The notes under the pieces: model-generated | Told to the model about the DNA's origin: nothing | The model's database searches: none | The model's input: only the letters and a program-made list of their open reading frames with translations | Shown: in pieces, positions 1-54,084 of the stretch | Position numbering within the stretch: the first letter of the stretch is position 1 | Layout: every line of letters begins with the position of its first letter | NCBI GenBank assembly: GCA_018830645.1 | Contig: JAHJSA010000037.1 | Coordinates: 1 to 54,084 of the forward strand | Reading direction: 5' to 3' | From: Actinomycetota bacterium | GTDB lineage: Bacteria > Actinomycetota > Thermoleophilia > RBG-16-64-13 | Length of the DNA stretch: 54,084 nt | Program-made: the position numbers and the translations under genes

Positions 1-29
1 CCCGCGGCCGGGCTGGCGCCGCGGCCGGG

Positions 30-1667
30 CTAGCGCCGCCGCGGCCGGTCGATGAAGAGCTTGCGGCTCTTGAGTTTCCCGGCCGAGCGAAGTCGCTGCT
101 CCTCCGACGTGCCGTGCACGAGCGCCATGAAGCGGTCGACATCGTCGGGCGCCACCCCGACCGTCTTCGACACGACGAAGATTGTCACGAAGCTCGCCAT
201 CACACTTACGCCGCCCGGGTTGTCCAGCCGTAGCCAGAGAGGGAGCAGGTCCTTCCCGAAGATCATGAACAGGCTCGTGCCCAGGCCAACGAACATGCCG
301 GCGATCGCGCCGGCGCTCGTCATGCCCCTCCACCACAGGCCGGTCACCAGCACGGGGAACAGGGTGGAGGCCGATACGGCGAAGGCCAGGCCCACCAGCA
401 CCGCGATCTGCATACCCTCTACCGCCAGGCCGAGGAGGAGGACGACGACGCCCATGATGACGGTGGAGCCTCTGGCTACCAATACGCGTGTGCGCTGGCT
501 GGCCTTGGGGTTGTAGAGGTTGTAGTAGAGGTCGTGCCCGAGAGCCCCGCTCATGACCACCAGGAGGCCCGCGGTGGTGGAGAGCACGGCTCCGAGCGAG
601 CCGGCGACCGCGATTCCCAGGGCCAGCTGCCCCCCGAAGTGCATGGCCGCGGCCGGTACCGCGAGGTTCTGCCCGTCAAGAGTCAGCCAGTCCATGGTCT
701 GCGTGGAGAGGGTAGCGACGCCCGACGTCGACCCGGCCTCAGTGAGCAGGAAGAGGTAGTGCATCGCGAAGCCAATGAAGGGCGTCATAAGGTAGAAGGT
801 CCCGATGAAGACGAGCACCAGCATCACGCTCCAGCGAGCCCGGCGCCGGTCGGGGTTCGTGTACATGCGCACGAGGATGTGGGGGAGGCCGGCAGTGCCG
901 CACACGAGAGCCAGGAGCAGCGACAGCGATTTCCACAGGTGCTGCACGCCTGCGGGGCCCAGGTACCCTTGTGCGGCAACGGTGGCCTCGTCCCCGCCCG
1001 CAAGACGTTGGATCTCGCCCAGGACCTTGCCGTAGGGGAGCCCGCCCTGCCACACGAGGAGTGTCACGATGAAGATCGCGCTCCACAGCACCCAGAACTG
1101 GAACACCTGGGTCATGGTCGCCCCGCGCATACCGCCGAGCACCACGTACAGGGTGATCGAGCCCGCCATGAGAGCCACCGCCAAGGGATAGGGCAGGTGG
1201 GTGAGTATCACCAGTATCTTCGCCGACCCGAGCAACTGGGGCGCCGTGTAGAAGAGGCTGATCACCAGAACGCAGAGCACGGCCACAGCTCGCCCGATGT
1301 TCGTATGGAACCTCCCGCCCACGAAGTCGGGGATGGTGTATTGGCCGAACCTACGGAGGGGACCGGCGATGAAGAAGAGCACCAAGGCGAAACCGAGGAA
1401 GAAGCCAAGGGCGTAGTACAGACCGTCGAAGCCAAGGAGGAATGTGAGGCCGGAGATCCCGAGGAAGGACGCGGCCGAGATGTAGTCGCCCGATATCGCG
1501 GACGCGTTCTGGAGCACGCCCACTCCGCGGCCGGCCAGGTAGTAGTCGGCGGCGGTCTTCTGGAGCTTGCGCACGTTCCAGGCCAGGAGCACGCTGAGGG
1601 CGAGCAATCCCACGCCCAGGGCCAGGGCGAAGAGCGGCACCTCGACGGCCGGGTCCCGAGGTATCAC
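30..1667 (-). CDS. actP: Sodium:solute symporter family transporter, cation/acetate symporter ActP-like (545 aa; GTG start in the ORF track)
   Basis: Long polytopic membrane ORF. The motif GDYISAASFLGISGLTF matches the SSF signature of ActP (E. coli GDYMSAASFLGISALVF). It lies directly downstream of a DUF485 gene, as in yjcH-actP. Confidence 0.85.
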   Translation of the reverse strand: MIPRDPAVEVPLFALALGVGLLALSVLLAWNVRKLQKTAADYYLAGRGVGVLQNASAISGDYISAASFLGISGLTFLLGFDGLYYALGFFLGFALVLFFIAGPLRRFGQYTIPDFVGGRFHTNIGRAVAVLCVLVISLFYTAPQLLGSAKILVILTHLPYPLAVALMAGSITLYVVLGGMRGATMTQVFQFWVLWSAIFIVTLLVWQGGLPYGKVLGEIQRLAGGDEATVAAQGYLGPAGVQHLWKSLSLLLALVCGTAGLPHILVRMYTNPDRRRARWSVMLVLVFIGTFYLMTPFIGFAMHYLFLLTEAGSTSGVATLSTQTMDWLTLDGQNLAVPAAAMHFGGQLALGIAVAGSLGAVLSTTAGLLVVMSGALGHDLYYNLYNPKASQRTRVLVARGSTVIMGVVVLLLGLAVEGMQIAVLVGLAFAVSASTLFPVLVTGLWWRGMTSAGAIAGMFVGLGTSLFMIFGKDLLPLWLRLDNPGGVSVMASFVTIFVVSKTVGVAPDDVDRFMALVHGTSEEQRLRSAGKLKSRKLFIDRPRRR

Positions 1668-1702
1668 CGGAGTCCGTCCATGATCACCGAAGTCCGTCCA
1701 TG
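1663..1702. repeat. 20-bp tandem direct duplication (atcaccgGagtccgtccatg / atcaccgAagtccgtccatg) at the DUF485 stop / actP start junction
   Basis: Two adjacent 20-mers with one mismatch, read directly in the sequence. On the minus strand both copies encode MDGLR-stop. The actP GTG start lies in the second copy. Confidence 0.6.
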
Positions 1703-1920
1703 CGGTTGGCGAGGAGCACGTAGACCAAGGCGATGACCCAGGTGACGGGGTACGCGATCACGCCGATGGTGAGGAGGGCTGGGCTGAAGTTGCGCCACAC
1801 GGGCACCGACATGATCTCAGGAAAGAGATGACTGGCCACGACGGCAACGAGTACGGCGCCGAACAGGGACCCAGCGGCCGTCAGGCTCAACCGGCGTTGT
1901 CTCTTCATGAGGAGGCGCAC
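1684..1920 (-). CDS. DUF485 (YjcH-like) small inner-membrane protein, partner of ActP. Start uncertain: ATG at 1908 or GTG at 1920.
   Basis: The C-terminal 74 codons of the long ORF 1684..3306 read MKRQRRLSLTAAGSLFGAVLVAVVAS...VTWVIALVYVLLANRMDGLR. The KRQR motif followed by two TM helices is as in E. coli YjcH. The rest of that long ORF is an out-of-frame overlap of the kinase gene. Confidence 0.7.
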   Translation of the reverse strand: MRLLMKRQRRLSLTAAGSLFGAVLVAVVASHLFPEIMSVPVWRNFSPALLTIGVIAYPVTWVIALVYVLLANRMDGLR

Positions 1921-2075
1921 GCTGCGGTCGGTCTCCTCGCTCCAGTCATGTGGGGAGCGAGGCTCGTAGGCGTCGTCGAGGTCTTCGTCGGGGGAGACCT
2001 GATCGTTCGACAGGTCCCAGGTGCCGTACTTGTCCCGTCCCTCGCTCGGAGGGATGTTCCTTCGTAGGATGTCGC

Positions 2076-3497
2076 TCACGCCGACCCGACCGTCGTGCCT
2101 CCCTGCAGCAGGCCGTCGCGCAGCGTCTCGCCGCGGTTCGCTTCGGTGATGAGGGTGTCGTCGTCGGGGAGACAGAGCTCGAGGGGAAGGGCGAAGCCGA
2201 CCGCGGTGCCGTGTTGGCTGTCGCTCGATAGGAGGAGCGCGGCCCGGGGGCCGTAGAACGCTCGGAGGCGACGATGCACGTTGAAGATGCCGATGCCGTG
2301 CTTCTGAGACGGTCCGGTGTTCTTCATCTCGACGAAGACCGCGGGGTCGAAGCCCACTCCGTCGTCTCGCACCTCCACATTGAGGTCGCCGTTCTCCACC
2401 CACGCTTGGATGTGTATGTTGAGGCGTTTGCCCACCCCACCCTTGCCGTGCTTCACGGCGTTCTCCACCAACGGTTGGATGGTGAGAGGCGGTATGAAGA
2501 GGTCGAGCGCCGGCGACGCGATGGTCTGCTCCACCGACAGCTCCGAGCCGAAGCGGGCCTTCTCCAACTGGAGATAGCAGTCGACGTACTCCAGCTCCTC
2601 GCTGACGGTGATGAAGTCCTGAGGGCTTCGCAGGGTGTGCCGGAAGAAGTCGCTGAACGCCATGACCAGGTTCCGAGCTTCGCCCGGCTTGGTGCGGCAG
2701 AACATGGCGATAGTGTTCAACGAGTTGAACAGGAAGTGCGGATTGATCTGCGCCTGGAGCGCACGCAGCTCGGCCGCCAGGGTGGCCTGACGCTGCGTGT
2801 CCAGCTCGGCCAGCTCCAACTGGCTCGAAAGGAGCCGAGCGAGACCGGCGGCTACGGCTTCCTCCAACTCGCCGATGTCTTTTGGGCGGGAGTAGTAGAG
2901 CTTGAGTGAGCCCACCGCCTGATCGCGCACGATGAGAGGAGCGATGATCGCCGAGTGGAGTGGGCAGTCGAGGTAAGGGCATCCGATGTTCCAGCGGTTG
3001 TTGACCACCTGCACCTCTTTGGTGCGCAGCGCCTCGAGGGTCGCCTTGGTCTTGATCTTCGTGCCGGGGAGATGGTGATTCTCGGCTTCGCCCACGAACG
3101 AGAGGATGCGGGTCTGGTCGGTGAGCGACACCGCATCGAACTCGAGCTTGGCGAAGATCAGATAGGAGACCTCGCGGGCCGACTCGGCGTTGAGTCCCTG
3201 ACGGAGATGGGGCAGCGACTCGATCACGATGTCGAGGATCCCTTCCGCCTGGATGGCCTGCTGGCGACTGATGTCCTTGAACGTGTCGCGACCCATGCCG
3301 ACCCACACGACGATCGCCACCGTGGATACCGCGACGATCGGTAGTAGAACGAGCTCGACCCAGGTGAGTGTGGACTCACCGGCGTAGAGGAGACCGGCGA
3401 CCACGCCCGCTTGGATCGTCGCCAAGAAGCCGCCCATTATGAGCGGACCACGTATGTCCTTGATGATCACGCGCGGAGACGCGGCCGGCTGCTCCAC
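2076..3497 (-). CDS. LytS/YehU-family sensor histidine kinase (N-terminal 5TM Lyt-type sensor, GAF-like region, His_kinase plus HATPase_c)
   Basis: The translation carries the conserved phospho-acceptor region INPHFLFNSLNTI, and QPLVENAVKHG and DDGVGF ATPase motifs. The N-terminus is hydrophobic. Confidence 0.85.
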   Translation of the reverse strand: MEQPAASPRVIIKDIRGPLIMGGFLATIQAGVVAGLLYAGESTLTWVELVLLPIVAVSTVAIVVWVGMGRDTFKDISRQQAIQAEGILDIVIESLPHLRQGLNAESAREVSYLIFAKLEFDAVSLTDQTRILSFVGEAENHHLPGTKIKTKATLEALRTKEVQVVNNRWNIGCPYLDCPLHSAIIAPLIVRDQAVGSLKLYYSRPKDIGELEEAVAAGLARLLSSQLELAELDTQRQATLAAELRALQAQINPHFLFNSLNTIAMFCRTKPGEARNLVMAFSDFFRHTLRSPQDFITVSEELEYVDCYLQLEKARFGSELSVEQTIASPALDLFIPPLTIQPLVENAVKHGKGGVGKRLNIHIQAWVENGDLNVEVRDDGVGFDPAVFVEMKNTGPSQKHGIGIFNVHRRLRAFYGPRAALLLSSDSQHGTAVGFALPLELCLPDDDTLITEANRGETLRDGLLQGGTTVGSA

Positions 3498-3575
3498 GTC
3501 GCTTCCCCTTCGGCTCGGTGTGCACCGCCCTCAGTATAGCGGGCGAGGCCGGCGTTCGGATGACCGATCCTCAGG

Positions 3576-4547
3576 TCAGGCGTCGGGCGGCGGATCCTCT
3601 TCGCCGCGAGCCGCCACTTCGGTGAACGCGATCATCTCCGGGGGCACCACCACTTCCTCGGGGGGGCGTTCGCGTTGCAGGCCGACGATGGCTCCGACGA
3701 CGAGCGCGCCGCCCAGGAGTTGTGGCCAGGCGAGGGTCTCGCCGAACCACAGGAACGCCAGGACGCCCGCCACCATCGGCTCGAGCGTGGCGACGATCGT
3801 GGCGCGGCCGGCGTCTATGTAGCGGAGCGCGGCGAAGAAGGTGGCGAACGGGATGAGCGTGCCCACCAGGCCGACGATAGTGAGGAGTGCGAGATTGCCG
3901 GGGAGGAACGTCTCGGGAGCGATCTTCCAGGGCGGTTGGAGTATCGCGAGCAGGAGTGTCGTGAGGCTGAAGCCGTAGAAGAGCGACGTCGACACGCTCA
4001 TGTGCAGCCGCTGCAGATGTTCGCCCACGAGGATGTAGGTGGCGAAGGCCGCGGCGGCGCCCAGTCCAAATAGGATGCCGGCGGCCGAGAGGCTGAGCGC
4101 TTCGAGATCGTAGGCCTTGACCACCAGGGCGGACCCCAGAAGGACCGTGATCAGACTTGCGACAGTCACCCGCGAGATACTCTTCCCCTGGAAGAGCCAG
4201 GCGAAGACGACCACGATCGCGGGGGCGAGGTACTCGAGGAGGATAGCGGCCGCCACGCTCAGTCGTTCGATCGCGGAGAAGAAGAAGACCTGGGTGATCG
4301 CGAGGGCGACCCCGAAGCCGACCACCCAGGCGGCTGTCGAGCGAGTGAGGCGCAGCGTTGCTGGGTGCCGCGCGGCCAAGTACGCGAAGAGCACGATCGC
4401 CGTGATCAGACTCCGAGACATGGTGAGCGTGACAGGGGTCACGGCCCCCTGCATGAGGAACTTGCCCAGTGTCCCCGAGAAGCCCCACAGGGTTGCTGTG
4501 GTGACCACGAGCAGATAGCCCCGTGTCCTCAGTGGGATCGACTGCAC
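3576..4547 (-). CDS. EamA/DMT-superfamily permease (about 10 TM)
   Basis: 323 aa with two repeated 5-TM halves and typical EamA sequence character. Confidence 0.8.
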   Translation of the reverse strand: MQSIPLRTRGYLLVVTTATLWGFSGTLGKFLMQGAVTPVTLTMSRSLITAIVLFAYLAARHPATLRLTRSTAAWVVGFGVALAITQVFFFSAIERLSVAAAILLEYLAPAIVVVFAWLFQGKSISRVTVASLITVLLGSALVVKAYDLEALSLSAAGILFGLGAAAAFATYILVGEHLQRLHMSVSTSLFYGFSLTTLLLAILQPPWKIAPETFLPGNLALLTIVGLVGTLIPFATFFAALRYIDAGRATIVATLEPMVAGVLAFLWFGETLAWPQLLGGALVVGAIVGLQRERPPEEVVVPPEMIAFTEVAARGEEDPPPDA

Positions 4548-4621
4548 CTCGCGAAACCTCCCGGTTCGCCCGGGGGTCGCTCAGGGCACGTGGGCCGGCT
4601 ACCCTGTCGGGTCATGGCAAG

Positions 4622-4652
4622 AAAAAAGCGAGTCCCGAGTGAACTCGCTTTT
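4622..4652. terminator. Bidirectional intrinsic-terminator-like hairpin (AAAAAAGCGAGT-cccgagtga-ACTCGCTTTT) in a low-GC intergenic region
   Basis: Perfect 8-bp stem flanked by an A-run on one side and a T-run on the other. No ORF is adjacent. Confidence 0.4.
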
Positions 4653-5011
4653 CATCCTTCATCGACTTCCACTGCCACCGCTTCGTCGTACTCCGCGACC
4701 GTTTACCTTCGCGTTTCCTCCACCGTGGTATCTGTGGGAGTCTCCAGATGCTGCGTCTGATCTCTCGGGACTCGTATACTATTGTACCTGGCCCAGCTCA
4801 GATGTCAACACGATTCTGGGAAGGACTTCCCGCAAATACCGCCAATCGCGAGCGGCTGGCCTGTCCGCCACAGGCGTACCGGACGCGGGGCGATGGTCCG
4901 GTGGCGTATCGCAGCGCGCGGCGGCCATAGACCTGCGGATCGACCACTCTCACTCGTGTCTCGGGAGCGAAGCCCATGGTAGAATGCCGCAGTCGTCTGA
5001 CGGCGTAGCGA

Positions 5012-5087
5012 GCGGAGTTAACTCAGCTGGTAGAGTGCCAGCTTCCCAAGCTGGATGTCGCGGGTTCGATCCCCGTACTCCGCTCCA
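5012..5087 (+). tRNA. tRNA-Gly (anticodon CCC)
   Basis: Manual cloverleaf: acceptor GCGGAGT/ACTCCGC, D-stem ACTC/GAGT, anticodon stem CCAGC/GCTGG with loop TTCCCAA, T-arm with TTCGATC loop, discriminator T and encoded CCA. 76 nt. Confidence 0.9.
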
Positions 5088-5309
5088 TACTCCTTCCTTC
5101 CTATCTGTGCTGGTCCACCCCGCGTGGCAGGTGCACCCCCTCGTGGCCTATCCGTCCCATGGTGCGCGGCCTGCACGCATCTCGGCTTGCGCCAAGGGTA
5201 CCCTTGGGGGTATACTGCGGCCGAGAGGATGCGTTCGGATCCAGCCGAATACCGAACCCATTCTTGGCCAGGTTCCTGATGCCTATCGACAGTACAGGGA
5301 GGTCTTTTC

Positions 5310-5612
5310 ATGACGGAGGCCACCGCGGCGAGCACCAGAGCCGACGACGACGTCGAGCGCGTTCTCAACCGTCTGAAACGGATCGAAGGGCAGGTGCGCG
5401 GCCTGCAGCGCATGATCAATGAAGGCAAGGAGTGCGAGCAGGTTCTCACTCAGTTGTCAGCGGTGAAATCGGCTCTCGATCGGGTTGGCATTCACCTGAT
5501 CAGTCATCGCATGAAGGAGTGCTTGGATCAGGGCGCGACGGCCGCCGTCGACGAGGAAGCCATGGAGCAGGCCTTCGAGATATTCCTCAAGTACGTGCAT
5601 TGCGTGCGCTGA
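5310..5612 (+). CDS. CsoR/RcnR-family metal-sensing transcriptional repressor (DUF156)
   Basis: 100 aa with a coiled-coil-like 'RLKRIEGQVRGLQRMI' region. The Cys...His...Cys spacing (C at CEQV, then H and C in HRMKEC) is as in copper-sensing CsoR. Confidence 0.8.
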   Translation: MTEATAASTRADDDVERVLNRLKRIEGQVRGLQRMINEGKECEQVLTQLSAVKSALDRVGIHLISHRMKECLDQGATAAVDEEAMEQAFEIFLKYVHCVR

Positions 5613-5666
5613 ACTGTACGTGCTTTGCGTGCGCTGAACGTATCTGTCTGACCCAGGTCTGACCCA
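5591..5666. repeat. 24-bp tandem duplication covering the csoR-like stop codon (gtacgtgcAttgcgtgcgctgaac x2), followed by an 11-bp tandem repeat (gtctgacccag x2)
   Basis: Read directly in the sequence at 5591-5614 / 5616-5639 and 5645-5666. Confidence 0.6.
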
Positions 5667-5726
5667 GCCTCCCGTCCGCCTCCCTCGTCTTGCGCGGCCC
5701 GTTCGGCCGTGCCCTCCCGCCCCCTT

Positions 5727-6545
5727 CTATGTAGCAACCTGGAGTGCCAACCAGCGCGCCACGGCGCGATGCAGGTCGTCCGACCCTTGCATCGATGAGT
5801 GGTCGCCGCCCGGTCTGATCCACATGTCTACGGGTCCGCTCAGGGCCTCGGCCAGCGATAGGGTGCGGGCGAGAGGCACGACCTCATCGCAACGGGCGTG
5901 TAGTAGCAGAACCGGACAGTGCACCCAGCGGGCGGCTTCCAGGATCGCGTGACTCTCGAGGTGCTTCCTCATCGCGGGCCGGTCGAGGCGTAGCTCGAGC
6001 CCACGGTCGGCGAGGTCGCGGCGCTCTTCTTCGCACTCTGCGCGCTGCAGTCCCTCTAAGAGCACCTGTTCGCCCGCCGGACAGACGAGTGCGGCCGCGG
6101 CGATACCGGCCTCGGCCGAGGCCATGGCCATCACGCCGTAGTAGCCCCCCATACTCGAACCCCGGTAGCAGAGCCGGTCCGCATCGATGCGAGGGTCACG
6201 GCGGAGCCACTCGGCCGCCGCGATGATGTCGTTCTCCGCGGGCCCGTCGAGATCGCCCGTGCTCTCACCGTGGCCGCGGAAATCGATGGCGAGTACGGCG
6301 AAACCCGCATCGCACGCGATGCGACAGAACCCCTGGTGGCGACCGCGGCGGCTACCCGCGCCGTGGCCCACTATGAGGCCGGGCGGCGGTGCGGCCCGGT
6401 GTGCGTGCTCCGCGGGGAGATAGAGGGTGCCTGCAAGAGAGGGCGGCGCGACCTGGTCGTGGTCGGCTCGGCGGGCGAGCGGGAGCGCCAGCCGTATCTC
6501 CTCCGTCGTGATGTGGCCGCCGGCTGCGGGCGCTGCGTGATCCAT
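5727..6545 (-). CDS. Alpha/beta hydrolase (dienelactone-hydrolase / S9-like), 272 aa
   Basis: It has a GSSMGG nucleophile elbow, and HGESTG and later Asp/His regions. The start was chosen at the internal ATG (MDHAAP...) because the upstream 183 codons of ORF 5727..7094 overlap hpt out of frame and look like GC-frame noise. Confidence 0.75.
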   Translation of the reverse strand: MDHAAPAAGGHITTEEIRLALPLARRADHDQVAPPSLAGTLYLPAEHAHRAAPPPGLIVGHGAGSRRGRHQGFCRIACDAGFAVLAIDFRGHGESTGDLDGPAENDIIAAAEWLRRDPRIDADRLCYRGSSMGGYYGVMAMASAEAGIAAAALVCPAGEQVLLEGLQRAECEEERRDLADRGLELRLDRPAMRKHLESHAILEAARWVHCPVLLLHARCDEVVPLARTLSLAEALSGPVDMWIRPGGDHSSMQGSDDLHRAVARWLALQVAT

Positions 6546-6550
6546 CGGGA

Positions 6551-7123
6551 TCAGATCTTCAGGAACGAGATGCTGGGGAGGTTGCGGTAGAGCTGACGGT
6601 AGTCGAAGCCGTAGCCCACGAAGAAGTCGTCGGGGACGATGAACCCCGAGTATCGTATCGAGACATCGGCGATGCGCCGGTACGGGCGGTCGAGTAGGGT
6701 GCACACTTCGAGGGAGGCGGGGCCGCGCAAGGAGAGCGAGTGCAGCACGTAGTTGAGGGTGAGGCCGGTGTCCACGATGTCCTCGACCACGATCACATCG
6801 CGATCTTCGATGGGGCGCTCGAGGTCTTTCACGAAGCGGATAGCCTTCTTGTCGGACGTCTGAGCCGACTCTCCATAGGAAGAGATCGCCATGAAGTCCA
6901 TCTCGACCGGCCGGTCGATGCATCGCACCAGATCGGCCATGAAGAAGATGGCACCCTTGAGCACCGAGACGAGCAGTATCTCGCGCCCCTCGTAGTCGGC
7001 GGTGATGGCCCGCCCCAACTCGGTCACCCTGGCGGTGAGCTCCGCGGACGAGAGGTAGATGTCGCCGATGAGTTCGCGGCCGGCGTCGGCGCACGGGTCC
7101 CCGGGTGCTCCAGCAGGCTTCAC
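6551..7123 (-). CDS. hpt: Hypoxanthine-guanine phosphoribosyltransferase
   Basis: PRPP-binding motif VIVVEDIVDTGLTL and the overall Hpt layout. The GTG start forms a GTGA overlap with the upstream gene's stop. The N-terminal part of ORF 6551..7531 is out-of-frame overlap. Confidence 0.9.
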   Translation of the reverse strand: MKPAGAPGDPCADAGRELIGDIYLSSAELTARVTELGRAITADYEGREILLVSVLKGAIFFMADLVRCIDRPVEMDFMAISSYGESAQTSDKKAIRFVKDLERPIEDRDVIVVEDIVDTGLTLNYVLHSLSLRGPASLEVCTLLDRPYRRIADVSIRYSGFIVPDDFFVGYGFDYRQLYRNLPSISFLKI

Positions 7124-7488
7124 GAGGGCAGCGACATGTCGTACTTCTTGGCCAGCTGGACGAAGTCGTGCTTGTAGAAGAGCTTGATGCGGATCTCGGG
7201 GTACTTCTCGCGGAGGCGCCGTACCTTGCGGTTCTTCGCGGTGACCAGCGACTGCTTCATCTGGGTGACCTCGAGGTAGAGATCGAGGTCGGGCAGGTAG
7301 AAGTCGGGGGTGAAGGCCTCGACGATGTTGCCGTCGGAGTCGGTCTCGAGGATGAAGGTGCGGGGCTCGTACTCCCAGGGCACTCGGTGGTAGTCGAGTA
7401 TCTCGGCCGCCTGCCTCTCCGTCTGGGTGACGAAATGAGGCTGCTTCGCCCCGCGATAGTAGGAGAAGTTGGGAATGTCTTCGGTCAT
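7120..7488 (-). CDS. Hypothetical protein (122 aa), translationally coupled to hpt
   Basis: Clean ORF with plausible codon usage and a 4-nt overlap with the hpt start. No family recognised. An acidic stretch followed by LEVTQMK is weakly nuclease-fold-like. Confidence 0.6.
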   Translation of the reverse strand: MTEDIPNFSYYRGAKQPHFVTQTERQAAEILDYHRVPWEYEPRTFILETDSDGNIVEAFTPDFYLPDLDLYLEVTQMKQSLVTAKNRKVRRLREKYPEIRIKLFYKHDFVQLAKKYDMSLPS

Positions 7489-7594
7489 TCTGGAACTCGA
7501 TTCTATCAGACCGTTCCTTCGGCGTGATCACGGGTGTTGTGGTACCGTACAGCGGTAGTTACCGGTTCTCACCCGCTTTCCTGCAGGAGTTTCG

Positions 7595-8920
7595 ATGACC
7601 CACACCCTCATCTACCCCTCGCACAGCAGGCATGGTGCGAGCGGACACCTGGAGATCGACGGCTGCGACGTGGTCGATCTGGCCGCCGAGTTCGGTACTC
7701 CACTCTTCATCTACGAAGAGAAGACACTGGAAGACCAGTGTCGGCGATATCAGGAAGCGTTTCGTGCGCGCACAGACGACTTCGAGGTGATCTACGCCAG
7801 CAAGGCCTTCTGCTGTTTGGCCGTGTGCCAACTCGTGGAGCGCGAAGGCATGTCCATCGACGTGTCTTCCGGCGGCGAGTACCACACGGCGCTCGCCTCC
7901 GGTTTCCCCACCCACCGCATCTTCTTCCACGGGAACAACAAGACCGAGGCCGAACTCCGTTACGCTCTCGAGAACGGTGTGGGCTTCGTGGTGGTCGATA
8001 GTTTCGACGAGCTCCGGCTCCTGGAGCGGCTGGCGGCCGAGCGGGGCGAGGTCCAGCGGGTGTTGCTTCGCATCACCCCCGGCGTCGAGGCTCACACCCA
8101 CGAGTACATACAGACGGGTCAGCTCGATTCGAAGTTCGGCTTCGGGCTGGTCGAGGGCCAAGCCGAGGAGGCTATCCGTCTCGCCCTCGAAGCCGCCCAC
8201 CTGGATCCGATCGGGGTGCACGCCCACATCGGCAGCCAGATCTTCGAGCTCGAGGGGTTCCGCCGTGCCATCGCTGTCCTGGTGGACCTGATCAAGCGAA
8301 CCCATGACAGCCTCGGGTTCGACTGCCGCTACGTCAACGTGGGCGGCGGTCTGGGCATCCGCTACACGGAGTCCGACGTCCCCGTTACCATCGACGAATA
8401 CGTGGACTGCAAGGTGCGGGGCGTGCAAGAAGAGATGGCGCGGGTCGGGCTCCCGATGCCGCGGGTGCTGGTGGAGCCGGGGCGTTCCCTGGTGGGCAAG
8501 GCCGGTATCACCGCCTATCGCGTCGGCACGATGAAAGAGGTGCCGGGCATCCGCGCGTACCTGAGCGTGGACGGCGGCATGAGCGATAACATCAGGCCCA
8601 TGCTGTACGACGCGCGGTACGAGGCGATGATCGCCGATCGGGCCGACGATGAGCTGGACACTCTGGTGACCGTGGCCGGCAAGCACTGCGAGAGCAGCGA
8701 CATCCTGATCAAGGATGTGATGCTCTCCAGCCCACGCGTGGGCGACGTACTTGTGCTCCCCGCGACCGGAGCCTATTGCTATGCGATGGCCTCGAACTAC
8801 AACGGCAATCCACGGCCCGCGGTCGTCATGGCGCGCGATGGCAAGGCCCGTGTGATCGTGGAACGCGAGACGTACGACGATCTCGTGGCCAGGCAGCTTC
8901 CTCTCGAGGGTCGGGGGTAG
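7595..8920 (+). CDS. lysA: Diaminopimelate decarboxylase
   Basis: 441 aa with a PLP-fold type III layout, motifs YASKAF (PLP lysine) and GGGLGI, and a C-terminal beta-barrel domain. The lysA-hom neighbourhood is typical of actinobacteria. Confidence 0.95.
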   Translation: MTHTLIYPSHSRHGASGHLEIDGCDVVDLAAEFGTPLFIYEEKTLEDQCRRYQEAFRARTDDFEVIYASKAFCCLAVCQLVEREGMSIDVSSGGEYHTALASGFPTHRIFFHGNNKTEAELRYALENGVGFVVVDSFDELRLLERLAAERGEVQRVLLRITPGVEAHTHEYIQTGQLDSKFGFGLVEGQAEEAIRLALEAAHLDPIGVHAHIGSQIFELEGFRRAIAVLVDLIKRTHDSLGFDCRYVNVGGGLGIRYTESDVPVTIDEYVDCKVRGVQEEMARVGLPMPRVLVEPGRSLVGKAGITAYRVGTMKEVPGIRAYLSVDGGMSDNIRPMLYDARYEAMIADRADDELDTLVTVAGKHCESSDILIKDVMLSSPRVGDVLVLPATGAYCYAMASNYNGNPRPAVVMARDGKARVIVERETYDDLVARQLPLEGRG

Positions 8921-8922
8921 GG

Positions 8923-10206
8923 GTGAACGAAGACGGCACGCGCGTGGTCGGTGTGGTCCTACTGGGCTTCGGCACCATCGGATCCAGCGTGTATCGCATG
9001 ATCGAGAAGGAGTGGGAATCGATCTTGGAGTCGACGGGTGTCGAGCTCCGGGTGGTCCACATCCTCGACAACGACCCGGCGAAGGTGGGCGTTGGAGCGC
9101 CGGCGCACCTGTTCAGCAGCGACCCGCATGCGGTGCTCTCCGATCCTGCCGTGGATGTCGTGGTCGAGCTCATCGGCGGGGTCGAAACCGCTTTCGAGTT
9201 CATCGACCTGGCCTTCCGCAACGGGAAGGACGTGGTCACGGCCAACAAGCAGCTGGTTGCCAACAGGGGCGCCGCGCTGTTCGATCTGGCCCGCGACCTG
9301 GGCCGGCAACTGCGGTTCGAGGCGTCGGTCGCCGGGGCCGTCCCCGTGATCCGCGTGATGCGGGAAGGGATGTTCGCGGCCGGGCTCGACACGGTGTACG
9401 GCATCGTCAACGGCACCACGAACTACATTCTCACCGCGATGTACGAGGGCGCCGGCGGCTATTCCGACACGTTGGCGCGGGCCCAGGAGCTCGGGTACGC
9501 GGAGGCCGACCCCACAGCCGACGTGGGCGGCGGCGACGCCGCGGCCAAGATGGCTATCCTGGCTTCCATCGCGTATCGGTCTCGCGTCACGATGGCGGAC
9601 GTCACCTACGAGGGCATCGAGGCGGTGTCGCTGGAGGACGTGCAGTACGCGAAGGACTTCGGGTTCGTGGTGAAGCTCGTGGGTGCGGCGCGCCTGATCG
9701 ATGGAAGGGTGAGCGTGCGCGTGCATCCGGCGCTCGTGCCAAGGGAGCACCTCCTTGCTTCGATCAACGGTTCGATCAACGCGGTCTACCTGCAAGGAGA
9801 CGCGATCGGCGAGATCATGCTGACGGGGCCCGGGGCGGGGGGAGACCCCACGGCGACCGCGGTGGTGGCCGATATCGTGACCATCGCCGGTACGGAACGG
9901 GCCGGCTTCCTACAGAACTGCAGCTGCTACCGGAACCTCGAGTTCCTGCCCGAGAACCTGGCGGAGTCGGCCTTCTTCATCCGTATGCAGGTGGAGGATC
10001 GCGCGGGGGTGCTCGCCCAGATCTCCTCGATCTTCGGAGAGCACGGGGTGTCCATCGAGAGCATGATCCAGAAGGGGCACAGCGACGAGGCCGAACTGGT
10101 GTTGATCACCTACCCGTCTGTGGAGGAGTCCTTCTTCCGCGCGATAGACGGGATCGCAGGCCTCAGTTGTGTGAGGAGCCGGCCGATGACGATCCGGGTG
10201 CTGTAG
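8923..10206 (+). CDS. hom: Homoserine dehydrogenase (with C-terminal ACT domain)
   Basis: The Rossmann N-terminus VGVVLLGFGTIGSSV, the catalytic domain and a C-terminal ACT-like region. The start was chosen at GTG 8923 just after the lysA stop; the ORF-track start at 8776 overlaps lysA. Confidence 0.9.
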   Translation: MNEDGTRVVGVVLLGFGTIGSSVYRMIEKEWESILESTGVELRVVHILDNDPAKVGVGAPAHLFSSDPHAVLSDPAVDVVVELIGGVETAFEFIDLAFRNGKDVVTANKQLVANRGAALFDLARDLGRQLRFEASVAGAVPVIRVMREGMFAAGLDTVYGIVNGTTNYILTAMYEGAGGYSDTLARAQELGYAEADPTADVGGGDAAAKMAILASIAYRSRVTMADVTYEGIEAVSLEDVQYAKDFGFVVKLVGAARLIDGRVSVRVHPALVPREHLLASINGSINAVYLQGDAIGEIMLTGPGAGGDPTATAVVADIVTIAGTERAGFLQNCSCYRNLEFLPENLAESAFFIRMQVEDRAGVLAQISSIFGEHGVSIESMIQKGHSDEAELVLITYPSVEESFFRAIDGIAGLSCVRSRPMTIRVL

Positions 10207-10255
10207 CCTCGGGCGAGCGCGCCGCGACCGGGGTGCGGCGGCAGTGAGGTGACTG

Positions 10256-11200
10256 ATGTCCAGAGGGTGGAAGATCTTCTTGTGGATCGCCGGCGTCTTC
10301 GTGCTGGGTTACGTGGTCTTGCTGGTCGCGTTGCTCGCATCTGCCGGCGACGGCGTCGCTTGGGGCTCCGGGTCGGGCACCGTGGGGGTGATCCGGCTGG
10401 ATGGGGTCATCTCTGCGGACAGCGAGCCGACGGCGTTCTCGGCAGGGGGCATCGATCCGGTCTCCACCGTCGAGCTGCTCCGCTCGGCCGACGAAGACCC
10501 CGACATCGACGCGATCGTGCTCCGGATCAACAGCCCCGGAGGCAGCCCGGCCGCTTCGTGGGAGATCTACCAAGCGGTGAGCGAGATGCAGAAGCCCGTG
10601 GTGGTGTCGGTGGCAGACGTCGCCGCCTCAGGTGCGTACTACTTCGCTAGCCCGGCCGATGTGATCATGGCGGCTCCCACGTCGGAGGTGGGCAGCATCG
10701 GCGTCATCCTCATGGCGCAGGACTTGGAAGGTCTGCTGGAGAAGGTGGGCATACGGTACACGGTGCTCACGAGGGGAGAGCACAAGGATATCGGCAGCCC
10801 CGCGCGGGCGATGACCGACGAAGAGAAGCGCATCCTGCAGGAGCAGGTGGACATGATCTACGAGCGATTCATCGCCGATGTCGCCGACGGACGCCCCGAA
10901 CTCGACGCGGACCAGGTGCGGGAGTTGGCCACCGGCTTGACGTATCCGGGAGAGGAGGCGTTGCGCCTCGGCTTGATAGACGAACTCGGCTCCTACTCGG
11001 ATGCGCTCGATGTGGCCGCGGACCTGGCTGGGCTCGATTTGGAAGACTATGGGGTGACGTACCTGCAGCCCGAGTTCGGCGCAGACCTCCTGTCGCTGTT
11101 CCTGGGCGTGAGCAGCGGCGCCCTTCGGCAGATCGGTATCGGTCTGGCGCAGGGATTGACTGCGCCCGCGCTCGACGGCGCCCGACTCCGCCTTGAATGA
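10256..11200 (+). CDS. sppA: Signal peptide peptidase SppA (36K type, S49 family)
   Basis: An N-terminal TM anchor followed by a ClpP/crotonase-fold S49 domain, with SPGGS (Ser nucleophile context) and DVAASGAYY motifs. Confidence 0.85.
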   Translation: MSRGWKIFLWIAGVFVLGYVVLLVALLASAGDGVAWGSGSGTVGVIRLDGVISADSEPTAFSAGGIDPVSTVELLRSADEDPDIDAIVLRINSPGGSPAASWEIYQAVSEMQKPVVVSVADVAASGAYYFASPADVIMAAPTSEVGSIGVILMAQDLEGLLEKVGIRYTVLTRGEHKDIGSPARAMTDEEKRILQEQVDMIYERFIADVADGRPELDADQVRELATGLTYPGEEALRLGLIDELGSYSDALDVAADLAGLDLEDYGVTYLQPEFGADLLSLFLGVSSGALRQIGIGLAQGLTAPALDGARLRLE

Positions 11201-11228
11201 CCCGCCTGAGGAGGTGAGGGACCCCGTT

Positions 11229-12035
11229 ATGGATTCGAAGACCCGCTCTCTGCGTATCGTGCACTTCTCCGACATCCACTGCGGTTCGCAGTACTTCGTG
11301 CCGAACCTCCTGGAGCGCACCCTCGTGGAGATCAACGACCTCGCGCCGGACATGGTGGTGATCACGGGCGACCTCACGAACATGGGCTACCGGCAGGAGT
11401 TCCGTGAGGCTCAGGAGTACCTCGAGAAGCTGCAGTGCCAAGAGGTGCTGGTTGTGCCGGGCAACCACGACAGTCGCAACGTCGGCTACATGCACTTCGA
11501 ACGTCTCTTCGCTCGGAAGCGGGACTCCCTCATCTCGAAGGGGGGAGTGACCGTACTCGGTATCGACTCCACGGAGCCCGACCTGGACTACGGCCGGGTG
11601 GGCCGCCACCGCTACGCGTGGATCGAGGAGCAGTACGCGGAGCATCCCAACGACTTCAAGATCTTCGCCCTGCATCACCATCTGCTTCCTATCCCAGGCA
11701 CGGGCCGCGAGCGAAACGTGGTGCACGACGCGGGAGACGTGCTCGAGGTGCTCATCTCCCAGGGAGTCAAACTGGTGCTCTCGGGACACAAGCACGTGCC
11801 CTACGCGTGGCGCCTCGAGGACATGTTCGTGGTGAACACGGGTACCGTATCGACCCTGCGACTGCGGGGGAACACGAAGCCCTGCTACAACGTGGTGCAG
11901 ATGGAGGGCGGCCACGTCACCGTGACGCGGCGCTACCCGTTCCACGGTGGAGAGGTGATCGTGGAGTTCGACGAAGAAGACACCACCTACGTGCGCCACG
12001 ATTTCCAGCTCGATCGGGTGGTCTCGGAGTCGTGA
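11229..12035 (+). CDS. Calcineurin-like metallophosphoesterase
   Basis: Motifs HFSDIHCG, GDLTN, GNHD and GHKH are the classic MPE metal-ligand blocks. It is preceded by a GAGGAGGTGAGGGA Shine-Dalgarno. An alternative TTG start lies at 11193. Confidence 0.8.
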   Translation: MDSKTRSLRIVHFSDIHCGSQYFVPNLLERTLVEINDLAPDMVVITGDLTNMGYRQEFREAQEYLEKLQCQEVLVVPGNHDSRNVGYMHFERLFARKRDSLISKGGVTVLGIDSTEPDLDYGRVGRHRYAWIEEQYAEHPNDFKIFALHHHLLPIPGTGRERNVVHDAGDVLEVLISQGVKLVLSGHKHVPYAWRLEDMFVVNTGTVSTLRLRGNTKPCYNVVQMEGGHVTVTRRYPFHGGEVIVEFDEEDTTYVRHDFQLDRVVSES

Positions 12036-12037
12036 AC

Positions 12038-13465
12038 ATGATTGGGTCGGCGGGCGGCGGCCCACCGCCCGCGGCCGTCGCTCTCATCGACGGCGAGCAC
12101 TATCCCCCTGTGGTGGTCGACGCTCTGCAGGCTCTCGCGCACCGCTTCTCGTTCCTCGCGGCGCTGTTCCTGGGAGGCTTCGAAAAGATCAAGGGGGACG
12201 ATCTTGCCGCCACCGCGGCCCGGATCTACGGCCTTCCCGTGCACTTCCCCGGCCCTTCCGGCGTGGAAGGCGCATTGCGTCAGGTGGTCGATACGTATCG
12301 ACCTTCGGTAATCGTTGACCTCAGCGACGAGCCTGTGGTAGGGTACCGAGAGAGGTTCCGGCTGATCAGCCATGCGCTGGCCCGGGGCGTCGCGTACGAA
12401 GGATCCGACTTCCGTTTCTCACCCCCAAGGCTCGACCGCCTTGCCACGAATCCCTCGCTCTCCATCATCGGGACCGCGAAGCGCGTTGGAAAGACGGCAC
12501 TGAGTGGCTACGTCGCCCGCATCATGGAAGACCACCTGCGGGAGTCCACCGAGCGGTGGGTGAACGAAGGGTCGGGCATCGTGATCGTGGCGATGGGTCG
12601 CGGCGGGCCCGCGGAACCCGAGATCATCGACGGTGGGGCACGGGTGCTCACAGCGAACGATCTCTTGGAGTGGAGTCGTGCCGGGCGCCACGCCGCCTCC
12701 GACCACTTCGAAGACGCGGCTCTGAGCAGGATGACCACGGTGGGCTGTAGGCGATGCGGGGGCGGGATGGCAGGCGAACCCTTCGTCTCCAATGTGGCCG
12801 AGGGGGCGCGTGTGGCCAATGGACTCGGCCCTGCGCTCACCATATTCGAGGGGAGCGGTGCGGCTCTGCCCCCAGTGGCGACCGACGCGCGCATGTTGGT
12901 AGCCGGGGCGCACCAGCCGCTGGAGTACGTGACGGGGTACCTAGGCACGTATCGCGTGCTGGTGAGTGATGCGGTGGTGCTCACCATGGCGGAGGAGCCG
13001 CTGGCGGACGCGGCGCGTGTCGCCCGGCTAGTCGAGGAGGTGCAGGCCATCAAGAAGGACGTACCGGTGATCCCGGTCGTGTTCAGGCCTCGACCGATGG
13101 AGCCCATAGACGGTAGGACGGTCGCTCTCTTCACGACGGCTCCGGCGTCGCAGGAACCTGTGCTGCGGCGGTACCTGGAAGAGCGGTATGGCTGCAAGGT
13201 CTTGGCCTTCTCCGACCGCCTCTCCGATCGAGCGGGGCTGCGGGAAGACTTGGCCCGGCCTGAGGTCGACAAGGCGGAGTTGCTCCTCACAGAGATCAAG
13301 GCGGCTGCCATAGATGTGGTCGCCGAAGAAGCGGACCGGCGAGGGGTGCCCACGATCTTCCTGGATAACATCCCGATCGAGACCGGCGGTGCGCGCGAAG
13401 GTGAACTCGCCGAGACGTGCCGCCACCTCGCGCACACAGCAGCCCGAAGATACGGGAGCGCATGA
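12038..13465 (+). CDS. cpgS: Cyclic 2,3-diphosphoglycerate synthetase-like protein (cDPGS family)
   Basis: About 475 aa with a P-loop GTAKRVGKTA and architecture and length matching archaeal cDPG synthetase. It is immediately followed, with overlap, by a 2-phosphoglycerate kinase homologue, the canonical partner. Confidence 0.75.
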   Translation: MIGSAGGGPPPAAVALIDGEHYPPVVVDALQALAHRFSFLAALFLGGFEKIKGDDLAATAARIYGLPVHFPGPSGVEGALRQVVDTYRPSVIVDLSDEPVVGYRERFRLISHALARGVAYEGSDFRFSPPRLDRLATNPSLSIIGTAKRVGKTALSGYVARIMEDHLRESTERWVNEGSGIVIVAMGRGGPAEPEIIDGGARVLTANDLLEWSRAGRHAASDHFEDAALSRMTTVGCRRCGGGMAGEPFVSNVAEGARVANGLGPALTIFEGSGAALPPVATDARMLVAGAHQPLEYVTGYLGTYRVLVSDAVVLTMAEEPLADAARVARLVEEVQAIKKDVPVIPVVFRPRPMEPIDGRTVALFTTAPASQEPVLRRYLEERYGCKVLAFSDRLSDRAGLREDLARPEVDKAELLLTEIKAAAIDVVAEEADRRGVPTIFLDNIPIETGGAREGELAETCRHLAHTAARRYGSA

Positions 13466-14421
13466 CGCCTCTGGGAACAAGTGAGAACGGTCAGGATGGG
13501 ATCTCCCTGCGCATCGTAAGCGACGAGCACGGAGTGCCCTTCTCGAAAGGTCTCCTCGCACAGTCTCTCACTGCCACCGGTCTCTCGCCGGACAGGGCCT
13601 ATCGCGTCGCGATCGAGGTCGAGAAGCAGGTGCGGCAGACCGACAGCCTCGACATCTCCATCGACGAACTTCACGCCCTCGTGGGACGCGTCCTCGCCAC
13701 CATGGAGGGCCCTGAGGTCGTGGCTCGCTACCGGAAGTGGAACCAGATCGGCATGGCGGAGAAGCCCGTGATCGTACTGATCGGTGGCGCGACCGGAGTG
13801 GGCAAGAGCACGATTGCCAGCCAACTCGCGAACCGGCTGGGCATCGTCCGCTTGATCTCGACCGACTCGATCCGCCAAGTGATGCGCACCTTCTTCTCGC
13901 CGGCGCTGATGCCGGCGATCCACTACTCGTCGTTCAATGCCGGAGCGGCGATCCGGGTGCCGGTCGGCAGGAACCTCGACCCTCATCTGGTAGCGTTCGT
14001 GGAGCAGGTGGAGATGGTCTCGGTGGGAGTGGAGGCGATCATCGAGCGGGCCATCACCGAGGGCACGTCGCTGGTGGTGGAGGGCGTGCATCTTGTGCCG
14101 GGCTTCCTTGATCCCGCGAACTTCATTCAGGCGCTGCACCTCCATCTGACGGTGAGCGTGAGCGATACAGATCTACACATGAGCCACTTCCTGGTGCGCG
14201 AGCGCGAGACCGACGGACGCCGCCCATTCACCAGGTACGTGGAGCACTTCGACGAGATCAGGCGCATCCAGGACTTCATCCTCGAGCGCGCCGCAGCCGA
14301 AGGGACCATCGTGGTGGATAACGTGAACATCGACGACGCGGTGGCTACTGCCGTGGACGCTCTCTACACCATGATCGAAGAGGGCGAGCAGGTCTCGGTC
14401 GCGACGGGTGGTGAGGCATGA
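13462..14421 (+). CDS. 2-phosphoglycerate kinase-like protein (ATP-cone N-terminus plus P-loop kinase)
   Basis: N-terminal ATP-cone-like segment (ISLRIVSDEHGVPFSKGLLAQSL...) then the P-loop GGATGVGKST. It is 319 aa, as for methanogen 2PGK. ATGA overlap with cpgS. Confidence 0.75.
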   Translation: MTPLGTSENGQDGISLRIVSDEHGVPFSKGLLAQSLTATGLSPDRAYRVAIEVEKQVRQTDSLDISIDELHALVGRVLATMEGPEVVARYRKWNQIGMAEKPVIVLIGGATGVGKSTIASQLANRLGIVRLISTDSIRQVMRTFFSPALMPAIHYSSFNAGAAIRVPVGRNLDPHLVAFVEQVEMVSVGVEAIIERAITEGTSLVVEGVHLVPGFLDPANFIQALHLHLTVSVSDTDLHMSHFLVRERETDGRRPFTRYVEHFDEIRRIQDFILERAAAEGTIVVDNVNIDDAVATAVDALYTMIEEGEQVSVATGGEA

Positions 14422-15380
14422 CCTCCGAAGACGGCCGGCGCTGCATGTGCACCGACTTCGTTCGCGCCACCGAGGCGGCGGCGCTGGCGGCTGGCCGTTG
14501 GATGGGACACGGAGATAGCGACGCCGCCGACGCCGACGCCCAAGCGGCCATGGCCGCGGCGCTCGACGTGCTGCCGGTTGAAGGTGTGGTGGTCATCGGT
14601 GAGGGCGATCGCGAACAGGCCCCGCGCCTCTTCGTGGGCGACCGTGTGGGAGCGGGCGGCACGCGGTGCGATATCGCGGTGGATGCCCTGGAGGGTGCCG
14701 GGATCGTGGCGCGCGGCCAGGCGGGGGCCATGAGCGTGGTGGCCGCCGGGCCGCCGGACGGCCTGATGTCGATGCCGAACATGTATCTTCAGAAGCTGGT
14801 AGTGGGGGCGAAGGCGGCCGGCCGGGTGGACATCGACGGCCGCGTGATAGACACTCTGCGGGCCATAGCCGAAGCGTACGAGCGGCCGGTGGCCGAACTC
14901 ACCGTGATCATCTTGGATCGCCCTCGCCACGAAGACCTGATCGCCGAGGTGCGGCGGGCCGGCGCCCGTATCAAGCTCATCCCAGACGGTGACGTCACGG
15001 CCGGCATCGCCGTTGCGGTGCAGGATGCGACCGACCAGCTGTACGTGGGGATCGGCGGGGCGGCCGAAGGTGTCCTCACGGCCGTCGCGATGAGATGCCT
15101 TGGGGGCGAGATCCAGGCGAAGCTCTGGCCGCTGTCCCGGCGAGAGGTGGAATTGGCGCGGCAGCATGGTATCGACGACATCGAGACCACACTGCGCACT
15201 GAGGACATGGTCACGGGAGACGTACTCTTCGCCGCGACGGGAGTGACGGAGGGCGAGTTCCTCAAAGGTGTGGAATACCTGGGCTTCGGCGTTCGCCTGC
15301 ATTCTATGGTCATGTGCAGCCGCTGCCGCGATGTCCGCATGATCCAGACCACTCACCTGCACACGGACGTCACGCGCTAG
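14418..15380 (+). CDS. glpX: Fructose-1,6-bisphosphatase class II
   Basis: Characteristic GlpX blocks (VVIGEGDR, DIAVDALEG, ILDRPRHEDLI, GIGGAAEGVL). ATGA overlap with the upstream gene. Confidence 0.9.
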   Translation: MTSEDGRRCMCTDFVRATEAAALAAGRWMGHGDSDAADADAQAAMAAALDVLPVEGVVVIGEGDREQAPRLFVGDRVGAGGTRCDIAVDALEGAGIVARGQAGAMSVVAAGPPDGLMSMPNMYLQKLVVGAKAAGRVDIDGRVIDTLRAIAEAYERPVAELTVIILDRPRHEDLIAEVRRAGARIKLIPDGDVTAGIAVAVQDATDQLYVGIGGAAEGVLTAVAMRCLGGEIQAKLWPLSRREVELARQHGIDDIETTLRTEDMVTGDVLFAATGVTEGEFLKGVEYLGFGVRLHSMVMCSRCRDVRMIQTTHLHTDVTR

Positions 15381-15413
15381 CTAGAAGGCCCTGCCCATTT
15401 GACGTATGCGAAA

Positions 15414-15430
15414 GGCCGGGCTACCCGGCC
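15414..15430 (+). terminator. GC hairpin (GGCCGGG-cta-CCCGGCC) downstream of glpX; weak terminator candidate
   Basis: Perfect 7-bp stem 34 nt after the glpX stop. The downstream T-tract is poor (gcgatttgg). Confidence 0.35.
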
Positions 15431-15495
15431 GCGATTTGGAGCGTGAAAGCACACATGTCGAGACGATCGGAAGAAAGAATGACACTGGAGGGTGA

Positions 15496-16746
15496 ATGGA
15501 GCTGACAGAACTAGAACCGAGGCTCCTATCCGACCTGCACGTGGTTGCGGGGGAGCTTGGCATCAAGAACTTCAACAAGTACTCGAAGCAAGACCTCATC
15601 TCGAAGATCTTGAGCGAGCAGTCGGTGGATCGCGGGGTGCAGTACCGCACGGGCCTCTTGGACGTGTTGCCGGACGGTTTCGGCTTCCTGCGCACCATGG
15701 GCTACACGCAGTCCGACTCCGACATCTACGTCTCGTTGTCGCAGATCCGGAGATTCAAGCTCCGTCGCGGCGACGAGATCACGGGGCAGGTGCGCACCCC
15801 GAAGGACAGCGAGAAGTACCACGCTCTGCTCAAGATCCAGACGGTGAACGGCCTCGATCCGGAGCAGGCGCGACACAGGCCGAACTTCGACGCGCTCACT
15901 CCTCTCTTCGCAGAGGATCGGTTGCGTCTCGAGACAACACCGAACCGCATCGCGCCTCGGGTCATGGACCTCATCTGTCCTGTGGGCAAAGGCCAGCGGG
16001 GCCTGATCGTGTCCCCGCCGAAGGCGGGCAAGACCACCATCCTCAAGGAGATCGCCAACTCGATAGCCGAGAACAACCCGGAAGTGCACCTGCTCGTACT
16101 GCTCGTCGACGAGCGGCCCGAAGAGGTCACCGACATGGAGCGCTCGGTGAACGGCGAGGTGGTCAGCTCGACGTTCGATCAGCCTGCGGAGAACCACCTG
16201 CAGGTGACCGAACTCGTGCTCGAGCGCGTCAAGAGGTTGGTGGAAGTCGGGCGAGACGTGGTCGTGCTCCTCGATTCCATCACGAGGCTTGCGCGCGCCT
16301 ACAACCTCGCCGCACCCGCCTCCGGCCGTATCCTTTCGGGCGGGGTGGACTCGGCGGCTCTCTATCCACCGAAGAAGTTCTTCGGGGCCGCGCGGAACAT
16401 CGAAGAGGGGGGATCGCTCACGATCCTGGCGACCGCGCTCGTAGAGACCGGATCGCGCATGGACGAGGTGATCTTCGAGGAGTTCAAAGGCACCGGCAAC
16501 TGGGAGGTGCACCTCAACCGTCAGCTGGCCAACAAGCGCATCTTCCCGGCCATCGACATAGATAAGTCGGGCACCCGCCGTGAAGAGCTCCTCATGGATC
16601 CGGCGGAAGCGAAGATGGTCTGGAAACTCCGCTCCGTGCTTCACGCACTCGACCCGAACGCGGCCATAGAGCTGCTCATCGGCAAGATCAAGGACACGAA
16701 GTCGAACCAGGACTTCCTGGAGGCCATGCGCAAGAACTCCCGTTGA
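15496..16746 (+). CDS. rho: Transcription termination factor Rho
   Basis: 416 aa with the N-terminal Rho_N / cold-shock-like domain, Walker [18 protein letters not shown], and Q- and R-loops. Confidence 0.95.
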
Positions 16747-16801
16747 TACGGGAGTCGCTCGAAGACCGCCCGTTGGGCTTCCGATTGGACGGGAGAGGGC
16801 T

Positions 16802-17794
16802 GTGACTGCTCACATCGGGGTTGCCGGCGTCACCGCCGGCCACGCCACCAACCAGGAGGCCGGCACGGGGTGCACCGTGATCCTGGCCCCGCGGGGGGCT
16901 GTCGCCTCTCTTGACGTGCGGGGCGGCGCGCCCGGCACCCGCGAGACCGACATCCTTTCTCCGTTCTCCACCGTGGGCGAGATCCACGCGGTGCTGCTCA
17001 CCGGCGGGAGTGCCTTCGGCCTCGCCGCCGCCGACGGTGTGGTGGCCTTTCTCGAGGAGCGCGGCCACGGGTATCGCACCCCGTTCTCACTGGTTCCTCT
17101 CGTGCCCGCAGCGGTCATCTACGACCTCGGAGTAGGCCACCCCCACGTACGGCCCCGGGCGGAAGACGGCTATCAGGCGGCGGCCGCGGCGACGGCCGTT
17201 ATCGAGGAGGGGTCGGTCGGCGTGGGCACGGGAGCCACCGTGGGCAAGATCCTCGGCGACGGCGGTTGGATGAAGGGTGGCTTTGGGGTGGCGTCGGTGT
17301 GCCTCCCCGCAGGAGTGACTGTGACGGCCTTGACGGTGGTCAACGCGTTCGGCGACGTGCTCGCCGAGGACGGCACGGTGCTGGCCGGCGCCAGGCGTTC
17401 GGCGGCCGGCAGCGAGGCGGGCGGGGGTCCTCGGGCGGTGAGCGCCGACCAGTTCCTCGATACGCACAGCTATCTGCTGCAGCTCGAAGAGCATCCGCGT
17501 TTCGCGACCGCCGTCGAGCACACGACGCTTTCGGTGGTGGTGACCGATGCCAAGCTCGACAAGACCCAGTGTGCGCAGGTGGCCCGCATGGCTCACGACG
17601 GCTTGGCGCGCGCGATCGCCCCGGTGCACACCCCGGTGGACGGCGACGCCGTCTTCGTGTTGTCTGCCGGGACGCACGGCTCGAACGTGTTCCAGCTCGG
17701 AGCCGCGGCCGCCGACGCTGTCGCGGCCAGCATCCGGCGGGCGGTGCGACTCGCGCGTGGCCGCGTGGGCTTGCCCGGACTCGCCGGACCGTGA
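16802..17794 (+). CDS. P1/S58-family peptidase (DmpA / BapA-like aminopeptidase, Ntn-hydrolase)
   Basis: N-terminal GVTAGHATNQEAGTGCTVIL and the self-processing GGS site (LTGGSAFG) are typical of DmpA-family enzymes. Confidence 0.8.
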   Translation: MTAHIGVAGVTAGHATNQEAGTGCTVILAPRGAVASLDVRGGAPGTRETDILSPFSTVGEIHAVLLTGGSAFGLAAADGVVAFLEERGHGYRTPFSLVPLVPAAVIYDLGVGHPHVRPRAEDGYQAAAAATAVIEEGSVGVGTGATVGKILGDGGWMKGGFGVASVCLPAGVTVTALTVVNAFGDVLAEDGTVLAGARRSAAGSEAGGGPRAVSADQFLDTHSYLLQLEEHPRFATAVEHTTLSVVVTDAKLDKTQCAQVARMAHDGLARAIAPVHTPVDGDAVFVLSAGTHGSNVFQLGAAAADAVAASIRRAVRLARGRVGLPGLAGP

Positions 17795-17887
17795 GGGCAC
17801 GCTCCGGGCCACCGCTGGGCGGCGGCGCGCCCGCCGTCTCACCGGTCACAGGATTGACAGAGGAGCTGACCGCGGGGTGGTGACCTG

Positions 17888-18820
17888 GTGCAGGTGATCA
17901 CGACGAAGGCGGAGATGCGCCGCCTCGTGCGGACGGCGCGCGCCTACCGCTCGGCACAGGAGGCTTCCCGCGCGACGCACGCTTCGGGAGCGGGGGGTTC
18001 GTCTCGGGCGGACGGTGTCGAGCCGGGTCCGGCTGTCGTTGGGTTGGTTCCCACCATGGGCTTTCTGCACGAGGGGCATCTCTCGTTGGCCCGTCGGGCC
18101 CGGTCGGAGTGTGACCTCGTCGTCATGTCGGTCTTCGTCAACCCCACCCAGTTCGGCCCCGAGGAAGACCTCGAGAGCTACCCGCGCGACCTCGGGCGCG
18201 ACGTGGCGGTGGCCGAGGAAGCCGGGGTCGACGTGGTCTTCCATCCGTCGGCTGCCGAGATGTACGCGCCCGGGCACGCGACGTGGGTCGATGTGGAGGG
18301 GCTCACGGAGCATCTCTGTGGGGCGAGCCGTCCGGGGCACTTCCGCGGAGTCACCACAGTGGTCTCCAAGCTCTTCGCGGTGTGTGAGCCCGATCGCGCC
18401 TATTTCGGGAGCAAGGACGCTCAGCAGGCTCTCGTCATCCGCCGCATGGCACGCGACCTCGATCAGGCGGTCGAGGTGATCGTGTGCCCTACGATGCGGG
18501 AGTCCGACGGCTTGGCTATGAGTTCTCGCAACGCCTATCTCACGCCTGCGGAGCGCGCCCAGGCACCCGTTCTGCGCCGGGCCCTCGTCGAGGCAGAAGT
18601 GTCGATCAGCGGAGGGGAGCGCGACCCGCGGGTGGTGGTGGCGGCCGTCGTCGGCAGGCTGGCCGAAGCGCCGTCGGCGTCGGTGGACTACGTCGAGGTG
18701 GTCTCCACGACCGACCTCCGGCCCACTGATCGAATAGACGGTGAAGTGCTCGTGGCCGCCGCCATCCGGCTCGGCGCTACCCGGCTCATCGACAACGTGG
18801 TGGTGTCACCGCCCGGCTGA
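17888..18820 (+). CDS. panC: Pantoate--beta-alanine ligase
   Basis: Motifs PTMGFLHEGHLSL (HIGH-type), QFGPEEDL and FRGVTTVV. It has an N-terminal extension of about 45 aa. Confidence 0.9.
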   Translation: MQVITTKAEMRRLVRTARAYRSAQEASRATHASGAGGSSRADGVEPGPAVVGLVPTMGFLHEGHLSLARRARSECDLVVMSVFVNPTQFGPEEDLESYPRDLGRDVAVAEEAGVDVVFHPSAAEMYAPGHATWVDVEGLTEHLCGASRPGHFRGVTTVVSKLFAVCEPDRAYFGSKDAQQALVIRRMARDLDQAVEVIVCPTMRESDGLAMSSRNAYLTPAERAQAPVLRRALVEAEVSISGGERDPRVVVAAVVGRLAEAPSASVDYVEVVSTTDLRPTDRIDGEVLVAAAIRLGATRLIDNVVVSPPG

Positions 18821-18850
18821 CCGGGGTCTCGTGCGTCACAGCTCCGCGAC

Positions 18851-18940
18851 AGAAGAGCCGGCGCCCCCTTGGTGAGAGGAGCGGCGCCCTTTGGCGAGAA
18901 GAGCGGCGCCCCTTCGGGGAGAGGGCCGGCGCCTCCTACT
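18851..18940. repeat. Four imperfect tandem repeats of about 23 bp (core AGCGGCGCCCCTTnGGnGAGAGG) in the convergent panC / hps-rraA intergenic region
   Basis: Read directly. The units contain GGCGCC palindromic cores and could form a series of stem-loops between the two convergent genes. Confidence 0.5.
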
Positions 18941-20243
18941 TCTTCTCCCACTTGAGTAGGTAGGCCACCTGGCTGAGCGTGCTGCCCTGGCGGATCTCCT
19001 CGCGCAATCGGTTCTCCTTCTCGAGCACGTCCATCGCCCGGTTGGTGTACTCCACCGCCTTCTCGCGCGGGATCACGCAGACTCCGTCGTCGTCGCCGAT
19101 GATCCAGTCGCCCGGGGCGATGGTGACGCCGGCGATGCGGATGGGCACGCCGATCTCTCCGAAACCCTTGGGTTCGCCGGCGGTGGGAGTGACATGGGTT
19201 GTGAAGAGGGGGAAGCCGAGTTCACGGATGTCCCCGGTGTCGCGTGCCGCGCCGTGGATCACGACGCCTGCCAGGCGGCGCTGGATGGCGGAGTTCGTCG
19301 CCAGTTCGCCCCAGACCGCCGGAAGTACGCCGCCTGCGTCGATCACCAGCACGTCACCCTCGTTCGCGACGTCGATCGCTTCTACCGGCTTCGCCCAATC
19401 GCCGGGGTAGGTGCGCACGGTTACCGCGGGGCCCACCATCCGCGCCCCCGGAGTGCGGGCCACCAGGCCGGGCAGATCGCCGGAACGGTGCAGCGCGTCG
19501 CTCACGTTGGCCGCGGATACGCGGGAGAGGGTGTCACGCAGGTCAGGGCCCGAGGCGCGCACGAAGTACTCCGACTCCACCGAGACCAGGTACTGCAACG
19601 CATGCTTGATCTGGCGGGTCGCCTCCGTCGCGTCTGTGGCCTTGGTGATCGCTCCGCCCACCACGACGATCGAGGCGCCGGCCCTGAGGGCCTCGGCCGC
19701 GGTGACGGAATTGATGCCGCCGGCCACCGACACCGGTATCGATACAGCCTCCGCCACCTTGCGGAGCGTGTCGAAGGGGGTCTTCCCTTCCATCTGCTCG
19801 TCGATGGCCACGTGTATGCCGATGTACGCGGCGCCCATGGCCTCAGCCTCGCGCGCCCGCTGCACGGGGTCGGCCACCTGCACCATGTCGACGATGATCT
19901 CGGCTCCATAGTTGCGCCCGGCCTCGACGCACTCGCGGATCGTGGCATCGGAGGCGGCTCCCAAGACGCCCACCACCTGCGCGCCCGCCTTTGCGGCGAA
20001 CTCGACTTCGGCCCGCCCGGCGTCCATGGTCTTCATGTCCGCGACGATGGTCTTCTCGGGCCAACGGGCTCGTAGTGCGCGCACCGCCTCCAAACCTTCG
20101 CTCTTGATGAGGGGAGTGCCCGCCTCGAGCCAGTCGGCTCCTCCGAGAACCGCCTCCTCTGCCACCTTCAGCGCACGGGGCAGGTCGACGAAGTCGAGGG
20201 CGATCTGGAGCTTCGGGCCGGGTGTTCTGCGATCGGCACTCAT
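18936..20243 (-). CDS. Bifunctional fusion: 3-hexulose-6-phosphate synthase-like (OMPDC-fold) N-domain plus RraA-like / class II aldolase-family C-domain
   Basis: N-terminal KLQIALDFVDL...IVADMKTMDAG...VGIHVA is HPS/KGPDC-like. The C-terminal about 200 aa (SRVSAANVSDALHRSGDLPG...GDVLVID...VIHGAARD) is RraA/MenG-like. It is one continuous frame. Confidence 0.8.
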   Translation of the reverse strand: MSADRRTPGPKLQIALDFVDLPRALKVAEEAVLGGADWLEAGTPLIKSEGLEAVRALRARWPEKTIVADMKTMDAGRAEVEFAAKAGAQVVGVLGAASDATIRECVEAGRNYGAEIIVDMVQVADPVQRAREAEAMGAAYIGIHVAIDEQMEGKTPFDTLRKVAEAVSIPVSVAGGINSVTAAEALRAGASIVVVGGAITKATDATEATRQIKHALQYLVSVESEYFVRASGPDLRDTLSRVSAANVSDALHRSGDLPGLVARTPGARMVGPAVTVRTYPGDWAKPVEAIDVANEGDVLVIDAGGVLPAVWGELATNSAIQRRLAGVVIHGAARDTGDIRELGFPLFTTHVTPTAGEPKGFGEIGVPIRIAGVTIAPGDWIIGDDDGVCVIPREKAVEYTNRAMDVLEKENRLREEIRQGSTLSQVAYLLKWEKK

Positions 20244-21781
20244 TCTGTGACTCCCATGAACTGGGCAACGAGTCGCCTGTCGCGGGGCCGGCTGTCGAAG
20301 CAGACGAACACGACCTCCTGCCAGGTACCGAGAGTCAGGCGACCCTCGGTGAAGGGGATGACGAGCGAGGGACCGAGGAGACCGGCCCTCACGTGAGAGT
20401 GGCCGTTCCCGTCGGCGAGAAGTAGGTTGTGGCGGTAGGGGTCGTTAGCCGGCACGATGCGGGCGAACAGCTGCTGGAAGTCGTGCACCACGCCGGGCTC
20501 GAACTCCAGGGTGGTGACCGCGCCGGTAGCTCCCGGCGCGAAGACCGTCACCGTGCCGGCGGTGAGGCCGCTCTCCCGCAGGAGGTGGTTGAGCTGTTGG
20601 GTGATGTCGATGACGTCACCCTCACCTTGGGTCGAGAAGGCGATGGTGCGGGTGAGCACGGTCAGGTCGCCCGTCACCGCTTGGCGGGCTCGCTCTGTCG
20701 TCACGGTCATGATGTTCTCCAGTCTGTCGAGGAGCGGCTCGGGCAGGTCGCCGCGACGGCGAACGAGGTCGAGGGTCGCGACGCCGAGTGTCGTGTAGAG
20801 GGGCAGCAGGTCGGGGGTACGTTCTTCGAGGGCGAGCAGGTGACGTTCTACGGTCTCGACATCGCCGCGCGCAAGGGGGCCGGTGAGAGCCGAGAGCGTG
20901 CCGCCGGCTGCGATGTTGTCCACCGCCCCGCGGACCAGTGGGAGGAAGGCATCGAGCACCTGCTCCTGAGGCAGTCCGCTCTCGAGGAACAGGCGTTCGG
21001 CGACGGCCTCGAGGGCGACCAGGTAGTTGCTCGCCACCACTGCCGCCGCATGGTACAGAGCCCGGTCGCGCTCGGCCAGCCGGAAAGGCCGCGCGCCGAG
21101 TGCGCGGGCCAGACGGAACGCGAAGGCAGACGCCTGCTCGGCGGAAGCGGGATCCTGTGAGCCGGGCGTCACCGCGATGGCGGCACCACGCAGCCGCTCG
21201 GGTCCGAGGGCGGGGTCACTCAGAGTCTGCAGAGGGTGGAACGAGAACGTCAGAGCGCCCGCGGCGGCGCACGGAGCGAGTACGTCGGTGGAGGTGGCCC
21301 CGCTCACGTGGGCGACCGCCCACTGGGGTCCATCGTCAGCCGACTCTCGCACGGCGGCGGCCAGGGCTGCGGCAACCGAAGGCAGCTCCGCGTCGGGCAC
21401 CGTGAGGAGGAACAGCGGGGAAGGAGGGGGCTCCGCGGGGGATGCTGCCGCCGTGGGCGGCTGGGGCGGCGTCGCGGGAACGACGCTGTCTCTCGCCGGC
21501 ACCTTGGCGCGCTCGTCACGGCCGCCGGAGCGCATCTCCGCGACCAGTTCCGACAGCGTATGAGAGGAAGGAACGCCAAGGAGTCCCGCGGCACGGTTGC
21601 GTCCGGCTTCGGATCGTCCGGTGTGTCCCACGAGTCGGGCGCCGCCCGCGGCCAGAGCAAGCGCGATCGAGACGCCGGCCCGTCCGGCTCCGATCACCGC
21701 GAAGCGAACGTCGTCGAGGCGGGCGGGGTCGCGCCGCGCCGGCGCGCTCAGGTCGTCGAGCGAGAGTGCGCGCTGGTGCAC
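20240..21781 (-). CDS. Fusion protein: Rossmann-like DUF2520 domain (putative NAD(P)-dependent reductase often linked to panC) plus C-terminal YjbQ/UPF0047 domain. Start uncertain: GTG at 21781.
   Basis: The Rossmann motif RFAVIGAGRAGVSIALAL and the DUF2520-like body run in the same frame, with no stop, into a YjbQ-like module (MTVTTERA...TVFAPGATGAVTTLEFEPGVVHDF...GTWQEVVFVCFDS). The ORF-track N-terminus (to 22489) overlaps pspC and looks like non-coding frame. Confidence 0.7.
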   Translation of the reverse strand: MHQRALSLDDLSAPARRDPARLDDVRFAVIGAGRAGVSIALALAAGGARLVGHTGRSEAGRNRAAGLLGVPSSHTLSELVAEMRSGGRDERAKVPARDSVVPATPPQPPTAAASPAEPPPSPLFLLTVPDAELPSVAAALAAAVRESADDGPQWAVAHVSGATSTDVLAPCAAAGALTFSFHPLQTLSDPALGPERLRGAAIAVTPGSQDPASAEQASAFAFRLARALGARPFRLAERDRALYHAAAVVASNYLVALEAVAERLFLESGLPQEQVLDAFLPLVRGAVDNIAAGGTLSALTGPLARGDVETVERHLLALEERTPDLLPLYTTLGVATLDLVRRRGDLPEPLLDRLENIMTVTTERARQAVTGDLTVLTRTIAFSTQGEGDVIDITQQLNHLLRESGLTAGTVTVFAPGATGAVTTLEFEPGVVHDFQQLFARIVPANDPYRHNLLLADGNGHSHVRAGLLGPSLVIPFTEGRLTLGTWQEVVFVCFDSRPRDRRLVAQFMGVTE

Positions 21782-22178
21782 AGCTGCGCCAGGGGCGGCT
21801 TGGATGTCCCGCGATGGGGGCGAAGATGAGTCGATAATGTGACCTTCCGTTCCAGTTCTGCGTTCAGATACCAGACATCGGTCGAGCTGTGCGGTTGACG
21901 TACCCGTCCTGGGTGCGGAGCCGTAGCCATGCGGTACACCTCTGGAAGGTAGGCGTCCTGGTTGTGACCCATCACGAGGATAGCAGGCAGGAGAGAGCTG
22001 TTCAAAGGGCGGGGCGTTCCAGCGGCGCCCGGGTCGGCGGCGCACGGCACCTTGGTCGGCAGCACGCGGCGCTCGGCTCGGGAACATCCACCCCTGTGGA
22101 TACGTATCTTGAAGATGAGGGGACGATACTCGAAGTCCGTGATGGGGCTCGGGCCGTGCCGACGTTGATGAGGAGGAT

Positions 22179-22391
22179 ATGATGGCCAGGAAGCTCACGA
22201 GGTCGCGTGACGAGAAGATGATCTGCGGGGTTGCCGCAGGCCTGGCTGAGTACTTCGACATCGATGCGACGATCATGCGGCTGATCTGGGTGGTCGCCGT
22301 GCTCATGCCCGGGCCGAACCTGATCATCATCGCGGCGTATCTGGTACTCTGCCTACTCATGCCGCTCAAGACCGCGAACGGCGCGTCCTGA
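22179..22391 (+). CDS. PspC-domain protein (phage-shock protein C family), 70 aa
   Basis: RSRDEKMICGVAAGLAEYFDIDATIMRLIWVV followed by a TM helix, the canonical PspC domain. A strong GAGGAGG Shine-Dalgarno precedes it. Confidence 0.7.
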   Translation: MMARKLTRSRDEKMICGVAAGLAEYFDIDATIMRLIWVVAVLMPGPNLIIIAAYLVLCLLMPLKTANGAS

Positions 22392-22449
22392 TCCGACCTG
22401 ACCGACGTTCGAGTGTGATCGGGGCGGCCGTTGGGTCGGAGGTCTCCCC

Positions 22450-23190
22450 ATGCCGAGTCGTGAAGAGCGGGCTTCGAGCCTGAACGCACAGCAGGTGGCG
22501 CTACGCGATTGCACCGCCTGCTCCCTTTCCCTGAAGCGCACCCAGGTGGTCTTCGGCGTCGGCGACGCCGCGGCTGAGATCATGTTCGTGGGAGAGGGCC
22601 CGGGGTTCCACGAAGACAAGCAGGGCGAGCCATTCGTGGGTCAGGCCGGGAAGCTGCTCTCGGAACTCCTCGCGACCATCGGACTCCGCCGCGAAGACGT
22701 GTACATAGCCAATGTGGTGAAGTGCCGACCGCCTGACAACCGCGATCCCCTTGCGAGTGAGATCGAGGCCTGCTCTCCCAACCTCCTCGAGCAGGTGCGC
22801 ACGATCCGGCCGCGGGTGATCTGTACGCTGGGCCGATTCGCCACGAGGTTGATAGGAGAGACCGATGCGCCCATCTCCTCGGTGCGTGGGCGCGCCAAGT
22901 CCATGGAGGTGGCGGGGGTCCCCGTGATGGTGTTCCCGGTGTTCCATCCGGCGGCGGCGCTCTACACCCCCTCGAACCGCGCCCTTCTCGAAGAGGATCT
23001 TCGCAAGTTGAAGCTCCTTCTTGACCGCGATAGAAAGGCGTTGACTTCTCAGGAGGACGAATACGTCGCCGAGGTGGCGGCGGTCCCGGACGAGCACGTC
23101 GCAAAGGCGGAGATCACGGTGGCATCGGGTACCGTGGGCGACGACGGGCGATCCGGCGGAGAGCGCGCCGAGCAGCTGCCTCTGTGGTGA
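22450..23190 (+). CDS. Uracil-DNA glycosylase, family 4 (Fe-S type)
   Basis: Motifs CTACSL, GEGPG and HP... with cysteine ligands typical of family-4 UDG. Confidence 0.85.
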   Translation: MPSREERASSLNAQQVALRDCTACSLSLKRTQVVFGVGDAAAEIMFVGEGPGFHEDKQGEPFVGQAGKLLSELLATIGLRREDVYIANVVKCRPPDNRDPLASEIEACSPNLLEQVRTIRPRVICTLGRFATRLIGETDAPISSVRGRAKSMEVAGVPVMVFPVFHPAAALYTPSNRALLEEDLRKLKLLLDRDRKALTSQEDEYVAEVAAVPDEHVAKAEITVASGTVGDDGRSGGERAEQLPLW

Positions 23191-23201
23191 GGGAGTCGGC
23201 C

Positions 23202-23777
23202 ATGCCGATGCGAAAAGGAGTGACGGGCGCGGGTGGCGGCGCGGGTGGCGGCGCGGGTGCGGGAGGTGGTGGGGGAGCCGGCTCGGGCGGCCGTGGAGAA
23301 GTCAGCGGAGGCGGAGGCTTTGTCGTAGTGGGCTGCAGGCCGGCAGACCTCCCGCGGTTGGCTACCATAGCATCCCGCCTTGCACGGTCGTTGGTGCCGG
23401 GGGATCTCGTCCTTCTGGAGGGTCCGCTGGGCGCGGGAAAGACCGCATTCGTGCGCCTCGTCGCGGAGGCGCTCGGTGTCTCCCACGGGGTGCGCAGTCC
23501 TTCGTTCACGATTGCCAACATCTACCAGGGGCGCGTGACGGTGAACCACCTGGACCTCTATCGTCTGGACGGCGAGGAAGACGAGGACGTCTTTGCCCTC
23601 GAGGAGTACCTGACCCCGGACGCGATCACGCTCGTCGAGTGGCCGGAGAGGGCCCTCCATCGGCTGATCGCCCCTGAGTGGATCGTCCGCATGGACCACG
23701 ATACGCCCGACACTCGGCTGGTCGCCATCGAGGGTCGTGACGCGGTCGTAGCCGCGCGCTGGGATGCCGCGGAGTGA
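23202..23777 (+). CDS. tsaE: tRNA threonylcarbamoyladenosine biosynthesis protein TsaE (YjeE), with a Gly-rich N-terminal extension
   Basis: Walker A GPLGAGKT, and TsaE blocks SPSFTIANIY and HLDLYRL. The start was chosen at ATG 23202 after a GAGGGAG Shine-Dalgarno; a GTG at 23184 would overlap udg. Confidence 0.85.
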   Translation: MPMRKGVTGAGGGAGGGAGAGGGGGAGSGGRGEVSGGGGFVVVGCRPADLPRLATIASRLARSLVPGDLVLLEGPLGAGKTAFVRLVAEALGVSHGVRSPSFTIANIYQGRVTVNHLDLYRLDGEEDEDVFALEEYLTPDAITLVEWPERALHRLIAPEWIVRMDHDTPDTRLVAIEGRDAVVAARWDAAE

Positions 23778-24637
23778 TCGTAGCCCTCGACACGTCGTCG
23801 ACCATGTGTAGCGTGGCGGTCATGCGGCGCTTGGACGATGGGTCGCATCGAGTCCTGGCGGTGCGCAACGAACTGTCGGGTGCCACTCAGACCAGGGTGC
23901 TCCTGGGTCTTGTCGACCAGACGCTCGCCGAGGTCGGGACCACTCCCGAACATGTGAGCGCCCTCTTCGTGGGGACCGGACCTGGCACCTTCACGGGGGT
24001 GCGCATCGGTGTGGCGACCGCACGGTCCCTCGCTCTTGCCCTCGATGTGCCGGTGTTCGGCCGGTGCAGCCTCCACGCTCTTGCGGCCGCCGCCCTCACG
24101 CGCGGTCGTGTGTCCGCGGAGGACACGGCTGTGGTGCCTGTGGTGGATGCCCGCCGGGGTCAGGTGTTCGCGGCGGTGTTCGTGCGGGCTGAGCGGCTTA
24201 GGGCGGACCGTGATCAGGCTACCGCGGGTGTCGACGAGACCACGGGTGTCGAAGAGACCGAGGGTCCCGTGCTCTTCGACGTGGACGGCTTCCCGTGGGT
24301 GCGGCTCGGCGACGTGTATGCCGCGGACCCCTCCGGGGTCGCGGAGTCGGTGGATCGACTGATCGGGACCGGGGCTGGTGTCGGACTCGGCGCTGGGGCC
24401 GGGCCGGTGTACCTCGGTCGCACCGATCTCCTTTCGGAGGTGCTGGGCCGCCGTGAACCGGGTGAGATCGAAGCCGCATTCCTGGTGGTCGGCCATGCCG
24501 CCGTCCTTCCCGACTTCGCGGCGTTCCGGGGAGCGCGGCCGGGGGATCCGGGGACTCCGGAGTCGGTTGCGCCGATCTACGTGCGGTCGCCCGACGCCGA
24601 CGTGCATATCGCCAAGATGCGCGACCCCTGGGCATGA
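23774..24637 (+). CDS. tsaB: tRNA threonylcarbamoyladenosine biosynthesis protein TsaB (YeaZ)
   Basis: N-terminal IVALDTSS and the ASKHA-fold TsaB layout. GTGA overlap with tsaE. Confidence 0.85.
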   Translation: MIVALDTSSTMCSVAVMRRLDDGSHRVLAVRNELSGATQTRVLLGLVDQTLAEVGTTPEHVSALFVGTGPGTFTGVRIGVATARSLALALDVPVFGRCSLHALAAAALTRGRVSAEDTAVVPVVDARRGQVFAAVFVRAERLRADRDQATAGVDETTGVEETEGPVLFDVDGFPWVRLGDVYAADPSGVAESVDRLIGTGAGVGLGAGAGPVYLGRTDLLSEVLGRREPGEIEAAFLVVGHAAVLPDFAAFRGARPGDPGTPESVAPIYVRSPDADVHIAKMRDPWA

Positions 24638-25107
24638 CTGAGCCGACGCTACACGTGGCGGAGGGCACGTACACGCTTCGCGACATGCGCGAATCCGACC
24701 TGCCACACGTGCTCGGCATCGAGCGTGCCAGCTTTCCCGTGCCCTGGACGGCGCAGATGTTCCGAGACGAGTTCGATCACGCCCGCTCGTGGAGGCGCGT
24801 GGTGGAAGACGAAACGGGCTCGGTGGTGGGCTTCCTCGTAGCCCGCTTCTACGGAGACAGCTGGCACATCATGGATCTCGTCATCACTTTTCGCCAACGG
24901 CGACGCGGGTTGGGTGGTCTTCTCCTAGACGATCTCCTACAGACGTTGCCCATCGACGCCACCTTGGTGCTCGAGGTGCGGAGGGGGAACGAGGCCGCCA
25001 TCGCTCTCTATTCGAGCCGCGGCTTCCGCACGGTGGGGGTGCGTCGCGGGTACTATCCGAACACCGGCGAGGATGCGCTCGTCATGATGCACGGGGCCGG
25101 GACGTGA
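24634..25107 (+). CDS. rimI: Ribosomal-protein-alanine N-acetyltransferase RimI (GNAT)
   Basis: GNAT motif RRRGLGGLLL. It sits in the tsaE-tsaB-rimI-tsaD position. ATGA overlap. Confidence 0.85.
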   Translation: MTEPTLHVAEGTYTLRDMRESDLPHVLGIERASFPVPWTAQMFRDEFDHARSWRRVVEDETGSVVGFLVARFYGDSWHIMDLVITFRQRRRGLGGLLLDDLLQTLPIDATLVLEVRRGNEAAIALYSSRGFRTVGVRRGYYPNTGEDALVMMHGAGT

Positions 25108-26141
25108 GCGGCGGCCGGGAGGAGCTGATCCTGGCCATCGAGACCTCGTGCGACGACACGGCGGCCGCCTTGATCACCGCATCGGGTGAGGTGCGGGCGT
25201 CGGTCTCGGCCTCCCAGGACGCTATCCACGAGCGCTACGGTGGCGTGGTGCCCGAGGTGGCGAGCAGGGCGCACGTGGAGAGGGCGACCGTGGTGGTGCG
25301 GGAGGCGTTGGCGGTTGCCGGAGTGAGTATCAAGGACGTTGGACGGGTTGCCGTGACCGTCGGGCCGGGACTCATCGGGGCGCTTCTCGTCGGCGTGCAC
25401 ACCGCCAAGGCCATCGCCTGGGCGCGCCGGCTGCCTCTGACCCCGGTGAACCACCTTCATGGTCATCTTGCGGCCGCGTGGCTGGCGGACCCGGCCGCGC
25501 CCTTCCCCATGGTGACTCTGGTGGCATCGGGCGGGCACACCCTCCTCGTGCGGGTGGATGACCGTGGCACCTTCACGCTGCTCGGCCAGACTCTCGACGA
25601 CGCGGCCGGCGAGGCCTTCGACAAGGGGGCACGTCTCCTCGGCCTCGGTTACCCCGGCGGTCGTGAACTCGACCTGCTTGCTGGGGAGGGCGACCCTCAT
25701 GCGTTCGAGTTCCCTGTGGGCTTGAAGCGTTCGGGTAATCTCGACTTCTCGTTCTCGGGCGTCAAGACCTCGCTGTTCTACCTGCTGCGCTCGTGGACGG
25801 CGGAGGAGCGTGTAGCGCGCGCGGCCGACGTGGCCGCCTCGTACCGGCGGGCGGTCGTGGAGGCCCTGGTGTCGAAGCTTCTAGCGGCGGCTGAGGCAGA
25901 AGGCGTGGCGGCGGTGGCGATCGCGGGGGGAGTCGCCGCCAACTCGCTACTCCGTCACCGCGTCGAACGGGAGGCCGCCGAACGCGGGCTCCACGCGGTT
26001 GTCCCGCCCCTGCGCTTCTGCACCGACAACGCCGCCATGATCGGCGTCGCCGCCTTGGCCGGGCCCGTGCTGCCCTTCCCCGACTACTTGGATCTGGAAG
26101 CCTCGGCCTCGCTGCCGATCGAGGCCACGCCGGGAGCGTAG
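25104..26141 (+). CDS. tsaD: tRNA N6-adenosine threonylcarbamoyltransferase TsaD (Kae1/YgjD)
   Basis: LILAIETSCDDTAAAL and VNHLHGHL metal-binding motifs. The GTG start forms a GTGA overlap with rimI; the ORF-track start at 24789 is upstream out-of-register extension. Confidence 0.9.
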   Translation: MSGGREELILAIETSCDDTAAALITASGEVRASVSASQDAIHERYGGVVPEVASRAHVERATVVVREALAVAGVSIKDVGRVAVTVGPGLIGALLVGVHTAKAIAWARRLPLTPVNHLHGHLAAAWLADPAAPFPMVTLVASGGHTLLVRVDDRGTFTLLGQTLDDAAGEAFDKGARLLGLGYPGGRELDLLAGEGDPHAFEFPVGLKRSGNLDFSFSGVKTSLFYLLRSWTAEERVARAADVAASYRRAVVEALVSKLLAAAEAEGVAAVAIAGGVAANSLLRHRVEREAAERGLHAVVPPLRFCTDNAAMIGVAALAGPVLPFPDYLDLEASASLPIEATPGA

Positions 26142-26961
26142 GAGGACCCGGCTGAGCCCGCCGCCTGTTCCATGCCGAGGCGGATAGCCTCGAGCAAGGC
26201 GTCCGGTGCGTCGGCGGCCACGTGCAATCGCAGCACCGGGTGGTCGCCGCGGAGTCGGGCGAGAGGAAGGGGGTGGTCGAACTCCACGGCCACGTCGGTC
26301 TTCCCTCCCATCACGAACAGCGCCTCGTCGCCCACCACCGAGAGTCCCTCGCGGGGAAGGCCGAGTGAACTTCGCGGCCCCTCTCGACGCTCGGCCTTCG
26401 CGTCGAGGATGTGCTGGAATGGCACCCAGACCTCGGCCATCGCTCCATAGCGCAGGAGCAGGCCCCCGCCGTGACTCGGTGGGGCATCACGATCATCGAA
26501 GCGTACAATGCCAAGACGAAGAAGAGCGCGTACACGGCGGCCACCAGCAAGAGCACCCGGATCCAGAAGACGGGGATAAGGAGCTCGAACAGGAGGATCT
26601 CCACGGGGGTGGTGAGGAAGACTACAACGAGCATCGCGCCCATCGGTGAGCGCTTGTGATAGGCGAAGACGTCCGGACCCTTCGGCCCGCGTCGGGTTGC
26701 CCATATGCCGAGGCACCACCACAGTCGCGGTTCGAGTATGAGGAAGCGGGCAACGGAGAGCGGGACGCCCCAGGTGAGCACCTTCTCCACACCGGCGAGG
26801 GCGCGCTGCGGTCGCTCGCCAATGCCCTCTTCGGCTGCGACCGTCTCCTCGCGGCCGTCATGGGTGCGACGGCGCTCGCGCACACGGTGCAGAGCGTACG
26901 CTCCCCCGGCGAGGAGGAGCGCCGCTTCGACGATCACGGCCAGAAGGACTAGAATGCGCAT
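26084..26961 (-). pseudogene. Membrane protein with apparent frame discontinuity. An N-terminal TM-rich segment (26961 to about 26480) continues in a different frame (about 26440 to 26084). It is either a frameshifted gene or two overlapping small genes.
   Basis: ORF 26311..26961 begins convincingly (MRILVLLAVIVEAALLLAG...3 TM helices) then turns to S/R/C/W-rich noise after about residue 165. Overlapping ORF 26084..26722 is noise-like at its 5' end but protein-like from MAEVWVPFQHILDAK... onward. The C-terminus overlaps the tsaD 3' end by 58 nt. Confidence 0.4.
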
Positions 26962-27011
26962 CGCGTCGTGATTCTCTCATGTCGAAAGCCCGCATATCGT
27001 ATCCCCGCCGT

Positions 27012-27040
27012 TTGACATTATCTGAGCGAGGGCATATCAT
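27012..27040 (+). promoter_or_regulatory. Sigma-70/SigA-type promoter of groESL: TTGACA - 17 nt - TATCAT
   Basis: Near-consensus -35 and -10 hexamers with 17-nt spacing in a low-GC stretch about 110 nt upstream of groES. Confidence 0.7.
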
Positions 27041-27051
27041 GCGTAGTGACC

Positions 27052-27078
27052 TGGCACTCTCTGGCCGAGAGTGCCAAT
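27052..27078 (+). promoter_or_regulatory. CIRCE operator (HrcA binding site): cTGGCACTC-N9-GAGTGCCAa
   Basis: Matches the CIRCE consensus TTAGCACTC-N9-GAGTGCTAA in both arms, and lies between the promoter and groES. Confidence 0.85.
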
Positions 27079-27150
27079 TCGCCGTAAGGGAACAAGCGGT
27101 CGTCCGTTCTAGGGCGTCCGGCAAGTAAGGACAAACAGGAGGGTTTGTGC

Positions 27151-27435
27151 ATGAAACTCGTTCCGCTTGAGGACAGGGTCGTAGTAATGGTCCTGGAGGA
27201 GGAGGAGAAGACCGCGAGCGGTCTCGTCCTCCCCGACACGGCCAAAGAGAAGCCCCAGAAAGCCAAGGTAGTCGCGGTCGGCCCCGGTCGATACGACGAC
27301 GGAGTCTTGGTTCCCATGGGCGTAGCCGAAGGCGACATCGTTGTCTTCAGCAAGTACGGCGGCACCGAAGTCAAAGTCGACGGCGAGGAACTCTTGATCC
27401 TCCGTGCGTCGGACATCCTGGCAAAAGTACAGTAG
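27151..27435 (+). CDS. groES: Co-chaperonin GroES
   Basis: 94 aa, [12 protein letters not shown]...mobile loop. AGGAGG Shine-Dalgarno 8 nt upstream. Confidence 0.95.
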
Positions 27436-29085
<1,650 letters not shown>

Positions 29086-29152
29086 GAAGCCCCGTCACAG
29101 ACGGCACCGCCGGCCACGCGCCGGTGGTTGCCTGATATGACGTGGTCTTTCG

Positions 29153-29190
29153 GGGGCCGCGGCCTATTCGGCCGCGGCCCCCGTTGTTGT
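29153..29190 (+). terminator. Intrinsic terminator of groESL: GGGGGCCGCGGCC-tattc-GGCCGCGGCCCCC followed by gttgttgt
   Basis: Perfect 13-bp GC stem plus a U-rich tail, 68 nt after the groEL stop. Confidence 0.8.
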
Positions 29191-29449
29191 ACGCCTGGGC
29201 GCGGGCCTCACGCTCCCCATACCGTCTGCGTCGCCGCGACGACTTCCGGGGCGGCGGCAGGGGCCCCGGGCGGTGGGCGAGGTGGGCGCGCTTCGCCTTG
29301 GCCCACCTGGCTGCCCGGCGCATCGTAACGTAGTGGGCTCGGTCTGACCGGGGTTTTCCCCGGGCGCCCCCGGTGGTAGTGATACAATTAGCGTTGCTAC
29401 CAGCGTCGCACCTGAGGTCCGAGGTCCGGTTCGAGAAAGGAGTCCCCTA

Positions 29450-29899
29450 GTGAAGGAACAGGCAGAGAAGGCCTTCGCGGAGATGTTGGAGATCTCTACA
29501 GACATGGACAAGGCCGTCCTCTTCGCCGGCGACGAGGTCGTCGTGTCGAATTTTCCCGAGAGCCTTCAGGGGACCATGGTGAAGAAGGCCCACGAGCTGG
29601 CCAAGGCGGGTGCCGCCAGGGCTGCCGACATGGGATCGGCGCCGCTGACGCAACTGGTGGCCGAGAGCGGTGGAGGCATGGTCTTCCTGGTGCAGGAGCC
29701 TGAGAGCGCCGGTATGGGCATCCTCGCGACCGCGAAGAAGGACAGCCGCATAGGCCTCGTGTTCTACGACATGAAGACCTGCATCCGTGACGCCCAAGAG
29801 ATCGACGAGACAGGATCGGCCGAAGTCGAGATCATCCAGGACGAGTACGTGGAAGATGAGGTCTTCGAGGTGACAGAGGATCCGGAGAGAGAGGCGTGA
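29450..29899 (+). CDS. Roadblock/LC7 (MglB-like) domain protein with an acidic C-terminal tail, 149 aa
   Basis: GTG start with AAAGGAG Shine-Dalgarno. The GGGMVFLVQE...GILATAKKDSRIGLVFYD core resembles Roadblock/LC7, and there is a DE-rich tail as in MglB. Family assignment is by eye only. Confidence 0.55.
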   Translation: MKEQAEKAFAEMLEISTDMDKAVLFAGDEVVVSNFPESLQGTMVKKAHELAKAGAARAADMGSAPLTQLVAESGGGMVFLVQEPESAGMGILATAKKDSRIGLVFYDMKTCIRDAQEIDETGSAEVEIIQDEYVEDEVFEVTEDPEREA

Positions 29900-30114
29900 T
29901 GAAGAAGCTGCTCAAGTTCTTCGGGTTCCTGTCGGTGATCGGATCGGCGGCTGCCGGTGTCTACTACCTCTTCTTCATGCGCAAGAAGAAGCCGCTCGTA
30001 GAACTCTACTTCGACGACGGTTCGATGCTTGCACTCGACGATTCCGCCCCCGAGGCGGTGGAGTTCCTCGCCTTGGCAGACGATATCCTGGCTATGAGCC
30101 CGGTTCTCGCCTGA
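29896..30114 (+). CDS. Small membrane protein (72 aa), translationally coupled (ATGA) to the Roadblock-like gene
   Basis: One TM helix (FFGFLSVIGSAAAGVYYLFF) followed by a KKK stretch and an acidic tail. 4-nt overlap with the upstream gene. Confidence 0.5.
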   Translation: MMKKLLKFFGFLSVIGSAAAGVYYLFFMRKKKPLVELYFDDGSMLALDDSAPEAVEFLALADDILAMSPVLA

Positions 30115-30169
30115 TCGGTCGGCGCGCCGACCTCACCGAAGCGTCTCCCAGAAGCGAGCGTCCAAACCT

Positions 30170-31570
30170 ATGCGGCATCTTTCCCCGGGCATCTCCCCGG
30201 AACTGACGGAGCATGTCCTCAGAGTTGCCCTGCGCAACGGGGGTGACTACGCCGAGGTCTTCGCGGAAGACCGGTCCTCCCTGTCCGTGCGCATGGACGA
30301 CGGTAGGCTTGAGGAGGTCTCTTCGGGTATCGATCAGGGCGCCTCGATCCGTCTGGTCAAGGGCCCAACCACGTCGTTCGGTTTCACCGACTCCCTCGAC
30401 GAATCGGCGCTGGTTGCCCTCGCCGAACGGCTGAGCGCGAGCGTGCGCGGCACCGCCGCGCTCCCCTCGTCCGTGCGTGTGATCACCCTGGACCCTCGTC
30501 CGCTACCCCGACTGATACCGGCCGCTGTCGAGACCGGAGCCAAGACTGACCTGGTGCGGGCAGCCGAGAGCGTGGCCCGCGAGAGGTCCGAAGAAATACG
30601 TCAGGTTGCGGTCGGCTACTCCGAGGGGCGCCAGCGCACCTGGGTGGGTTCGTCTCGCGGTCCCTTCGCCACCGACGACCGCACCCGGGTGGTGCTCAGT
30701 GTGAACGTGGTGGCTCAGCGGGATGGCTCCATCCAGACAGGCCACGAGACACTGGCCGGCACCGTCGGCTTCGAGATCTTCGATGGCGCGGCCCACCTGC
30801 GGACGGCCCTTGAGGCGGCCGACAAGGCGTTGGTCATGCTCGACGCCCGGCCCGCCCCGGGTGGGCGCATGCCCGTCATCCTGGCCAACGGGTTCGGCGG
30901 GGTGTTGTTCCACGAGGCCTGCGGTCACGGGCTCGAGGCCGACTTCATCGTGAAGAAGACCAGCATCTGGGAGGGTCGCCGCGGCACGAGGGTAGCCGCC
31001 CCCTTCGTCACGGCGTACGACGACGGAGTGACGCCAACCATGTGGGGCAGCAACGCGATCGACGACGAGGGCACGCCCACGGAGGCGACGGTGCTCATCG
31101 AAGAGGGCATCCTCACCGGGTACATCACCGATGTCTTGCGCGGAGAGAAGTTGGGCCTGGCCTCCACGGGCAACGGTCGCCGCCAGAGCTACCGCCATCT
31201 GCCTTACCCGCGCATGACGAACACCTACTTCGCCGCCGGCGACGTGTCGGCCGCCGACCTCATCGCCGACACTCCTCGGGCGTTCTACGCGAAGAGCCTC
31301 TCGGGCGGTCAAGTGGATCCGGCCACCGGGGACTTCGTCTTCGGGGTCTCCGAGGGGTACCTGATCGAAGGGGGCCGTGTGGGTACGCCCCTCAAGGGAG
31401 CGACGCTGATCGGCAACGGAGCCGAGGTGCTCGAGGCCATCGACGCCATTGCCGACGATCTCGAGGTGAGAGCCGGCATGTGCGGCAAGGAGGGGCAGGC
31501 GGTGCCGGTGGGCACCGGCCAGCCGACGCTCCGGCTGCGTGAGCTCACAGTGGGGGGGACGGCCGTATGA
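30170..31570 (+). CDS. tldD: Metalloprotease TldD
   Basis: HEACGH zinc motif (FHEACGHGLEADF) and TldD/PmbA fold sequence throughout. Confidence 0.9.
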   Translation: MRHLSPGISPELTEHVLRVALRNGGDYAEVFAEDRSSLSVRMDDGRLEEVSSGIDQGASIRLVKGPTTSFGFTDSLDESALVALAERLSASVRGTAALPSSVRVITLDPRPLPRLIPAAVETGAKTDLVRAAESVARERSEEIRQVAVGYSEGRQRTWVGSSRGPFATDDRTRVVLSVNVVAQRDGSIQTGHETLAGTVGFEIFDGAAHLRTALEAADKALVMLDARPAPGGRMPVILANGFGGVLFHEACGHGLEADFIVKKTSIWEGRRGTRVAAPFVTAYDDGVTPTMWGSNAIDDEGTPTEATVLIEEGILTGYITDVLRGEKLGLASTGNGRRQSYRHLPYPRMTNTYFAAGDVSAADLIADTPRAFYAKSLSGGQVDPATGDFVFGVSEGYLIEGGRVGTPLKGATLIGNGAEVLEAIDAIADDLEVRAGMCGKEGQAVPVGTGQPTLRLRELTVGGTAV

Positions 31571-32937
31571 CCGAGGTCCCAGGCGCCGAGCTTCTCGACG
31601 TAGGGCGCTCCGTACTCGAGCGGGCGGGTGGGCTTACCGGCGATATCGAGGTCTACGTGCAACACTCACAGACCCTTGCGGTGAAGGTGTATCAGGGTGA
31701 GGTCGAATCCCTGGTGGCCGGCGAACCGCGGGGCATCGGAGTGCGCTACGTCGCCGACGGCAGAGCCGGGTACGCCTACACGGGTGATTTCGCCCCGGCT
31801 GCGCTCGACGAGGTGGTGGCCATGGCCGCGACCAACGCCGCCGCCGCCGATCTCGACGAGTACGTCTCGCTACCGCATGCCGCAGATGTGTACCCGGAGG
31901 TGCAAGGTCTGTGGCGGCCTTCACTCCTTTCGACGGCCGTGGAGCGGAAGATCGCCCTGGCGGTGGAGGCGGAGAAGACCGCTCTGGGCTCGCCCGAGAT
32001 CGAGACCGTAGAAGAGAGTGCCTACGTCGATTCCGCGACACGGATGGCGATCGTCTCGAGCAAGGGGGTCGAGGTGTACGGCGAGCAGACGTTCTGCTAC
32101 GTCTACCTTTCGGCCCACGCTCGGCGCGGCGACGACGTGCAGACCGGGCTCGGCTTCGTGACGGGCCGTGAGCCCGAAGAGCTCGACCCGGCGTCCGCGG
32201 GCCGGGATGCCGCACTCCAGGCCGCGAGGCTTCTCGGGGCGCGTCCGTGCCCCACGGGCAAATACACCGTGGTGCTCGACCGGGAGGTCGCCGCGGCCGT
32301 TTTCGGCGTGGCCGTCCGCGCCCTCTCAGCGGAGGCGGTGCAGAAGGGCCGGTCGTTGTTCGCCGGCAAGGTCGGCGAGCTGGTTGCGGCGCCCTCGCTC
32401 TCTCTGGTGGACCACGGACTGCATCCCGACGGGATGGCCAGCGCCTCCTTTGACGACGAAGGGGTGCCGCGCAAGGTGACTCCTCTGATCGAGGACGGCG
32501 TGCTAAAGGGGTTCTTGCACGATACGTACACCGCCGCGCGCGAGGGCGGCGGGGCCGGCTCCACCGGTAATGCCGAGCGAGGCAGCTATCGCGGCTCGCC
32601 CGGGGTGTCGGCGTCGAACCTGATGCTCGACTCGGGCGAGGGAACGCTCGAAGAGCTGTTCGCGCGCGTGGGCACGGGCCTGTACGTGGTGAGCATCACC
32701 GGTCTCGCCTCGGGCGCCAACCCGGTGAGCGGGGAGTTCTCGGTGGGCGCCCGCGGGCTGCTGATCGAAGGTGGCGCTCTGACCTCGGCCGTGCGCGAGG
32801 TGACCATAGCGTCGGATCTCGTGAGCCTGCTGAGCAACGTGGGCGACAGAGCCGGCGATGCTCGGTGGATCCCGTTCTCCGGCAGCGTGTACACGCCGTC
32901 GTTCGCCGTCACCGACGTCACCGTCGCCGGCACGTGA
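31567..32937 (+). CDS. pmbA: Metalloprotease PmbA/TldE
   Basis: Paralogous TldD/PmbA-family sequence lacking the HExxxH motif. ATGA overlap with tldD. Confidence 0.9.
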   Translation: MTEVPGAELLDVGRSVLERAGGLTGDIEVYVQHSQTLAVKVYQGEVESLVAGEPRGIGVRYVADGRAGYAYTGDFAPAALDEVVAMAATNAAAADLDEYVSLPHAADVYPEVQGLWRPSLLSTAVERKIALAVEAEKTALGSPEIETVEESAYVDSATRMAIVSSKGVEVYGEQTFCYVYLSAHARRGDDVQTGLGFVTGREPEELDPASAGRDAALQAARLLGARPCPTGKYTVVLDREVAAAVFGVAVRALSAEAVQKGRSLFAGKVGELVAAPSLSLVDHGLHPDGMASASFDDEGVPRKVTPLIEDGVLKGFLHDTYTAAREGGGAGSTGNAERGSYRGSPGVSASNLMLDSGEGTLEELFARVGTGLYVVSITGLASGANPVSGEFSVGARGLLIEGGALTSAVREVTIASDLVSLLSNVGDRAGDARWIPFSGSVYTPSFAVTDVTVAGT

Positions 32938-32945
32938 GCCGTAAC

Positions 32946-33488
32946 GTGGAGAGGCGATCGTTGGGGAAGCTGCTGATGGGAGTGGCGTACCTGGAGGGCG
33001 ATTTCGTCCTTCGGTCGGGACGCCGCAGCACGTATTACCTCGACAAGTACCTGTTCGAGACGGAACCCCGCGTCTTGCGCGGCATTGTTCATGAGATGGC
33101 GCTGATGATCCGAGATCGGTTGGCGTCGGGTGCCGGCTATCAGCGACTCGGCGCCCCGGAACTGGGCGCCGTCAGTCTGGGAGCGGGCCTGTCACTGGAG
33201 CTCGGGATCCCGTTCCTCATCGTGAGGAAGGGCGAGAAAGACTATGGCACCTCCAAAGCCATCGAGGGAGCCTGGTCACCGGGTGAGCGGGTGGCCATCG
33301 TGGAAGACATCGTCACCTCCGGCGGCGCGGCGTTGAGTGCCGTCGACCGGCTGCGGGAAGCCGGCCTGATCGTGGAAGACCTGTTCTGCGTGGTCGATCG
33401 TGAAGAGGGCGGAGCCGACGCCGCTGCGGCACACGGGCTCACGTTGCGGCCCCTGTTCACCTCATCGGAACTCGGCATAGGTGTTTGA
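32946..33488 (+). CDS. pyrE: Orotate phosphoribosyltransferase
   Basis: GDFVLRSGRRSTYYLDKY, and the PRPP motif VAIVEDIVTSGGAAL. GTG start 9 nt after the pmbA stop; the ORF-track start at 32865 overlaps pmbA. Confidence 0.85.
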   Translation: MERRSLGKLLMGVAYLEGDFVLRSGRRSTYYLDKYLFETEPRVLRGIVHEMALMIRDRLASGAGYQRLGAPELGAVSLGAGLSLELGIPFLIVRKGEKDYGTSKAIEGAWSPGERVAIVEDIVTSGGAALSAVDRLREAGLIVEDLFCVVDREEGGADAAAAHGLTLRPLFTSSELGIGV

Positions 33489-33600
33489 GTCGCCGCGCCT
33501 GCGGGCACGGCCTACGAATAGTTGATGAGCCCGCGCTCCTTGTGCGTGAATAGGGCTTTTGGTAAGGTGGCGCTGGACTTCAAGACCAAGGGAGGCAACA

Positions 33601-33873
33601 GTGACCAAATCTGATTTTGTCGACAAACTCGCGGCTAAGACGGGTCTGAGCAAGAAGGACTCCGCCGCAGCTGTCGATGCTTTCGTGGACGTTGTGACGG
33701 AAGCTCTCGCAGATGGTGAGGCTGTGCAGTTCACCGGCTTCGGCAAGTTCTACGTACAGAAGCGTGAGGCCCGCGAGGGTATCAACCCGCAGACCAAGGC
33801 CAAGATCCAGATCGCTGCGACGAAGGTTCCGAAGTTCAGCGCGGGTACGAGCCTCAAAGCCTCGGTGCGCTAA
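33601..33873 (+). CDS. hup: Nucleoid-associated protein HU
   Basis: 90 aa, TKSDFVDKLAAKTGLSKKDSAAAVDAF...GFGKFYVQKREAREGINPQT, the HU/IHF signature. GTG start 5 nt after a GGAGG Shine-Dalgarno. Confidence 0.9.
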   Translation: MTKSDFVDKLAAKTGLSKKDSAAAVDAFVDVVTEALADGEAVQFTGFGKFYVQKREAREGINPQTKAKIQIAATKVPKFSAGTSLKASVR

Positions 33874-33897
33874 CGCTCTCCTCTCTTGTTCTGTTCA

Positions 33898-33924
33898 GGG
33901 CCGCCGGCTCGGGCGGCCCTTTCC
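33898..33924 (+). terminator. Intrinsic terminator after hup: GGGCCGCC-ggctc-GGGCGGCCC followed by TTTCC
   Basis: Perfect 8-bp GC stem plus a short T-run, 25 nt after the hup stop. Confidence 0.75.
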
Positions 33925-33937
33925 ATTGGCGGGGGCC

Positions 33938-34834
33938 GTGAACAACTTCGCAGACCGTCTCCTCGAGGCCGTTGAACGCAAGCGTTCGCACGTAGTCCTC
34001 GGACTCGACCCCGACTTCGACCTGATGCCTCCCGATGTACAGGCGCTGGCCCCCGACGGAGTGTCGGCGGGAACGGAGGCCGTGGCTGAGTGCTTCCGCG
34101 CGTTCCTCAGCGATCTTCTGGGGGCGCTCTCCGATGTCGTCGTGGCGGTGAAGCCCCAGCTTGCCTACTTCGAAGCCCTTGGTTCCACCGGGTACCGGCT
34201 CTATGAGGAGATGGTCGCGGAGGCCCGATCCCTGGGGTACTTGGTTATCGCCGACGCCAAGCGTGGAGACATCGGCAGCACCGCGGAGGCATATGCGCGT
34301 GCTCATCTCGACCTGGTGGGAGCCGATGCCGTCACGGTGAACCCGTGGTTCGGCACCGATGGCCTGGAGCCGTTCCTGCGGCGCGCCCGCGACGAAGGCA
34401 AAGGTCTCTTCGTGCTTGTGAAGACCTCGAACCCAAGTTCCGCGGAGATCCAAGACCTCGTCACCGTGTCAGGCGACCTCGTGCACGAGCGTGTGGCCGA
34501 TCTGGTGCTTCGCTGGTCGGATGGTACGTACGGCGCTTCTGGGTACTCGTCGGTGGGGGCTGTGGTCGGCGGCACGCATCCCGGACAGGCCCAGATGCTT
34601 CGCGGACTCCTGCCGGGGATCCCCCTTCTGGTGCCGGGATACGGGGCGCAGGGGGCGACGGCTGAGGACATCGGCGGGGTCTTCGACGCGCGAGGCACCG
34701 GCGCTGTGGTCAACTCGTCGCGCGCGATCCTCTACGCCTATCGCACCAGCGGCGGGCACTGGCTGGCGGCGGCACGAGCCGAGGCCGAGCTTATGCGAGC
34801 TGCCCTGTGGGCGGTCGGGAGCCGTGGTCGCTGA
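33938..34834 (+). CDS. pyrF: Orotidine 5'-phosphate decarboxylase (type 2, long form)
   Basis: HVVLGLDPD, VKPQLAYFE, DAKRGDIGST and the C-terminal GYGAQGAT blocks. GTG start at 33938 just after the hup terminator; the ORF-track start at 33713 would run through hup and the terminator. Confidence 0.85.
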   Translation: MNNFADRLLEAVERKRSHVVLGLDPDFDLMPPDVQALAPDGVSAGTEAVAECFRAFLSDLLGALSDVVVAVKPQLAYFEALGSTGYRLYEEMVAEARSLGYLVIADAKRGDIGSTAEAYARAHLDLVGADAVTVNPWFGTDGLEPFLRRARDEGKGLFVLVKTSNPSSAEIQDLVTVSGDLVHERVADLVLRWSDGTYGASGYSSVGAVVGGTHPGQAQMLRGLLPGIPLLVPGYGAQGATAEDIGGVFDARGTGAVVNSSRAILYAYRTSGGHWLAAARAEAELMRAALWAVGSRGR

Positions 34835-35361
34835 TGGGTGGGGCCATCGGACGCGTGCTCGCACCCTTTCTCGCGCTCGCGGCGTTCATGTTCCTCGTAG
34901 GCGTGCTCGCCGAGAGCGACCTCCTGGCGGGGGAGCCCCGACCGGCTGAGACCGGCACCGCTACCCCGTCCACCCGCACCACGGTGATAGAGCTCTTCGG
35001 CCCCGGCACCGCGGATCCCACAGGTGCGGAAGGCGCAGAGGCGGGCCTCGACCCCGAAGCGCCCAGCGCCGGCACCGTCGGCCCTCAGGGCTCGCTACCC
35101 GCTGCGGAGGGTGGAGGAGACGGCTCCACGGCCACGACTCAGGGTGAGGAGCAGGCGGGCGGAGACGGTTCCGGGGAATCGGGGGCCGGCGATGGGGCCG
35201 CGGGAGACCAACCTCGTACCTACACGGTGAAGGCGGGCGACAACCCCTACGAGATCGCGCGGCAGTTCGACGTGACCGCCGCCGAACTGATGGAGTTCAA
35301 CGGCATCGACGATCCCACGGGACTCCAGGTGGGAACGGTGCTTCGCATCCCTCAGCCCTGA
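34834..35361 (+). CDS. Membrane-anchored LysM-domain protein with a low-complexity Gly/Ala/Glu/Thr linker
   Basis: N-terminal TM anchor, a long G/A/E/T/P linker, and a C-terminal LysM (YTVKAGDNPYEIARQFDVTAAELMEFNGIDDPTGLQVGTVLRIP). The start overlaps the pyrF stop (TGATG). Confidence 0.75.
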   Translation: MGGAIGRVLAPFLALAAFMFLVGVLAESDLLAGEPRPAETGTATPSTRTTVIELFGPGTADPTGAEGAEAGLDPEAPSAGTVGPQGSLPAAEGGGDGSTATTQGEEQAGGDGSGESGAGDGAAGDQPRTYTVKAGDNPYEIARQFDVTAAELMEFNGIDDPTGLQVGTVLRIPQP

Positions 35362-35362
35362 C

Positions 35363-35680
35363 CTACTTGCCTCGTCCGAGTGCCTTCCGGGCCGCGCGGA
35401 AGGCGAACAGGCCAAGCGTGAGGGCGGGGTTGCCCAGGTAGCTGACGCTGCACGGGCCGATGTCGACGTGGCGTCGACGCCGAGCGCCCCGGAGAAGCCG
35501 GGGATGGGCGTCGATGGGCAGCACCCACTCGCGCGCTGCCGCCCGATCGCCGAGCCACAGGAACGCGCGCGACGGCCGGAGCTCGACGCCACCCAAGGGG
35601 CCCGCGGTCACGGCGAGGGCGCGCTCCTGGTTGCGCGAGGGAGTCTCGTCCACGACCGCCTTGGTCACGCTCGACCTCAC
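35363..35680 (-). CDS. Possible small hypothetical protein (105 aa); weak call
   Basis: Open frame with GC3-rich codons but no recognisable domain. It may be spurious in this high-GC DNA. Confidence 0.3.
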   Translation of the reverse strand: MRSSVTKAVVDETPSRNQERALAVTAGPLGGVELRPSRAFLWLGDRAAAREWVLPIDAHPRLLRGARRRRHVDIGPCSVSYLGNPALTLGLFAFRAARKALGRGK

Positions 35681-35733
35681 GAACGCCTCACCTCCTCCTC
35701 CGCTATCTCTTCACCGGCTCAGACTTCACCGGC

Positions 35734-36411
35734 TCAGACCCGTCGCAGGTAGTCGAACGTGAAGATGAGCACCACGTCGACGACCACCGTGGCCAACGCT
35801 TCGATTATTAGCTGGCTTAGCAGGAACAACGGGAACACCGAGGTGGCGTTATCGTAGAAGTAGCCGAACGCGGCGAACATGGCCGCCCAGAGCAGGTAGA
35901 CGGCCAGGTAGATGATGATGGCGATATGCCAGCCGTGCCGGAGCAGCTGCACACTCCTTCGCATGGCCCGAATGGGGCCGAGACGTTCGAAGACAAGCGC
36001 GTAGTCGGCGAACACGAGCAACACGGCCACAACGAGCAGAGCGAAGCCGAGGATCTGGCCCTGGGTTGATTCGGCGGTCACCGAGAAGAGCGGCAGATAG
36101 AAGATGAGGTAGGTGATCGCGATGAATCCGGCCAGGCGGACGAACTCCCCGAGAGAATCGGGGGCGAGCGGGTACCGGTTGCCGGCGATCGCCCGGTAGT
36201 AGGGGGCGCGGACAGCGGCCGTCAGTAGGCAGATGATCACCACCGCCGCGGCCGCCGCGGTCATCGCCTCCCAGCTACCCCTCAGCTGCGCAAGGTGCTC
36301 CTGCACGTACTGCCAGCGTGAGTAGTCGGCTTTTGCGAAGGCGGTGAACGACAGGGTGTCCTCAAGCGACGAATACACGGCGAGGAACGCAAGCAGGTTC
36401 GCGATCCCCAA
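35734..36411 (-). CDS. Polytopic membrane protein, hypothetical (about 6 TM)
   Basis: 225 aa with aromatic-rich hydrophobic segments. No motif recognised. Confidence 0.6.
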   Translation of the reverse strand: MGIANLLAFLAVYSSLEDTLSFTAFAKADYSRWQYVQEHLAQLRGSWEAMTAAAAAVVIICLLTAAVRAPYYRAIAGNRYPLAPDSLGEFVRLAGFIAITYLIFYLPLFSVTAESTQGQILGFALLVVAVLLVFADYALVFERLGPIRAMRRSVQLLRHGWHIAIIIYLAVYLLWAAMFAAFGYFYDNATSVFPLFLLSQLIIEALATVVVDVVLIFTFDYLRRV

Positions 36412-36593
36412 GAAGAGAGGGTAGAGGAACAGGTACTGCTTGCGCGAGAGTCGCGTCCACGCGGTGCGCAGAGCTTCGCCTATCTCCCTACCTCCGTCCC
36501 TGACTAGAGCTCCCCCTGGGCGGCGAGTATAGCACCGGGTCCATCAGGTTCTCCGGGGTCTTCGGCGGGATACTCCATGCTATACTTCCGCCC

Positions 36594-37901
36594 ATGGATC
36601 CCAAAATGACGCGTCGGGGCGCAGCGCTGCTTCTGCTGCTCTTTCTAATCCTCGTCTTTGGATCCGGAACCACCTCCCACCTCGGGTTCGACGTAGCCTC
36701 CGCTGGCGCCTCCACCACGACGACCGTGGCGGCTGTCAGCGGGGAGGCCGCGGCTCCGCCTCAGTATGTCCAGGTCTCGTCCGATGTGCTGCCCGCCGTG
36801 GGAGGCGAGGTCGCCCCGGCCGCTCGGCCGGCTCCACCGGTTCCCCGGGGTGCGGCGGCGATCCTCGTGAACCTGGACGACGGCCGAGTCCTCTACGAGA
36901 TGGCTGCGGACGAGCGTCGCTCCATCGCCTCCACCACCAAGATCATGACCGCCATCCTCGCTATCGAGTTGCTGCCTCCCGACCTGGTGATCAAGACCAC
37001 GAACAGAGCGGCCGCGGCCGGGGAGTCGGAGATCTGGCTCGAACCGGGTGAGGAACTCACGGTAGAGCAGATGCTCTACGCGCTCATGGTGAAGAGCGCG
37101 AACGACGCTGCCGTCGCCCTCGCCGAGGCGGCGTCGGGCGATCTCGAGACCTTCGTGCAGGCGATGAACGCGAAGGCGGAGGAGCTTGGCTTGACCAACA
37201 CCCATTTCGCTAACCCCCACGGCCTCGAGGCGAAGGATCACTACTCGTCGGCGCGCGATCTTGCGGTCCTTTCGTGCTACGCGATGAAGAACGAGTTGTT
37301 CCGGAAGCTTGCGGCGACCCCCACGATCAAGATCCCGTGGCAGGGACGCGAGTACGACCGCGTGCTCGAGAACCGCAATGTGCTGGTGGGCGCCGTGCCG
37401 TTCATCACAGGCATCAAGACCGGCTACACGGGCAAAGCCGGGTTCTGTCTGGTGGGGTCCGGCGCTCGGGATGGGGTCTCACTGGTGAGCGTGATGCTGG
37501 GCGAGAAGGACAAGGGGTCCGTGAACGACGACACTGTGGCATTGCTCGAGTGGGGGTTCGGCCGGTATCGCCAGGTGGACTTGATCGACGAAGGGCTGCC
37601 GGTGGCCGAGATGGATGTGCCCTATCACCTTGGGGAGCGGTTGGTCGTCGCCACCGATCGGAAGCTGATGCGCACCCTGTACGACGAAGACGTGGTCACC
37701 AAGACGGTCGCCATCCAAGAGAAGCTGGTGCTGCCCGTGACGCAGGGGCAGGCCTTGGGAAAGGTCACGTTCGCTACGGCTGACGGGGTCATAGGCGAAG
37801 TCGATCTGATCGCCGCGCGGGCGATCGAAGCACCCACCCTCGGCGTGAAGCTGCGCTACGTGTGGGACCGGATGATCCGATGGCTGGGGAAGGTAGCGTG
37901 A
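36594..37901 (+). CDS. D-alanyl-D-alanine carboxypeptidase (S11, PBP5/DacC-like) with signal peptide
   Basis: SxxK (ASTTK), SxN (SANDAA) and KTG (KTGYT) active-site triad motifs, plus a C-terminal PBP5_C-like domain. Confidence 0.85.
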   Translation: MDPKMTRRGAALLLLLFLILVFGSGTTSHLGFDVASAGASTTTTVAAVSGEAAAPPQYVQVSSDVLPAVGGEVAPAARPAPPVPRGAAAILVNLDDGRVLYEMAADERRSIASTTKIMTAILAIELLPPDLVIKTTNRAAAAGESEIWLEPGEELTVEQMLYALMVKSANDAAVALAEAASGDLETFVQAMNAKAEELGLTNTHFANPHGLEAKDHYSSARDLAVLSCYAMKNELFRKLAATPTIKIPWQGREYDRVLENRNVLVGAVPFITGIKTGYTGKAGFCLVGSGARDGVSLVSVMLGEKDKGSVNDDTVALLEWGFGRYRQVDLIDEGLPVAEMDVPYHLGERLVVATDRKLMRTLYDEDVVTKTVAIQEKLVLPVTQGQALGKVTFATADGVIGEVDLIAARAIEAPTLGVKLRYVWDRMIRWLGKVA

Positions 37902-37908
37902 GAGCAGT

Positions 37909-38856
37909 ATGATCCTTACTGTTACGCTGAACGCGGCAGTGGACCGCACGCTCACGGTGCCGAACTTCGACGTGGGGTTCCGTCACCGGGCCAGCGGCAC
38001 CCTCACGCTTGCGGGTGGCAAGGGCATCAACGTAGCGAGGGTGGTGAAGACACTGGGGCAGCCGGTGATCGCCACAGGGTTCGCAGGCGGCCGCACCGGC
38101 GACCGCATCATCGCCGACCTCAACCGTGAGGGTATTCTCTCCGACTTCGTGCGTATCGAGGACGTGTCGCGTACCTCTACGGCCGTCCTCGACCCCACCT
38201 CGAACCGCACCACCGAGATCAACGAGTACGGGCCCGATATCTCCGCCGAAGAGCTGGAGTTGATGCTCGAGAAGTTGGACTACCTCGTCAAGGCGGCCGA
38301 TCTGGTCGTGCTGGCGGGCAGTCTCCCGCGCGGCCTGTCTTCCGGGTTCTACGCGGAACTCATCCCCCGTCTCAAGCAGACGTCGGTGCCCGTGCTGTTC
38401 GATACCTATGGCGAGGCCCTGCGGCTCGGCGTGCGTGCCGGACCCGACGTGGTCTTCCCGAACCAGGAAGAGGCCGAGATGGTGGTGGGGTACGAGTTCA
38501 CCTCCAACGAGGACTTCATCCGCGCGGCCGGCAACCTCCGCGAGTTGGGTGCCGTGTCTGTGGTGATCAAGTCGCGTTTGGGCTGCGTCGCCCAGGTAGA
38601 AGAGGGAGAGACCGTCCGTACCCTCATGGGCAAAGCGCCGCAGGTGGAGGCCGTTTCGACCGTAGGATCTGGTGATTCGATGGTGGGCGGGTACGCCGCA
38701 CGCCTGCTCGAAGGCGCTCCCCCCGAGGAGTGCATCCGATTCGGACTCGCCTGTGCAGCCGCCAATGCCTTGCGGCTTGGCGCCGGGGTGCTCGATCCCG
38801 AAGACGCCCGCCGTCTGGCTCCCGGCGTGGATGTAGAGGAGGTCACGCCGGTATGA
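37909..38856 (+). CDS. PfkB-family sugar kinase (1-phosphofructokinase / tagatose-6-P kinase subfamily)
   Basis: N-terminal GGKGINVA and the C-terminal GSGDSMVGG anion hole / DTxGAGD-type motif. Length 315 aa. Confidence 0.85.
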
Positions 38857-40397
38857 CGTTCGATGAGACCCTGCGCAAGGTCCTGGTGCTCGATTTTGGG
38901 GGCCAGTACGCGCAGCTGATAGCCCGACGCATCCGGGAGTGCCGCGTGTACTCCGAGCTGGTGCCCTACGACACGCCCGTCGAGGTGTTGCGAGCCCTGG
39001 ACCCCGCGGGCATCGTGCTTTCCGGTGGACCGCGAAGCGTCAACGAAGCCGGAGCGCCCACGCTCGATCCGGCGGTGCTCGAGCTCGGGGTGCCGGTGCT
39101 GGGCATCTGCTACGGGCTGCAGTTGCTCACGAAGCTGAGCGGCGGCGTCGTGGCCCGCACCGACCGGGCGGAGTACGGCGGCATGGACATCGAGGTGGTG
39201 GCGGACAGCCCGCTGTTCCACGACCTACCCCGCGAGCAGCCCTCGTGGATGAGCCACGGCGACGCGGTGCTCGAGACACCGCCCGGGTTCACGCTCACCG
39301 CGCGCAGCAGGAGCCTCCCGGTGGCCGCGGTGGAGGACACGGCACGGCGGCTCTACGGCGTGCAGTTCCACCCCGAGGTGCGTCACACCCAGTACGGGCA
39401 GGACATCCTCAAGAACTTTCTCTATCGCATATGCGACATCGCGGCGGTCTGGACGCCTGTGTCCATCATCGAGGAGTCGGTGTCGCGGATCCAAGCGCAG
39501 GTGGGTGACGGGCGGGTGGTGTGCGGGCTCTCCGGCGGTGTGGATTCCGCGGTGGCCGCGCTCCTTGCATACAAGGCGGTGGGCGATCGACTCACCTGCA
39601 TCTTCGTCGACCATGGTCTGATGAGGAAAGGGGAGGGCGAGGAGGTGGAGAACGCTTTCGGGCGTCACTTCCACGTTCCCTTGATCCACGTACGTGCCCA
39701 GGAGCGGTTCCTCACCAAGCTCGCCGGCGTCGAGGACCCCGAGACCAAGCGCAAGATCATTGGCGAGGAGTTCATCCGCACGTTCGAAGAAGAGGCGCGC
39801 GGGTTGGACGGCGCACGTTTCCTGGTGCAGGGCACCCTCTACTCCGACGTCATCGAGTCGGGTACCCGCGACGCGGCCAAGATCAAGTCGCACCACAACG
39901 TGGGCGGTCTGCCCGAACACATGGACTTCGACCTCGTCGAGCCGCTTCGCATGCTCTTCAAAGACGAGGTGCGCGTGGTGGGTGAGGAGCTTGGTCTGCC
40001 CGACGCGATGGTGTGGCGGCAGCCCTTCCCGGGCCCCGGTCTGGCCATACGTATCATCGGCGACGTCACCGAGGAGCGTCTGCATATCCTCCGAGAAGCC
40101 GACGCCATCCTCCTCGAAGAAGTGCGGCGCGCCGGTCTGTACCGGGAACTGTGGCAGTCGTTCGCTGTGCTTCCCGCTATCCGCAGTGTTGGCGTCATGG
40201 GTGATGAGCGCACCTACGCGTACCCCATCGTGATCCGCGCGGTCACGTCCGAAGACGCGATGACCGCCGACTGGGCCAGGCTTCCCTACGACCTCCTCGA
40301 GCGCATCTCGAGCAGGGTGATCAACGAGGTGCCCGGCGTCAATCGCGTCGCCCTGGACGTATCAAGCAAACCCCCCTCCACCATCGAATGGGAGTAG
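38853..40397 (+). CDS. guaA: GMP synthase (glutamine-hydrolysing)
   Basis: GATase1 N-domain (GICYGLQ), ATP-PPase SGGVDS motif and a C-terminal dimerisation domain. ATGA overlap with the upstream pfkB-family gene; the ORF-track start at 38730 is an out-of-frame overlap artefact. Confidence 0.95.
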
Positions 40398-40405
40398 AAG
40401 ACCGT

Positions 40406-40903
40406 ATGCCCGAAGACGACCAGACGTCGTCCGCCGAGGAGCCTCAAGAGAGCCTCGACAACGATGCCATGACGCAGCCCGCCGAGGAGTCCCTGGCTTC
40501 GGACATGGGCGTGCCGCAGCGCGACGAGCCGCGGCGACGAAGCACGAACGATGAAGTCGAGCTCATCCACCGCCACGCGTTCCTGGCCGCGGCCACCGCC
40601 TCGGGCATGAAGGCCGAGGAGATCCGTATCCTCGACGTGCACGAGCTGGTGCCCTACACCGACTTCTTGGTGATCTGCAACGGCCGCAGCGTGCGGCAGA
40701 CCAGGCGTATCGCCGAGGAGATCGGCTTCAAGCTCAAGTCTGAGCTGGAACGTGTTCCGAAGCAGGTCGAAGGGCAGGCATCAGGAGAGTGGGTGCTGAT
40801 GGACTACCTCGACTTCATCGTGCACGTCTTCACACCGGAAGCCCGCGAGTTCTACCGGCTCGACGTCCTCTGGAAGGAAGCCCCGAGGGAAGTGCTCGAG
40901 TAG
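40406..40903 (+). CDS. rsfS: Ribosome silencing factor RsfS (Iojap), with an acidic N-terminal extension
   Basis: The Iojap core ILDVHELVPYTDFLVICNGRSVRQ...DYLDFIVHVF is conserved. The N-terminal 60 aa are D/E-rich. Confidence 0.85.
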   Translation: MPEDDQTSSAEEPQESLDNDAMTQPAEESLASDMGVPQRDEPRRRSTNDEVELIHRHAFLAAATASGMKAEEIRILDVHELVPYTDFLVICNGRSVRQTRRIAEEIGFKLKSELERVPKQVEGQASGEWVLMDYLDFIVHVFTPEAREFYRLDVLWKEAPREVLE

Positions 40904-40943
40904 AACCGACTCGGGTTGCCGTGGCTGCCGGGGCGCGAGCGCC

Positions 40944-40968
40944 GGGGGCGCCGGTGGGCGGGCGCCCC
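40944..40968. terminator. GC-rich hairpin (GGGGCGCC-ggtgggc-GGCGCCCC) between convergent rsfS and flotillin genes
   Basis: Perfect 8-bp stem in the 107-bp convergent spacer. No T-run, so it is a hairpin call only. Confidence 0.5.
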
Positions 40969-41010
40969 TCAACGGGCCCGGCGGGGGCGCCGGGGTTCCC
41001 TCTTCGTGGG

Positions 41011-42723
41011 TCAACGCTTCGGCGGCACGAGTGCTTTGACCCAGCCGCGCACGGTGGGATCGGTCGCGGCCAGCTGTACCAGTTGCTCCAGCCCTTCGGC
41101 GAGGGGCATCTCCATCACCTTCGCGTAGCGAGTGAGGATCTTACCGGTGACCGCCTCGGGTAGGAGGTTGGTCAGCTTCTCGTCGAGTCTCTCGCCGTCG
41201 GCTTGGAGGAGCACGTCGCGGAGGCCTGCCGCTAGGTCGCGTTCCTCCGTTGCGGGCTCCGGCAGGGGTGGAGCGGGGCTTGGGGCGGCGCTCGGATCGG
41301 CAGGTGTTCCGGGCTTCGGCCCGGCGGCGGCCTCCGCGGGCCGAGAGGGGGCGACCGGGCTGCGTGCAGCGTCGGCCCCGTCGTCCTCCCCGCCCCGGAA
41401 TCCCCCGGTCGAAGCGCTCATGTACTCCTTCACGAGTACGGGCAACATCCCGATGAACGACTTCAGGCCCTGGTCGCCTGTGAGCACCACGTGGTCGACT
41501 CCTTGGAACGCCTGGGCTCCGGCCCGTACGATCTCGGGCTGCACCTCGAGCATGCGCAGCTTGACCGAGGAGTCTGTCAGGGCGTTGATGGCTTCGGCCT
41601 CCTTCATCTGGCCCTCGGCGCGGGCCAGGGCCACCTCTCGCACCTGGGTGCCCTCGGCCCGGGCCTGAGCCTCCGCGGCTTCGGCGGCGGCCATCCCCTC
41701 GAGCTTGATTGCCTCGGCTTTCGCTTCGGCCATGCGGATCGCCTTGTCTCTCTCGGCCTCCGCGGTGATCCGGATGCGGTGAGCTTCGGCCTCGGCGGGC
41801 TTCTTCACCTCAGCCACCAGCTCTTCTTCGCGTTTGGTCGCCGTTAAGCGAGCCACGTGGGTCTCGGTCTCGACAACCTGCCGGCGCGCCTCGGCCTCAG
41901 CCAGGGGACCGGCTTGGCCGGCGCGCATGTCGGCGGCGCTGGTCTGCTGGAGGATCTCGGCGTTCAGCAGGTCGCTCTTCTGCCTGGCCTGAGCCCTCTC
42001 GCGGGCGGTGCGCTGGTTCTCTTGCTCGATGGCCAGGTCGGCGATGAAGCGGGCGGTCTCGGCCTCGCGGCGCACTTCTTGGACGCGGGGTACGCCCAGG
42101 TTCTGGATGTACTCCTGGTCGTCCGTGATCTCCTTGACGTTCATGACGTCGATGACCAGCCCCATCGAGCGGAGGTCCTCAGCCGCCACCGCCTGCACCT
42201 GCTTCGTGAACTCGGTGCGGTCCTCAATGATCCGCTCGACAGTCATCGTGCCGATGATGGCGCGCAGTGAGCCTTCCAGGATCTCGTTGATGCTCTGCAC
42301 CAAGGCCTTGTCGTCCCAGGAGAGGAAGCGGGTGGCCGCGGCGTTGATCTCCTCGATGGTGTTGCCGATGCGCACGTTGGCGGTCGCCCCGACGGTGATG
42401 GGAACCTTGTTGGAAGTCGGTACCGAGCGGACCGTCACCGGCAACTGCATAGCCTCCAGGGAAAGGCGGCTGGCCCGCTGCACCAGGGGCCAGATGAACG
42501 TGCCTCCCCCGGTCACGACCTTGAGGGCGCCTTCTCCCAGCCCGGCCGTCTCAGGATGTCCGATCTGCTTCTTGCGGGTGCCGCTGATGATCAAGGCCTC
42601 GTTGGGGCCAACGACCTTGTACCGGCTGCGCACCGCCAGAACGAAGAGCAGCAAGGCCGCCGCGATGAGCAACAGGATCACCAGGACTCCCGCCAGCCTT
42701 CCCAAGTCGAGCAAATCAGCCAT
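41011..42723 (-). CDS. Flotillin-like SPFH/Band-7 protein (YqiK/FloA-type) with a long Ala/Glu-rich coiled coil
   Basis: N-terminal TM, an SPFH domain (VVGPNEALIISG...), an extended EA-repeat coiled coil and a C-terminal flotillin tail. The start was chosen at the second ATG (MADLLDL...). Confidence 0.85.
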   Translation of the reverse strand: MADLLDLGRLAGVLVILLLIAAALLLFVLAVRSRYKVVGPNEALIISGTRKKQIGHPETAGLGEGALKVVTGGGTFIWPLVQRASRLSLEAMQLPVTVRSVPTSNKVPITVGATANVRIGNTIEEINAAATRFLSWDDKALVQSINEILEGSLRAIIGTMTVERIIEDRTEFTKQVQAVAAEDLRSMGLVIDVMNVKEITDDQEYIQNLGVPRVQEVRREAETARFIADLAIEQENQRTARERAQARQKSDLLNAEILQQTSAADMRAGQAGPLAEAEARRQVVETETHVARLTATKREEELVAEVKKPAEAEAHRIRITAEAERDKAIRMAEAKAEAIKLEGMAAAEAAEAQARAEGTQVREVALARAEGQMKEAEAINALTDSSVKLRMLEVQPEIVRAGAQAFQGVDHVVLTGDQGLKSFIGMLPVLVKEYMSASTGGFRGGEDDGADAARSPVAPSRPAEAAAGPKPGTPADPSAAPSPAPPLPEPATEERDLAAGLRDVLLQADGERLDEKLTNLLPEAVTGKILTRYAKVMEMPLAEGLEQLVQLAATDPTVRGWVKALVPPKR

Positions 42724-43176
42724 CGTCGCTCCTCTCGATACGTTCGACTTCGACATCGCGGGCCGAATCGGCCCGCACGACCCTCACTCGGTCACCCGCC
42801 GCGACACGGTCGCTCGTGTGCGCGAGGAGCTCCGCGCATACCCCTGAGCGCGCCCACGAAGGTGATGAACCCCAAACCTATACCCCAACCACCGACCACC
42901 CTGGAGACGCCCCCATGATCAAGGAGAGTGCTCCCCCAAGGCGAACAGTAGGACGCCCAGACCGATGGCCGGGAAGGTGCCCTCGCCGCCGAAGTCGAGG
43001 AAGTCGAAGAGGTCCCCGATCTCCCCGAACACCAGGGAGGCCAGTACCCAGATGAACGCTACCAGGGCGAGGACGAGGTAGAAGGCCAGAAACACTAGAA
43101 CGGTCATCTGGTCGGTGAGCGCTTCGAAGCGCGCCTCCTGGCCGAACAGCTCGAATACGAGACGGAGCAGGTCCAT
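42716..43176 (-). pseudogene. NfeD-like flotillin partner, apparently disrupted. An intact 85-aa TM module (42919..43176) is followed by a C-terminal OB-fold remnant in another frame, interrupted by a TAG.
   Basis: The TM ORF ends at 42919. Downstream, the minus-strand frame reads ...GASPGWSVVGV-stop(TAG at 42878-42880)-VWGSSPSWARSGVCAELLAHTSDRVAAGDRVRVVRADSARDVEVERIERSDDG-stop(42716-42718). The final 35 aa have the typical NfeD beta-barrel C-terminus signature. The stop overlaps the flotillin ATG by 8 nt, as in intact nfeD-flotillin operons. Confidence 0.5.
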
Positions 43177-43356
43177 AGGCCCCCTTGGCTGTGGCGTGAC
43201 CGGTCACGCCTTCGAGGTGTGCTAGACAATCCGCTCTCGGACGTGAGAAGTCAAGCCTTCCGGCATGCGGCGCCTCTTCGGGTGCCCGTCTTGTCCGGCC
43301 CGCCGCTCGGTTGCACGCCCCAGAGCGAGCCGGTATACTCCGTCTCCGTTCGACGT

Positions 43357-43432
43357 GGGGGTATAGCTCAGCTGGGAGAGCGCGACGCTGGCAGCGTTGA
43401 GGCCAGGGGTTCGAGTCCCCTTACCTCCACCA
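43357..43432 (+). tRNA. tRNA-Ala (anticodon GGC)
   Basis: Manual cloverleaf: acceptor GGGGGTA/TACCTCC with the G3:U70 wobble diagnostic of tRNA-Ala, D-stem GCTC/GAGC, anticodon stem CGACG/CGTTG with loop CTGGCAG, T-loop TTCGAGT, discriminator A and encoded CCA. Confidence 0.9.
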
Positions 43433-45149
43433 TAAGTCTCTTACTCAAACCATGAGCAAGAGAAAAGGCCCCTTGGCCACAGGTACGATGGTTTGAGACG
43501 TTTGATTTTGGAAAGAGCCCGCTCGATTGAGTGGGCTCTTTCGCGTTCAGGGGATTCTCCGAGTGCTCGCCGGGGTAGGCAGAACGTAGCTCCGGCCCGA
43601 GCAGCATGTCGAAAGGGGGCGCGAGTTCTGGAACCAAGGTGGTGTCGGAGTTGACGAGGATTCGCTTGAAGAAGGCCTGGTTGAACTGTTTCTTGATATG
43701 AGCAGGTGCCGTCTTGTACGCGAGGGCGCAATCCACGGTCAGATCGAGCGCGTCCTGGAGATTGCGGGCGACGACGTCGAACTGGACGTTACTGGCGTCG
43801 AGCTTGCCCGTTATCTCGAGAAGCCCTGTTGCGATCCGATCCTGCTCCCGTTTGAGCAACTCGATCGGAATGGCTCCCTCGTAGTGCGCATGCATGAGCT
43901 TCTCGCGCTGCCGCTCCAACTTCTCGCGCTGCCGCCGGAGATCGCTGAGTTCGACCTCTGAGTCTGCTCGGGCGGTCTTCAGCTCCTCGGTGAGCAAGGC
44001 CTCGACTTTGAGCCGGAAATCAGGATCGAGTGCAATCTGCGAGTAGTGCTCTTCGATGCGCACTTCTACCTCGTCGATGAGAACGGCTTTCTGAAGGCAG
44101 TCGTTACGTTTGCTGTGCCGACCCGAGCACATGAAGTATGGGTAGTAGGCACCGGAGCGGGACTTGGATATCTGCACGAGCAGCCTTGACCCGCAGGCCC
44201 CGCAGAAGACGGTACCCTTCAGGAAATGAGGATGGTCTCGGGTACGCTCTCCGTTGACGTGGGAGGCGAGGGTGTCTTGGACGGCCTGCCAGGTGCGCTC
44301 ATCGATGAGCGGCTCGTGTTTACCGGGGTGCAAGGCACCTTTGAACGGCACGCACCCCTTGTAGTAGGGGTTCAGGAGCAGCTTGTTCAGTTTGGGCGCG
44401 GTGATAGGCACGGACGGGATGCGCGGAGTGCCCAGGGTCGTTAGTCCACGGTCGGCCAGGTGTTCGGCCAGAGCGGCCACCGTCCACTCGCCGCTGGCGT
44501 AGAGCGAGAAAGCCAGACGAATGAGTGGTGCCCGCTCCTCGTCGATCGCAACGGTTCGCATCTCACGGCCTTCGCTGTCCGTCGTGCGGATGTTGCGATA
44601 ACCCAGCGGCGCTCGACTAACCGTGCCACCACCACGAACCTTCTGAGTCATTCCCTTGGTGACCTCGTTGGCGAGGTTCCGGGAGTAAAACTCGGCGATC
44701 GATGACATGATGCCGTGCAGCAGCATGCCGGACGGAGTCTGGTCGATGCTCTCGGTGGTGGAGACCAATCTGACACCGGCCTTGTCGAGAGCCTTATTGA
44801 TCTCCACGTCGTCAGCCCGATTGCGGGCCAGGCGGTCGACCTTATGAACGATGACGTAGTCGACCTGGTTCTCCGAGACGTAGTCGAGCATGCCCTGTAG
44901 CTCAGGACGGTTAGTGGTCTTGGCGGACGCGCCACGGTCGACGAACTCTTTGACGACGATCGCGCCCAGGGATGCGGCCTTACGTTTGTTGGCGTCGCGC
45001 TGTGCCGGAATAGAGAAGCCCTCGGCTTCGCCGCCCCGGTAGGCTTGTTCCCGCGTTGAAACGCGCAGGTAGGAGACGGCGACCTTGGGCGTCAGGCCCT
45101 CGGCCAGCATCTCCGCGAGCGGCGCAATTGCTGCTGTCGGTGGGTTCAT
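43368..45149 (-). CDS. Large serine recombinase (resolvase catalytic domain, recombinase domain, zinc ribbon, coiled coil)
   Basis: VAVSYLRVSTREQ catalytic Ser motif, a recombinase domain, a CGACGSRL...C zinc ribbon and a long coiled-coil region. The frame stays open into the tRNA-Ala gene. The start was chosen at ATG 45149 (GAGGAGAG Shine-Dalgarno). Upstream ORF-track residues look non-coding. Confidence 0.85.
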   Translation of the reverse strand: MNPPTAAIAPLAEMLAEGLTPKVAVSYLRVSTREQAYRGGEAEGFSIPAQRDANKRKAASLGAIVVKEFVDRGASAKTTNRPELQGMLDYVSENQVDYVIVHKVDRLARNRADDVEINKALDKAGVRLVSTTESIDQTPSGMLLHGIMSSIAEFYSRNLANEVTKGMTQKVRGGGTVSRAPLGYRNIRTTDSEGREMRTVAIDEERAPLIRLAFSLYASGEWTVAALAEHLADRGLTTLGTPRIPSVPITAPKLNKLLLNPYYKGCVPFKGALHPGKHEPLIDERTWQAVQDTLASHVNGERTRDHPHFLKGTVFCGACGSRLLVQISKSRSGAYYPYFMCSGRHSKRNDCLQKAVLIDEVEVRIEEHYSQIALDPDFRLKVEALLTEELKTARADSEVELSDLRRQREKLERQREKLMHAHYEGAIPIELLKREQDRIATGLLEITGKLDASNVQFDVVARNLQDALDLTVDCALAYKTAPAHIKKQFNQAFFKRILVNSDTTLVPELAPPFDMLLGPELRSAYPGEHSENPLNAKEPTQSSGLFPKSNVSNHRTCGQGAFSLAHGLSKRLMVEVRGLEPLASTLPASRSPS

Positions 45150-45267
45150 GGAAAGGCTCTCCTCGTTTACCTCCTCCATGGTGTACCTCTGTTCGCCGAA
45201 ATCATCAAGGACTTTCGAGGCGCCGCCCCCGTTGGGGATTTCTCCGGTCACGGCTGATGGGTCTTCT

Positions 45268-46131
45268 TCACTCGGCACGGTTGCTCTCCGCCTCTGCCCG
45301 CGCCGTAGTGACGAAGGGGGCTCCGCGCCGCAACAGCCCTTCAAGTTCGTCGAGCGTGATGACCGTGAACAACCGGGCGCTGATGGCATCGTGTCCGTCC
45401 AAGTGGGACACGAGAGTCTCCTTGCGGCGTCCGGTCGGCACGATCCAGACCACTGCCGGGAACAGGCCAAGTCGTCGCTGCTCGACGCCACTCTGCCGGT
45501 AAGCTTGATAGTTTTGGCAGGCTCTCACGACGCGCGATGGCGGTTCGGTCGCCAGGTCGACTTCGAAGAACCAGTGGTCTTCGAACTTCTCTGTTGCAGT
45601 GACAGCGGCCAGGTCCGGCTTGAGCCGCACGGTGCCGCCTCCTGGGCCGCTGTAGGGCCGCCAGCAGGCCGGTTCGTGCTGGACGCCCAGGAGGGTCACC
45701 TCACCCCTGTTGGCGATCTCACGCAACCGAAGGGAAACCTCGGCGACGGCCAGAGTGTGCTCGAGGAAGGTGGTTGACGGTTCACGTTGGCGCTGACGCC
45801 GAGGCAGTCCGTCTACGTCGTTCGCCCGCTGCAGCAGTCGGGCTCCGATATGTCCAAGACTCCAGACGTAAGATCCAGATCCGGCGCGCACACCGCCGAT
45901 CCTGCGCTCCAGTGCGACCAGCAGCCGCAGACTCCGAAGCTTGTAGAGTGCTCTGTTGGCCGAACGCAGGGCTGCGGTTTCAGTCGGCTTGTCGCCGAAA
46001 TGCAAGCGACAGATCTGCCGCGTAGTCAGGAATCGGTGTGTAGCTAATGAGACGAGGATCTGCAGATCACGATCGGCAAGGCTCGCTCGAATGTCCTCCA
46101 GCCTTCGGCGGCTGACTCGCTGCCCGCTCAT
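45268..46131 (-). CDS. Replication-relaxation (Replic_Relax) family protein, AICE RepSA-like
   Basis: The N-terminal wHTH-like LADRDLQILVSLATHRFLTTRQICRLHF and about 290 aa overall match the Replic_Relax proteins of actinomycete integrative elements. ATG at 46131 with a GGGAGGG Shine-Dalgarno. Confidence 0.65.
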   Translation of the reverse strand: MSGQRVSRRRLEDIRASLADRDLQILVSLATHRFLTTRQICRLHFGDKPTETAALRSANRALYKLRSLRLLVALERRIGGVRAGSGSYVWSLGHIGARLLQRANDVDGLPRRQRQREPSTTFLEHTLAVAEVSLRLREIANRGEVTLLGVQHEPACWRPYSGPGGGTVRLKPDLAAVTATEKFEDHWFFEVDLATEPPSRVVRACQNYQAYRQSGVEQRRLGLFPAVVWIVPTGRRKETLVSHLDGHDAISARLFTVITLDELEGLLRRGAPFVTTARAEAESNRAE

Positions 46132-46291
46132 GTCGCCGCCCTCCCGGGGGATGTAGAACTCCACCACTGAGGTGGGGGAGGAGTCTTATCCCTTACTGCG
46201 GCGTGCCGCGCCCGCTGCCCGCTCTTCTGGCCGATCCTGGTAATCGCGATACGTCGCTCGGCACGACACCTACCCCGCCAGAAAGGCGCGC

Positions 46292-48454
46292 TCATGATCG
46301 CCTCCGAGGCCGACGTCCAACCTGCTCACCGTCTTCCCGTGCGGGGGTTCTTTCGCTCGCAAGACCGATGGCATGAAGTACGTCAGCCTCGACCTGTTCA
46401 ACCGGCCGACCGAAGGCTTCGGCACTTGCGGCCTTGAGCTCTGCCGGATCGGATATCGCGGCTGACGCAGGCATCGTTTGTCCGGAGATCCATCCGGTGG
46501 AATGGCCTCGGTCCATGAGGTGGGCGTAGATGCCATAACGAGGCAACAGCATGAAGTCGCTTGCCACGAGATTCGGCGCCATCGCGGCCATGTCGTGGGC
46601 GTCTCCGGCGTTCAGACCAAAGACGATCTTGTTCCGAGCGTTGGCATCGACCCCAGCTCGGAGCGTCGGTGGCAGTTGGTTGCGGTACTGATGGGCGATC
46701 GTGAACCCTACGCCGAGTCCTCGTGCCTGGGAGAGCGCGTCGGCCAGATCGGTCGGCAGGGTTAGGTAGTCTTGGACTTCGTCGATGAACACGCTGACGA
46801 GGTAGCGTCGCTCGGGCGGCAGCTTGGCGCGGGCGAGGATGAGCGGCCAGAGCTGGGCCACGACCAGGGAGCCGAGGAGTCGTGCGCCCTCCGAGCCGAT
46901 CAGACCCTTGTTCAGGGAGACCAGCACGATGCGTTGCTTCGTGAAGAGATCGTTCATTTCGAAGAGTGGCTCGGTCTGCCCGAGAACCGAGCGCAGCGCC
47001 GGGCGCAGCAGAAACTGGCGCAGCTTATTCATTACCGGTGCGATCGCTTGGGCGCGCTGTCCCACCGACATGGCCTCATACGCCGCCCAGAACGGGCCGA
47101 GTCCGACTCGGTCGGTGATGCCAGCGGTGAGCTTGCGCCTGAAGTGAGCGTCGGTCAGGAGTGTGGGCAACCAGACCAACGACGACTGTGGATACTGCGC
47201 CAAGGTCAGCAGGGCGCTCGTTAGGATGTCCTGTGTTCGCGGTCCCCACGAGTCTGCGAACAACTCCTTGAATACCGCCAGCACGCTATCGGCAACCAGT
47301 GCCGGGTTCTGGCGTTTCCCTGCGAGTGGGTTGAGCCCTACCGGACGGGGGTCGGCCGGATCGATAACGACCACATCACCTCGCCGTGACTCCGGGATTC
47401 GGGCCAGCACGTCGCAGGTCAGATCGCTCTTTGGATCAATCAGTAGCACCCCGCGTCCGGCGGCGATGTCGGCGCAGATGATGTTGAGCATGGCATTGGA
47501 CTTGCCGGAGCCGGTTGGTCCGAGCAGCACCGTGTGCTGCAGCGAGTCTCTGACCGATACTCCGAGTCGGACGGTCTCTCCGGCTGCCGAGGAGACCGCA
47601 AAGGGTCGGTCTGAGTCGCGCAGGCCCGGAGCAGGTGGGAGTACCTTGGGGTGCATTCCGCCCACGCCGGGTAGCGTCCCCTCTCCGAGCGGCCAGCCCA
47701 TCAAAGAAACGAGTTCTGGCGCGGAGAGCGTGAGCGGCCAGCGCCACGGTCGGCGCGCAGCGCTCAGGGCCATTGGCGACTCCCTGCTTGCTCGGAGATG
47801 CGCACCGGCAGATTCGGCAACCTTTAATCCACCGATGAGATTGGAGATGAGGTGGCGCTCTCGCCCTGGTGTGTCGGCGGTGGCTCCGATGCGGATGATG
47901 GCCTTGAAGCCGTGTGTCTTCACGCGGGCTTTCATGCTGGCTCTGGTCTCAGACGAGGCCGGGCGGACCGCACCCGAGATCAGCTGGAGCCAGGTTGCTC
48001 GGGGATCGTCCAGTCGGTCTGAAAGCATGGCCGGGGCGACACGTGGGCCGAGCGCCACTTGGAGGACAAGCTCCCCGTGCCCTGTCTTGGCAGCCGCCAG
48101 ACCCGCCAATACGGAGCGCACCGCCGCCATAACCCTATCGGTGGAGAGTGCCAACGAATGGTGGCTGACGCGCACCCGCGCCGCCGAGTTCACCTGGAAT
48201 CGGCGGGTCTTCGCCGACAACCTCACGCCGTCGACATGTGAGGTCATGAGCTGCTTCATCGCCGACGTCTGAACGTCGGCGCAACCAATGAGATAGTGGA
48301 TGCCTTTGGAGTCGCTGCGTGCCTCCCAGATAACGGTTCCGAGAGTTCGGTCGGCCGCTAGGCGACCGAGCAGTTCAAGGGCCACTTCTGGATCAAAGGG
48401 CCGGGGCCACGAGACCTCTCGCCAGACCAAGGTTCGGTTACGCCGATTCATCAT
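46292..48454 (-). CDS. FtsK/SpoIIIE- or TraD/VirD4-like conjugative DNA translocase (coupling protein)
   Basis: 720 aa. Walker A LLGPTGSGKSN, Walker B-like VSVFIDEVQD, and a TraD/TrwB-like layout with an N-terminal non-ATPase region. Confidence 0.8.
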   Translation of the reverse strand: MMNRRNRTLVWREVSWPRPFDPEVALELLGRLAADRTLGTVIWEARSDSKGIHYLIGCADVQTSAMKQLMTSHVDGVRLSAKTRRFQVNSAARVRVSHHSLALSTDRVMAAVRSVLAGLAAAKTGHGELVLQVALGPRVAPAMLSDRLDDPRATWLQLISGAVRPASSETRASMKARVKTHGFKAIIRIGATADTPGRERHLISNLIGGLKVAESAGAHLRASRESPMALSAARRPWRWPLTLSAPELVSLMGWPLGEGTLPGVGGMHPKVLPPAPGLRDSDRPFAVSSAAGETVRLGVSVRDSLQHTVLLGPTGSGKSNAMLNIICADIAAGRGVLLIDPKSDLTCDVLARIPESRRGDVVVIDPADPRPVGLNPLAGKRQNPALVADSVLAVFKELFADSWGPRTQDILTSALLTLAQYPQSSLVWLPTLLTDAHFRRKLTAGITDRVGLGPFWAAYEAMSVGQRAQAIAPVMNKLRQFLLRPALRSVLGQTEPLFEMNDLFTKQRIVLVSLNKGLIGSEGARLLGSLVVAQLWPLILARAKLPPERRYLVSVFIDEVQDYLTLPTDLADALSQARGLGVGFTIAHQYRNQLPPTLRAGVDANARNKIVFGLNAGDAHDMAAMAPNLVASDFMLLPRYGIYAHLMDRGHSTGWISGQTMPASAAISDPAELKAASAEAFGRPVEQVEADVLHAIGLASERTPAREDGEQVGRRPRRRS

Positions 48455-48641
48455 GATCTCCAGAGGCAGGCTTCTCGGTGTGCTCCTGCTCTGCCTCGGC
48501 CTCATCAGCGGCCTGGTGCAGGGCCAGGGCTAGGAAGGCCCGGCTCAGCTTGCGCGCATCCAGCTTCTCATTCGGTTCGGGCAGGATCCAGACCCGGTTC
48601 GATGTGGTCGGGCGTCCCTGCTTCTTCTTACGTCTACTCAT
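48438..48641 (-). CDS. Small basic protein (67 aa), with AT-hook-like KKKQGRP and an acidic tail
   Basis: ATG preceded by a near-perfect AAAGGAGGT Shine-Dalgarno. Its 3' end overlaps the translocase start by 17 nt. Confidence 0.5.
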   Translation of the reverse strand: MSRRKKKQGRPTTSNRVWILPEPNEKLDARKLSRAFLALALHQAADEAEAEQEHTEKPASGDHDESA

Positions 48642-48712
48642 GTCGTCGGACCTCCTTTCTAAGCTAGCCGTGCGTTCTCTCATGTGCCGATCGTTCAGTT
48701 CGGATGATCGGT

Positions 48713-48901
48713 CTACCATCTGCGCCACTGCCACCACCGCAGAAGGATGGCTGCGCCTGCGATAATTGCGCCGGCGATGGCCAGCACGCACCAGATCTCG
48801 AGCAGCAGTCTCACGCTCAACCACAGTGCGAGTGTCGCGCCGAGGATCGTCAATGAAGCGCGCCACAGCTTCGTGGCCAATCCTCCTGGCTCGTCGGCCA
48901 T
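48713..48901 (-). CDS. Small membrane protein (about 62 aa, 2 TM), Spd-like candidate
   Basis: Two hydrophobic helices and a Trp/Arg-rich C-terminus. Typical of the small spread proteins of AICEs, but no motif confirms it. Confidence 0.45.
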   Translation of the reverse strand: MADEPGGLATKLWRASLTILGATLALWLSVRLLLEIWCVLAIAGAIIAGAAILLRWWQWRRW

Positions 48902-48916
48902 GATCAACACCACCCT

Positions 48917-49480
48917 TCACGATCGAACCCTCGTCGCGGGTGAATCCGGGACCGGATACCCCGGTATGTCGATATCTGAGGCGATCTGGTCGCCCCACAC
49001 GTCCCAACCGGGTCGGGGCCTGCGGGCGAACAGTTCGAGGTAGGGTCCAGGGGAGACACGCTCGATGACGGCGTACTGCTCTTCAGGCTTATGAGAGTGG
49101 TCCTGGAGCGGTGCGAACATCCATGTCGGCTGCGCGCGGAAGAGTACCGGCGCCTTCCCGCGAGTCCCAAGCAGAACGTGCTCGGTCGCGTTGCGTAGGT
49201 ACTGGCCGAGCGTGAAACGCGGCTTGATCCACGTCAGCGGACTGCGGGGTGTGAAGCCCCACGCTTCCAGCACATCGTAGCCGTGTCTGAGGGTCGCATT
49301 CGTCACCCAGAGCCAGCAATGGCTCGATTCGGGATCGGCCAGCTCAGCTATCGGTATAGCCTTTATCTGATCAAGCGTCATCAGGTTGTAGTGACGCTCG
49401 GCTCCGAGCGAGTTTCTTCCTTTTTGCAGCACGTCCCATGGCGGGTCGGCCATGATCGTGCGGTAGAGTTTGTTGTTCAA
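48917..49480 (-). CDS. MT-A70-family N6-adenine DNA methyltransferase (orphan, about 187 aa)
   Basis: Catalytic motif IV DPPW (IMADPPWDV) near the N-terminus, and C-terminal AdoMet-binding-like FARRPRPGWDVWGDQ, typical of small MT-A70 / Dam-like phage or ICE methylases. A TTG start at 49480 follows an AAGGAAGGAGGT Shine-Dalgarno. Confidence 0.75.
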   Translation of the reverse strand: MNNKLYRTIMADPPWDVLQKGRNSLGAERHYNLMTLDQIKAIPIAELADPESSHCWLWVTNATLRHGYDVLEAWGFTPRSPLTWIKPRFTLGQYLRNATEHVLLGTRGKAPVLFRAQPTWMFAPLQDHSHKPEEQYAVIERVSPGPYLELFARRPRPGWDVWGDQIASDIDIPGYPVPDSPATRVRS

Positions 49481-49664
49481 GTGTTGACCTCCTTCCTTCA
49501 CGACGGCGAAGAGTCGTGTGCGGGTTCGCCGTTCTGCCCTCTATTGCACACCTTCGAGGCCGCAGAACCTAGGCCCGAGCCCGGTACTCCTCGGACCGAC
49601 CAGACAGGCCAACGCCGTAGTTGGCTAACGTACTGGGGTGGCATAAAACGTTGTTGTGCTTTTG

Positions 49665-49955
49665 TCAACGGTGCTCCGCATCGACCGTGTTGCGTGCTTC
49701 CTGGGATGCACGAAACGACTCCAGGATCAGCTCCTTGCGGGCCTCGTGAGCGCGTCCCTGCAACCAAGCTGCGTGCTGAAGGGCCAGGACCTCCAAGCGC
49801 TGCTGGGCCTGCGCCAGCCCGCGTTCGATCCGCTGTAGCCTTGCTTGGTGTTGACGGTTCCGCCAGTCCCTGATCTCGGCCACTGCCAGAGAGCCCAACA
49901 TAGCTAGACCTCCCGCGACCAGAACGAATCCGATGAGTTCACGCATCGTTACCAC
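49665..49955 (-). CDS. Hypothetical small protein: N-terminal TM helix plus coiled coil (96 aa)
   Basis: Hydrophobic N-terminus then a Q/R/L/A-rich heptad-like segment. Confidence 0.45.
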   Translation of the reverse strand: MVTMRELIGFVLVAGGLAMLGSLAVAEIRDWRNRQHQARLQRIERGLAQAQQRLEVLALQHAAWLQGRAHEARKELILESFRASQEARNTVDAEHR

Positions 49956-50341
49956 CTCGCGATCGTCTGGGCCGCGCCGAGTGCGTAGGCGTCGACAATG
50001 TGCTGGTAGCGCGACGCGCCCAAAGGGGCGATCTGGATGAGGTGCTCTTCCAGAGCACTGAGCGCTCCGGCGTTCTGCAGGGCGGTGTCTGTCAGCAGTG
50101 CGCGTACCTGCTCGCGGGTGTTTACTACCAGGCCTTGGGTGACGACTCGCTCGATCTCACGCGTCGCCTGGCGCTGCATAGGCCTGCTCATCTGCTCCAG
50201 CGACCGCGGTGAGAGTCCGTTGCCGGACAATGGCACCAGTTTGCTGCTCATGATTCTGTATCCTTTCTCTTGGAGGATGTCGGACGGGTGGTCCGCCTGA
50301 TTCAGAGTGTGCGCCACCGGGATGGGCGTCTGAACGGTCAA
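49949..50341 (-). CDS. Hypothetical protein (130 aa)
   Basis: Open frame overlapping the downstream gene by 7 nt. No motif recognised. Confidence 0.45.
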   Translation of the reverse strand: MTVQTPIPVAHTLNQADHPSDILQEKGYRIMSSKLVPLSGNGLSPRSLEQMSRPMQRQATREIERVVTQGLVVNTREQVRALLTDTALQNAGALSALEEHLIQIAPLGASRYQHIVDAYALGAAQTIARW

Positions 50342-50387
50342 TCCTTGGGTGTTTGCTGGGTACGTTTCCCCGGAGGAAAAAGAGGCT

Positions 50388-51170
50388 ATGGAGACTCAGA
50401 TCACGCCGCCCTCAGTAGAAGCCATCGTCAAAGCACTGCGACCGATTCTGACCAAGGGACTTCCCGTACGCCCCGAGTTTGGCGACGAGACGTTGCTCGG
50501 GCTCCGGGGCGTCGTCGCCCGCAGCGTAGACCCGAGTGATCGCCTCAATCGCGTGAAGGCGCTCGACGGACTCATCAGGAACCAACTCGTTTACTATCCG
50601 GATGACGAACTGAGTGAGGCGGCGCGTGTCCTGTTTGGTCTCGCTCCCGGCAGTCGGGGCAAGAACCTAACTGCTAGGCGCTTTCAGGCGGCGAGTGAGA
50701 CGGGCTATGAGACGGATCACTTCCGCAAGCACATCGAGCCGAAGATACTCAAGATGCTGGCCTGGCAGCTCCATCAAGATTCGCAGAACTACATCCCCAG
50801 GTCGCGCGCTGTTCCGCCACCGCTAGAGTCCTCCGGTGACACTCCTGTCATCACGAAAGGAGACGTCTCTTCCAAGGAGGCTGCCGAACATGAGGAACTC
50901 CTGTCGCGCCTCTGGGCGCACGTCTATGCGCTGCGGGCCGAGATCCTGCGGGTCGAACGGCTCAAGGGCTGGCCCTACGACGCCACGGAGCCATCTCTCA
51001 GTGAGAAGATGCTGGAGGAGGCTGTAGCTGTACGCGACTCTGAAGTACGCGAAGTCAAGGTACTTGTCCAACGATACATCGACACCTACGGTCAGGGCAT
51101 CACCCATGGTGAGGCGGAGTTCAACGCCGAGGGGCTGCTCCGGCTTGCCGGATGGAACCGCGATATCTGA
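50388..51170 (+). CDS. Hypothetical protein (about 260 aa), divergent from the three small genes
   Basis: Start chosen at METQITPP after a GAGGAAAAAGAGG Shine-Dalgarno (the ORF track starts at 50349). Mixed alpha-helical character with no recognised domain. Confidence 0.5.
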   Translation: METQITPPSVEAIVKALRPILTKGLPVRPEFGDETLLGLRGVVARSVDPSDRLNRVKALDGLIRNQLVYYPDDELSEAARVLFGLAPGSRGKNLTARRFQAASETGYETDHFRKHIEPKILKMLAWQLHQDSQNYIPRSRAVPPPLESSGDTPVITKGDVSSKEAAEHEELLSRLWAHVYALRAEILRVERLKGWPYDATEPSLSEKMLEEAVAVRDSEVREVKVLVQRYIDTYGQGITHGEAEFNAEGLLRLAGWNRDI

Positions 51171-51272
51171 TTCGATGATGTTGCCATCTACCAGAGGAGG
51201 CTTCCGCCCTCCTGGGCTGCAAGGGCCCCCGACCTGGCTTGCCGCAGCCGAAGGACTTAACTGGAGATGTGA

Positions 51273-51296
51273 CCAGATGCATGGGTATGCATCTGG
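51273..51296. repeat. Perfect 10-bp-arm palindrome CCAGATGCAT-gggt-ATGCATCTGG in the low-GC spacer upstream of the SNF2 helicase
   Basis: Read directly. It lies 100 nt downstream of the hypothetical gene's stop, and is followed by an AT-rich stretch containing TAGAATATTAGAT. Confidence 0.6.
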
Positions 51297-51644
51297 TGTA
51301 ACAATTATGCAAGTGGTAGAATATTAGATAGTTTCAGCGCCTATCCGACAGCAATACTGATGGTAAGTTCATCGGGCACGCGGGGGCGATACCATGCTTC
51401 TGTCCGTGGCCGGTAGTAGAGTAGGAGGGCGCTGGGGGTAGTCGAGACCCTTTTCTCGATCTAAACGGAGATAGAGCACGACACATGGCCAGAGTGAGCA
51501 GTGCAGCAGGAACAACACAGCTAACGATTCACAGGGTGGTGATGTGGTAGTGGCTCTCAAGAAATCAGACCTGTGTGGCTCGGTCTGGAAGAGCTGCGAT
51601 GAGTTGAGGGGCAATCCGGAACCATTAAGTATCCCGGGGTGTAG

Positions 51645-53957
51645 ATGAGCCTCACCGCCTATCAGGCGAAGTACTACGCCCATGAACTTCAACGTTCGTA
51701 CGCGAACGATCACGTTGGCAAACTCGCAGGCCTCCTCTTCGACGCCCAGGTGGAACCGAAGCCGCATCAGATCGATGCGGCCCTCTTTGCATTACAAACC
51801 CCGTACCTCCCCGGTGTTGTCCTCGCCGACGAAGTGGGCCTTGGCAAGACCATCGAGGCGGGCATCGTCATCACTCAGTACTGGGCAGAGCGCAGGCGCC
51901 GAATCCTGATCATTGCGCCGTCAAGCCTCCGCCAACAGTGGCAACAGGAGCTGCTTGAGAAGTTCCTGATCCCCAGCCAGCTACTGGATCCCAAGCTCAA
52001 GGGAGAACAGCTCGCGCGCACTGCCGAACAGGGCGCTGGAGTGCTGATCTGCTCCTACGACTTCGCGCTGCGTCATGAAGCCAGCCTGCTGCGCCAATGG
52101 GACTTAGTCATCTGCGATGAGGCCCATCGCCTGCGCAACTTCTACACAGGGCGCAACAAGGCTCCAGAGGCCATCAGCCATATCGTTCGTGAAGCTCACA
52201 AGACCCTGCTAGTCACGGCGACCCCTCTACAGAACCGCCTCGAAGAGGTCTACGGCCTCGTCAGCGTGTTTGACCCCGACTACTTCTACTCGCTGGATGC
52301 TTTCCGTGAGCGCTACGTCAAGACTAAGGGTATCGGCGACAACGACGACCTGGTCGAACGTGTGGCTGCTATCAGCAAGCGCACGTTGCGCAGGGATGCC
52401 GACAAGTACATCCACTTCACTAAGCGCCTGCCACTCACCGTGGAGTTCACCCCGAGCTCCGAGGAGATCGAACTCTACGAGAAGGTCAACGACTACCTGC
52501 AACGCGAAGACCTGTTCGCATTCGCCAACTCCCAGCGCCACCTCACGACGCTGATTATCCGCAAGCGCCTCGGCTCATCCTCCTACGCCGTTTCCAGCAC
52601 CCTGGCGAAGATTGCCGACCGGCTCGAAGCAGAGCTGCATGCCGGTGTCCGTCGTGACAGCCGGGGCGGGTTCATCATGGCCGACTTGATGGACGATGAC
52701 CTTACGGGTGAAGAACTTGAGGAACTGCAAGAAGGCGGCGTACCGGCTGCAGAGAGTGCCCGGTTCGGTCCCGATGCAGGCGAGCATCTGAACAACAACA
52801 CGCTCGAAGCCATGCGGGCTGAGGTTGAAGAGCTGCGCGGCTACGCCGACCTGGCCCGGTCCATCACGGTCAACCAGAAGGCCGTGAAACTCAACGAAGC
52901 TCTCGACAAGGGCTTTGAACGCCTACGTGAACTCGGCGCACCGGAGAAGGCGATCATCTTCACCGACTCCACTAAGACCCAGGAGTACATCGCCCGCTCG
53001 CTCAGTGAGGCTGGACGCGGTGAGGGCCTGGTCCTATTCAACGGCTCCAACAGTTCGCCCGAAAGCAACGAGATCTACAGGAACTGGTTGGAAGCCAACA
53101 AGGATGGCGACATCATCACTGGCATTCCGGCAGCCGACCGCCGCAAGGCGCTCGTGGACTACTTCCGCGATCGCGGCACCGCTATGATTGCCACCGAAGC
53201 CGCTGCCGAAGGTATCAACCTACAGTTCTGCTCGATGGTCGTGAACTATGACCTGCCGTGGAACCCGCAACGCGTGGAACAGCGTATCGGTCGTGCCCAC
53301 CGCTTCGGCCAGAAGTACGACGTCGTGGTCGTGAACTTCTCCAACAAGGGCAACGTGGCTGAGGCCCGCATTCTTGAATTGCTAGCAACCAAGTTCCACC
53401 TGTTCGAGTCCGTCTTCGGTGCTAGTGATGAAGTGCTCGGTGCAATCGAGGATGGCTTCGATTTCGAGAAGATTATCAACAGCATACTCAGCACTTCTCG
53501 CAGTGATGCTGAAATTGACCGAGCGTTCAAAGCACTAGAAGAGCAGTATGCCACCGAGATCAGCGCCGAAATGGCTGCCGCCAAGGCCAAGGTGTTCGAC
53601 AACCTTGACCCCAACGTGCAAGACCGCCTGAAGGCTTACGACTCACAGTCCGGCGAGGTACTCAACAAGTTCGAGCGACTACTGCTGGCAGTCACCAAGC
53701 TCCAGCTCGACCCTTTCGCAACATTCGAGGGCAATGGCCGCCATTTTGTGCTCAATGAGGCCCCGGTCAAAGATGCCAAGACGGGCCGTTACTACTTCAA
53801 GTCAGAGCCACTCGACAATGCTCACCAGTACCGCTTCGACAGTGATCTCGCCCGCTACGTCATGGAGTCATCTAAGCCCGAATCCACCGGTCCCCCTCCG
53901 AAACCCCCGTCCCACCAGCCCAGAAAGGCATCATTGGAGTTCGCGGTGGCCGCGTGA
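51645..53957 (+). CDS. SNF2-family (Superfamily 2) helicase/ATPase with a C-terminal extension of about 250 aa
   Basis: Motif I LADEVGLGKT, motif II DEAH (LVICDEAHRLRN), motif III TATPLQN and helicase-C motifs (QRIGRAHRFGQ). It has a short N-terminus and no extra N-domains. Confidence 0.85.
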   Translation: MSLTAYQAKYYAHELQRSYANDHVGKLAGLLFDAQVEPKPHQIDAALFALQTPYLPGVVLADEVGLGKTIEAGIVITQYWAERRRRILIIAPSSLRQQWQQELLEKFLIPSQLLDPKLKGEQLARTAEQGAGVLICSYDFALRHEASLLRQWDLVICDEAHRLRNFYTGRNKAPEAISHIVREAHKTLLVTATPLQNRLEEVYGLVSVFDPDYFYSLDAFRERYVKTKGIGDNDDLVERVAAISKRTLRRDADKYIHFTKRLPLTVEFTPSSEEIELYEKVNDYLQREDLFAFANSQRHLTTLIIRKRLGSSSYAVSSTLAKIADRLEAELHAGVRRDSRGGFIMADLMDDDLTGEELEELQEGGVPAAESARFGPDAGEHLNNNTLEAMRAEVEELRGYADLARSITVNQKAVKLNEALDKGFERLRELGAPEKAIIFTDSTKTQEYIARSLSEAGRGEGLVLFNGSNSSPESNEIYRNWLEANKDGDIITGIPAADRRKALVDYFRDRGTAMIATEAAAEGINLQFCSMVVNYDLPWNPQRVEQRIGRAHRFGQKYDVVVVNFSNKGNVAEARILELLATKFHLFESVFGASDEVLGAIEDGFDFEKIINSILSTSRSDAEIDRAFKALEEQYATEISAEMAAAKAKVFDNLDPNVQDRLKAYDSQSGEVLNKFERLLLAVTKLQLDPFATFEGNGRHFVLNEAPVKDAKTGRYYFKSEPLDNAHQYRFDSDLARYVMESSKPESTGPPPKPPSHQPRKASLEFAVAA

Positions 53958-54084
53958 CCGCTTCCTCCGGCCGGGAGCGCCAGGATCAAGTCTGTCGCCG
54001 ACCGCCGGGAGCGATCCAAGCCGGGTGACGCCCCCCCAAGGTAGGCAAAAGCCGGTCCTGCCTTCTCGGTAGGGATGCTCCAGG

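Follow-up and report, generated by a model that had tools for sequence, protein, structure and literature searches.

The 54,084-nt stretch of DNA analysed here (the window) carries a closely packed gene string, lysA-hom-sppA-MPE-cDPGS-2PGK-glpX, on its + strand, with rho on the same strand after a gap of 115 nt. The lysA and hom genes (7595..10206, taken from the ORF list; 65–73% identity with the flanks of loci L001–L013) and rho (15496..16746; TIGR00767, 653 bits) are conserved flanks and serve as context only. The five genes between them were all recovered where the initial annotation had placed them. They are sppA (10256..11200), encoding a short-form signal peptide peptidase (TIGR00706, 208.8 bits against a cut-off of 155); a gene for a calcineurin-type metallophosphoesterase (MPE) of 268 aa (11229..12035; PF00149, E = 2.9e-21); a homologue of cyclic 2,3-diphosphoglycerate (cDPG) synthetase, cDPGS, of 475 aa (12038..13465); a homologue of 2-phosphoglycerate kinase, 2PGK, of 319 aa (13462..14421); and glpX (14418..15380), encoding a class II fructose-1,6-bisphosphatase (TIGR00330, 299 bits against a cut-off of 259; PF03320, E = 1e-112). 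The cDPGS ATG starts 2 nt past the MPE stop codon, and the 4-nt overlaps reported earlier at 13462 and 14418 were read straight from the sequence as ATGA at 13462–13465 (cDPGS/2PGK) and 14418–14421 (2PGK/glpX), suggesting that cDPGS, 2PGK and glpX are translationally coupled. Promoter and terminator scans returned nothing above chance, and the operon is predicted from gene spacing only. Long minus-strand ORFs at 12508–14145 and 14364–15362 were rejected as high-GC artefacts (GC3 0.74–0.75 compared with 0.79–0.83 in the sense genes). Since lysA, hom and rho on either side are 65–88% identical to Gaiellales/Thermoleophilia-type MAG counterparts, and the exact cDPGS protein is held at NCBI as 'MAG: 2,3-diphosphoglycerate synthetase [Actinobacteria bacterium]', the host of the locus is identified as actinobacterial.

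The assignment of 12038–13465 to cDPGS holds. The crystallised enzyme of Methanothermus fervidus (PDB 8ORK) aligns with residues 13–448 of the window protein (E = 8.3e-112, 41% identity), and the cDPGS name is already given by NCBI and JGI automatic annotation and by the precomputed Pfam match PF27272 CpgS_N. The two proteins share a two-domain layout, the CpgS_N N-terminal domain and a Walker A motif of the form GT(A/G)KRxGKT, but the window protein has 11 extra residues inserted behind the P-loop helix (8ORK/8ORU; PMC10690619). The residues named in section 8 of PMC10690619 as binding 2,3-diphosphoglycerate (2,3-DPG), Mg and ATP/ADP were checked; judged from the alignment, all of these published ligands are conserved in the window protein, as E49, K50, K148, R149, K152, T153, D222, E319, T367, E419 and K421. 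Among the bacterial homologues, E45, K46, K145, R146, K149, T150, T353, E404 and K406 (M. fervidus numbering) are kept in 79 of 79, D208 in 78 and E305 in 77. The window gene further differs from that of M. fervidus in being bacterial and in lying in a predicted operon with 2PGK and MPE; in M. fervidus and Methanothermobacter, cDPGS stands next to a PF05618 Zn_protease-like gene, with 2PGK located elsewhere.

The reading of 13462–14421 as an ATP-cone plus P-loop 2PGK is likewise borne out. The ATP-cone (PF03477) spans residues 20–94 and the P-loop kinase begins at about residue 100, which is the architecture of archaeal 2PGK as compared through the profile models. The two best NCBIfam matches are the 2PGK models NF008994 and NF003259 (E ~1e-95; E = 1.5e-95 and 6.6e-93, respectively), with related kinase models far lower, at 152 and 87 bits; the best matches of both proteins, to the cDPGS structure and the 2PGK models, far exceed what chance would give and include no unrelated P-loop family. 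NF003259 is covered over positions 8–297 of 306 and the cDPGS homologue is full-length, in agreement with the earlier description of the locus as complete and apparently intact. The window 2PGK falls just under the NF003259 equivalog cut-off (311 against 343 bits), and an archaeal 2PGK adjoining cDPGS (Methanolliviera, L045) scores alike, at 317 bits. Some members of the 2PGK family, among them rice Lpa1 and relatives of mevalonate-3-phosphate 5-kinase, have functions that differ or are uncertain. A search for a solved 2PGK structure found none; for the M. fervidus enzyme, PMC4890121 cites Lehmacher and Hensel (1994).

A relative is encoded in at least 524 GTDB species genomes, and the unit of MPE, cDPGS and 2PGK is found across hundreds of bacterial species, including some in phyla other than Actinomycetota. 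Linkage was counted over the best 80 loci, nearly all from Actinomycetota MAGs. Among these, cDPGS is immediately followed by 2PGK in 75 and immediately preceded by MPE in 71, with 50–77% identity to the window MPE; the resulting three-gene unit, MPE-cDPGS-2PGK, usually stands between hom and rho, the latter being downstream in most loci. By the same count glpX follows 2PGK in only 18 of 80 loci, all Gaiellales/Thermoleophilia-type, and TAL_FSA (short transaldolase/FSA) takes its place in two loci examined, L027 and L057 (Aquicultor and Coriobacteriia-like). The sppA gene lies upstream of MPE or cDPGS in 24 of 80, as well as in L086 and L087, and is absent from the nearest Gaiellales-type loci, L001–L013. 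By these counts, glpX and sppA are lineage-specific neighbours outside the core of the unit, and sppA is probably outside it in function too. The gene order first proposed for the operon, with sppA and MPE upstream and glpX downstream, is correct, but glpX and sppA are not its core partners, the conserved third partner being the MPE. The tal and glpX genes are linked to rho in Bacillus subtilis too, so the gluconeogenic neighbour may partly reflect inherited gene order. Among non-methanogenic and other archaea, the two biosynthetic genes are neighbours, as in the window, in Pyrococcus yayanosii (PYCH_14390-400; PMC4890121) and in Methanolliviera (L045). The genomic context there differs from that of the window, and in L045 the MPE partner was not found.

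It might be argued that the substrate of the cDPGS homologue has changed by drift and that the kinase acts on a compound other than 2-phosphoglycerate, so that no cDPG is made. That the cDPGS fold can change substrate is indicated by ArcE (TK2200), a distant paralogue that is likewise ATP/ADP-coupled and widespread in bacteria, since it catalyses a very different, unrelated reaction, from arginine to citrulline (PMC11032458). Drift would also fit with i) the absence of a cDPGS model from the NCBIfam and Pfam copies searched, so that no curated cut-off was applicable, ii) the score of the 2PGK homologue under its own cut-off, and iii) the Anaerolineae-type loci, where the cDPGS homologue has an ABC transporter and an iPGM-like enzyme as neighbours instead of 2PGK. 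However, these odd loci too retain a phosphoglycerate-related neighbour, and the similarity of ArcE to cDPGS is only 'low', ArcE being placed in a separate group in PMC11032458 and linked to arcB/arcC instead of 2PGK; neither arcB nor arcC was found near the window cDPGS homologue. The full-length match to the crystallised enzyme, with every ligand kept, and the adjoining 2PGK-family gene in nearly all of the best loci also speak against drift. By sequence, ligand residues and context, the window protein is placed on the cDPGS side and not with ArcE, and we regard a loss of cDPG synthesis through such drift as very unlikely.

As the characterised enzymes are archaeal, an archaeal origin by horizontal transfer had been raised as a point to check, and the locus might have been imported recently from a methanogen, or be chimeric, with archaeal DNA brought in during assembly or binning. 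Yet the bacterial sequences form their own clade, apart from Methanobacteriales (81 of 100 NJ bootstraps for the bacterial split), and dozens of independent assemblies, multi-megabase contigs among them, share the gene order of the actinobacterial flanks. GC and GC3 were called native (GC3 of 0.79–0.83 in the unit genes and 0.84–0.88 in their neighbours). Protein distances within the unit are correlated (0.94 for cDPGS-2PGK and 0.90 for cDPGS-MPE) and follow those of Rho (0.83–0.90). Because the three proteins' distances track each other and Rho, and GC3 is native, the unit is, on these sequence measures, old in deep-branching Actinomycetota and passed on vertically; it is no isolated gift of a methanogen to one actinobacterium, and recent transfer or chimerism is extremely improbable.

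The MPE ORF opens at TTG 11193, and the likelier start is ATG 11229, preceded by GGAGGTGAGG; from this ATG the protein aligns with 100% coverage to a 268-aa homologue, P0121, and is 97% identical to it. The canonical metal-binding motifs (DIH, GDLT, GNHD, HHH and GHKH) are all present, 66 of the 268 residues are ≥97% invariant, and the invariant basic residues R83, R98, R126, R160, R162, K188, R211 and R213 fit a polyanionic substrate. No obvious hydrophobic stretch was seen by eye in the MPE sequence; the archaeal cDPG hydrolase, by contrast, is reported to be membrane-bound. We know of no gene for a cDPG turnover enzyme, and from its conserved linkage the MPE may be a candidate for this role, as a cDPG/2,3-DPG hydrolase. 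Alternatively, it could be a cyclic-nucleotide or other phosphodiesterase kept in place by the hom-rho gene order, with a functional unit of cDPGS and 2PGK only. Its nearest structures are Rv0805, a class III cyclic-nucleotide phosphodiesterase, and GpdQ, a glycerophosphodiesterase (E ~1e-10, TM ~0.6), which have the fold and dinuclear-metal motifs in common with it, and Lmo2642 is also near; JGI labels the homologues CpdA/Icc. Synteny is strong across the whole region and extends to lysA, hom, rho, S58 and panC; moreover, MPE was not found at the 3 archaeal loci examined and is missing from its position in 4 actinobacterial loci, where sppA abuts cDPGS and 2PGK is kept. On the other hand, the trio is intact in L085 despite entirely different flanks, and the near-contiguity of MPE and cDPGS in the window is matched by overlaps of the called genes in L085 and L086. 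The MPE is more conserved than cDPGS (mean p-distance 0.37 compared with 0.45), resembles the known phosphodiesterases at only 15–22% identity, and differs from Rv0805 and GpdQ in its linkage to cDPGS and its own invariant loops (PDLDxGxxGR, PGTGRERN and RxRG), with subfamily-specific Arg/Lys residues. A place for the MPE outside cDPG metabolism thus seems possible but rather unlikely.

We consider it probable that the window holds an old, vertically inherited MPE-cDPGS-2PGK unit making cDPG, with the MPE as its catabolic arm; synthesis of cDPG from 2-phosphoglycerate is the most likely function of the operon. By orthology to the characterised archaeal enzymes, 2PGK would convert 2-phosphoglycerate and ATP to 2,3-DPG, and in the cDPGS step the 3-phosphate would attack, Pi would leave and the cyclic pyrophosphate would close to give cDPG, the residues for this chemistry in the M. 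fervidus crystal structure all having counterparts in the window protein. For any bacterial member, the case for the pathway is built on homology and gene context. The MPE, to go by its linkage, would hydrolyse the ring of cDPG to yield 2,3-DPG, or else remove phosphate from DPG; either way, carbon and phosphate would re-enter the 2-PG/3-PG pool, from which gluconeogenesis (GlpX) is supplied. The proposed cDPGS-MPE pairing would resemble ppk-ppx and cphA-cphB, in which a reserve synthetase lies beside a mobilising hydrolase; their protein families are unrelated to those of the unit, so the likeness is one of logic, not ancestry. M. thermautotrophicus is known to have cDPG hydrolase activity, a role of cDPG in storing carbon and phosphate, tied to gluconeogenesis, has been discussed, and the cDPGS of M. 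fervidus can also work in reverse, making ATP (PMC1224877).

The initial annotation described cDPG as methanogen-specific, in agreement with current papers. The literature assigns it only to heat-loving methanogens, and our literature search found no paper on bacterial cDPG. At high temperature, cDPG acts as a protein stabiliser in archaea (PMC10690619, PMC12136491), and with the pathway as predicted, the window organism could be a thermophile using the product as a bulk thermoprotective solute, as methanogens do. An IVYWREL proxy on the window proteins gives about 62 °C, and some carriers come, by their record titles, from deep mines and subsurface fluids. However, the proxy is uninformative because the same six proteins give 53–85 °C in every related locus, including MFD-labelled MAGs, which we take to be from Danish soil and sediment samples. 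Archaeal cDPGS homologues also occur in named species of Methanobacterium and Methanobrevibacter, which are mostly mesophilic. Since the record names of many carriers suggest soil, peat, permafrost and groundwater (palsa, fen, MFD), as far as habitat can be read from a name, the product is more likely an anionic osmolyte or a phosphate/carbon/energy reserve than a heat protectant, a role that we consider unlikely here.

Five plus-strand genes occupy 10256–15380 with nearly no intergenic space, as read from the ORFs of the window. At the upstream end of this short string lies sppA (10256–11200), which passes its equivalog cut-off. It is followed by a gene for a metallophosphoesterase (MPE) matching PF00149, whose ORF is open from a TTG at 11193 and whose likely start is the ATG at 11229; this codon is preceded by GGAGGTGAGG and gives a protein of 268 aa, equal in length to the closest homologue. 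The gene for a homologue of cyclic 2,3-diphosphoglycerate (cDPG) synthetase (cDPGS; 475 aa, 12038–13465), matched by sequence to the PDB entry 8ORK, starts 2 nt past the MPE stop codon. An ATGA at the start of the gene for a 2-phosphoglycerate kinase (2PGK) homologue (319 aa, 13462–14421; models NF008994 and NF003259) overlaps the cDPGS stop codon by 4 nt, and another ATGA, at the start of glpX (14418–15380), overlaps the 2PGK stop codon. The glpX product, a class II fructose-1,6-bisphosphatase, scores 299.2 bits with TIGR00330, above the cut-off of 259.3. Upstream of sppA the context is lysA and hom, and 115 nt downstream of glpX lies rho, which also passes its equivalog cut-off.

The GC content (0.65) is flat across the region, and the GC3 values of the three central genes (0.79–0.83) are close to those of their neighbours (0.84–0.88). 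Reading of the ORFs and junctions, together with GC3 counts, showed the coordinates, overlaps and gene list of the initial annotation to be correct. Two antisense ORFs, 12508–14145 (545 aa, minus strand) opposite cDPGS/2PGK and 14364–15362 (332 aa, minus strand) opposite glpX, were rejected as high-GC shadow ORFs. They were chosen by a crude GC3 gene caller; their GC3 is 0.74–0.75, below that of the sense genes, and direct GC1/2/3 counts indicate that the sense genes are real. A naive gene caller based on length would also choose the antisense ORFs at this locus. Since a promoter and terminator scan gave nothing beyond shuffled expectation and an Rfam scan gave two tRNAs only and no riboswitch, the operon structure rests on spacing.

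The Pfam and NCBIfam copies searched contain no PF27272 and gave no family for the 475-aa protein, the identity of which was settled by the PDB sequence search: residues 13–448 match residues 7–433 of the 8ORK chain, the crystallised Methanothermus fervidus cDPGS (8ORK/8ORU), with E = 8.3e-112, and identity to this enzyme is 41% over 453 aligned columns. An identical protein (P0001) is named 'MAG: 2,3-diphosphoglycerate synthetase [Actinobacteria bacterium]' at NCBI, and a precomputed match of its N-terminal domain to PF27272 (CpgS_N) is on record. The sample of origin is recorded under ERZ927988, ERR2191546 and PRJEB10519, and literature matches to the project were all unrelated. In the M. 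fervidus enzyme, the N-terminal domain supplies E45 and K46 to the DPG site of the partner subunit: E45 touches 2,3-DPG, and K46 is drawn next to it in the figure of the active site. K145 and R146 of the Walker A motif close over the substrate, K149 and T150 lie in the P-loop, D208 is a Mg ligand, ATP is contacted by E305, T353 and E404, and K406 is one charge-shielding residue (PMC10690619). The equivalents in the window protein are E49 and K50; K148, R149, K152, T153 and D222; and E319, T367, E419 and K421. When 79 bacterial sequences were aligned with 10 from archaea or the PDB, nine of these residues were kept in all 79 bacterial proteins, D208 in 78 and E305 in 77. P335, also named in PMC10690619, has no clean mapping in the numbering used, and a conserved R-P-x-P at 336–339 is kept. 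A full-length match to a characterised cDPGS with all ligand residues kept thus bears out the earlier assignment of this gene. cDPGS has a distant paralogue in the arginine synthetase ArcE (PMC11032458). ArcE is linked to or co-occurs with arcB and arcC, whereas the neighbour of the window homologue is 2PGK; neither OTC (arcB) nor carbamate kinase (arcC) domains were found in the neighbouring genes or in the further large ORFs of the window that were scanned. An ArcE-like function is therefore ruled against by identity, ligand residues, neighbours and the lack of arcB/arcC nearby.

The 319-aa protein has a PF03477 ATP-cone at residues 20–94 and, from about residue 100, matches to P-loop kinase families, with the motif GGATGVGKST. 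Its top NCBIfam matches are both 2PGK models (E = 1.5e-95 and 6.6e-93), as expected from the ATP-cone plus P-loop kinase organization on which 2PGK had been proposed, although both scores lie under the curated cut-offs (311.4 bits vs 343 for NF003259 and 320.6 bits vs 603 for NF008994). The next family, PRK12338, scores 152 bits, and mevalonate-3-phosphate 5-kinase 87 bits, so that at the level of family models the best-match identity of this putative 2PGK is unambiguous. Since seven other bacterial cDPGS neighbours tested (258–331 bits) and the archaeal 2PGK beside the Methanolliviera cDPGS (317 bits) likewise fall short of the NF003259 cut-off, this threshold appears to be tuned to a narrower clade and would not be a sign of a different family. 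The PDB holds no solved 2PGK structure for residue-level comparison. A 2005 paper remarked on 2PGK homologues in the bacteria Thermus and Deinococcus (PMC1274311).

When one genome was scanned for each GTDB species, at least 524 stretches with a relative came up, the best 80 of which were examined as loci. Nearly all of these 80 are from Actinomycetota MAGs, with the labels Gaiellales, Thermoleophilia, Coriobacteriia-like, Aquicultor and Anoxymicrobiaceae, and a few are labelled Anaerolineae, Krumholzibacteriia, Calditrichota or Methanolliviera; cluster names extend the carriers to Bipolaricaulota and Cloacimonadota. Directly downstream of cDPGS lies 2PGK in 75 of the 80 loci, and directly upstream lies MPE in 71; MPE is the better conserved (50–77% identity to the window, vs 45–63% for cDPGS). 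With few exceptions, the unit has hom on one side, at times together with thrC and thrB, and rho on the other. Two homologues of MPE picked independently of cDPGS both proved to be in MPE-cDPGS-2PGK trios. The genomic context of one trio locus (L085) is entirely different, and another (L086/L087) shares the window's gene order all the way from lysA to panC. The gap between hom and the unit has neither thrC nor thrB in the window (10206–10256) and in Gaiellales-type loci, holds both genes in the Aquicultor locus L027 (4576–6614), and holds a thrB-like GHMP kinase gene in the Coriobacteriia-like locus L057 (5079–5996).

The initial annotation had placed the two cDPG genes in one operon with sppA, MPE and glpX. 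The partnership with MPE holds across most of the loci, whereas sppA and glpX are limited to certain lineages and are not core parts of the unit: sppA is present in 24 of the best 80 loci and missing from the nearest Gaiellales-type ones, and glpX follows 2PGK in Gaiellales/Thermoleophilia-type loci only, its position being taken in L027 and L057 by a gene for a transaldolase/F6P-aldolase of 218–220 aa. In Bacillus subtilis, tal and glpX also lie beside rho, and the signal of a gluconeogenic neighbour may partly be ancient gene order; the ATGA overlap of 2PGK and glpX argues for co-translation here.

Gene order around archaeal cDPGS is different. In Methanothermobacter and M. fervidus, cDPGS adjoins neither 2PGK nor MPE, and the Methanolliviera locus has a cDPGS-2PGK pair with no MPE. 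A small PF05618 gene (putative ATP-dependent Zn protease/RimB-like) lies directly after cDPGS in the Methanothermobacter and M. fervidus loci (L082:7405–7935 and L084:5914–6492), overlapping it by 23 nt in M. fervidus, and is possibly a partner of cDPGS conserved in archaea. Two further loci, from non-actinobacterial MAGs labelled Anaerolineae (L026:6069–11014) and 'Thermotoga sp.' (L064:3011–8812), have a cDPGS homologue with neither 2PGK nor MPE as a neighbour. In both, genes for an ABC transporter (permease and ATPase) precede cDPGS and an iPGM-like metalloenzyme with its Metalloenzyme and iPGM_N domains in unusual order follows it; in L026 a xylose-isomerase-like TIM barrel also precedes it. 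This arrangement is a second phosphoglycerate-related context of cDPGS.

The MPE matches PF00149 with E = 2.9e-21 and has the complete motif set of the metallophosphoesterase superfamily, with the dinuclear metal motifs SDIH (14–17), GDLT (47–50), GNHD (78–81), HHH (149–151) and GHKH (186–189), all at least 97% invariant. In total, 66 of the 268 residues are nearly invariant, including eight Arg/Lys outside the canonical motifs, which suit a polyanionic substrate. The AF2 model (pTM 0.83) has phosphoesterases as its best fold matches in Foldseek, and sequence and predicted fold place the protein in the neighbourhood of Rv0805, GpdQ and purple acid phosphatases, at 15–22% identity only; neither model nor search gave a clue to the substrate. 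To our knowledge, no gene has been assigned to cDPG hydrolase. The activity itself is known in M. thermautotrophicus (PMC1224877). Conserved linkage and basic invariant residues make the MPE a candidate cDPG breakdown enzyme. It may instead be a passenger of the local gene order with no part in cDPG metabolism, a view that we find doubtful but that accords with several observations: MPE is absent at the usual position in four actinobacterial loci, the three archaeal loci examined are without it, and the archaeal hydrolase activity is reported to be membrane-bound (PMC1224877), whereas the window MPE, read by eye, has no obvious hydrophobic stretch and looks soluble.

By orthology, 2PGK would convert 2-PG and ATP to 2,3-DPG, the cDPGS dimer would phosphorylate the 2-phosphate of 2,3-DPG with ATP, and the 3-phosphate would then displace Pi, closing the cyclic pyrophosphate of cDPG (mechanism in PMC10690619). 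From its linkage, the MPE might hydrolyse cDPG or DPG, which would feed carbon and phosphate back into the pool of 2-PG and 3-PG that lies upstream of GlpX. A precedent by analogy for synthesis and breakdown of a reserve being encoded together is ppk-ppx. cDPG has been discussed as a store of carbon and phosphate linked to gluconeogenesis, and M. fervidus cDPGS can work in reverse, making ATP (PMC1224877). We put forward, as a tentative reading with the odds still against it, that the MPE is the cDPG hydrolase and that cDPG is a widespread bacterial reserve of phosphate, carbon and energy or an anionic osmolyte, with a single three-gene unit for its synthesis and mobilisation, in Actinomycetota that are mesophilic or live in cold habitats and in several further phyla, beyond hot methanogens.

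Current papers treat cDPG as a thermoprotectant with commercial potential; such a role is possible for some carriers and unlikely as a general one. For many bacterial carriers, record titles point to palsa, fen and permafrost, to Danish environmental samples, or to groundwater and deep mines as the likely habitat. The archaeal homologues include those of named Methanobacterium and Methanobrevibacter species, which are mostly mesophilic. The IVYWREL proxy of growth temperature gave 62 C for the window and 53–85 C for the same six proteins in every related locus, MFD-labelled MAGs included, and was discarded as uninformative.

The family is large: counted at 90% identity, the clusters with E ≤ 1e-10 to the window cDPGS exceed 7,990 (a lower bound), and with clustering at 50% they number 692, of which 221 reach E ≤ 1e-30. 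In a rough neighbour-joining tree, computed from distances, thinly sampled among archaea and lacking an outgroup, so that it gives no direction of the ancient transfer, Methanobacteriales (100/100 bootstraps) stand apart from a group of Methanolliviera, PDB 9SXB and the bacterial clade (81/100), the internal structure of which follows the actinobacterial classes. The entry 9SXB, a second deposited 'cyclic 2,3-diphosphoglycerate synthetase' (436 aa, lysine-rich) for which no describing paper was found in the literature, is nearer the bacterial clade in this tree than the Methanobacteriales enzymes are. Across 48 genomes, the pairwise distances of cDPGS correlate with those of 2PGK at 0.94 and of MPE at 0.90, and those of each of the three proteins with Rho at 0.83–0.90. 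Because these distances track each other and Rho and codon composition is native, the data point to old acquisition followed by vertical co-inheritance, with no recent transfer or chimera; both lines stand against recent horizontal transfer from a methanogen as well as against an assembly chimera. The archaeal origin by horizontal transfer that the initial annotation had raised for phylogeny was thus not borne out, as a recent event, by tree, distances or codon composition.

Bacterial proteins are already named cDPGS in public annotation. A literature search found no paper reporting or discussing bacterial cDPGS or bacterial cDPG, and cDPG goes unmentioned in a paper on OPB41 strains in culture. 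Recent specialist papers still describe cDPG as exclusive to hyperthermophilic methanogens, in line with the view of it as methanogen-specific from which the locus was first singled out, and cDPGS has been used as a thermophily marker in an ancestral reconstruction of ammonia-oxidising archaea (PMC7554672). What appears to be new here is the bacterial member of a known pathway, together with a conserved unit of three genes and a candidate for the enzyme of cDPG breakdown. If the unit works as predicted, i) hundreds of species of uncultured bacteria, many of them apparently from ordinary soils, peat and groundwater, would produce cDPG, and the view of its function would shift towards storage or osmotic balance, ii) mesophilic, high-GC enzyme variants would be available for cDPG production, iii) there would be a concrete candidate gene for cDPG breakdown, and iv) automatic annotation would have held an unremarked biological claim for years. 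If the reading of the MPE as hydrolase and of cDPG as reserve or osmolyte is true, cDPGS would be unsafe as a genomic marker of thermophily (cf. PMC7554672).

Several other regions of the window are worth noting. A tRNA-Ala(GGC) gene (43357–43432) is followed on the minus strand by genes for three proteins, namely a large serine recombinase, a member of Replic_Relax and one of 737 aa that is weakly similar to T4SS coupling proteins, and then on the plus strand by a SNF2 helicase gene. From 43357 to 54084 the GC content drops from about 0.65 to 0.59, and the region has the appearance of an integrated element, mobilisable or conjugative, that runs off the window end; no att-like direct repeat for it was found within the window. 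The ORF at 18936–20243 (minus strand, 435 aa) is an unusual fusion of an OMPdecase/HUMPS-family domain (10–212) and an RraA-like aldolase domain (245–390), and a separate OMPdecase-family gene lies at 33713–34834. The ORF at 20240–22489 (minus strand, 749 aa) has Rossmann-like/DUF2520 domains, a C-terminal UPF0047 domain and about 350 unmatched N-terminal residues, and may represent a fusion, a pair of genes or an ORF whose start is over-extended. A tandem TldD/PmbA metallopeptidase pair is encoded at 30170–32937, and the context is confirmed as chromosomal and housekeeping by groEL (27451–29085), tsaD, guaA and genes for a PBP5-type carboxypeptidase and a flotillin-like protein.

Follow-up and report, generated by a model that had tools for sequence, protein, structure and literature searches.

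A metallophosphoesterase gene linked to cDPG synthesis genes in bacteria and archaea, a candidate for the hydrolase of the cDPG pathway

INTRODUCTION

An enzymatic activity that converts the stress solute cyclic 2,3-diphosphoglycerate (cDPG), a cyclic pyrophosphate, to 2,3-DPG, cDPG hydrolase, was described in Methanothermobacter thermautotrophicus by Sastry et al. in 1992. As summarized in a review, the enzyme was membrane bound and inhibited by K+ and phosphate, and the cDPG synthetase (cDPGS) of M. fervidus is reported to be reversible (PMC1224877). The residues by which M. fervidus cDPGS binds 2,3-DPG, Mg2+, and ADP have since been described (PMC10690619), and cDPG can be produced enzymatically in one step (PMC12136491). 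In the literature, cDPG is still presented as exclusive to hyperthermophilic methanogens. The cDPGS and 2-phosphoglycerate kinase (2PGK) genes of Thermococcales had been noted earlier and are pressure induced. The cDPG papers that we found contained no mention of bacterial cDPGS operons or of a metallophosphoesterase (MPE) neighbor in Thermococcales, and they reported no detection of cDPG in Thermococcales or Actinomycetota. An earlier note on the locus studied here had stated that cDPG hydrolase has no confidently assigned gene, and indeed a full-text literature search revealed no paper that assigns one, nor any paper that ties an MPE to cDPG. Breakdown of cDPG is thus an orphan activity, described biochemically in 1992.

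Among the characterized MPEs, the class III cyclic-nucleotide phosphodiesterases Rv0805 and CpdA/Icc and the glycerophosphodiesterase GpdQ share a calcineurin-like fold with five metal-binding motifs and use a binuclear center to hydrolyze phosphodiesters, whether cyclic or acyclic. GpdQ is a promiscuous phosphate-scavenging diesterase. Here, we describe an MPE gene that overlaps a cDPGS homolog, and we compare its product and its gene neighborhoods with those systems.

RESULTS

The MPE gene heads a four-gene unit

The window, i.e., the whole stretch of 54,084 nucleotides that was analyzed, contains the following features around the MPE gene.

10256..11200, plus strand: SppA-type signal peptide peptidase (Peptidase_S49, 2.6e-46), stop TGA at 11198-11200, 28 nt before the ATG of the MPE gene
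11210..11221, plus strand: purine-rich Shine-Dalgarno-like stretch GGAGGTGAGGGA before the MPE start, read from the sequence
11229..12035, plus strand: MPE open reading frame of 268 aa, ATG 11229, stop TGA 12033-12035, candidate cDPG-cycle hydrolase
12032..13465, plus strand: cDPGS homolog, start GTG 12032 or ATG 12038, identified by PDB matches
13462..14421, plus strand: 2PGK with an N-terminal ATP-cone, identified by NCBIfam models and Pfam ATP-cone
14418..15380, plus strand: class II fructose-1,6-bisphosphatase GlpX (Pfam FBPase_glpX, 1.3e-112; TIGR00330)

The earlier note had described a calcineurin-like phosphoesterase at 11229-12035, directly upstream of a cDPGS homolog from which it is separated by a 2-nt gap or with which it shares a GTGA overlap. 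The reading frame is real and its product belongs to the MPE family, and the junction is exactly as described, as GTG 12032 overlaps the MPE stop codon in the sequence GTGA, while ATG 12038 leaves a gap of 2 nt. The motif GGAGG/GAGG is found at 11210-11219, 5′ of ATG 11229. An alternative upstream start is available at TTG 11193, but ATG 11229 was favored because homologs of 266 to 268 aa (the best with 97% identity) span the open reading frame end to end.

The product of the downstream gene matched M. fervidus cDPGS (PDB 8ork) with an E value of 8.3e-112 over residues 13-448, with further matches to PDB 8oru (8.3e-112) and 9sxb (1.4e-90). The ligand-binding and catalytic residues of the M. 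fervidus enzyme are kept in the alignment, namely, E45/K46, K145/R146/T150 in the P-loop, D208, E305, P335, T353, and E404. Judged by this full-length homology and by the conserved ligand residues, the neighbor is a genuine cDPGS homolog, as had been claimed. It matched no model in the Pfam and NCBIfam copies searched.

The stop codon of cDPGS overlaps the start codon of 2PGK, ATG 13462 (ATGA, 13462-13465), and that of 2PGK overlaps the start codon of GlpX, ATG 14418 (ATGA, 14418-14421). 2PGK gave E values of 1.3e-95 and 7.8e-93 with the NCBIfam 2-phosphoglycerate kinase models, both matches remaining under the curated cut-offs, and GlpX scored 299 bits with TIGR00330, for a cut-off of 259. 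As 4-nt overlaps link the successive genes, MPE-cDPGS-2PGK-GlpX is one unit headed by the MPE gene. A scan for promoters and terminators yielded nothing above background and no terminator-like site within these four genes. The SppA gene is missing from many MPE-cDPGS loci (e.g., L004-L006) and is therefore probably a variable upstream neighbor outside the functional unit.

The MPE is predicted to be soluble and has an intact two-metal site

The MPE matched Pfam Metallophos (PF00149) at 2.5e-21 (77 bits, cut-off 21.5), and all five motifs of two-metal MPEs are present, i.e., D15-I-H17, G47-D48, G78-N79-H80-D81, H149-H151, and G186-H187-K188-H189. The protein, with a pI of 5.8, is predicted to be soluble. 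Neither a signal peptide nor a transmembrane or hydrophobic segment was found (maximum Kyte-Doolittle mean over 19 residues, 1.11), and therefore it would work on cytoplasmic substrates. An AF2 model was obtained with a pLDDT of 79.6 and a pTM of 0.83. Its low-confidence loops, residues 117-125 and 152-164, contain invariant arginines, and we infer from the model that they might be mobile substrate-binding lids. In the alignment, the Arg/Lys-rich loop residues R83, R126, R160, R162, K188, R211, and R213 are conserved family-wide. The combination of these invariant loops with an intact catalytic site would fit a small polyanionic substrate.

The nearest PDB structures were those of Rv0805 and GpdQ (phmmer, 9e-11 to ~1e-10; Foldseek, 5.8e-12, TM 0.6-0.7), with identities of ~17-22%, about 21% for Rv0805. 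In the Foldseek ranking, they were followed by purple acid phosphatases, and all top matches were MPEs with a probability of 1.00, in agreement with the beta-sandwich alpha/beta fold of the superfamily. Mre11 structures aligned less well than Rv0805 (TMq 0.55 versus 0.69), and because the MPE has only 268 aa, it cannot accommodate the capping domain of SbcD/Mre11. Several assignments were rejected: CpdA/Icc (NCBIfam NF008359; 49 bits for a cut-off of 225), SbcD (TIGR00619; 19.7 bits for a cut-off of 77.65), and the DS9 anti-phage phosphoesterase (NF053862; 79 bits for a cut-off of 420, partial matches only). The earlier note had suggested looking for orthology to SbcD/Mre11 or another characterized MPE. 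None was detected, with NCBIfam scores far under the cut-offs, and the protein is a member of the MPE superfamily that belongs to no characterized family.

The window MPE thus has the calcineurin-like fold and the five metal-binding motifs of Rv0805, CpdA/Icc, and GpdQ. It differs from these enzymes by extra Arg-rich loops at 117-126, 152-164, and 211-217 that are invariant in its subfamily. A conserved partnership with cDPGS and 2PGK likewise sets it apart, as the characterized enzymes all lack one.

The MPE-cDPGS pair is conserved in bacteria

We performed a scan seeded with cDPGS, using one genome per species. It detected 193 cDPGS relatives, and the analysis retained the best 80 loci, 60 bacterial and 20 from Methanobrevibacter. 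The 60 bacterial loci among the best 80 of 193 were labeled Actinomycetota (Thermoleophilia, Gaiellales, Coriobacteriia, Anaerosomatales, and Acidimicrobiia), except for a few labeled Eubacteriales, whose synteny is as in Actinomycetota. An MPE ortholog was detected by tblastn immediately 5′ of cDPGS in 56 of these 60 bacterial loci, with identities of 52-97% (50-97% when the metagenomic loci described below are included), and in the 56 loci of this best-80-of-193 set 2PGK usually comes next. A start codon that overlaps the MPE stop is available in 46 of the 56 loci (the overlap is 4 nt in 41 of them and 1 or 8 nt in the other 5), and the overlap is retained although MPE identity falls to ~52%. 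Four actinobacterial loci, L030, L035, L040, and L060, have SppA-cDPGS-2PGK without an MPE gene, and a profile HMM search of these four loci at E <= 10 detected neither an MPE nor a remnant of one.

An exhaustive MPE-seeded search over 1.84 billion cluster representatives gave 226 clusters at E <= 1e-30. Beyond the orthologs, it revealed two groups, single-domain proteins at 40-50% identity and two-domain proteins of ~500 aa at 30-37% identity. A metagenome scan with the alignment of tandem MPE proteins as the query provided 80 more loci. When the contig continued for at least 400 nt past a metagenomic single-domain MPE gene, cDPGS was directly next in 49 of 53 cases, and the other four MPEs, with identities of 40-54%, are those that diverge most. 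At the metagenome loci L110, L134, L141, and L164, 2PGK is missing and MPE-cDPGS is kept. Since some loci keep the pair without 2PGK, MPE-cDPGS represents the conserved bacterial core.

Both scans revealed the same broad actinobacterial synteny, lysA-hom ... MPE-cDPGS-(2PGK)-(GlpX)-rho, and the metagenomic MPE-cDPGS loci end in rho at ~70% identity. As all of them share the lysA-hom ... rho synteny, the bacterial cases are not independent and correspond to about one ancestral event that was retained.

The library at 50% also contained five apparent MPE-cDPGS fusions (P0127, P0144, P0205, P0231, and P0269). They were discarded as Rosetta-stone evidence because they contain Arg-rich segments that are out of frame, as is typical when high-GC assemblies are frameshifted.

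Tandem MPEs cluster with cDPGS and 2PGK in archaea

The two-domain proteins, called MPE2 below, have ~490-550 aa with two MPE domains and are 30-40% identical to the window MPE. By cluster look-up, they were found in Thermococcus, Methanofastidiosa, "Methanomicrobia," Asgard archaea, and some bacteria. In Thermococcus barophilus MP, cDPGS (Pfam CpgS_N), 2PGK (with ATP-cone), a CBS pair protein, and MPE2 follow one another on the same strand, and tblastn alignments with the window proteins showed identities of 41% for cDPGS, 39% for 2PGK, and 40% for the N-terminal MPE domain. The order cDPGS-2PGK-CBS-MPE2 is also found on a Theionarchaea contig and at metagenome loci L092 and L094. At L098, CBS-MPE2 faces a convergent cDPGS-2PGK pair, and on an Asgard (Promethearchaeota) contig, MPE2 faces such a convergent pair without CBS. 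Two further loci, L089 and L097, have 2PGK-CBS-MPE2, with no cDPGS within 6-8 kb. With the exception of the Asgard contig, a stand-alone CBS-pair protein precedes the archaeal tandem MPEs; it is absent from the bacterial operon.

The archaeal tandem MPEs, among them WP_013466724 of T. barophilus, which carries the annotation "lacZ expression regulatory protein," have the motifs GNHDxRNVG, HHHxxPxPxTGRERN, and GHxH in common with the window MPE. Like the window MPE, the archaeal proteins cluster with cDPGS and 2PGK. Unlike it, they have a duplicated domain, and the metal motifs of the second copy are degenerate in Thermococcales and Theionarchaea. The archaeal clusters provide independent support, with three to four other gene arrangements that involve cDPGS and/or 2PGK. 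Because two MPE branches cluster with these genes in differing arrangements, the link between the MPE and cDPG genes goes beyond inherited gene order.

In Pyrococcus yayanosii, a CRISPR-cas island separates CBS-MPE2 from 2PGK/cDPGS, which lie ~18 kb away. Since the flank on the right matches that of T. barophilus, an insertion seems to have split the cluster. In the P. yayanosii proteomics list, in which 2PGK and cDPGS are up, PYCH_14380 is strongly down; this protein was considered as the MPE and rejected, as it is not an MPE. The CBS-MPE pair is not among the regulated genes of that list. The tandem MPE match of Methanofastidiosa sits at a contig end, and three other contigs proved too short to show gene context.

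Family members and cDPGS genes without the link

No MPE of the window family was detected within 6 kb of the 20 Methanobrevibacter cDPGS loci (profile HMM, E <= 10). The Methanobrevibacter cDPGS genes stand alone amid unrelated genes, although a member of the MPE family with 42% identity (P0176) is encoded in one Methanobrevibacter genome. Conversely, some MPEs have no cDPGS nearby, including that of a WOR-3 bacterium and those at L095, L100, L103, L111, L131, L150, and L159. In Thermoleophilum album, the gene for a member with 47% identity is located near pstSCAB-phoU and is flanked by genes for a PHP-type protein and for a membrane protein of 570 aa, which is not cDPGS. In Desulfurobacterium, a tandem MPE gene is the last of an ABC-importer operon in which a PF01663 phosphodiesterase is also encoded. 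No alignment column separates the cDPGS-linked MPEs from the unlinked paralogs, i.e., no residues were found that are kept in the former and not in the latter.

DISCUSSION

The solid points of this analysis are the MPE gene, its intact catalytic motifs, its translational coupling to cDPGS by an overlap, and the recurring association of MPE with cDPGS/2PGK in distant lineages. The genomic data tie the MPE to the cDPGS/2PGK module, and they are compatible with ring opening of cDPG, dephosphorylation of 2,3-DPG, and a broader organophosphate esterase. That the MPE acts in cDPG/2,3-DPG metabolism is highly probable in our view. It is a strong candidate for the soluble binuclear hydrolase of this pathway, and that it converts cDPG to 2,3-DPG is about as likely as not. 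The earlier note had proposed a synthesis/turnover pair in which the MPE is the cDPG hydrolase, and co-occurrence in other genomes as a way to check it. Co-occurrence was confirmed in 56 of the 60 bacterial loci among the best 80 of 193, in 49 of 53 metagenomic cases, and in the archaeal clusters. The proposal is thus partly supported, as a link with the cDPGS/2PGK module, while the conversion of cDPG to 2,3-DPG is the step that we infer.

In such a cycle, 2PGK would produce 2,3-DPG from 2-phosphoglycerate, and cDPGS would then spend ATP to close 2,3-DPG into the cyclic pyrophosphate cDPG. Most likely, a metal-bridged hydroxide of the MPE would attack one ring phosphorus and the other phosphate would be expelled, this phosphoanhydride cleavage regenerating 2,3-DPG. 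The enzyme might continue to phosphate release. Ring opening by an MPE is chemically plausible, because a phosphate monoester would act as the leaving group and because other MPEs cleave phosphoanhydrides, including LpxH, ApaH, and ADPRibase-Mn. Besides its function as a solute, the cDPG pool could serve as a mobilizable store of phosphate, carbon, and energy. The E. coli operons ppk-ppx and glgBXCAP likewise combine genes that build up a store with genes that degrade it. Synthetase and hydrolase of one store are co-transcribed there as proposed here, but the enzymes are unrelated and the likeness is by analogy only. Against the hydrolase reading, stoichiometric co-translation of a synthetase and a hydrolase could lead to futile cycling if the hydrolase were not regulated. 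In archaea, regulation would presumably occur via the CBS protein that precedes the tandem MPE, which suggests nucleotide-dependent control.

The reaction proposed for the window MPE is that catalyzed by the hydrolase of M. thermautotrophicus, and the inhibition of that enzyme by K+ and phosphate fits cDPG as a mobilizable store (PMC1224877). The same source describes the M. thermautotrophicus enzyme as membrane bound, in contrast with the window MPE, which has no membrane segment. In addition, the cDPGS genes of its order, Methanobacteriales, have no adjacent MPE, unlike those of the bacterial operon.

Alternatively, the MPE might act as a phosphatase that removes one phosphate from 2,3-DPG, which both 2PGK and ring opening produce, and returns 2- or 3-phosphoglycerate to central metabolism. 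The ring would then be opened by a different enzyme or by cDPGS running in reverse. This function would account for the tandem MPEs of L089 and L097, found with 2PGK and CBS and with no cDPGS within 6-8 kb, and the Arg-rich pocket is equally suited to the more highly charged 2,3-DPG. Purple acid phosphatases, which are phosphomonoesterases, are among the structural neighbors of the MPE. The reported reversibility of M. fervidus cDPGS also agrees with it (PMC1224877). However, the tightest and most conserved bacterial coupling is with cDPGS rather than 2PGK, and MPE-cDPGS persists where 2PGK is absent. Moreover, the closest relatives in sequence and structure, Rv0805 and GpdQ, are diesterases, and a 2,3-DPG phosphatase paired with 2PGK would run a pure ATP-wasting cycle. 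We therefore consider a phosphatase function unlikely.

Another explanation for the adjacency to cDPGS is a shared phosphorus economy, the MPE being a phosphate-scavenging enzyme that cleaves organophosphate di- or monoesters with broad specificity. The T. album paralog beside pstSCAB-phoU and the Desulfurobacterium protein, encoded last in an ABC importer operon with a PF01663 phosphodiesterase, would suit such a role, as would the lack of residues specific to cDPGS-linked MPEs and the fact that GpdQ is the nearest characterized relative. Nevertheless, a 4-nt overlap with cDPGS held over ~50% sequence divergence is unexpected for a generic scavenger, as is an association that recurs in three to four gene arrangements, and an enzyme with no signal peptide or transmembrane segment would meet cytoplasmic substrates, which makes this explanation distinctly improbable. 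Finally, an ordinary cyclic-nucleotide phosphodiesterase of the CpdA/Icc or Rv0805 type, in a neighborhood that is inherited order without functional meaning, is suggested by the "CpdA" or "Icc" labels of homologs at JGI/NCBI and by Rv0805 as the best PDB match, but it is very improbable given the NCBIfam CpdA score of 49 bits for a cut-off of 225, the ~21% identity to Rv0805, and the differently arranged archaeal clusters, which inherited order does not explain.

Returning to the cDPG hydrolase, we tentatively propose, as a possibility that we would not yet call probable, that this MPE subfamily is the long-missing enzyme, with a single domain in Actinomycetota and, in Thermococcales, Theionarchaea, and Asgard archaea, as a tandem protein associated with CBS. 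Together, 2PGK, cDPGS, and the hydrolase might then form a complete and regulated cycle that functions as a phosphate/energy buffer or a solute system in many organisms beyond hyperthermophilic methanogens, including many Actinomycetota known from metagenomes only. What is new here is the MPE subfamily and a pathway role for an orphan activity; the fold was already known. The MPE thus represents a gene candidate for cDPG breakdown that is backed by clustering across domains. An assay with the purified enzyme would be straightforward because cDPG is obtainable enzymatically in one step (PMC12136491). The MPE would also matter for the engineering of cDPG production hosts, from which a hydrolase must be absent. 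Should the proposal hold, a cDPG cycle would run in many organisms other than hyperthermophilic methanogens. The genes for cDPG synthesis are common in Actinomycetota, rumen Methanobrevibacter, Asgard archaea, and Theionarchaea, and this wide distribution calls into question the textbook restriction of cDPG to hyperthermophilic methanogens.

Organization of the bacterial operon

Beyond the junction between the metallophosphoesterase (MPE) and cDPG synthetase (cDPGS) genes, ATGA overlaps were found in the window between cDPGS and the 2-phosphoglycerate kinase gene 2PGK (13462-13465) and between 2PGK and GlpX (14418-14421), indicating a four-gene unit whose last gene codes for a class II fructose-1,6-bisphosphatase. 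The GlpX position is occupied by another gene in Coriobacteriia-type loci, as seen in L040, a cDPGS-2PGK locus devoid of MPE:

L040, 8278-8940: transaldolase/FSA gene

Four actinobacterial loci (L110, L134, L141 and L164) have the order MPE-cDPGS-GlpX-rho, and the gap from cDPGS to GlpX is too small to accommodate 2PGK.

The operon is flanked by lysA-hom(-SppA) and rho (7595-16746 of the window). In M. tuberculosis, among other actinobacteria, the place held here by the operon is that of thrC-thrB. In L040, a GHMP kinase gene (thrB-like) is located between hom and SppA.

Distribution of the cDPG synthesis genes

According to the literature, cDPG is exclusive to hyperthermophilic methanogens. 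In contrast, the cDPGS and 2PGK genes are widespread in metagenome-assembled genomes of Actinomycetota, including Thermoleophilia, Coriobacteriia and Acidimicrobiia. The pair is also present in Asgard archaea, Theionarchaea and Thermococcales, and Methanobrevibacter of the rumen and gut harbor cDPGS alone. These observations cover 12032-15380 of the window, the cDPGS-seeded loci L001-L080, and loci L086, L090 and L173.

Archaeal tandem MPEs

The archaeal relatives are tandem MPEs, and a stand-alone CBS-pair protein of approximately 135 residues is always encoded directly upstream (L086, 4588-6524; L173, 5564-7596; L089, 5581-7464; L171, 4584-6512).

Loss of the DxH and GHxH motifs sets the second MPE domain of the Thermococcales and Theionarchaea proteins apart from that of the Asgard protein, which is largely intact.

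The L171 locus is that of Pyrococcus yayanosii:

CP002779, 1273674-1285185: P. yayanosii locus

There, a CRISPR-cas island lies between 2PGK/cDPGS (PYCH_14390/14400) and the CBS-tandem MPE pair. PYCH_14380, a hypothetical protein of 474 residues, is encoded directly next to 2PGK. Its abundance in the proteome drops 5-7 fold under the pressure stresses at which 2PGK and cDPGS increase (supplement of PMC4890121).

MPE paralogues and unusual relatives

MPE paralogues were found in phosphate-economy contexts in Thermoleophilum album and Desulfurobacterium atlanticum:

L081, 6964-15821: T. album MPE neighborhood, with a PHP/CpsB-like protein, a 570-residue membrane protein, pstSCAB-phoU and a response regulator
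L172, 1-7452: D. atlanticum tandem MPE, the last gene of an ABC-importer operon that also codes for a PF01663 phosphodiesterase

Five proteins of the clustered library resemble MPE-cDPGS fusions (P0127, P0144, P0205, P0231 and P0269) but were not accepted as such. In each, long out-of-frame segments rich in Arg are present, and frameshifts in error-prone assemblies of this GC-rich operon have most likely produced chimeras. P0185, a relative of 375 residues (41% identity), appears, on visual inspection of its sequence alone, to have a C-terminal extension similar to a low-molecular-weight phosphotyrosine phosphatase/ArsC domain.

Follow-up and report, generated by a model that had tools for sequence, protein, structure and literature searches.

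A PanG-YjbQ fusion gene heading a pan-hairpin operon in Thermoleophilia and its possible part in pantoate synthesis

Analyzing a 54,084-nt contig of a Thermoleophilia bacterium (Actinomycetota), here called the window, we found a gene in which a DUF2520 reductase of the PanG type continues in frame into a complete YjbQ/UPF0047 domain. The reading that we favor, with more confidence than doubt, is that the gene encodes a bifunctional PanG-YjbQ protein of the pantoate branch, that its YjbQ part acts with a downstream protein combining 3-hexulose-6-phosphate synthase (HPS) and RraA-like domains, and that the fusion gene heads an operon carrying a pan hairpin. YjbQ/UPF0047 proteins are widely conserved and many of their structures have been solved; to our knowledge they have no known physiological role and no biochemical activity beyond weak "secondary" ones. 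The recurrent fusion with PanG at the head of a pantothenate-regulated operon provides a first consistent pathway context for this family.

Composition of the fusion gene

The fusion gene (20240..21835, minus strand) was delimited from its open reading frame, Pfam and NCBIfam matches, 22 clusters of fused homologues and a conserved in-frame ATC. Its TGA stop lies at 20242-20240, and the list of open reading frames shows the frame open to 22489. The first-pass annotation had described a DUF2520 frame running without a stop into a complete YjbQ module, and a Pfam profile search indeed placed the Rossmann (PF10727), DUF2520 (PF10728) and YjbQ (PF01894) profiles in this single frame. The span proposed there, 20240-21781, was right at the stop and probably needs revision at the start: the GTG at 21781 is not conserved in the closest relatives, while the in-frame ATC at 21835-21833 is conserved, so that translation probably begins at this non-canonical codon, yielding 531 amino acids rather than the 513 expected from the GTG.

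The Rossmann NAD(P)-binding domain (VRFAVIGAGRAG...; 21167..21712, minus strand; alignments A1 and A2) scored 45.1 bits against PF10727 (cut-off 23). It carries the dinucleotide-binding GxGxxG as VIGAGRAG, with G31, G33 and G36 nearly invariant among 83 sequences, and is predicted by the AF2 model to form a beta-alpha-beta unit at this part. A variable proline-rich insertion within the domain, at about 21430-21540, was modeled with low confidence, and pLDDT drops at residues 85-120 of the protein. The helical C-terminal domain of the reductase (20780..21142, minus strand) scored 109.8 bits against PF10728 (cut-off 25), so the failure to align to this family that had been named as a ground for rejecting the assignment did not occur; its sequence matched 2i76 and 3d1l in the PDB (TM1727/BF3122 fold), and Foldseek superposed the model on 3d1l with a TM-score of 0.81. 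The YjbQ/UPF0047 domain (20252..20635, minus strand) is complete, scoring 110 bits against PF01894 (cut-off 27; profile positions 1-116 of 117) and 91.7 bits against TIGR00149 (cut-off 67.75). It matched nine solved YjbQ structures by sequence, and Foldseek gave target TM-scores of 0.70-0.74 for 1ve0, 1vph, 1vmj, 1xbf, 2p6c, 1vmh, 1vmf and 2p6h. Both domains were modeled confidently in the AF2 monomer (pLDDT 87.7), each resembling its own solved family; the loop holding the most conserved YjbQ motif (residues 440-470) was of low confidence. Taken together, these matches show one gene with two functional parts: its N-terminal two thirds correspond to a PanG-type reductase, predicted to use NAD(P)H on 2-oxoacids, and the remaining third to YjbQ. 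Compared with the related contig L003, the YjbQ part is 82.5% identical and the reductase part 53.4%, and the alignment displays long invariant motifs in the YjbQ part, which is under strong constraint.

We take DUF2520 to be the family of the PanG proteins FTT1388 of Francisella and Rv3603c of M. tuberculosis. In related DUF2520-panC-panD-panB operons DUF2520 is the sole candidate for the reductase step. A literature search found just two papers that name DUF2520. PMC11626117 describes the M. tuberculosis protein Rv3603c as "PanG, the exclusive ketopantoate reductase", and PMC4572677 terms a DUF2520 protein a homologue of the FTT1388/EF1861 PanG. The first-pass annotation spoke of a proposed reductase-like role for DUF2520; the literature goes further, describing PanG as a ketopantoate reductase (PMC11626117, PMC4572677). 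On the shared Pfam family statements in PMC4572677, DUF2520 is a PanG-type ketopantoate reductase, a family of assigned function. The B. subtilis protein called PanG (YkpB) was set aside, being a PanE paralogue outside the DUF2520 family.

The junction and its history

The junction and linker (20636..20720, minus strand), delimited from the sequence, from a comparison of fused and unfused junctions and from alignment A1, read ...LDRLENIMTVTTERARQ... without any stop. Inside the linker lie a relic Shine-Dalgarno sequence, GGAG, at 20720-20717 and a relic yjbQ start, ATG, at 20710-20708 (the internal Met noted earlier at 20710), directly after which the final A of ATGA is retained. Other fused genes likewise retain GGAG and ATG(A), and the linker differs in length among fused homologues yet always keeps the frame (alignment A1). 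The architecture is shared by 22 protein clusters of 45-100% identity from independent metagenomes, 21 of which, at 45-86% identity, are additional to that of the window and come from JGI, ENA, NCBI and Logan assemblies. Independent contigs show it at the DNA level as well (L188, 83% identical; L003/L004, L001, L154, L164, L167 and L173). Short-read assemblies made independently repeat the in-frame junction (P0002-P0004 and L188, 83-86% identical), as do more distant clades.

About 70 related loci have DUF2520 and yjbQ as direct neighbors, in most cases with stop and start overlapping as ATGA. The search for the fusion or for separate neighbors in relatives that the first-pass annotation had suggested revealed both: among 47 adjacent-gene loci the two genes are separate in 39 (at least 20 of them overlapping exactly as ATGA) and fused in eight. 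Most relatives thus have separate genes and a stop, as the annotation had imagined for the case against the fusion; the case itself fell, the fused state being independently reproduced. In a simple neighbor-joining tree without support values the fused state is spread over three separate clades, suggesting that the fusion arose at least three times. The retained motifs show that it descends from an ATGA stop/start overlap of two adjacent genes by loss of the stop; a small frame change near the 3' end of the reductase gene removed the stop, the old yjbQ ribosome-binding site and ATG persisting in frame. Since most relatives run on unfused genes, fusion is dispensable for function. The fusion itself recombines parts that are already known, and what may be of interest, speculatively, is the pathway idea.

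A triple fusion, suggested by an 803-aa "DUF2520-PanC-YjbQ" protein (P0052), was rejected as a gene-calling artefact, because the frame shifts within both panC and hps-rraA on its contig (L002), which comes from an error-prone long-read assembly. The order DUF2520>panC>yjbQ is nonetheless real, being found in 15 loci besides L002.

Operon context and leader

At 20240..20243 (minus strand) the stop of the fusion gene overlaps, as ATGA, the start of a 435-aa gene (18936..20243, minus strand) that combines 3-hexulose-6-phosphate synthase (PF00215) with an RraA-like domain of the HMG/CHA-aldolase type (PF03737). Gene calls on L003 and L188 show the same overlap, which couples the two genes translationally. 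The protein aligns over residues 10-435 to positions 4-429 of the 430 in NF005442/PRK07028, at 586.2 bits just under the cut-off of 593; its HPS domain scored 222 bits against TIGR03128 (cut-off 200) and its RraA-like domain 152.8 bits against PF03737, retaining the Arg-Asp pair in an alignment to the HMG/CHA aldolase 3noj. A literature search for HPS combined with RraA found nothing. Beyond it lies panC (pantoate-beta-alanine ligase; 17888..18820, plus strand; PF02569, 344.5 bits; TIGR00018, 318.6 bits). The fusion had been placed next to panC; panC does lie within 1.5 kb, convergent with the operon, and the HPS/RraA-like gene stands between them. The first-pass annotation had overlooked both this translationally coupled gene, which constantly accompanies yjbQ, and the leader RNA.

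Across related loci hps-rraA is the constant neighbor of yjbQ, and DUF2520 is not always adjacent, panC or panD preceding yjbQ in some. Another lineage has panC between DUF2520 and yjbQ on the same strand. In four operon architectures, panC>panD>yjbQ>hps-rraA among them, pantothenate genes immediately precede yjbQ-hps-rraA; stops and starts overlap, and a pan hairpin lies ahead. Orders with panB (DUF2520>panC>(panD)>panB and panC>panB) parallel those with yjbQ (DUF2520>panC>yjbQ>hps-rraA and panC>panD>yjbQ>hps-rraA). When up to 10 kb around each of 74 operons was inspected, yjbQ with hps-rraA was present in 69, panB in five and both in none; yjbQ plus hps-rraA takes the operon slot that panB, with or without panD, has in other relatives. 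The best 120 PanB homologues were all of the Solirubrobacterales type, none of them on operon-bearing contigs; more divergent PanB proteins lie outside those 120. No locus with the yjbQ-hps-rraA module away from pan genes was met among those found via YjbQ in this lineage.

Upstream of the fusion gene, conservation and an MFE fold revealed a pan-motif-type RNA hairpin (21848..21877, minus strand), UGUCUGGU-A-UCUG[AACG]CAGAACUGG-A-ACG, with two bulged A. Folding of 21828-21885 recovered the stem with both bulges, and an SD-like GGAAGG (21848-21843) abuts the 3' end of the hairpin. All 20 type-A loci retrieved by protein similarity carry it in the leader, as do 60 further metagenome loci (ahead of DUF2520 in 55, ahead of panC in five), and it also precedes an ECF S-component gene in about 15 low-GC loci, mostly followed by coaX (type III pantothenate kinase). 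Neither L006 nor the type-B loci from the genome scan gave a match to the pattern. About ten matches inside 2Fe-2S subunit genes ("LLWYLRDELEL") were discarded as coincidental coding matches. We also rejected a small upstream ORF ("VWYLxAELER"), which shifts frame against the main gene from locus to locus and in several of them lacks a start codon; its apparent conservation is explained at the RNA level by the pan hairpin.

An Rfam search of the window gave no RF01749 match at the gathering threshold or at E up to 10. The same hairpin forms the second half of an RF01749 match in L104, among the low-GC loci, agreeing at all conserved positions, and only through this tandem copy could the hairpin of the window be identified as of the pan type. 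In place of a tandem arrangement the leader holds one canonical hairpin and a degenerate one upstream, and we treat it as a half or variant pan element, not as a full RF01749 member. The upstream hairpin, GG-ACGCCU-[loop]-AGGUGU-A-CC (21933..21958, minus strand), was identified in the leader alignment by eye, with apparent compensatory changes across loci, and may be a degenerate first pan hairpin. A promoter-like TTGAAC-17 nt-TATCCT (21977..22005, minus strand) occupies conserved columns of the leader alignment and scores below the consensus-scan threshold; promoter and terminator consensus scans called none in 18700-22300.

Proposed role, alternatives and known systems

That DUF2520 and YjbQ are functionally linked in a pantothenate context, as first suggested from the fusion, is borne out by their adjacency in related loci, by the at least three clades with fusions and by the pan hairpin upstream. 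In the PanG-YjbQ reading the reductase part would reduce ketopantoate to pantoate, which the nearby PanC would then ligate to beta-alanine, and the YjbQ part would work in the pantoate branch alongside HPS-RraA; the latter role is suggested by the slot shared with panB in related operons, the two never occurring together in the DNA retrieved. Given this slot sharing, fusion would fix a 1:1 supply of YjbQ and reductase and probably tether YjbQ physically, and the retained internal start may also give free YjbQ.

The most specific and least certain step of this reading, put forward speculatively, is a folate-independent bypass of PanB. A 4-hydroxy-2-oxoacid aldolase could in principle form ketopantoate from 2-oxoisovalerate and formaldehyde, and ketopantoaldolase (EC 4.1.2.12) is an orphan activity. 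Formaldehyde set free by HPS from its substrate, hexulose 6-phosphate, would be joined to 2-oxoisovalerate by the RraA-like class II aldolase. YjbQ would contribute an auxiliary reaction, for instance a sugar-phosphate isomerisation, and the ketopantoate would be reduced at once by the fused PanG domain, the whole unit being switched by the pan-motif leader with its conserved AUC start codon. We consider it possible, though on balance doubtful, that YjbQ and the HPS/RraA-like fusion in this way carry out the EC 4.1.2.12 reaction and replace PanB in a large group of Thermoleophilia. If so, the YjbQ family would gain its first physiological role and an orphan activity its gene, and calls of pantothenate prototrophy for Thermoleophilia MAGs ("panB missing") would need revision. 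If not, the locus still documents the repeated conversion of stop/start overlaps into fusions, and it widens the known range of the pan RNA motif by the Actinomycetota and by new target genes. Recurrent PanG fusion, constant HPS/aldolase coupling, the position behind the pan leader and the alternation with panB add up to a concrete hypothesis.

About as tentative is the explanation that the fusion is neutral, yjbQ and hps-rraA being a housekeeping module of ribulose-monophosphate and formaldehyde metabolism that merely lies downstream of panG and has no pantothenate meaning. An ATGA overlap makes fusion a one-step event, most relatives are unfused and yjbQ is always beside hps-rraA and not always beside DUF2520. 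HPS-RraA is extremely conserved (78-97% identity among the best 120 matches), as central enzymes are; such conservation suits central metabolism (the ribulose monophosphate pathway) more than a vitamin step of low flux. In Chloroflexi and archaea, YjbQ proteins that stand alone and are 50-62% identical to the domain of the window have no pantothenate neighbors, so that the chemistry of the domain is probably generic; their recurrent neighbors are large and electron-transfer-type ORFs, putatively carB and pyrK, in a lineage-specific pairing, and the neighborhoods examined gave no functional clue. Against neutrality stand the four architectures that keep the module behind pan genes with overlapping stops and starts and the hairpin, its confinement to pan loci among those found via YjbQ in this lineage, and its alternation with panB at one position.

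Less probable still is that YjbQ is no pathway enzyme and serves the reductase structurally or in regulation, for example as a scaffold for trimerisation or as a sensor of small molecules that tunes PanG. YjbQ proteins are compact trimers, those matched in the PDB are listed there simply as small proteins without an assigned function, and the low-confidence loop in the monomer model is what would be expected of an interface. The YjbQ domain, however, shows higher conservation than its supposed regulatory target, mostly exists as a polypeptide of its own and has hps-rraA rather than DUF2520 as its constant neighbor.

A thiamine function is very improbable. NCBI and JGI name the fused homologues "secondary thiamine-phosphate synthase" and TIGR00149 is matched above its cut-off, but this model is graded merely "hypothetical equivalog", and the name reportedly stems from weak multicopy-suppressor activity (Morett et al. 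2008). No thiamine gene or TPP riboswitch was found in the 54,084-nt window, the context is pantothenate throughout, and a literature search found no newer function for YjbQ; the public label on the fused proteins is almost certainly misleading. Least credible of all is an assembly or sequencing error, a lost stop or one-base indel joining two genes, for although most relatives carry a pair of genes whose frames differ and some of the long-read contigs compared (L002, L005, L007) carry frameshifts, reproduction of the in-frame junction in independent short-read assemblies and distant clades, with the linker always in frame, excludes such an error in the window.

The PanG-YjbQ reading joins components with known counterparts. 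The protein shares the Rossmann-like plus DUF2520 architecture with PanG of Francisella (FTT1388), E. faecalis (EF1861) and M. tuberculosis (Rv3603c), to which it is likened by family and description; like PanG it is encoded within or beside pantothenate genes, and its counterpart in relatives supplies the reductase step of panG-panC-panD-panB operons, but it adds the C-terminal YjbQ domain and the proline-rich Rossmann insertion. Its YjbQ part matches the YjbQ/UPF0047 family (E. coli YjbQ, B. subtilis YugU; 1ve0, 1vph, 1vmh, 1vmj, 2p6c, 2p6h) over a full-length model and in fold, whereas the solved or described members all stand alone at about 135-150 aa. The "HTT...NE" stretch of 1ve0 and 2p6h is "GATG...LE" in the alignment of the window's domain, a variant common to the free-standing Chloroflexi and archaeal homologues. 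The HPS/RraA-like protein matches PRK07028, [quoted passage not shown], over its full length with a score just below cut-off (586 vs 593), and the archaeal Fae-Hps and Hps-Phi fusions of the ribulose monophosphate pathway likewise join HPS to a partner handling its substrate or formaldehyde product; neither a pantothenate operon nor a partnership with yjbQ is on record for these. PanB (PF02548) has no sequence or fold relation to yjbQ or hps-rraA; the likeness is a shared operon slot, and equivalence is proposed. The pan motif (RF01749) was described by Weinberg et al. 2010 from three phyla, including that of B. subtilis (PMC2864571). The window shares with it a hairpin with two conserved bulged A ahead of pantothenate genes and departs from it in host, Thermoleophilia of the Actinomycetota, and in targets, which include DUF2520/panG, yjbQ and hps-rraA.

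Fusion of DUF2520 and YjbQ and its origin

A TGA at 20242-20240 closes a minus-strand frame that stays open up to 22489 in the window and encodes, in succession, a Rossmann-like domain (PF10727, 45.1 bits), a DUF2520 domain (PF10728, 109.8 bits) and a UPF0047/YjbQ domain (PF01894, 110 bits, profile positions 1-116 of 117). The YjbQ part scores 91.7 bits against NCBIfam TIGR00149 (cut-off 67.75), and the junction (...LDRLENIMTVTTERARQAVTG...) carries no stop. The single-frame fusion of the first-pass annotation, its alignment to PF10728 and its internal methionine at 20710 (ATG at 20710-20708, minus strand) are thus all borne out. The Rossmann domain also carries a proline-rich low-complexity insertion (21430-21540, minus strand; residues ~85-120), whose length is not constant between homologues and for which the model has low confidence (pLDDT 59-78).

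Searching 5.8 billion proteins brought up 22 clusters (P0001-P0022) at 45-100% identity, each with all three domains, from JGI, ENA, NCBI and Logan assemblies. Their NCBI members come from Thermoleophilia MAGs and are labelled "secondary thiamine-phosphate synthase enzyme YjbQ", a name that is misleading for the fused proteins. When the 22 proteins were aligned, the linker differed in length, with insertions of up to ~30 residues that always kept the frame, and the YjbQ part showed long invariant runs such as PGATG, TTLEFE, GVV.DF and NGH.HVRAGL.GPS. The in-frame junction was also found in DNA of an independent contig at 83% identity (L188), of L003/L004 (two samples) and of L001, L154, L164, L167 and L173. 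The fusion is therefore no artefact, being reproduced in the relatives. Among the best 150 matches in 1.84 billion cluster representatives one spanned both domains, indicating that the architecture is restricted to a narrow lineage.

Several long-read metagenome contigs contain frameshift errors (L002, L005, L007, L009). The 803-aa "DUF2520-PanC-YjbQ" protein of L002 (P0052) is a false fusion created by such errors, which also give false splits of panC, the S58 peptidase gene and hps-rraA; architectures taken from these contigs should not be trusted unless the frames are checked.

A scan with the fusion alignment over GTDB species, each represented by a single genome, combined with tblastn and ORF analysis, gave 47 loci in which DUF2520 is directly followed by yjbQ. 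Separate genes with a stop at the junction do occur in relatives (39 of 47), yet the fused state is present in the other 8. In at least 20 of the 39 two-gene loci the stop and start overlap as ATGA, as in L005 (...GGAGGACACTTTCATGACG...). The fused genes retain the ATG(A), preceded at Shine-Dalgarno distance by GGAG, and comparison of junctions places this relic at 20720-20707 in the window (ctGGAGaacatcATGAcc, minus strand). Given this retention, we concluded that the fusion began as an ATGA overlap and that a one-base slip in the upstream frame joined the genes. With the internal ribosome-binding site and ATG kept, free YjbQ may be translated as well. A neighbour-joining tree built from the concatenated domains distributes the fused loci over three clades among unfused relatives (the window with L173, L004 and L167; L164 by itself; L001 with L154), indicating at least three independent fusion events, as read from a simple tree that carries no support values.

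Start codon and pan-type leader RNA

The first-pass annotation placed the start at GTG 21781, a codon unconserved in the closest relatives. Instead, ~32 of 39 distinct loci (L121, L020, L031, L093 and others) have, 12-14 nt past a hairpin, an ATC that shares the frame of the DUF2520 ORF and is preceded by a Shine-Dalgarno-like AGGCAGG or GGAAGG. In L121 an in-frame stop lies two codons 5' of the ATC and Rossmann strand beta-1 nine codons 3' of it, and no ATG, GTG or TTG occurs between that stop and beta-1, which leaves no room for a canonical start: translation must begin at the ATC or very near it. The candidate in the window is at 21835-21833 on the minus strand, in frame with the fusion ORF and beside an ATT (21836-21838), and the gene therefore more likely extends over 20240-21835. 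AUC is apparently a non-canonical start codon here, and the pairing of a weak start with a regulatory hairpin may contribute to how the gene is controlled.

The hairpin has a 28-nt core, GTCTGGTATCT-N7-GAACTGGAAC (21876-21849, minus strand), which is upstream of DUF2520 in 20 of 20 type-A loci that were identified through protein similarity alone. The window element (21848-21877, minus strand) is predicted to fold into a hairpin with two bulged adenines, and is found also in L003, L007-L020 and L088-L187. The pan motif, as described from leaders of panB, panC or panD, is a stem with two conserved bulged adenines that mostly occurs as a tandem pair (PMC2864571). When metagenome contigs were scanned for the exact pattern, 100 loci came up, with the hairpin upstream of DUF2520 in 55 and of panC in 5; in L131, L147, L172 and L174 the genes after panC are panD, yjbQ and, if the contig extends far enough, hps-rraA. 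About 15 are low-GC contigs in which the hairpin precedes an ECF-transporter S component, followed in most by type III pantothenate kinase, and in which the element forms the second half of a tandem hairpin pair. One such pair, L104:7822-7910, reaches Rfam RF01749 (37.8 bits, gathering 36.2). In the remaining loci the contig end was too close to show the downstream gene, apart from ~10 that are chance matches within coding sequence for 2Fe-2S proteins. The core's 20 specified bases also occur within 2Fe-2S subunit genes of molybdenum hydroxylases, where they encode "LLWYLRDELEL"; these copies (L101, L111, L116, L178 and others) are false positives for pattern searches.

By itself the window element reached no Rfam threshold, and the most fitting term for it is a half or variant pan element. 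Its position places the whole operon, yjbQ and hps-rraA included, in the pantothenate regulon, and it extends the host range and target-gene set of the pan motif to Thermoleophilia-type contigs and DUF2520. Upstream of the pan hairpin on the minus strand are a second hairpin, GG-ACGCCU...AGGUGU-A-CC (21933-21958), in which different loci show apparently compensatory changes, and a conserved promoter-like TTGnnn-17-TAT(C/T)CT (21977-22005) that stayed under the consensus-scan threshold.

The reductase and YjbQ halves and the neighbouring genes

The AlphaFold model of the fusion protein is confident (pLDDT 87.7, pTM 0.73). By both sequence and fold the N-terminal part matches the structural-genomics DUF2520 proteins 2i76 and 3d1l (TM 0.81 for 3d1l), and its next fold matches, pyrroline-5-carboxylate reductases, arogenate dehydrogenases, ketol-acid reductoisomerases and imine reductases, are NAD(P)H-dependent reductases acting on 2-oxoacids and imines. 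In the literature, M. tuberculosis Rv3603c is cited as "PanG, the exclusive ketopantoate reductase" (PMC11626117, citing Pepi et al. 2022) and a DUF2520 protein is called a homologue of PanG FTT1388 and EF1861 (PMC4572677, citing Miller et al. 2013). The function of the DUF2520 family is thus now known, the tie to FTT1388 and Rv3603c running through these published descriptions, and the earlier view of two unknown-function families stands for YjbQ only. Operon context is strong evidence for DUF2520 as PanG: behind the same leader, DUF2520 is followed by panC, panD and panB in L163 and L126 and by panC and panB in L150 and L183, and in these panB-bearing operons it is the sole candidate for the reductase step.

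For the C-terminal part, nine solved YjbQ proteins were hit in the sequence search, and the fold agrees with them too (TM 0.70-0.74). All of these are stand-alone and "hypothetical", whereas here YjbQ is fused to a reductase; no chain among the PDB matches spans both halves. The YjbQ part is by far the better conserved of the two: between the window and L003 it is 82.5% identical and the reductase part 53.4%.

The fusion gene stop overlaps the start of hps-rraA as ATGA (20243-20240, minus strand). This gene (18936-20243, minus strand) encodes a two-part 435-aa protein with a 3-hexulose-6-phosphate synthase domain (TIGR03128, 222 bits, cut-off 200) and an RraA-like domain (PF03737, 152.8 bits), and the protein can be aligned along its whole length to PRK07028, [quoted passage not shown] (586 bits, just short of the cut-off of 593). 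In its RraA-like half the protein is similar to the long class with enzyme activity (3k4i and the HMG/CHA aldolase 3noj) and retains, in alignment with 3noj, an Arg-Asp pair that E. coli RraA is not known to have. Over the best 120 matches, hps-rraA homologues are 78-97% identical.

Convergent with the operon is panC (17888-18820), beyond which lie an S58 peptidase gene and rho, an arrangement that persists even in relatives whose fusion protein is only 45% identical. The peptidase (16670-17794, plus strand; DmpA/BapA type, which includes beta-aminopeptidases) immediately precedes panC and is co-directional with it, as in L001, where the two overlap, L003 and most type-A loci. In type-A loci with this peptidase no panD was found nearby, and the peptidase might be a source of beta-alanine.

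YjbQ and HPS-RraA at the panB position

The operon variants carry either yjbQ with hps-rraA or panB. The former comprise DUF2520-yjbQ-hps-rraA (50 loci, some ending at contig ends), DUF2520-panC-yjbQ-hps-rraA (15) and panC-panD-yjbQ-hps-rraA (4); the latter comprise DUF2520-panC-panD-panB (2), DUF2520-panC-panB (2) and panC-panB (1). Within the DNA fetched around the operons, yjbQ with hps occurred in 69 loci, panB in 5 and both together in none, indicating that the module takes the panB position. This suggests that PanB was replaced by yjbQ and hps-rraA through non-orthologous displacement.

PanB moves a formaldehyde-level C1 unit to 2-oxoisovalerate, HPS can free formaldehyde from hexulose 6-phosphate in a reversible reaction, and HMG/CHA-type aldolases form or cleave 4-hydroxy-2-oxoacids, of which ketopantoate is one. 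The most economical hypothesis would be that the yjbQ/hps-rraA module makes ketopantoate independently of folate, with YjbQ performing an accessory step. The PanG domain would then reduce this ketopantoate, and PanC would carry out the ligation. That YjbQ works in the pantoate branch alongside PanG and HPS-RraA is somewhat favoured. A folate-independent route bypassing PanB is a good deal more doubtful: YjbQ homologues of 50-62% identity occur without any pan context, the conservation of HPS-RraA resembles that of a central enzyme, and a panB gene may lie elsewhere in these genomes.

In the literature we found no description of the fusion, its recurrent origin or the operon logic, nor of a pan element in Thermoleophilia or a conserved AUC start. 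The parts themselves, PanG, YjbQ, HPS-RraA and the pan motif, are already known, as are the fused proteins in public databases, and their fusion offers a way to test what YjbQ does and whether PanB can be bypassed.
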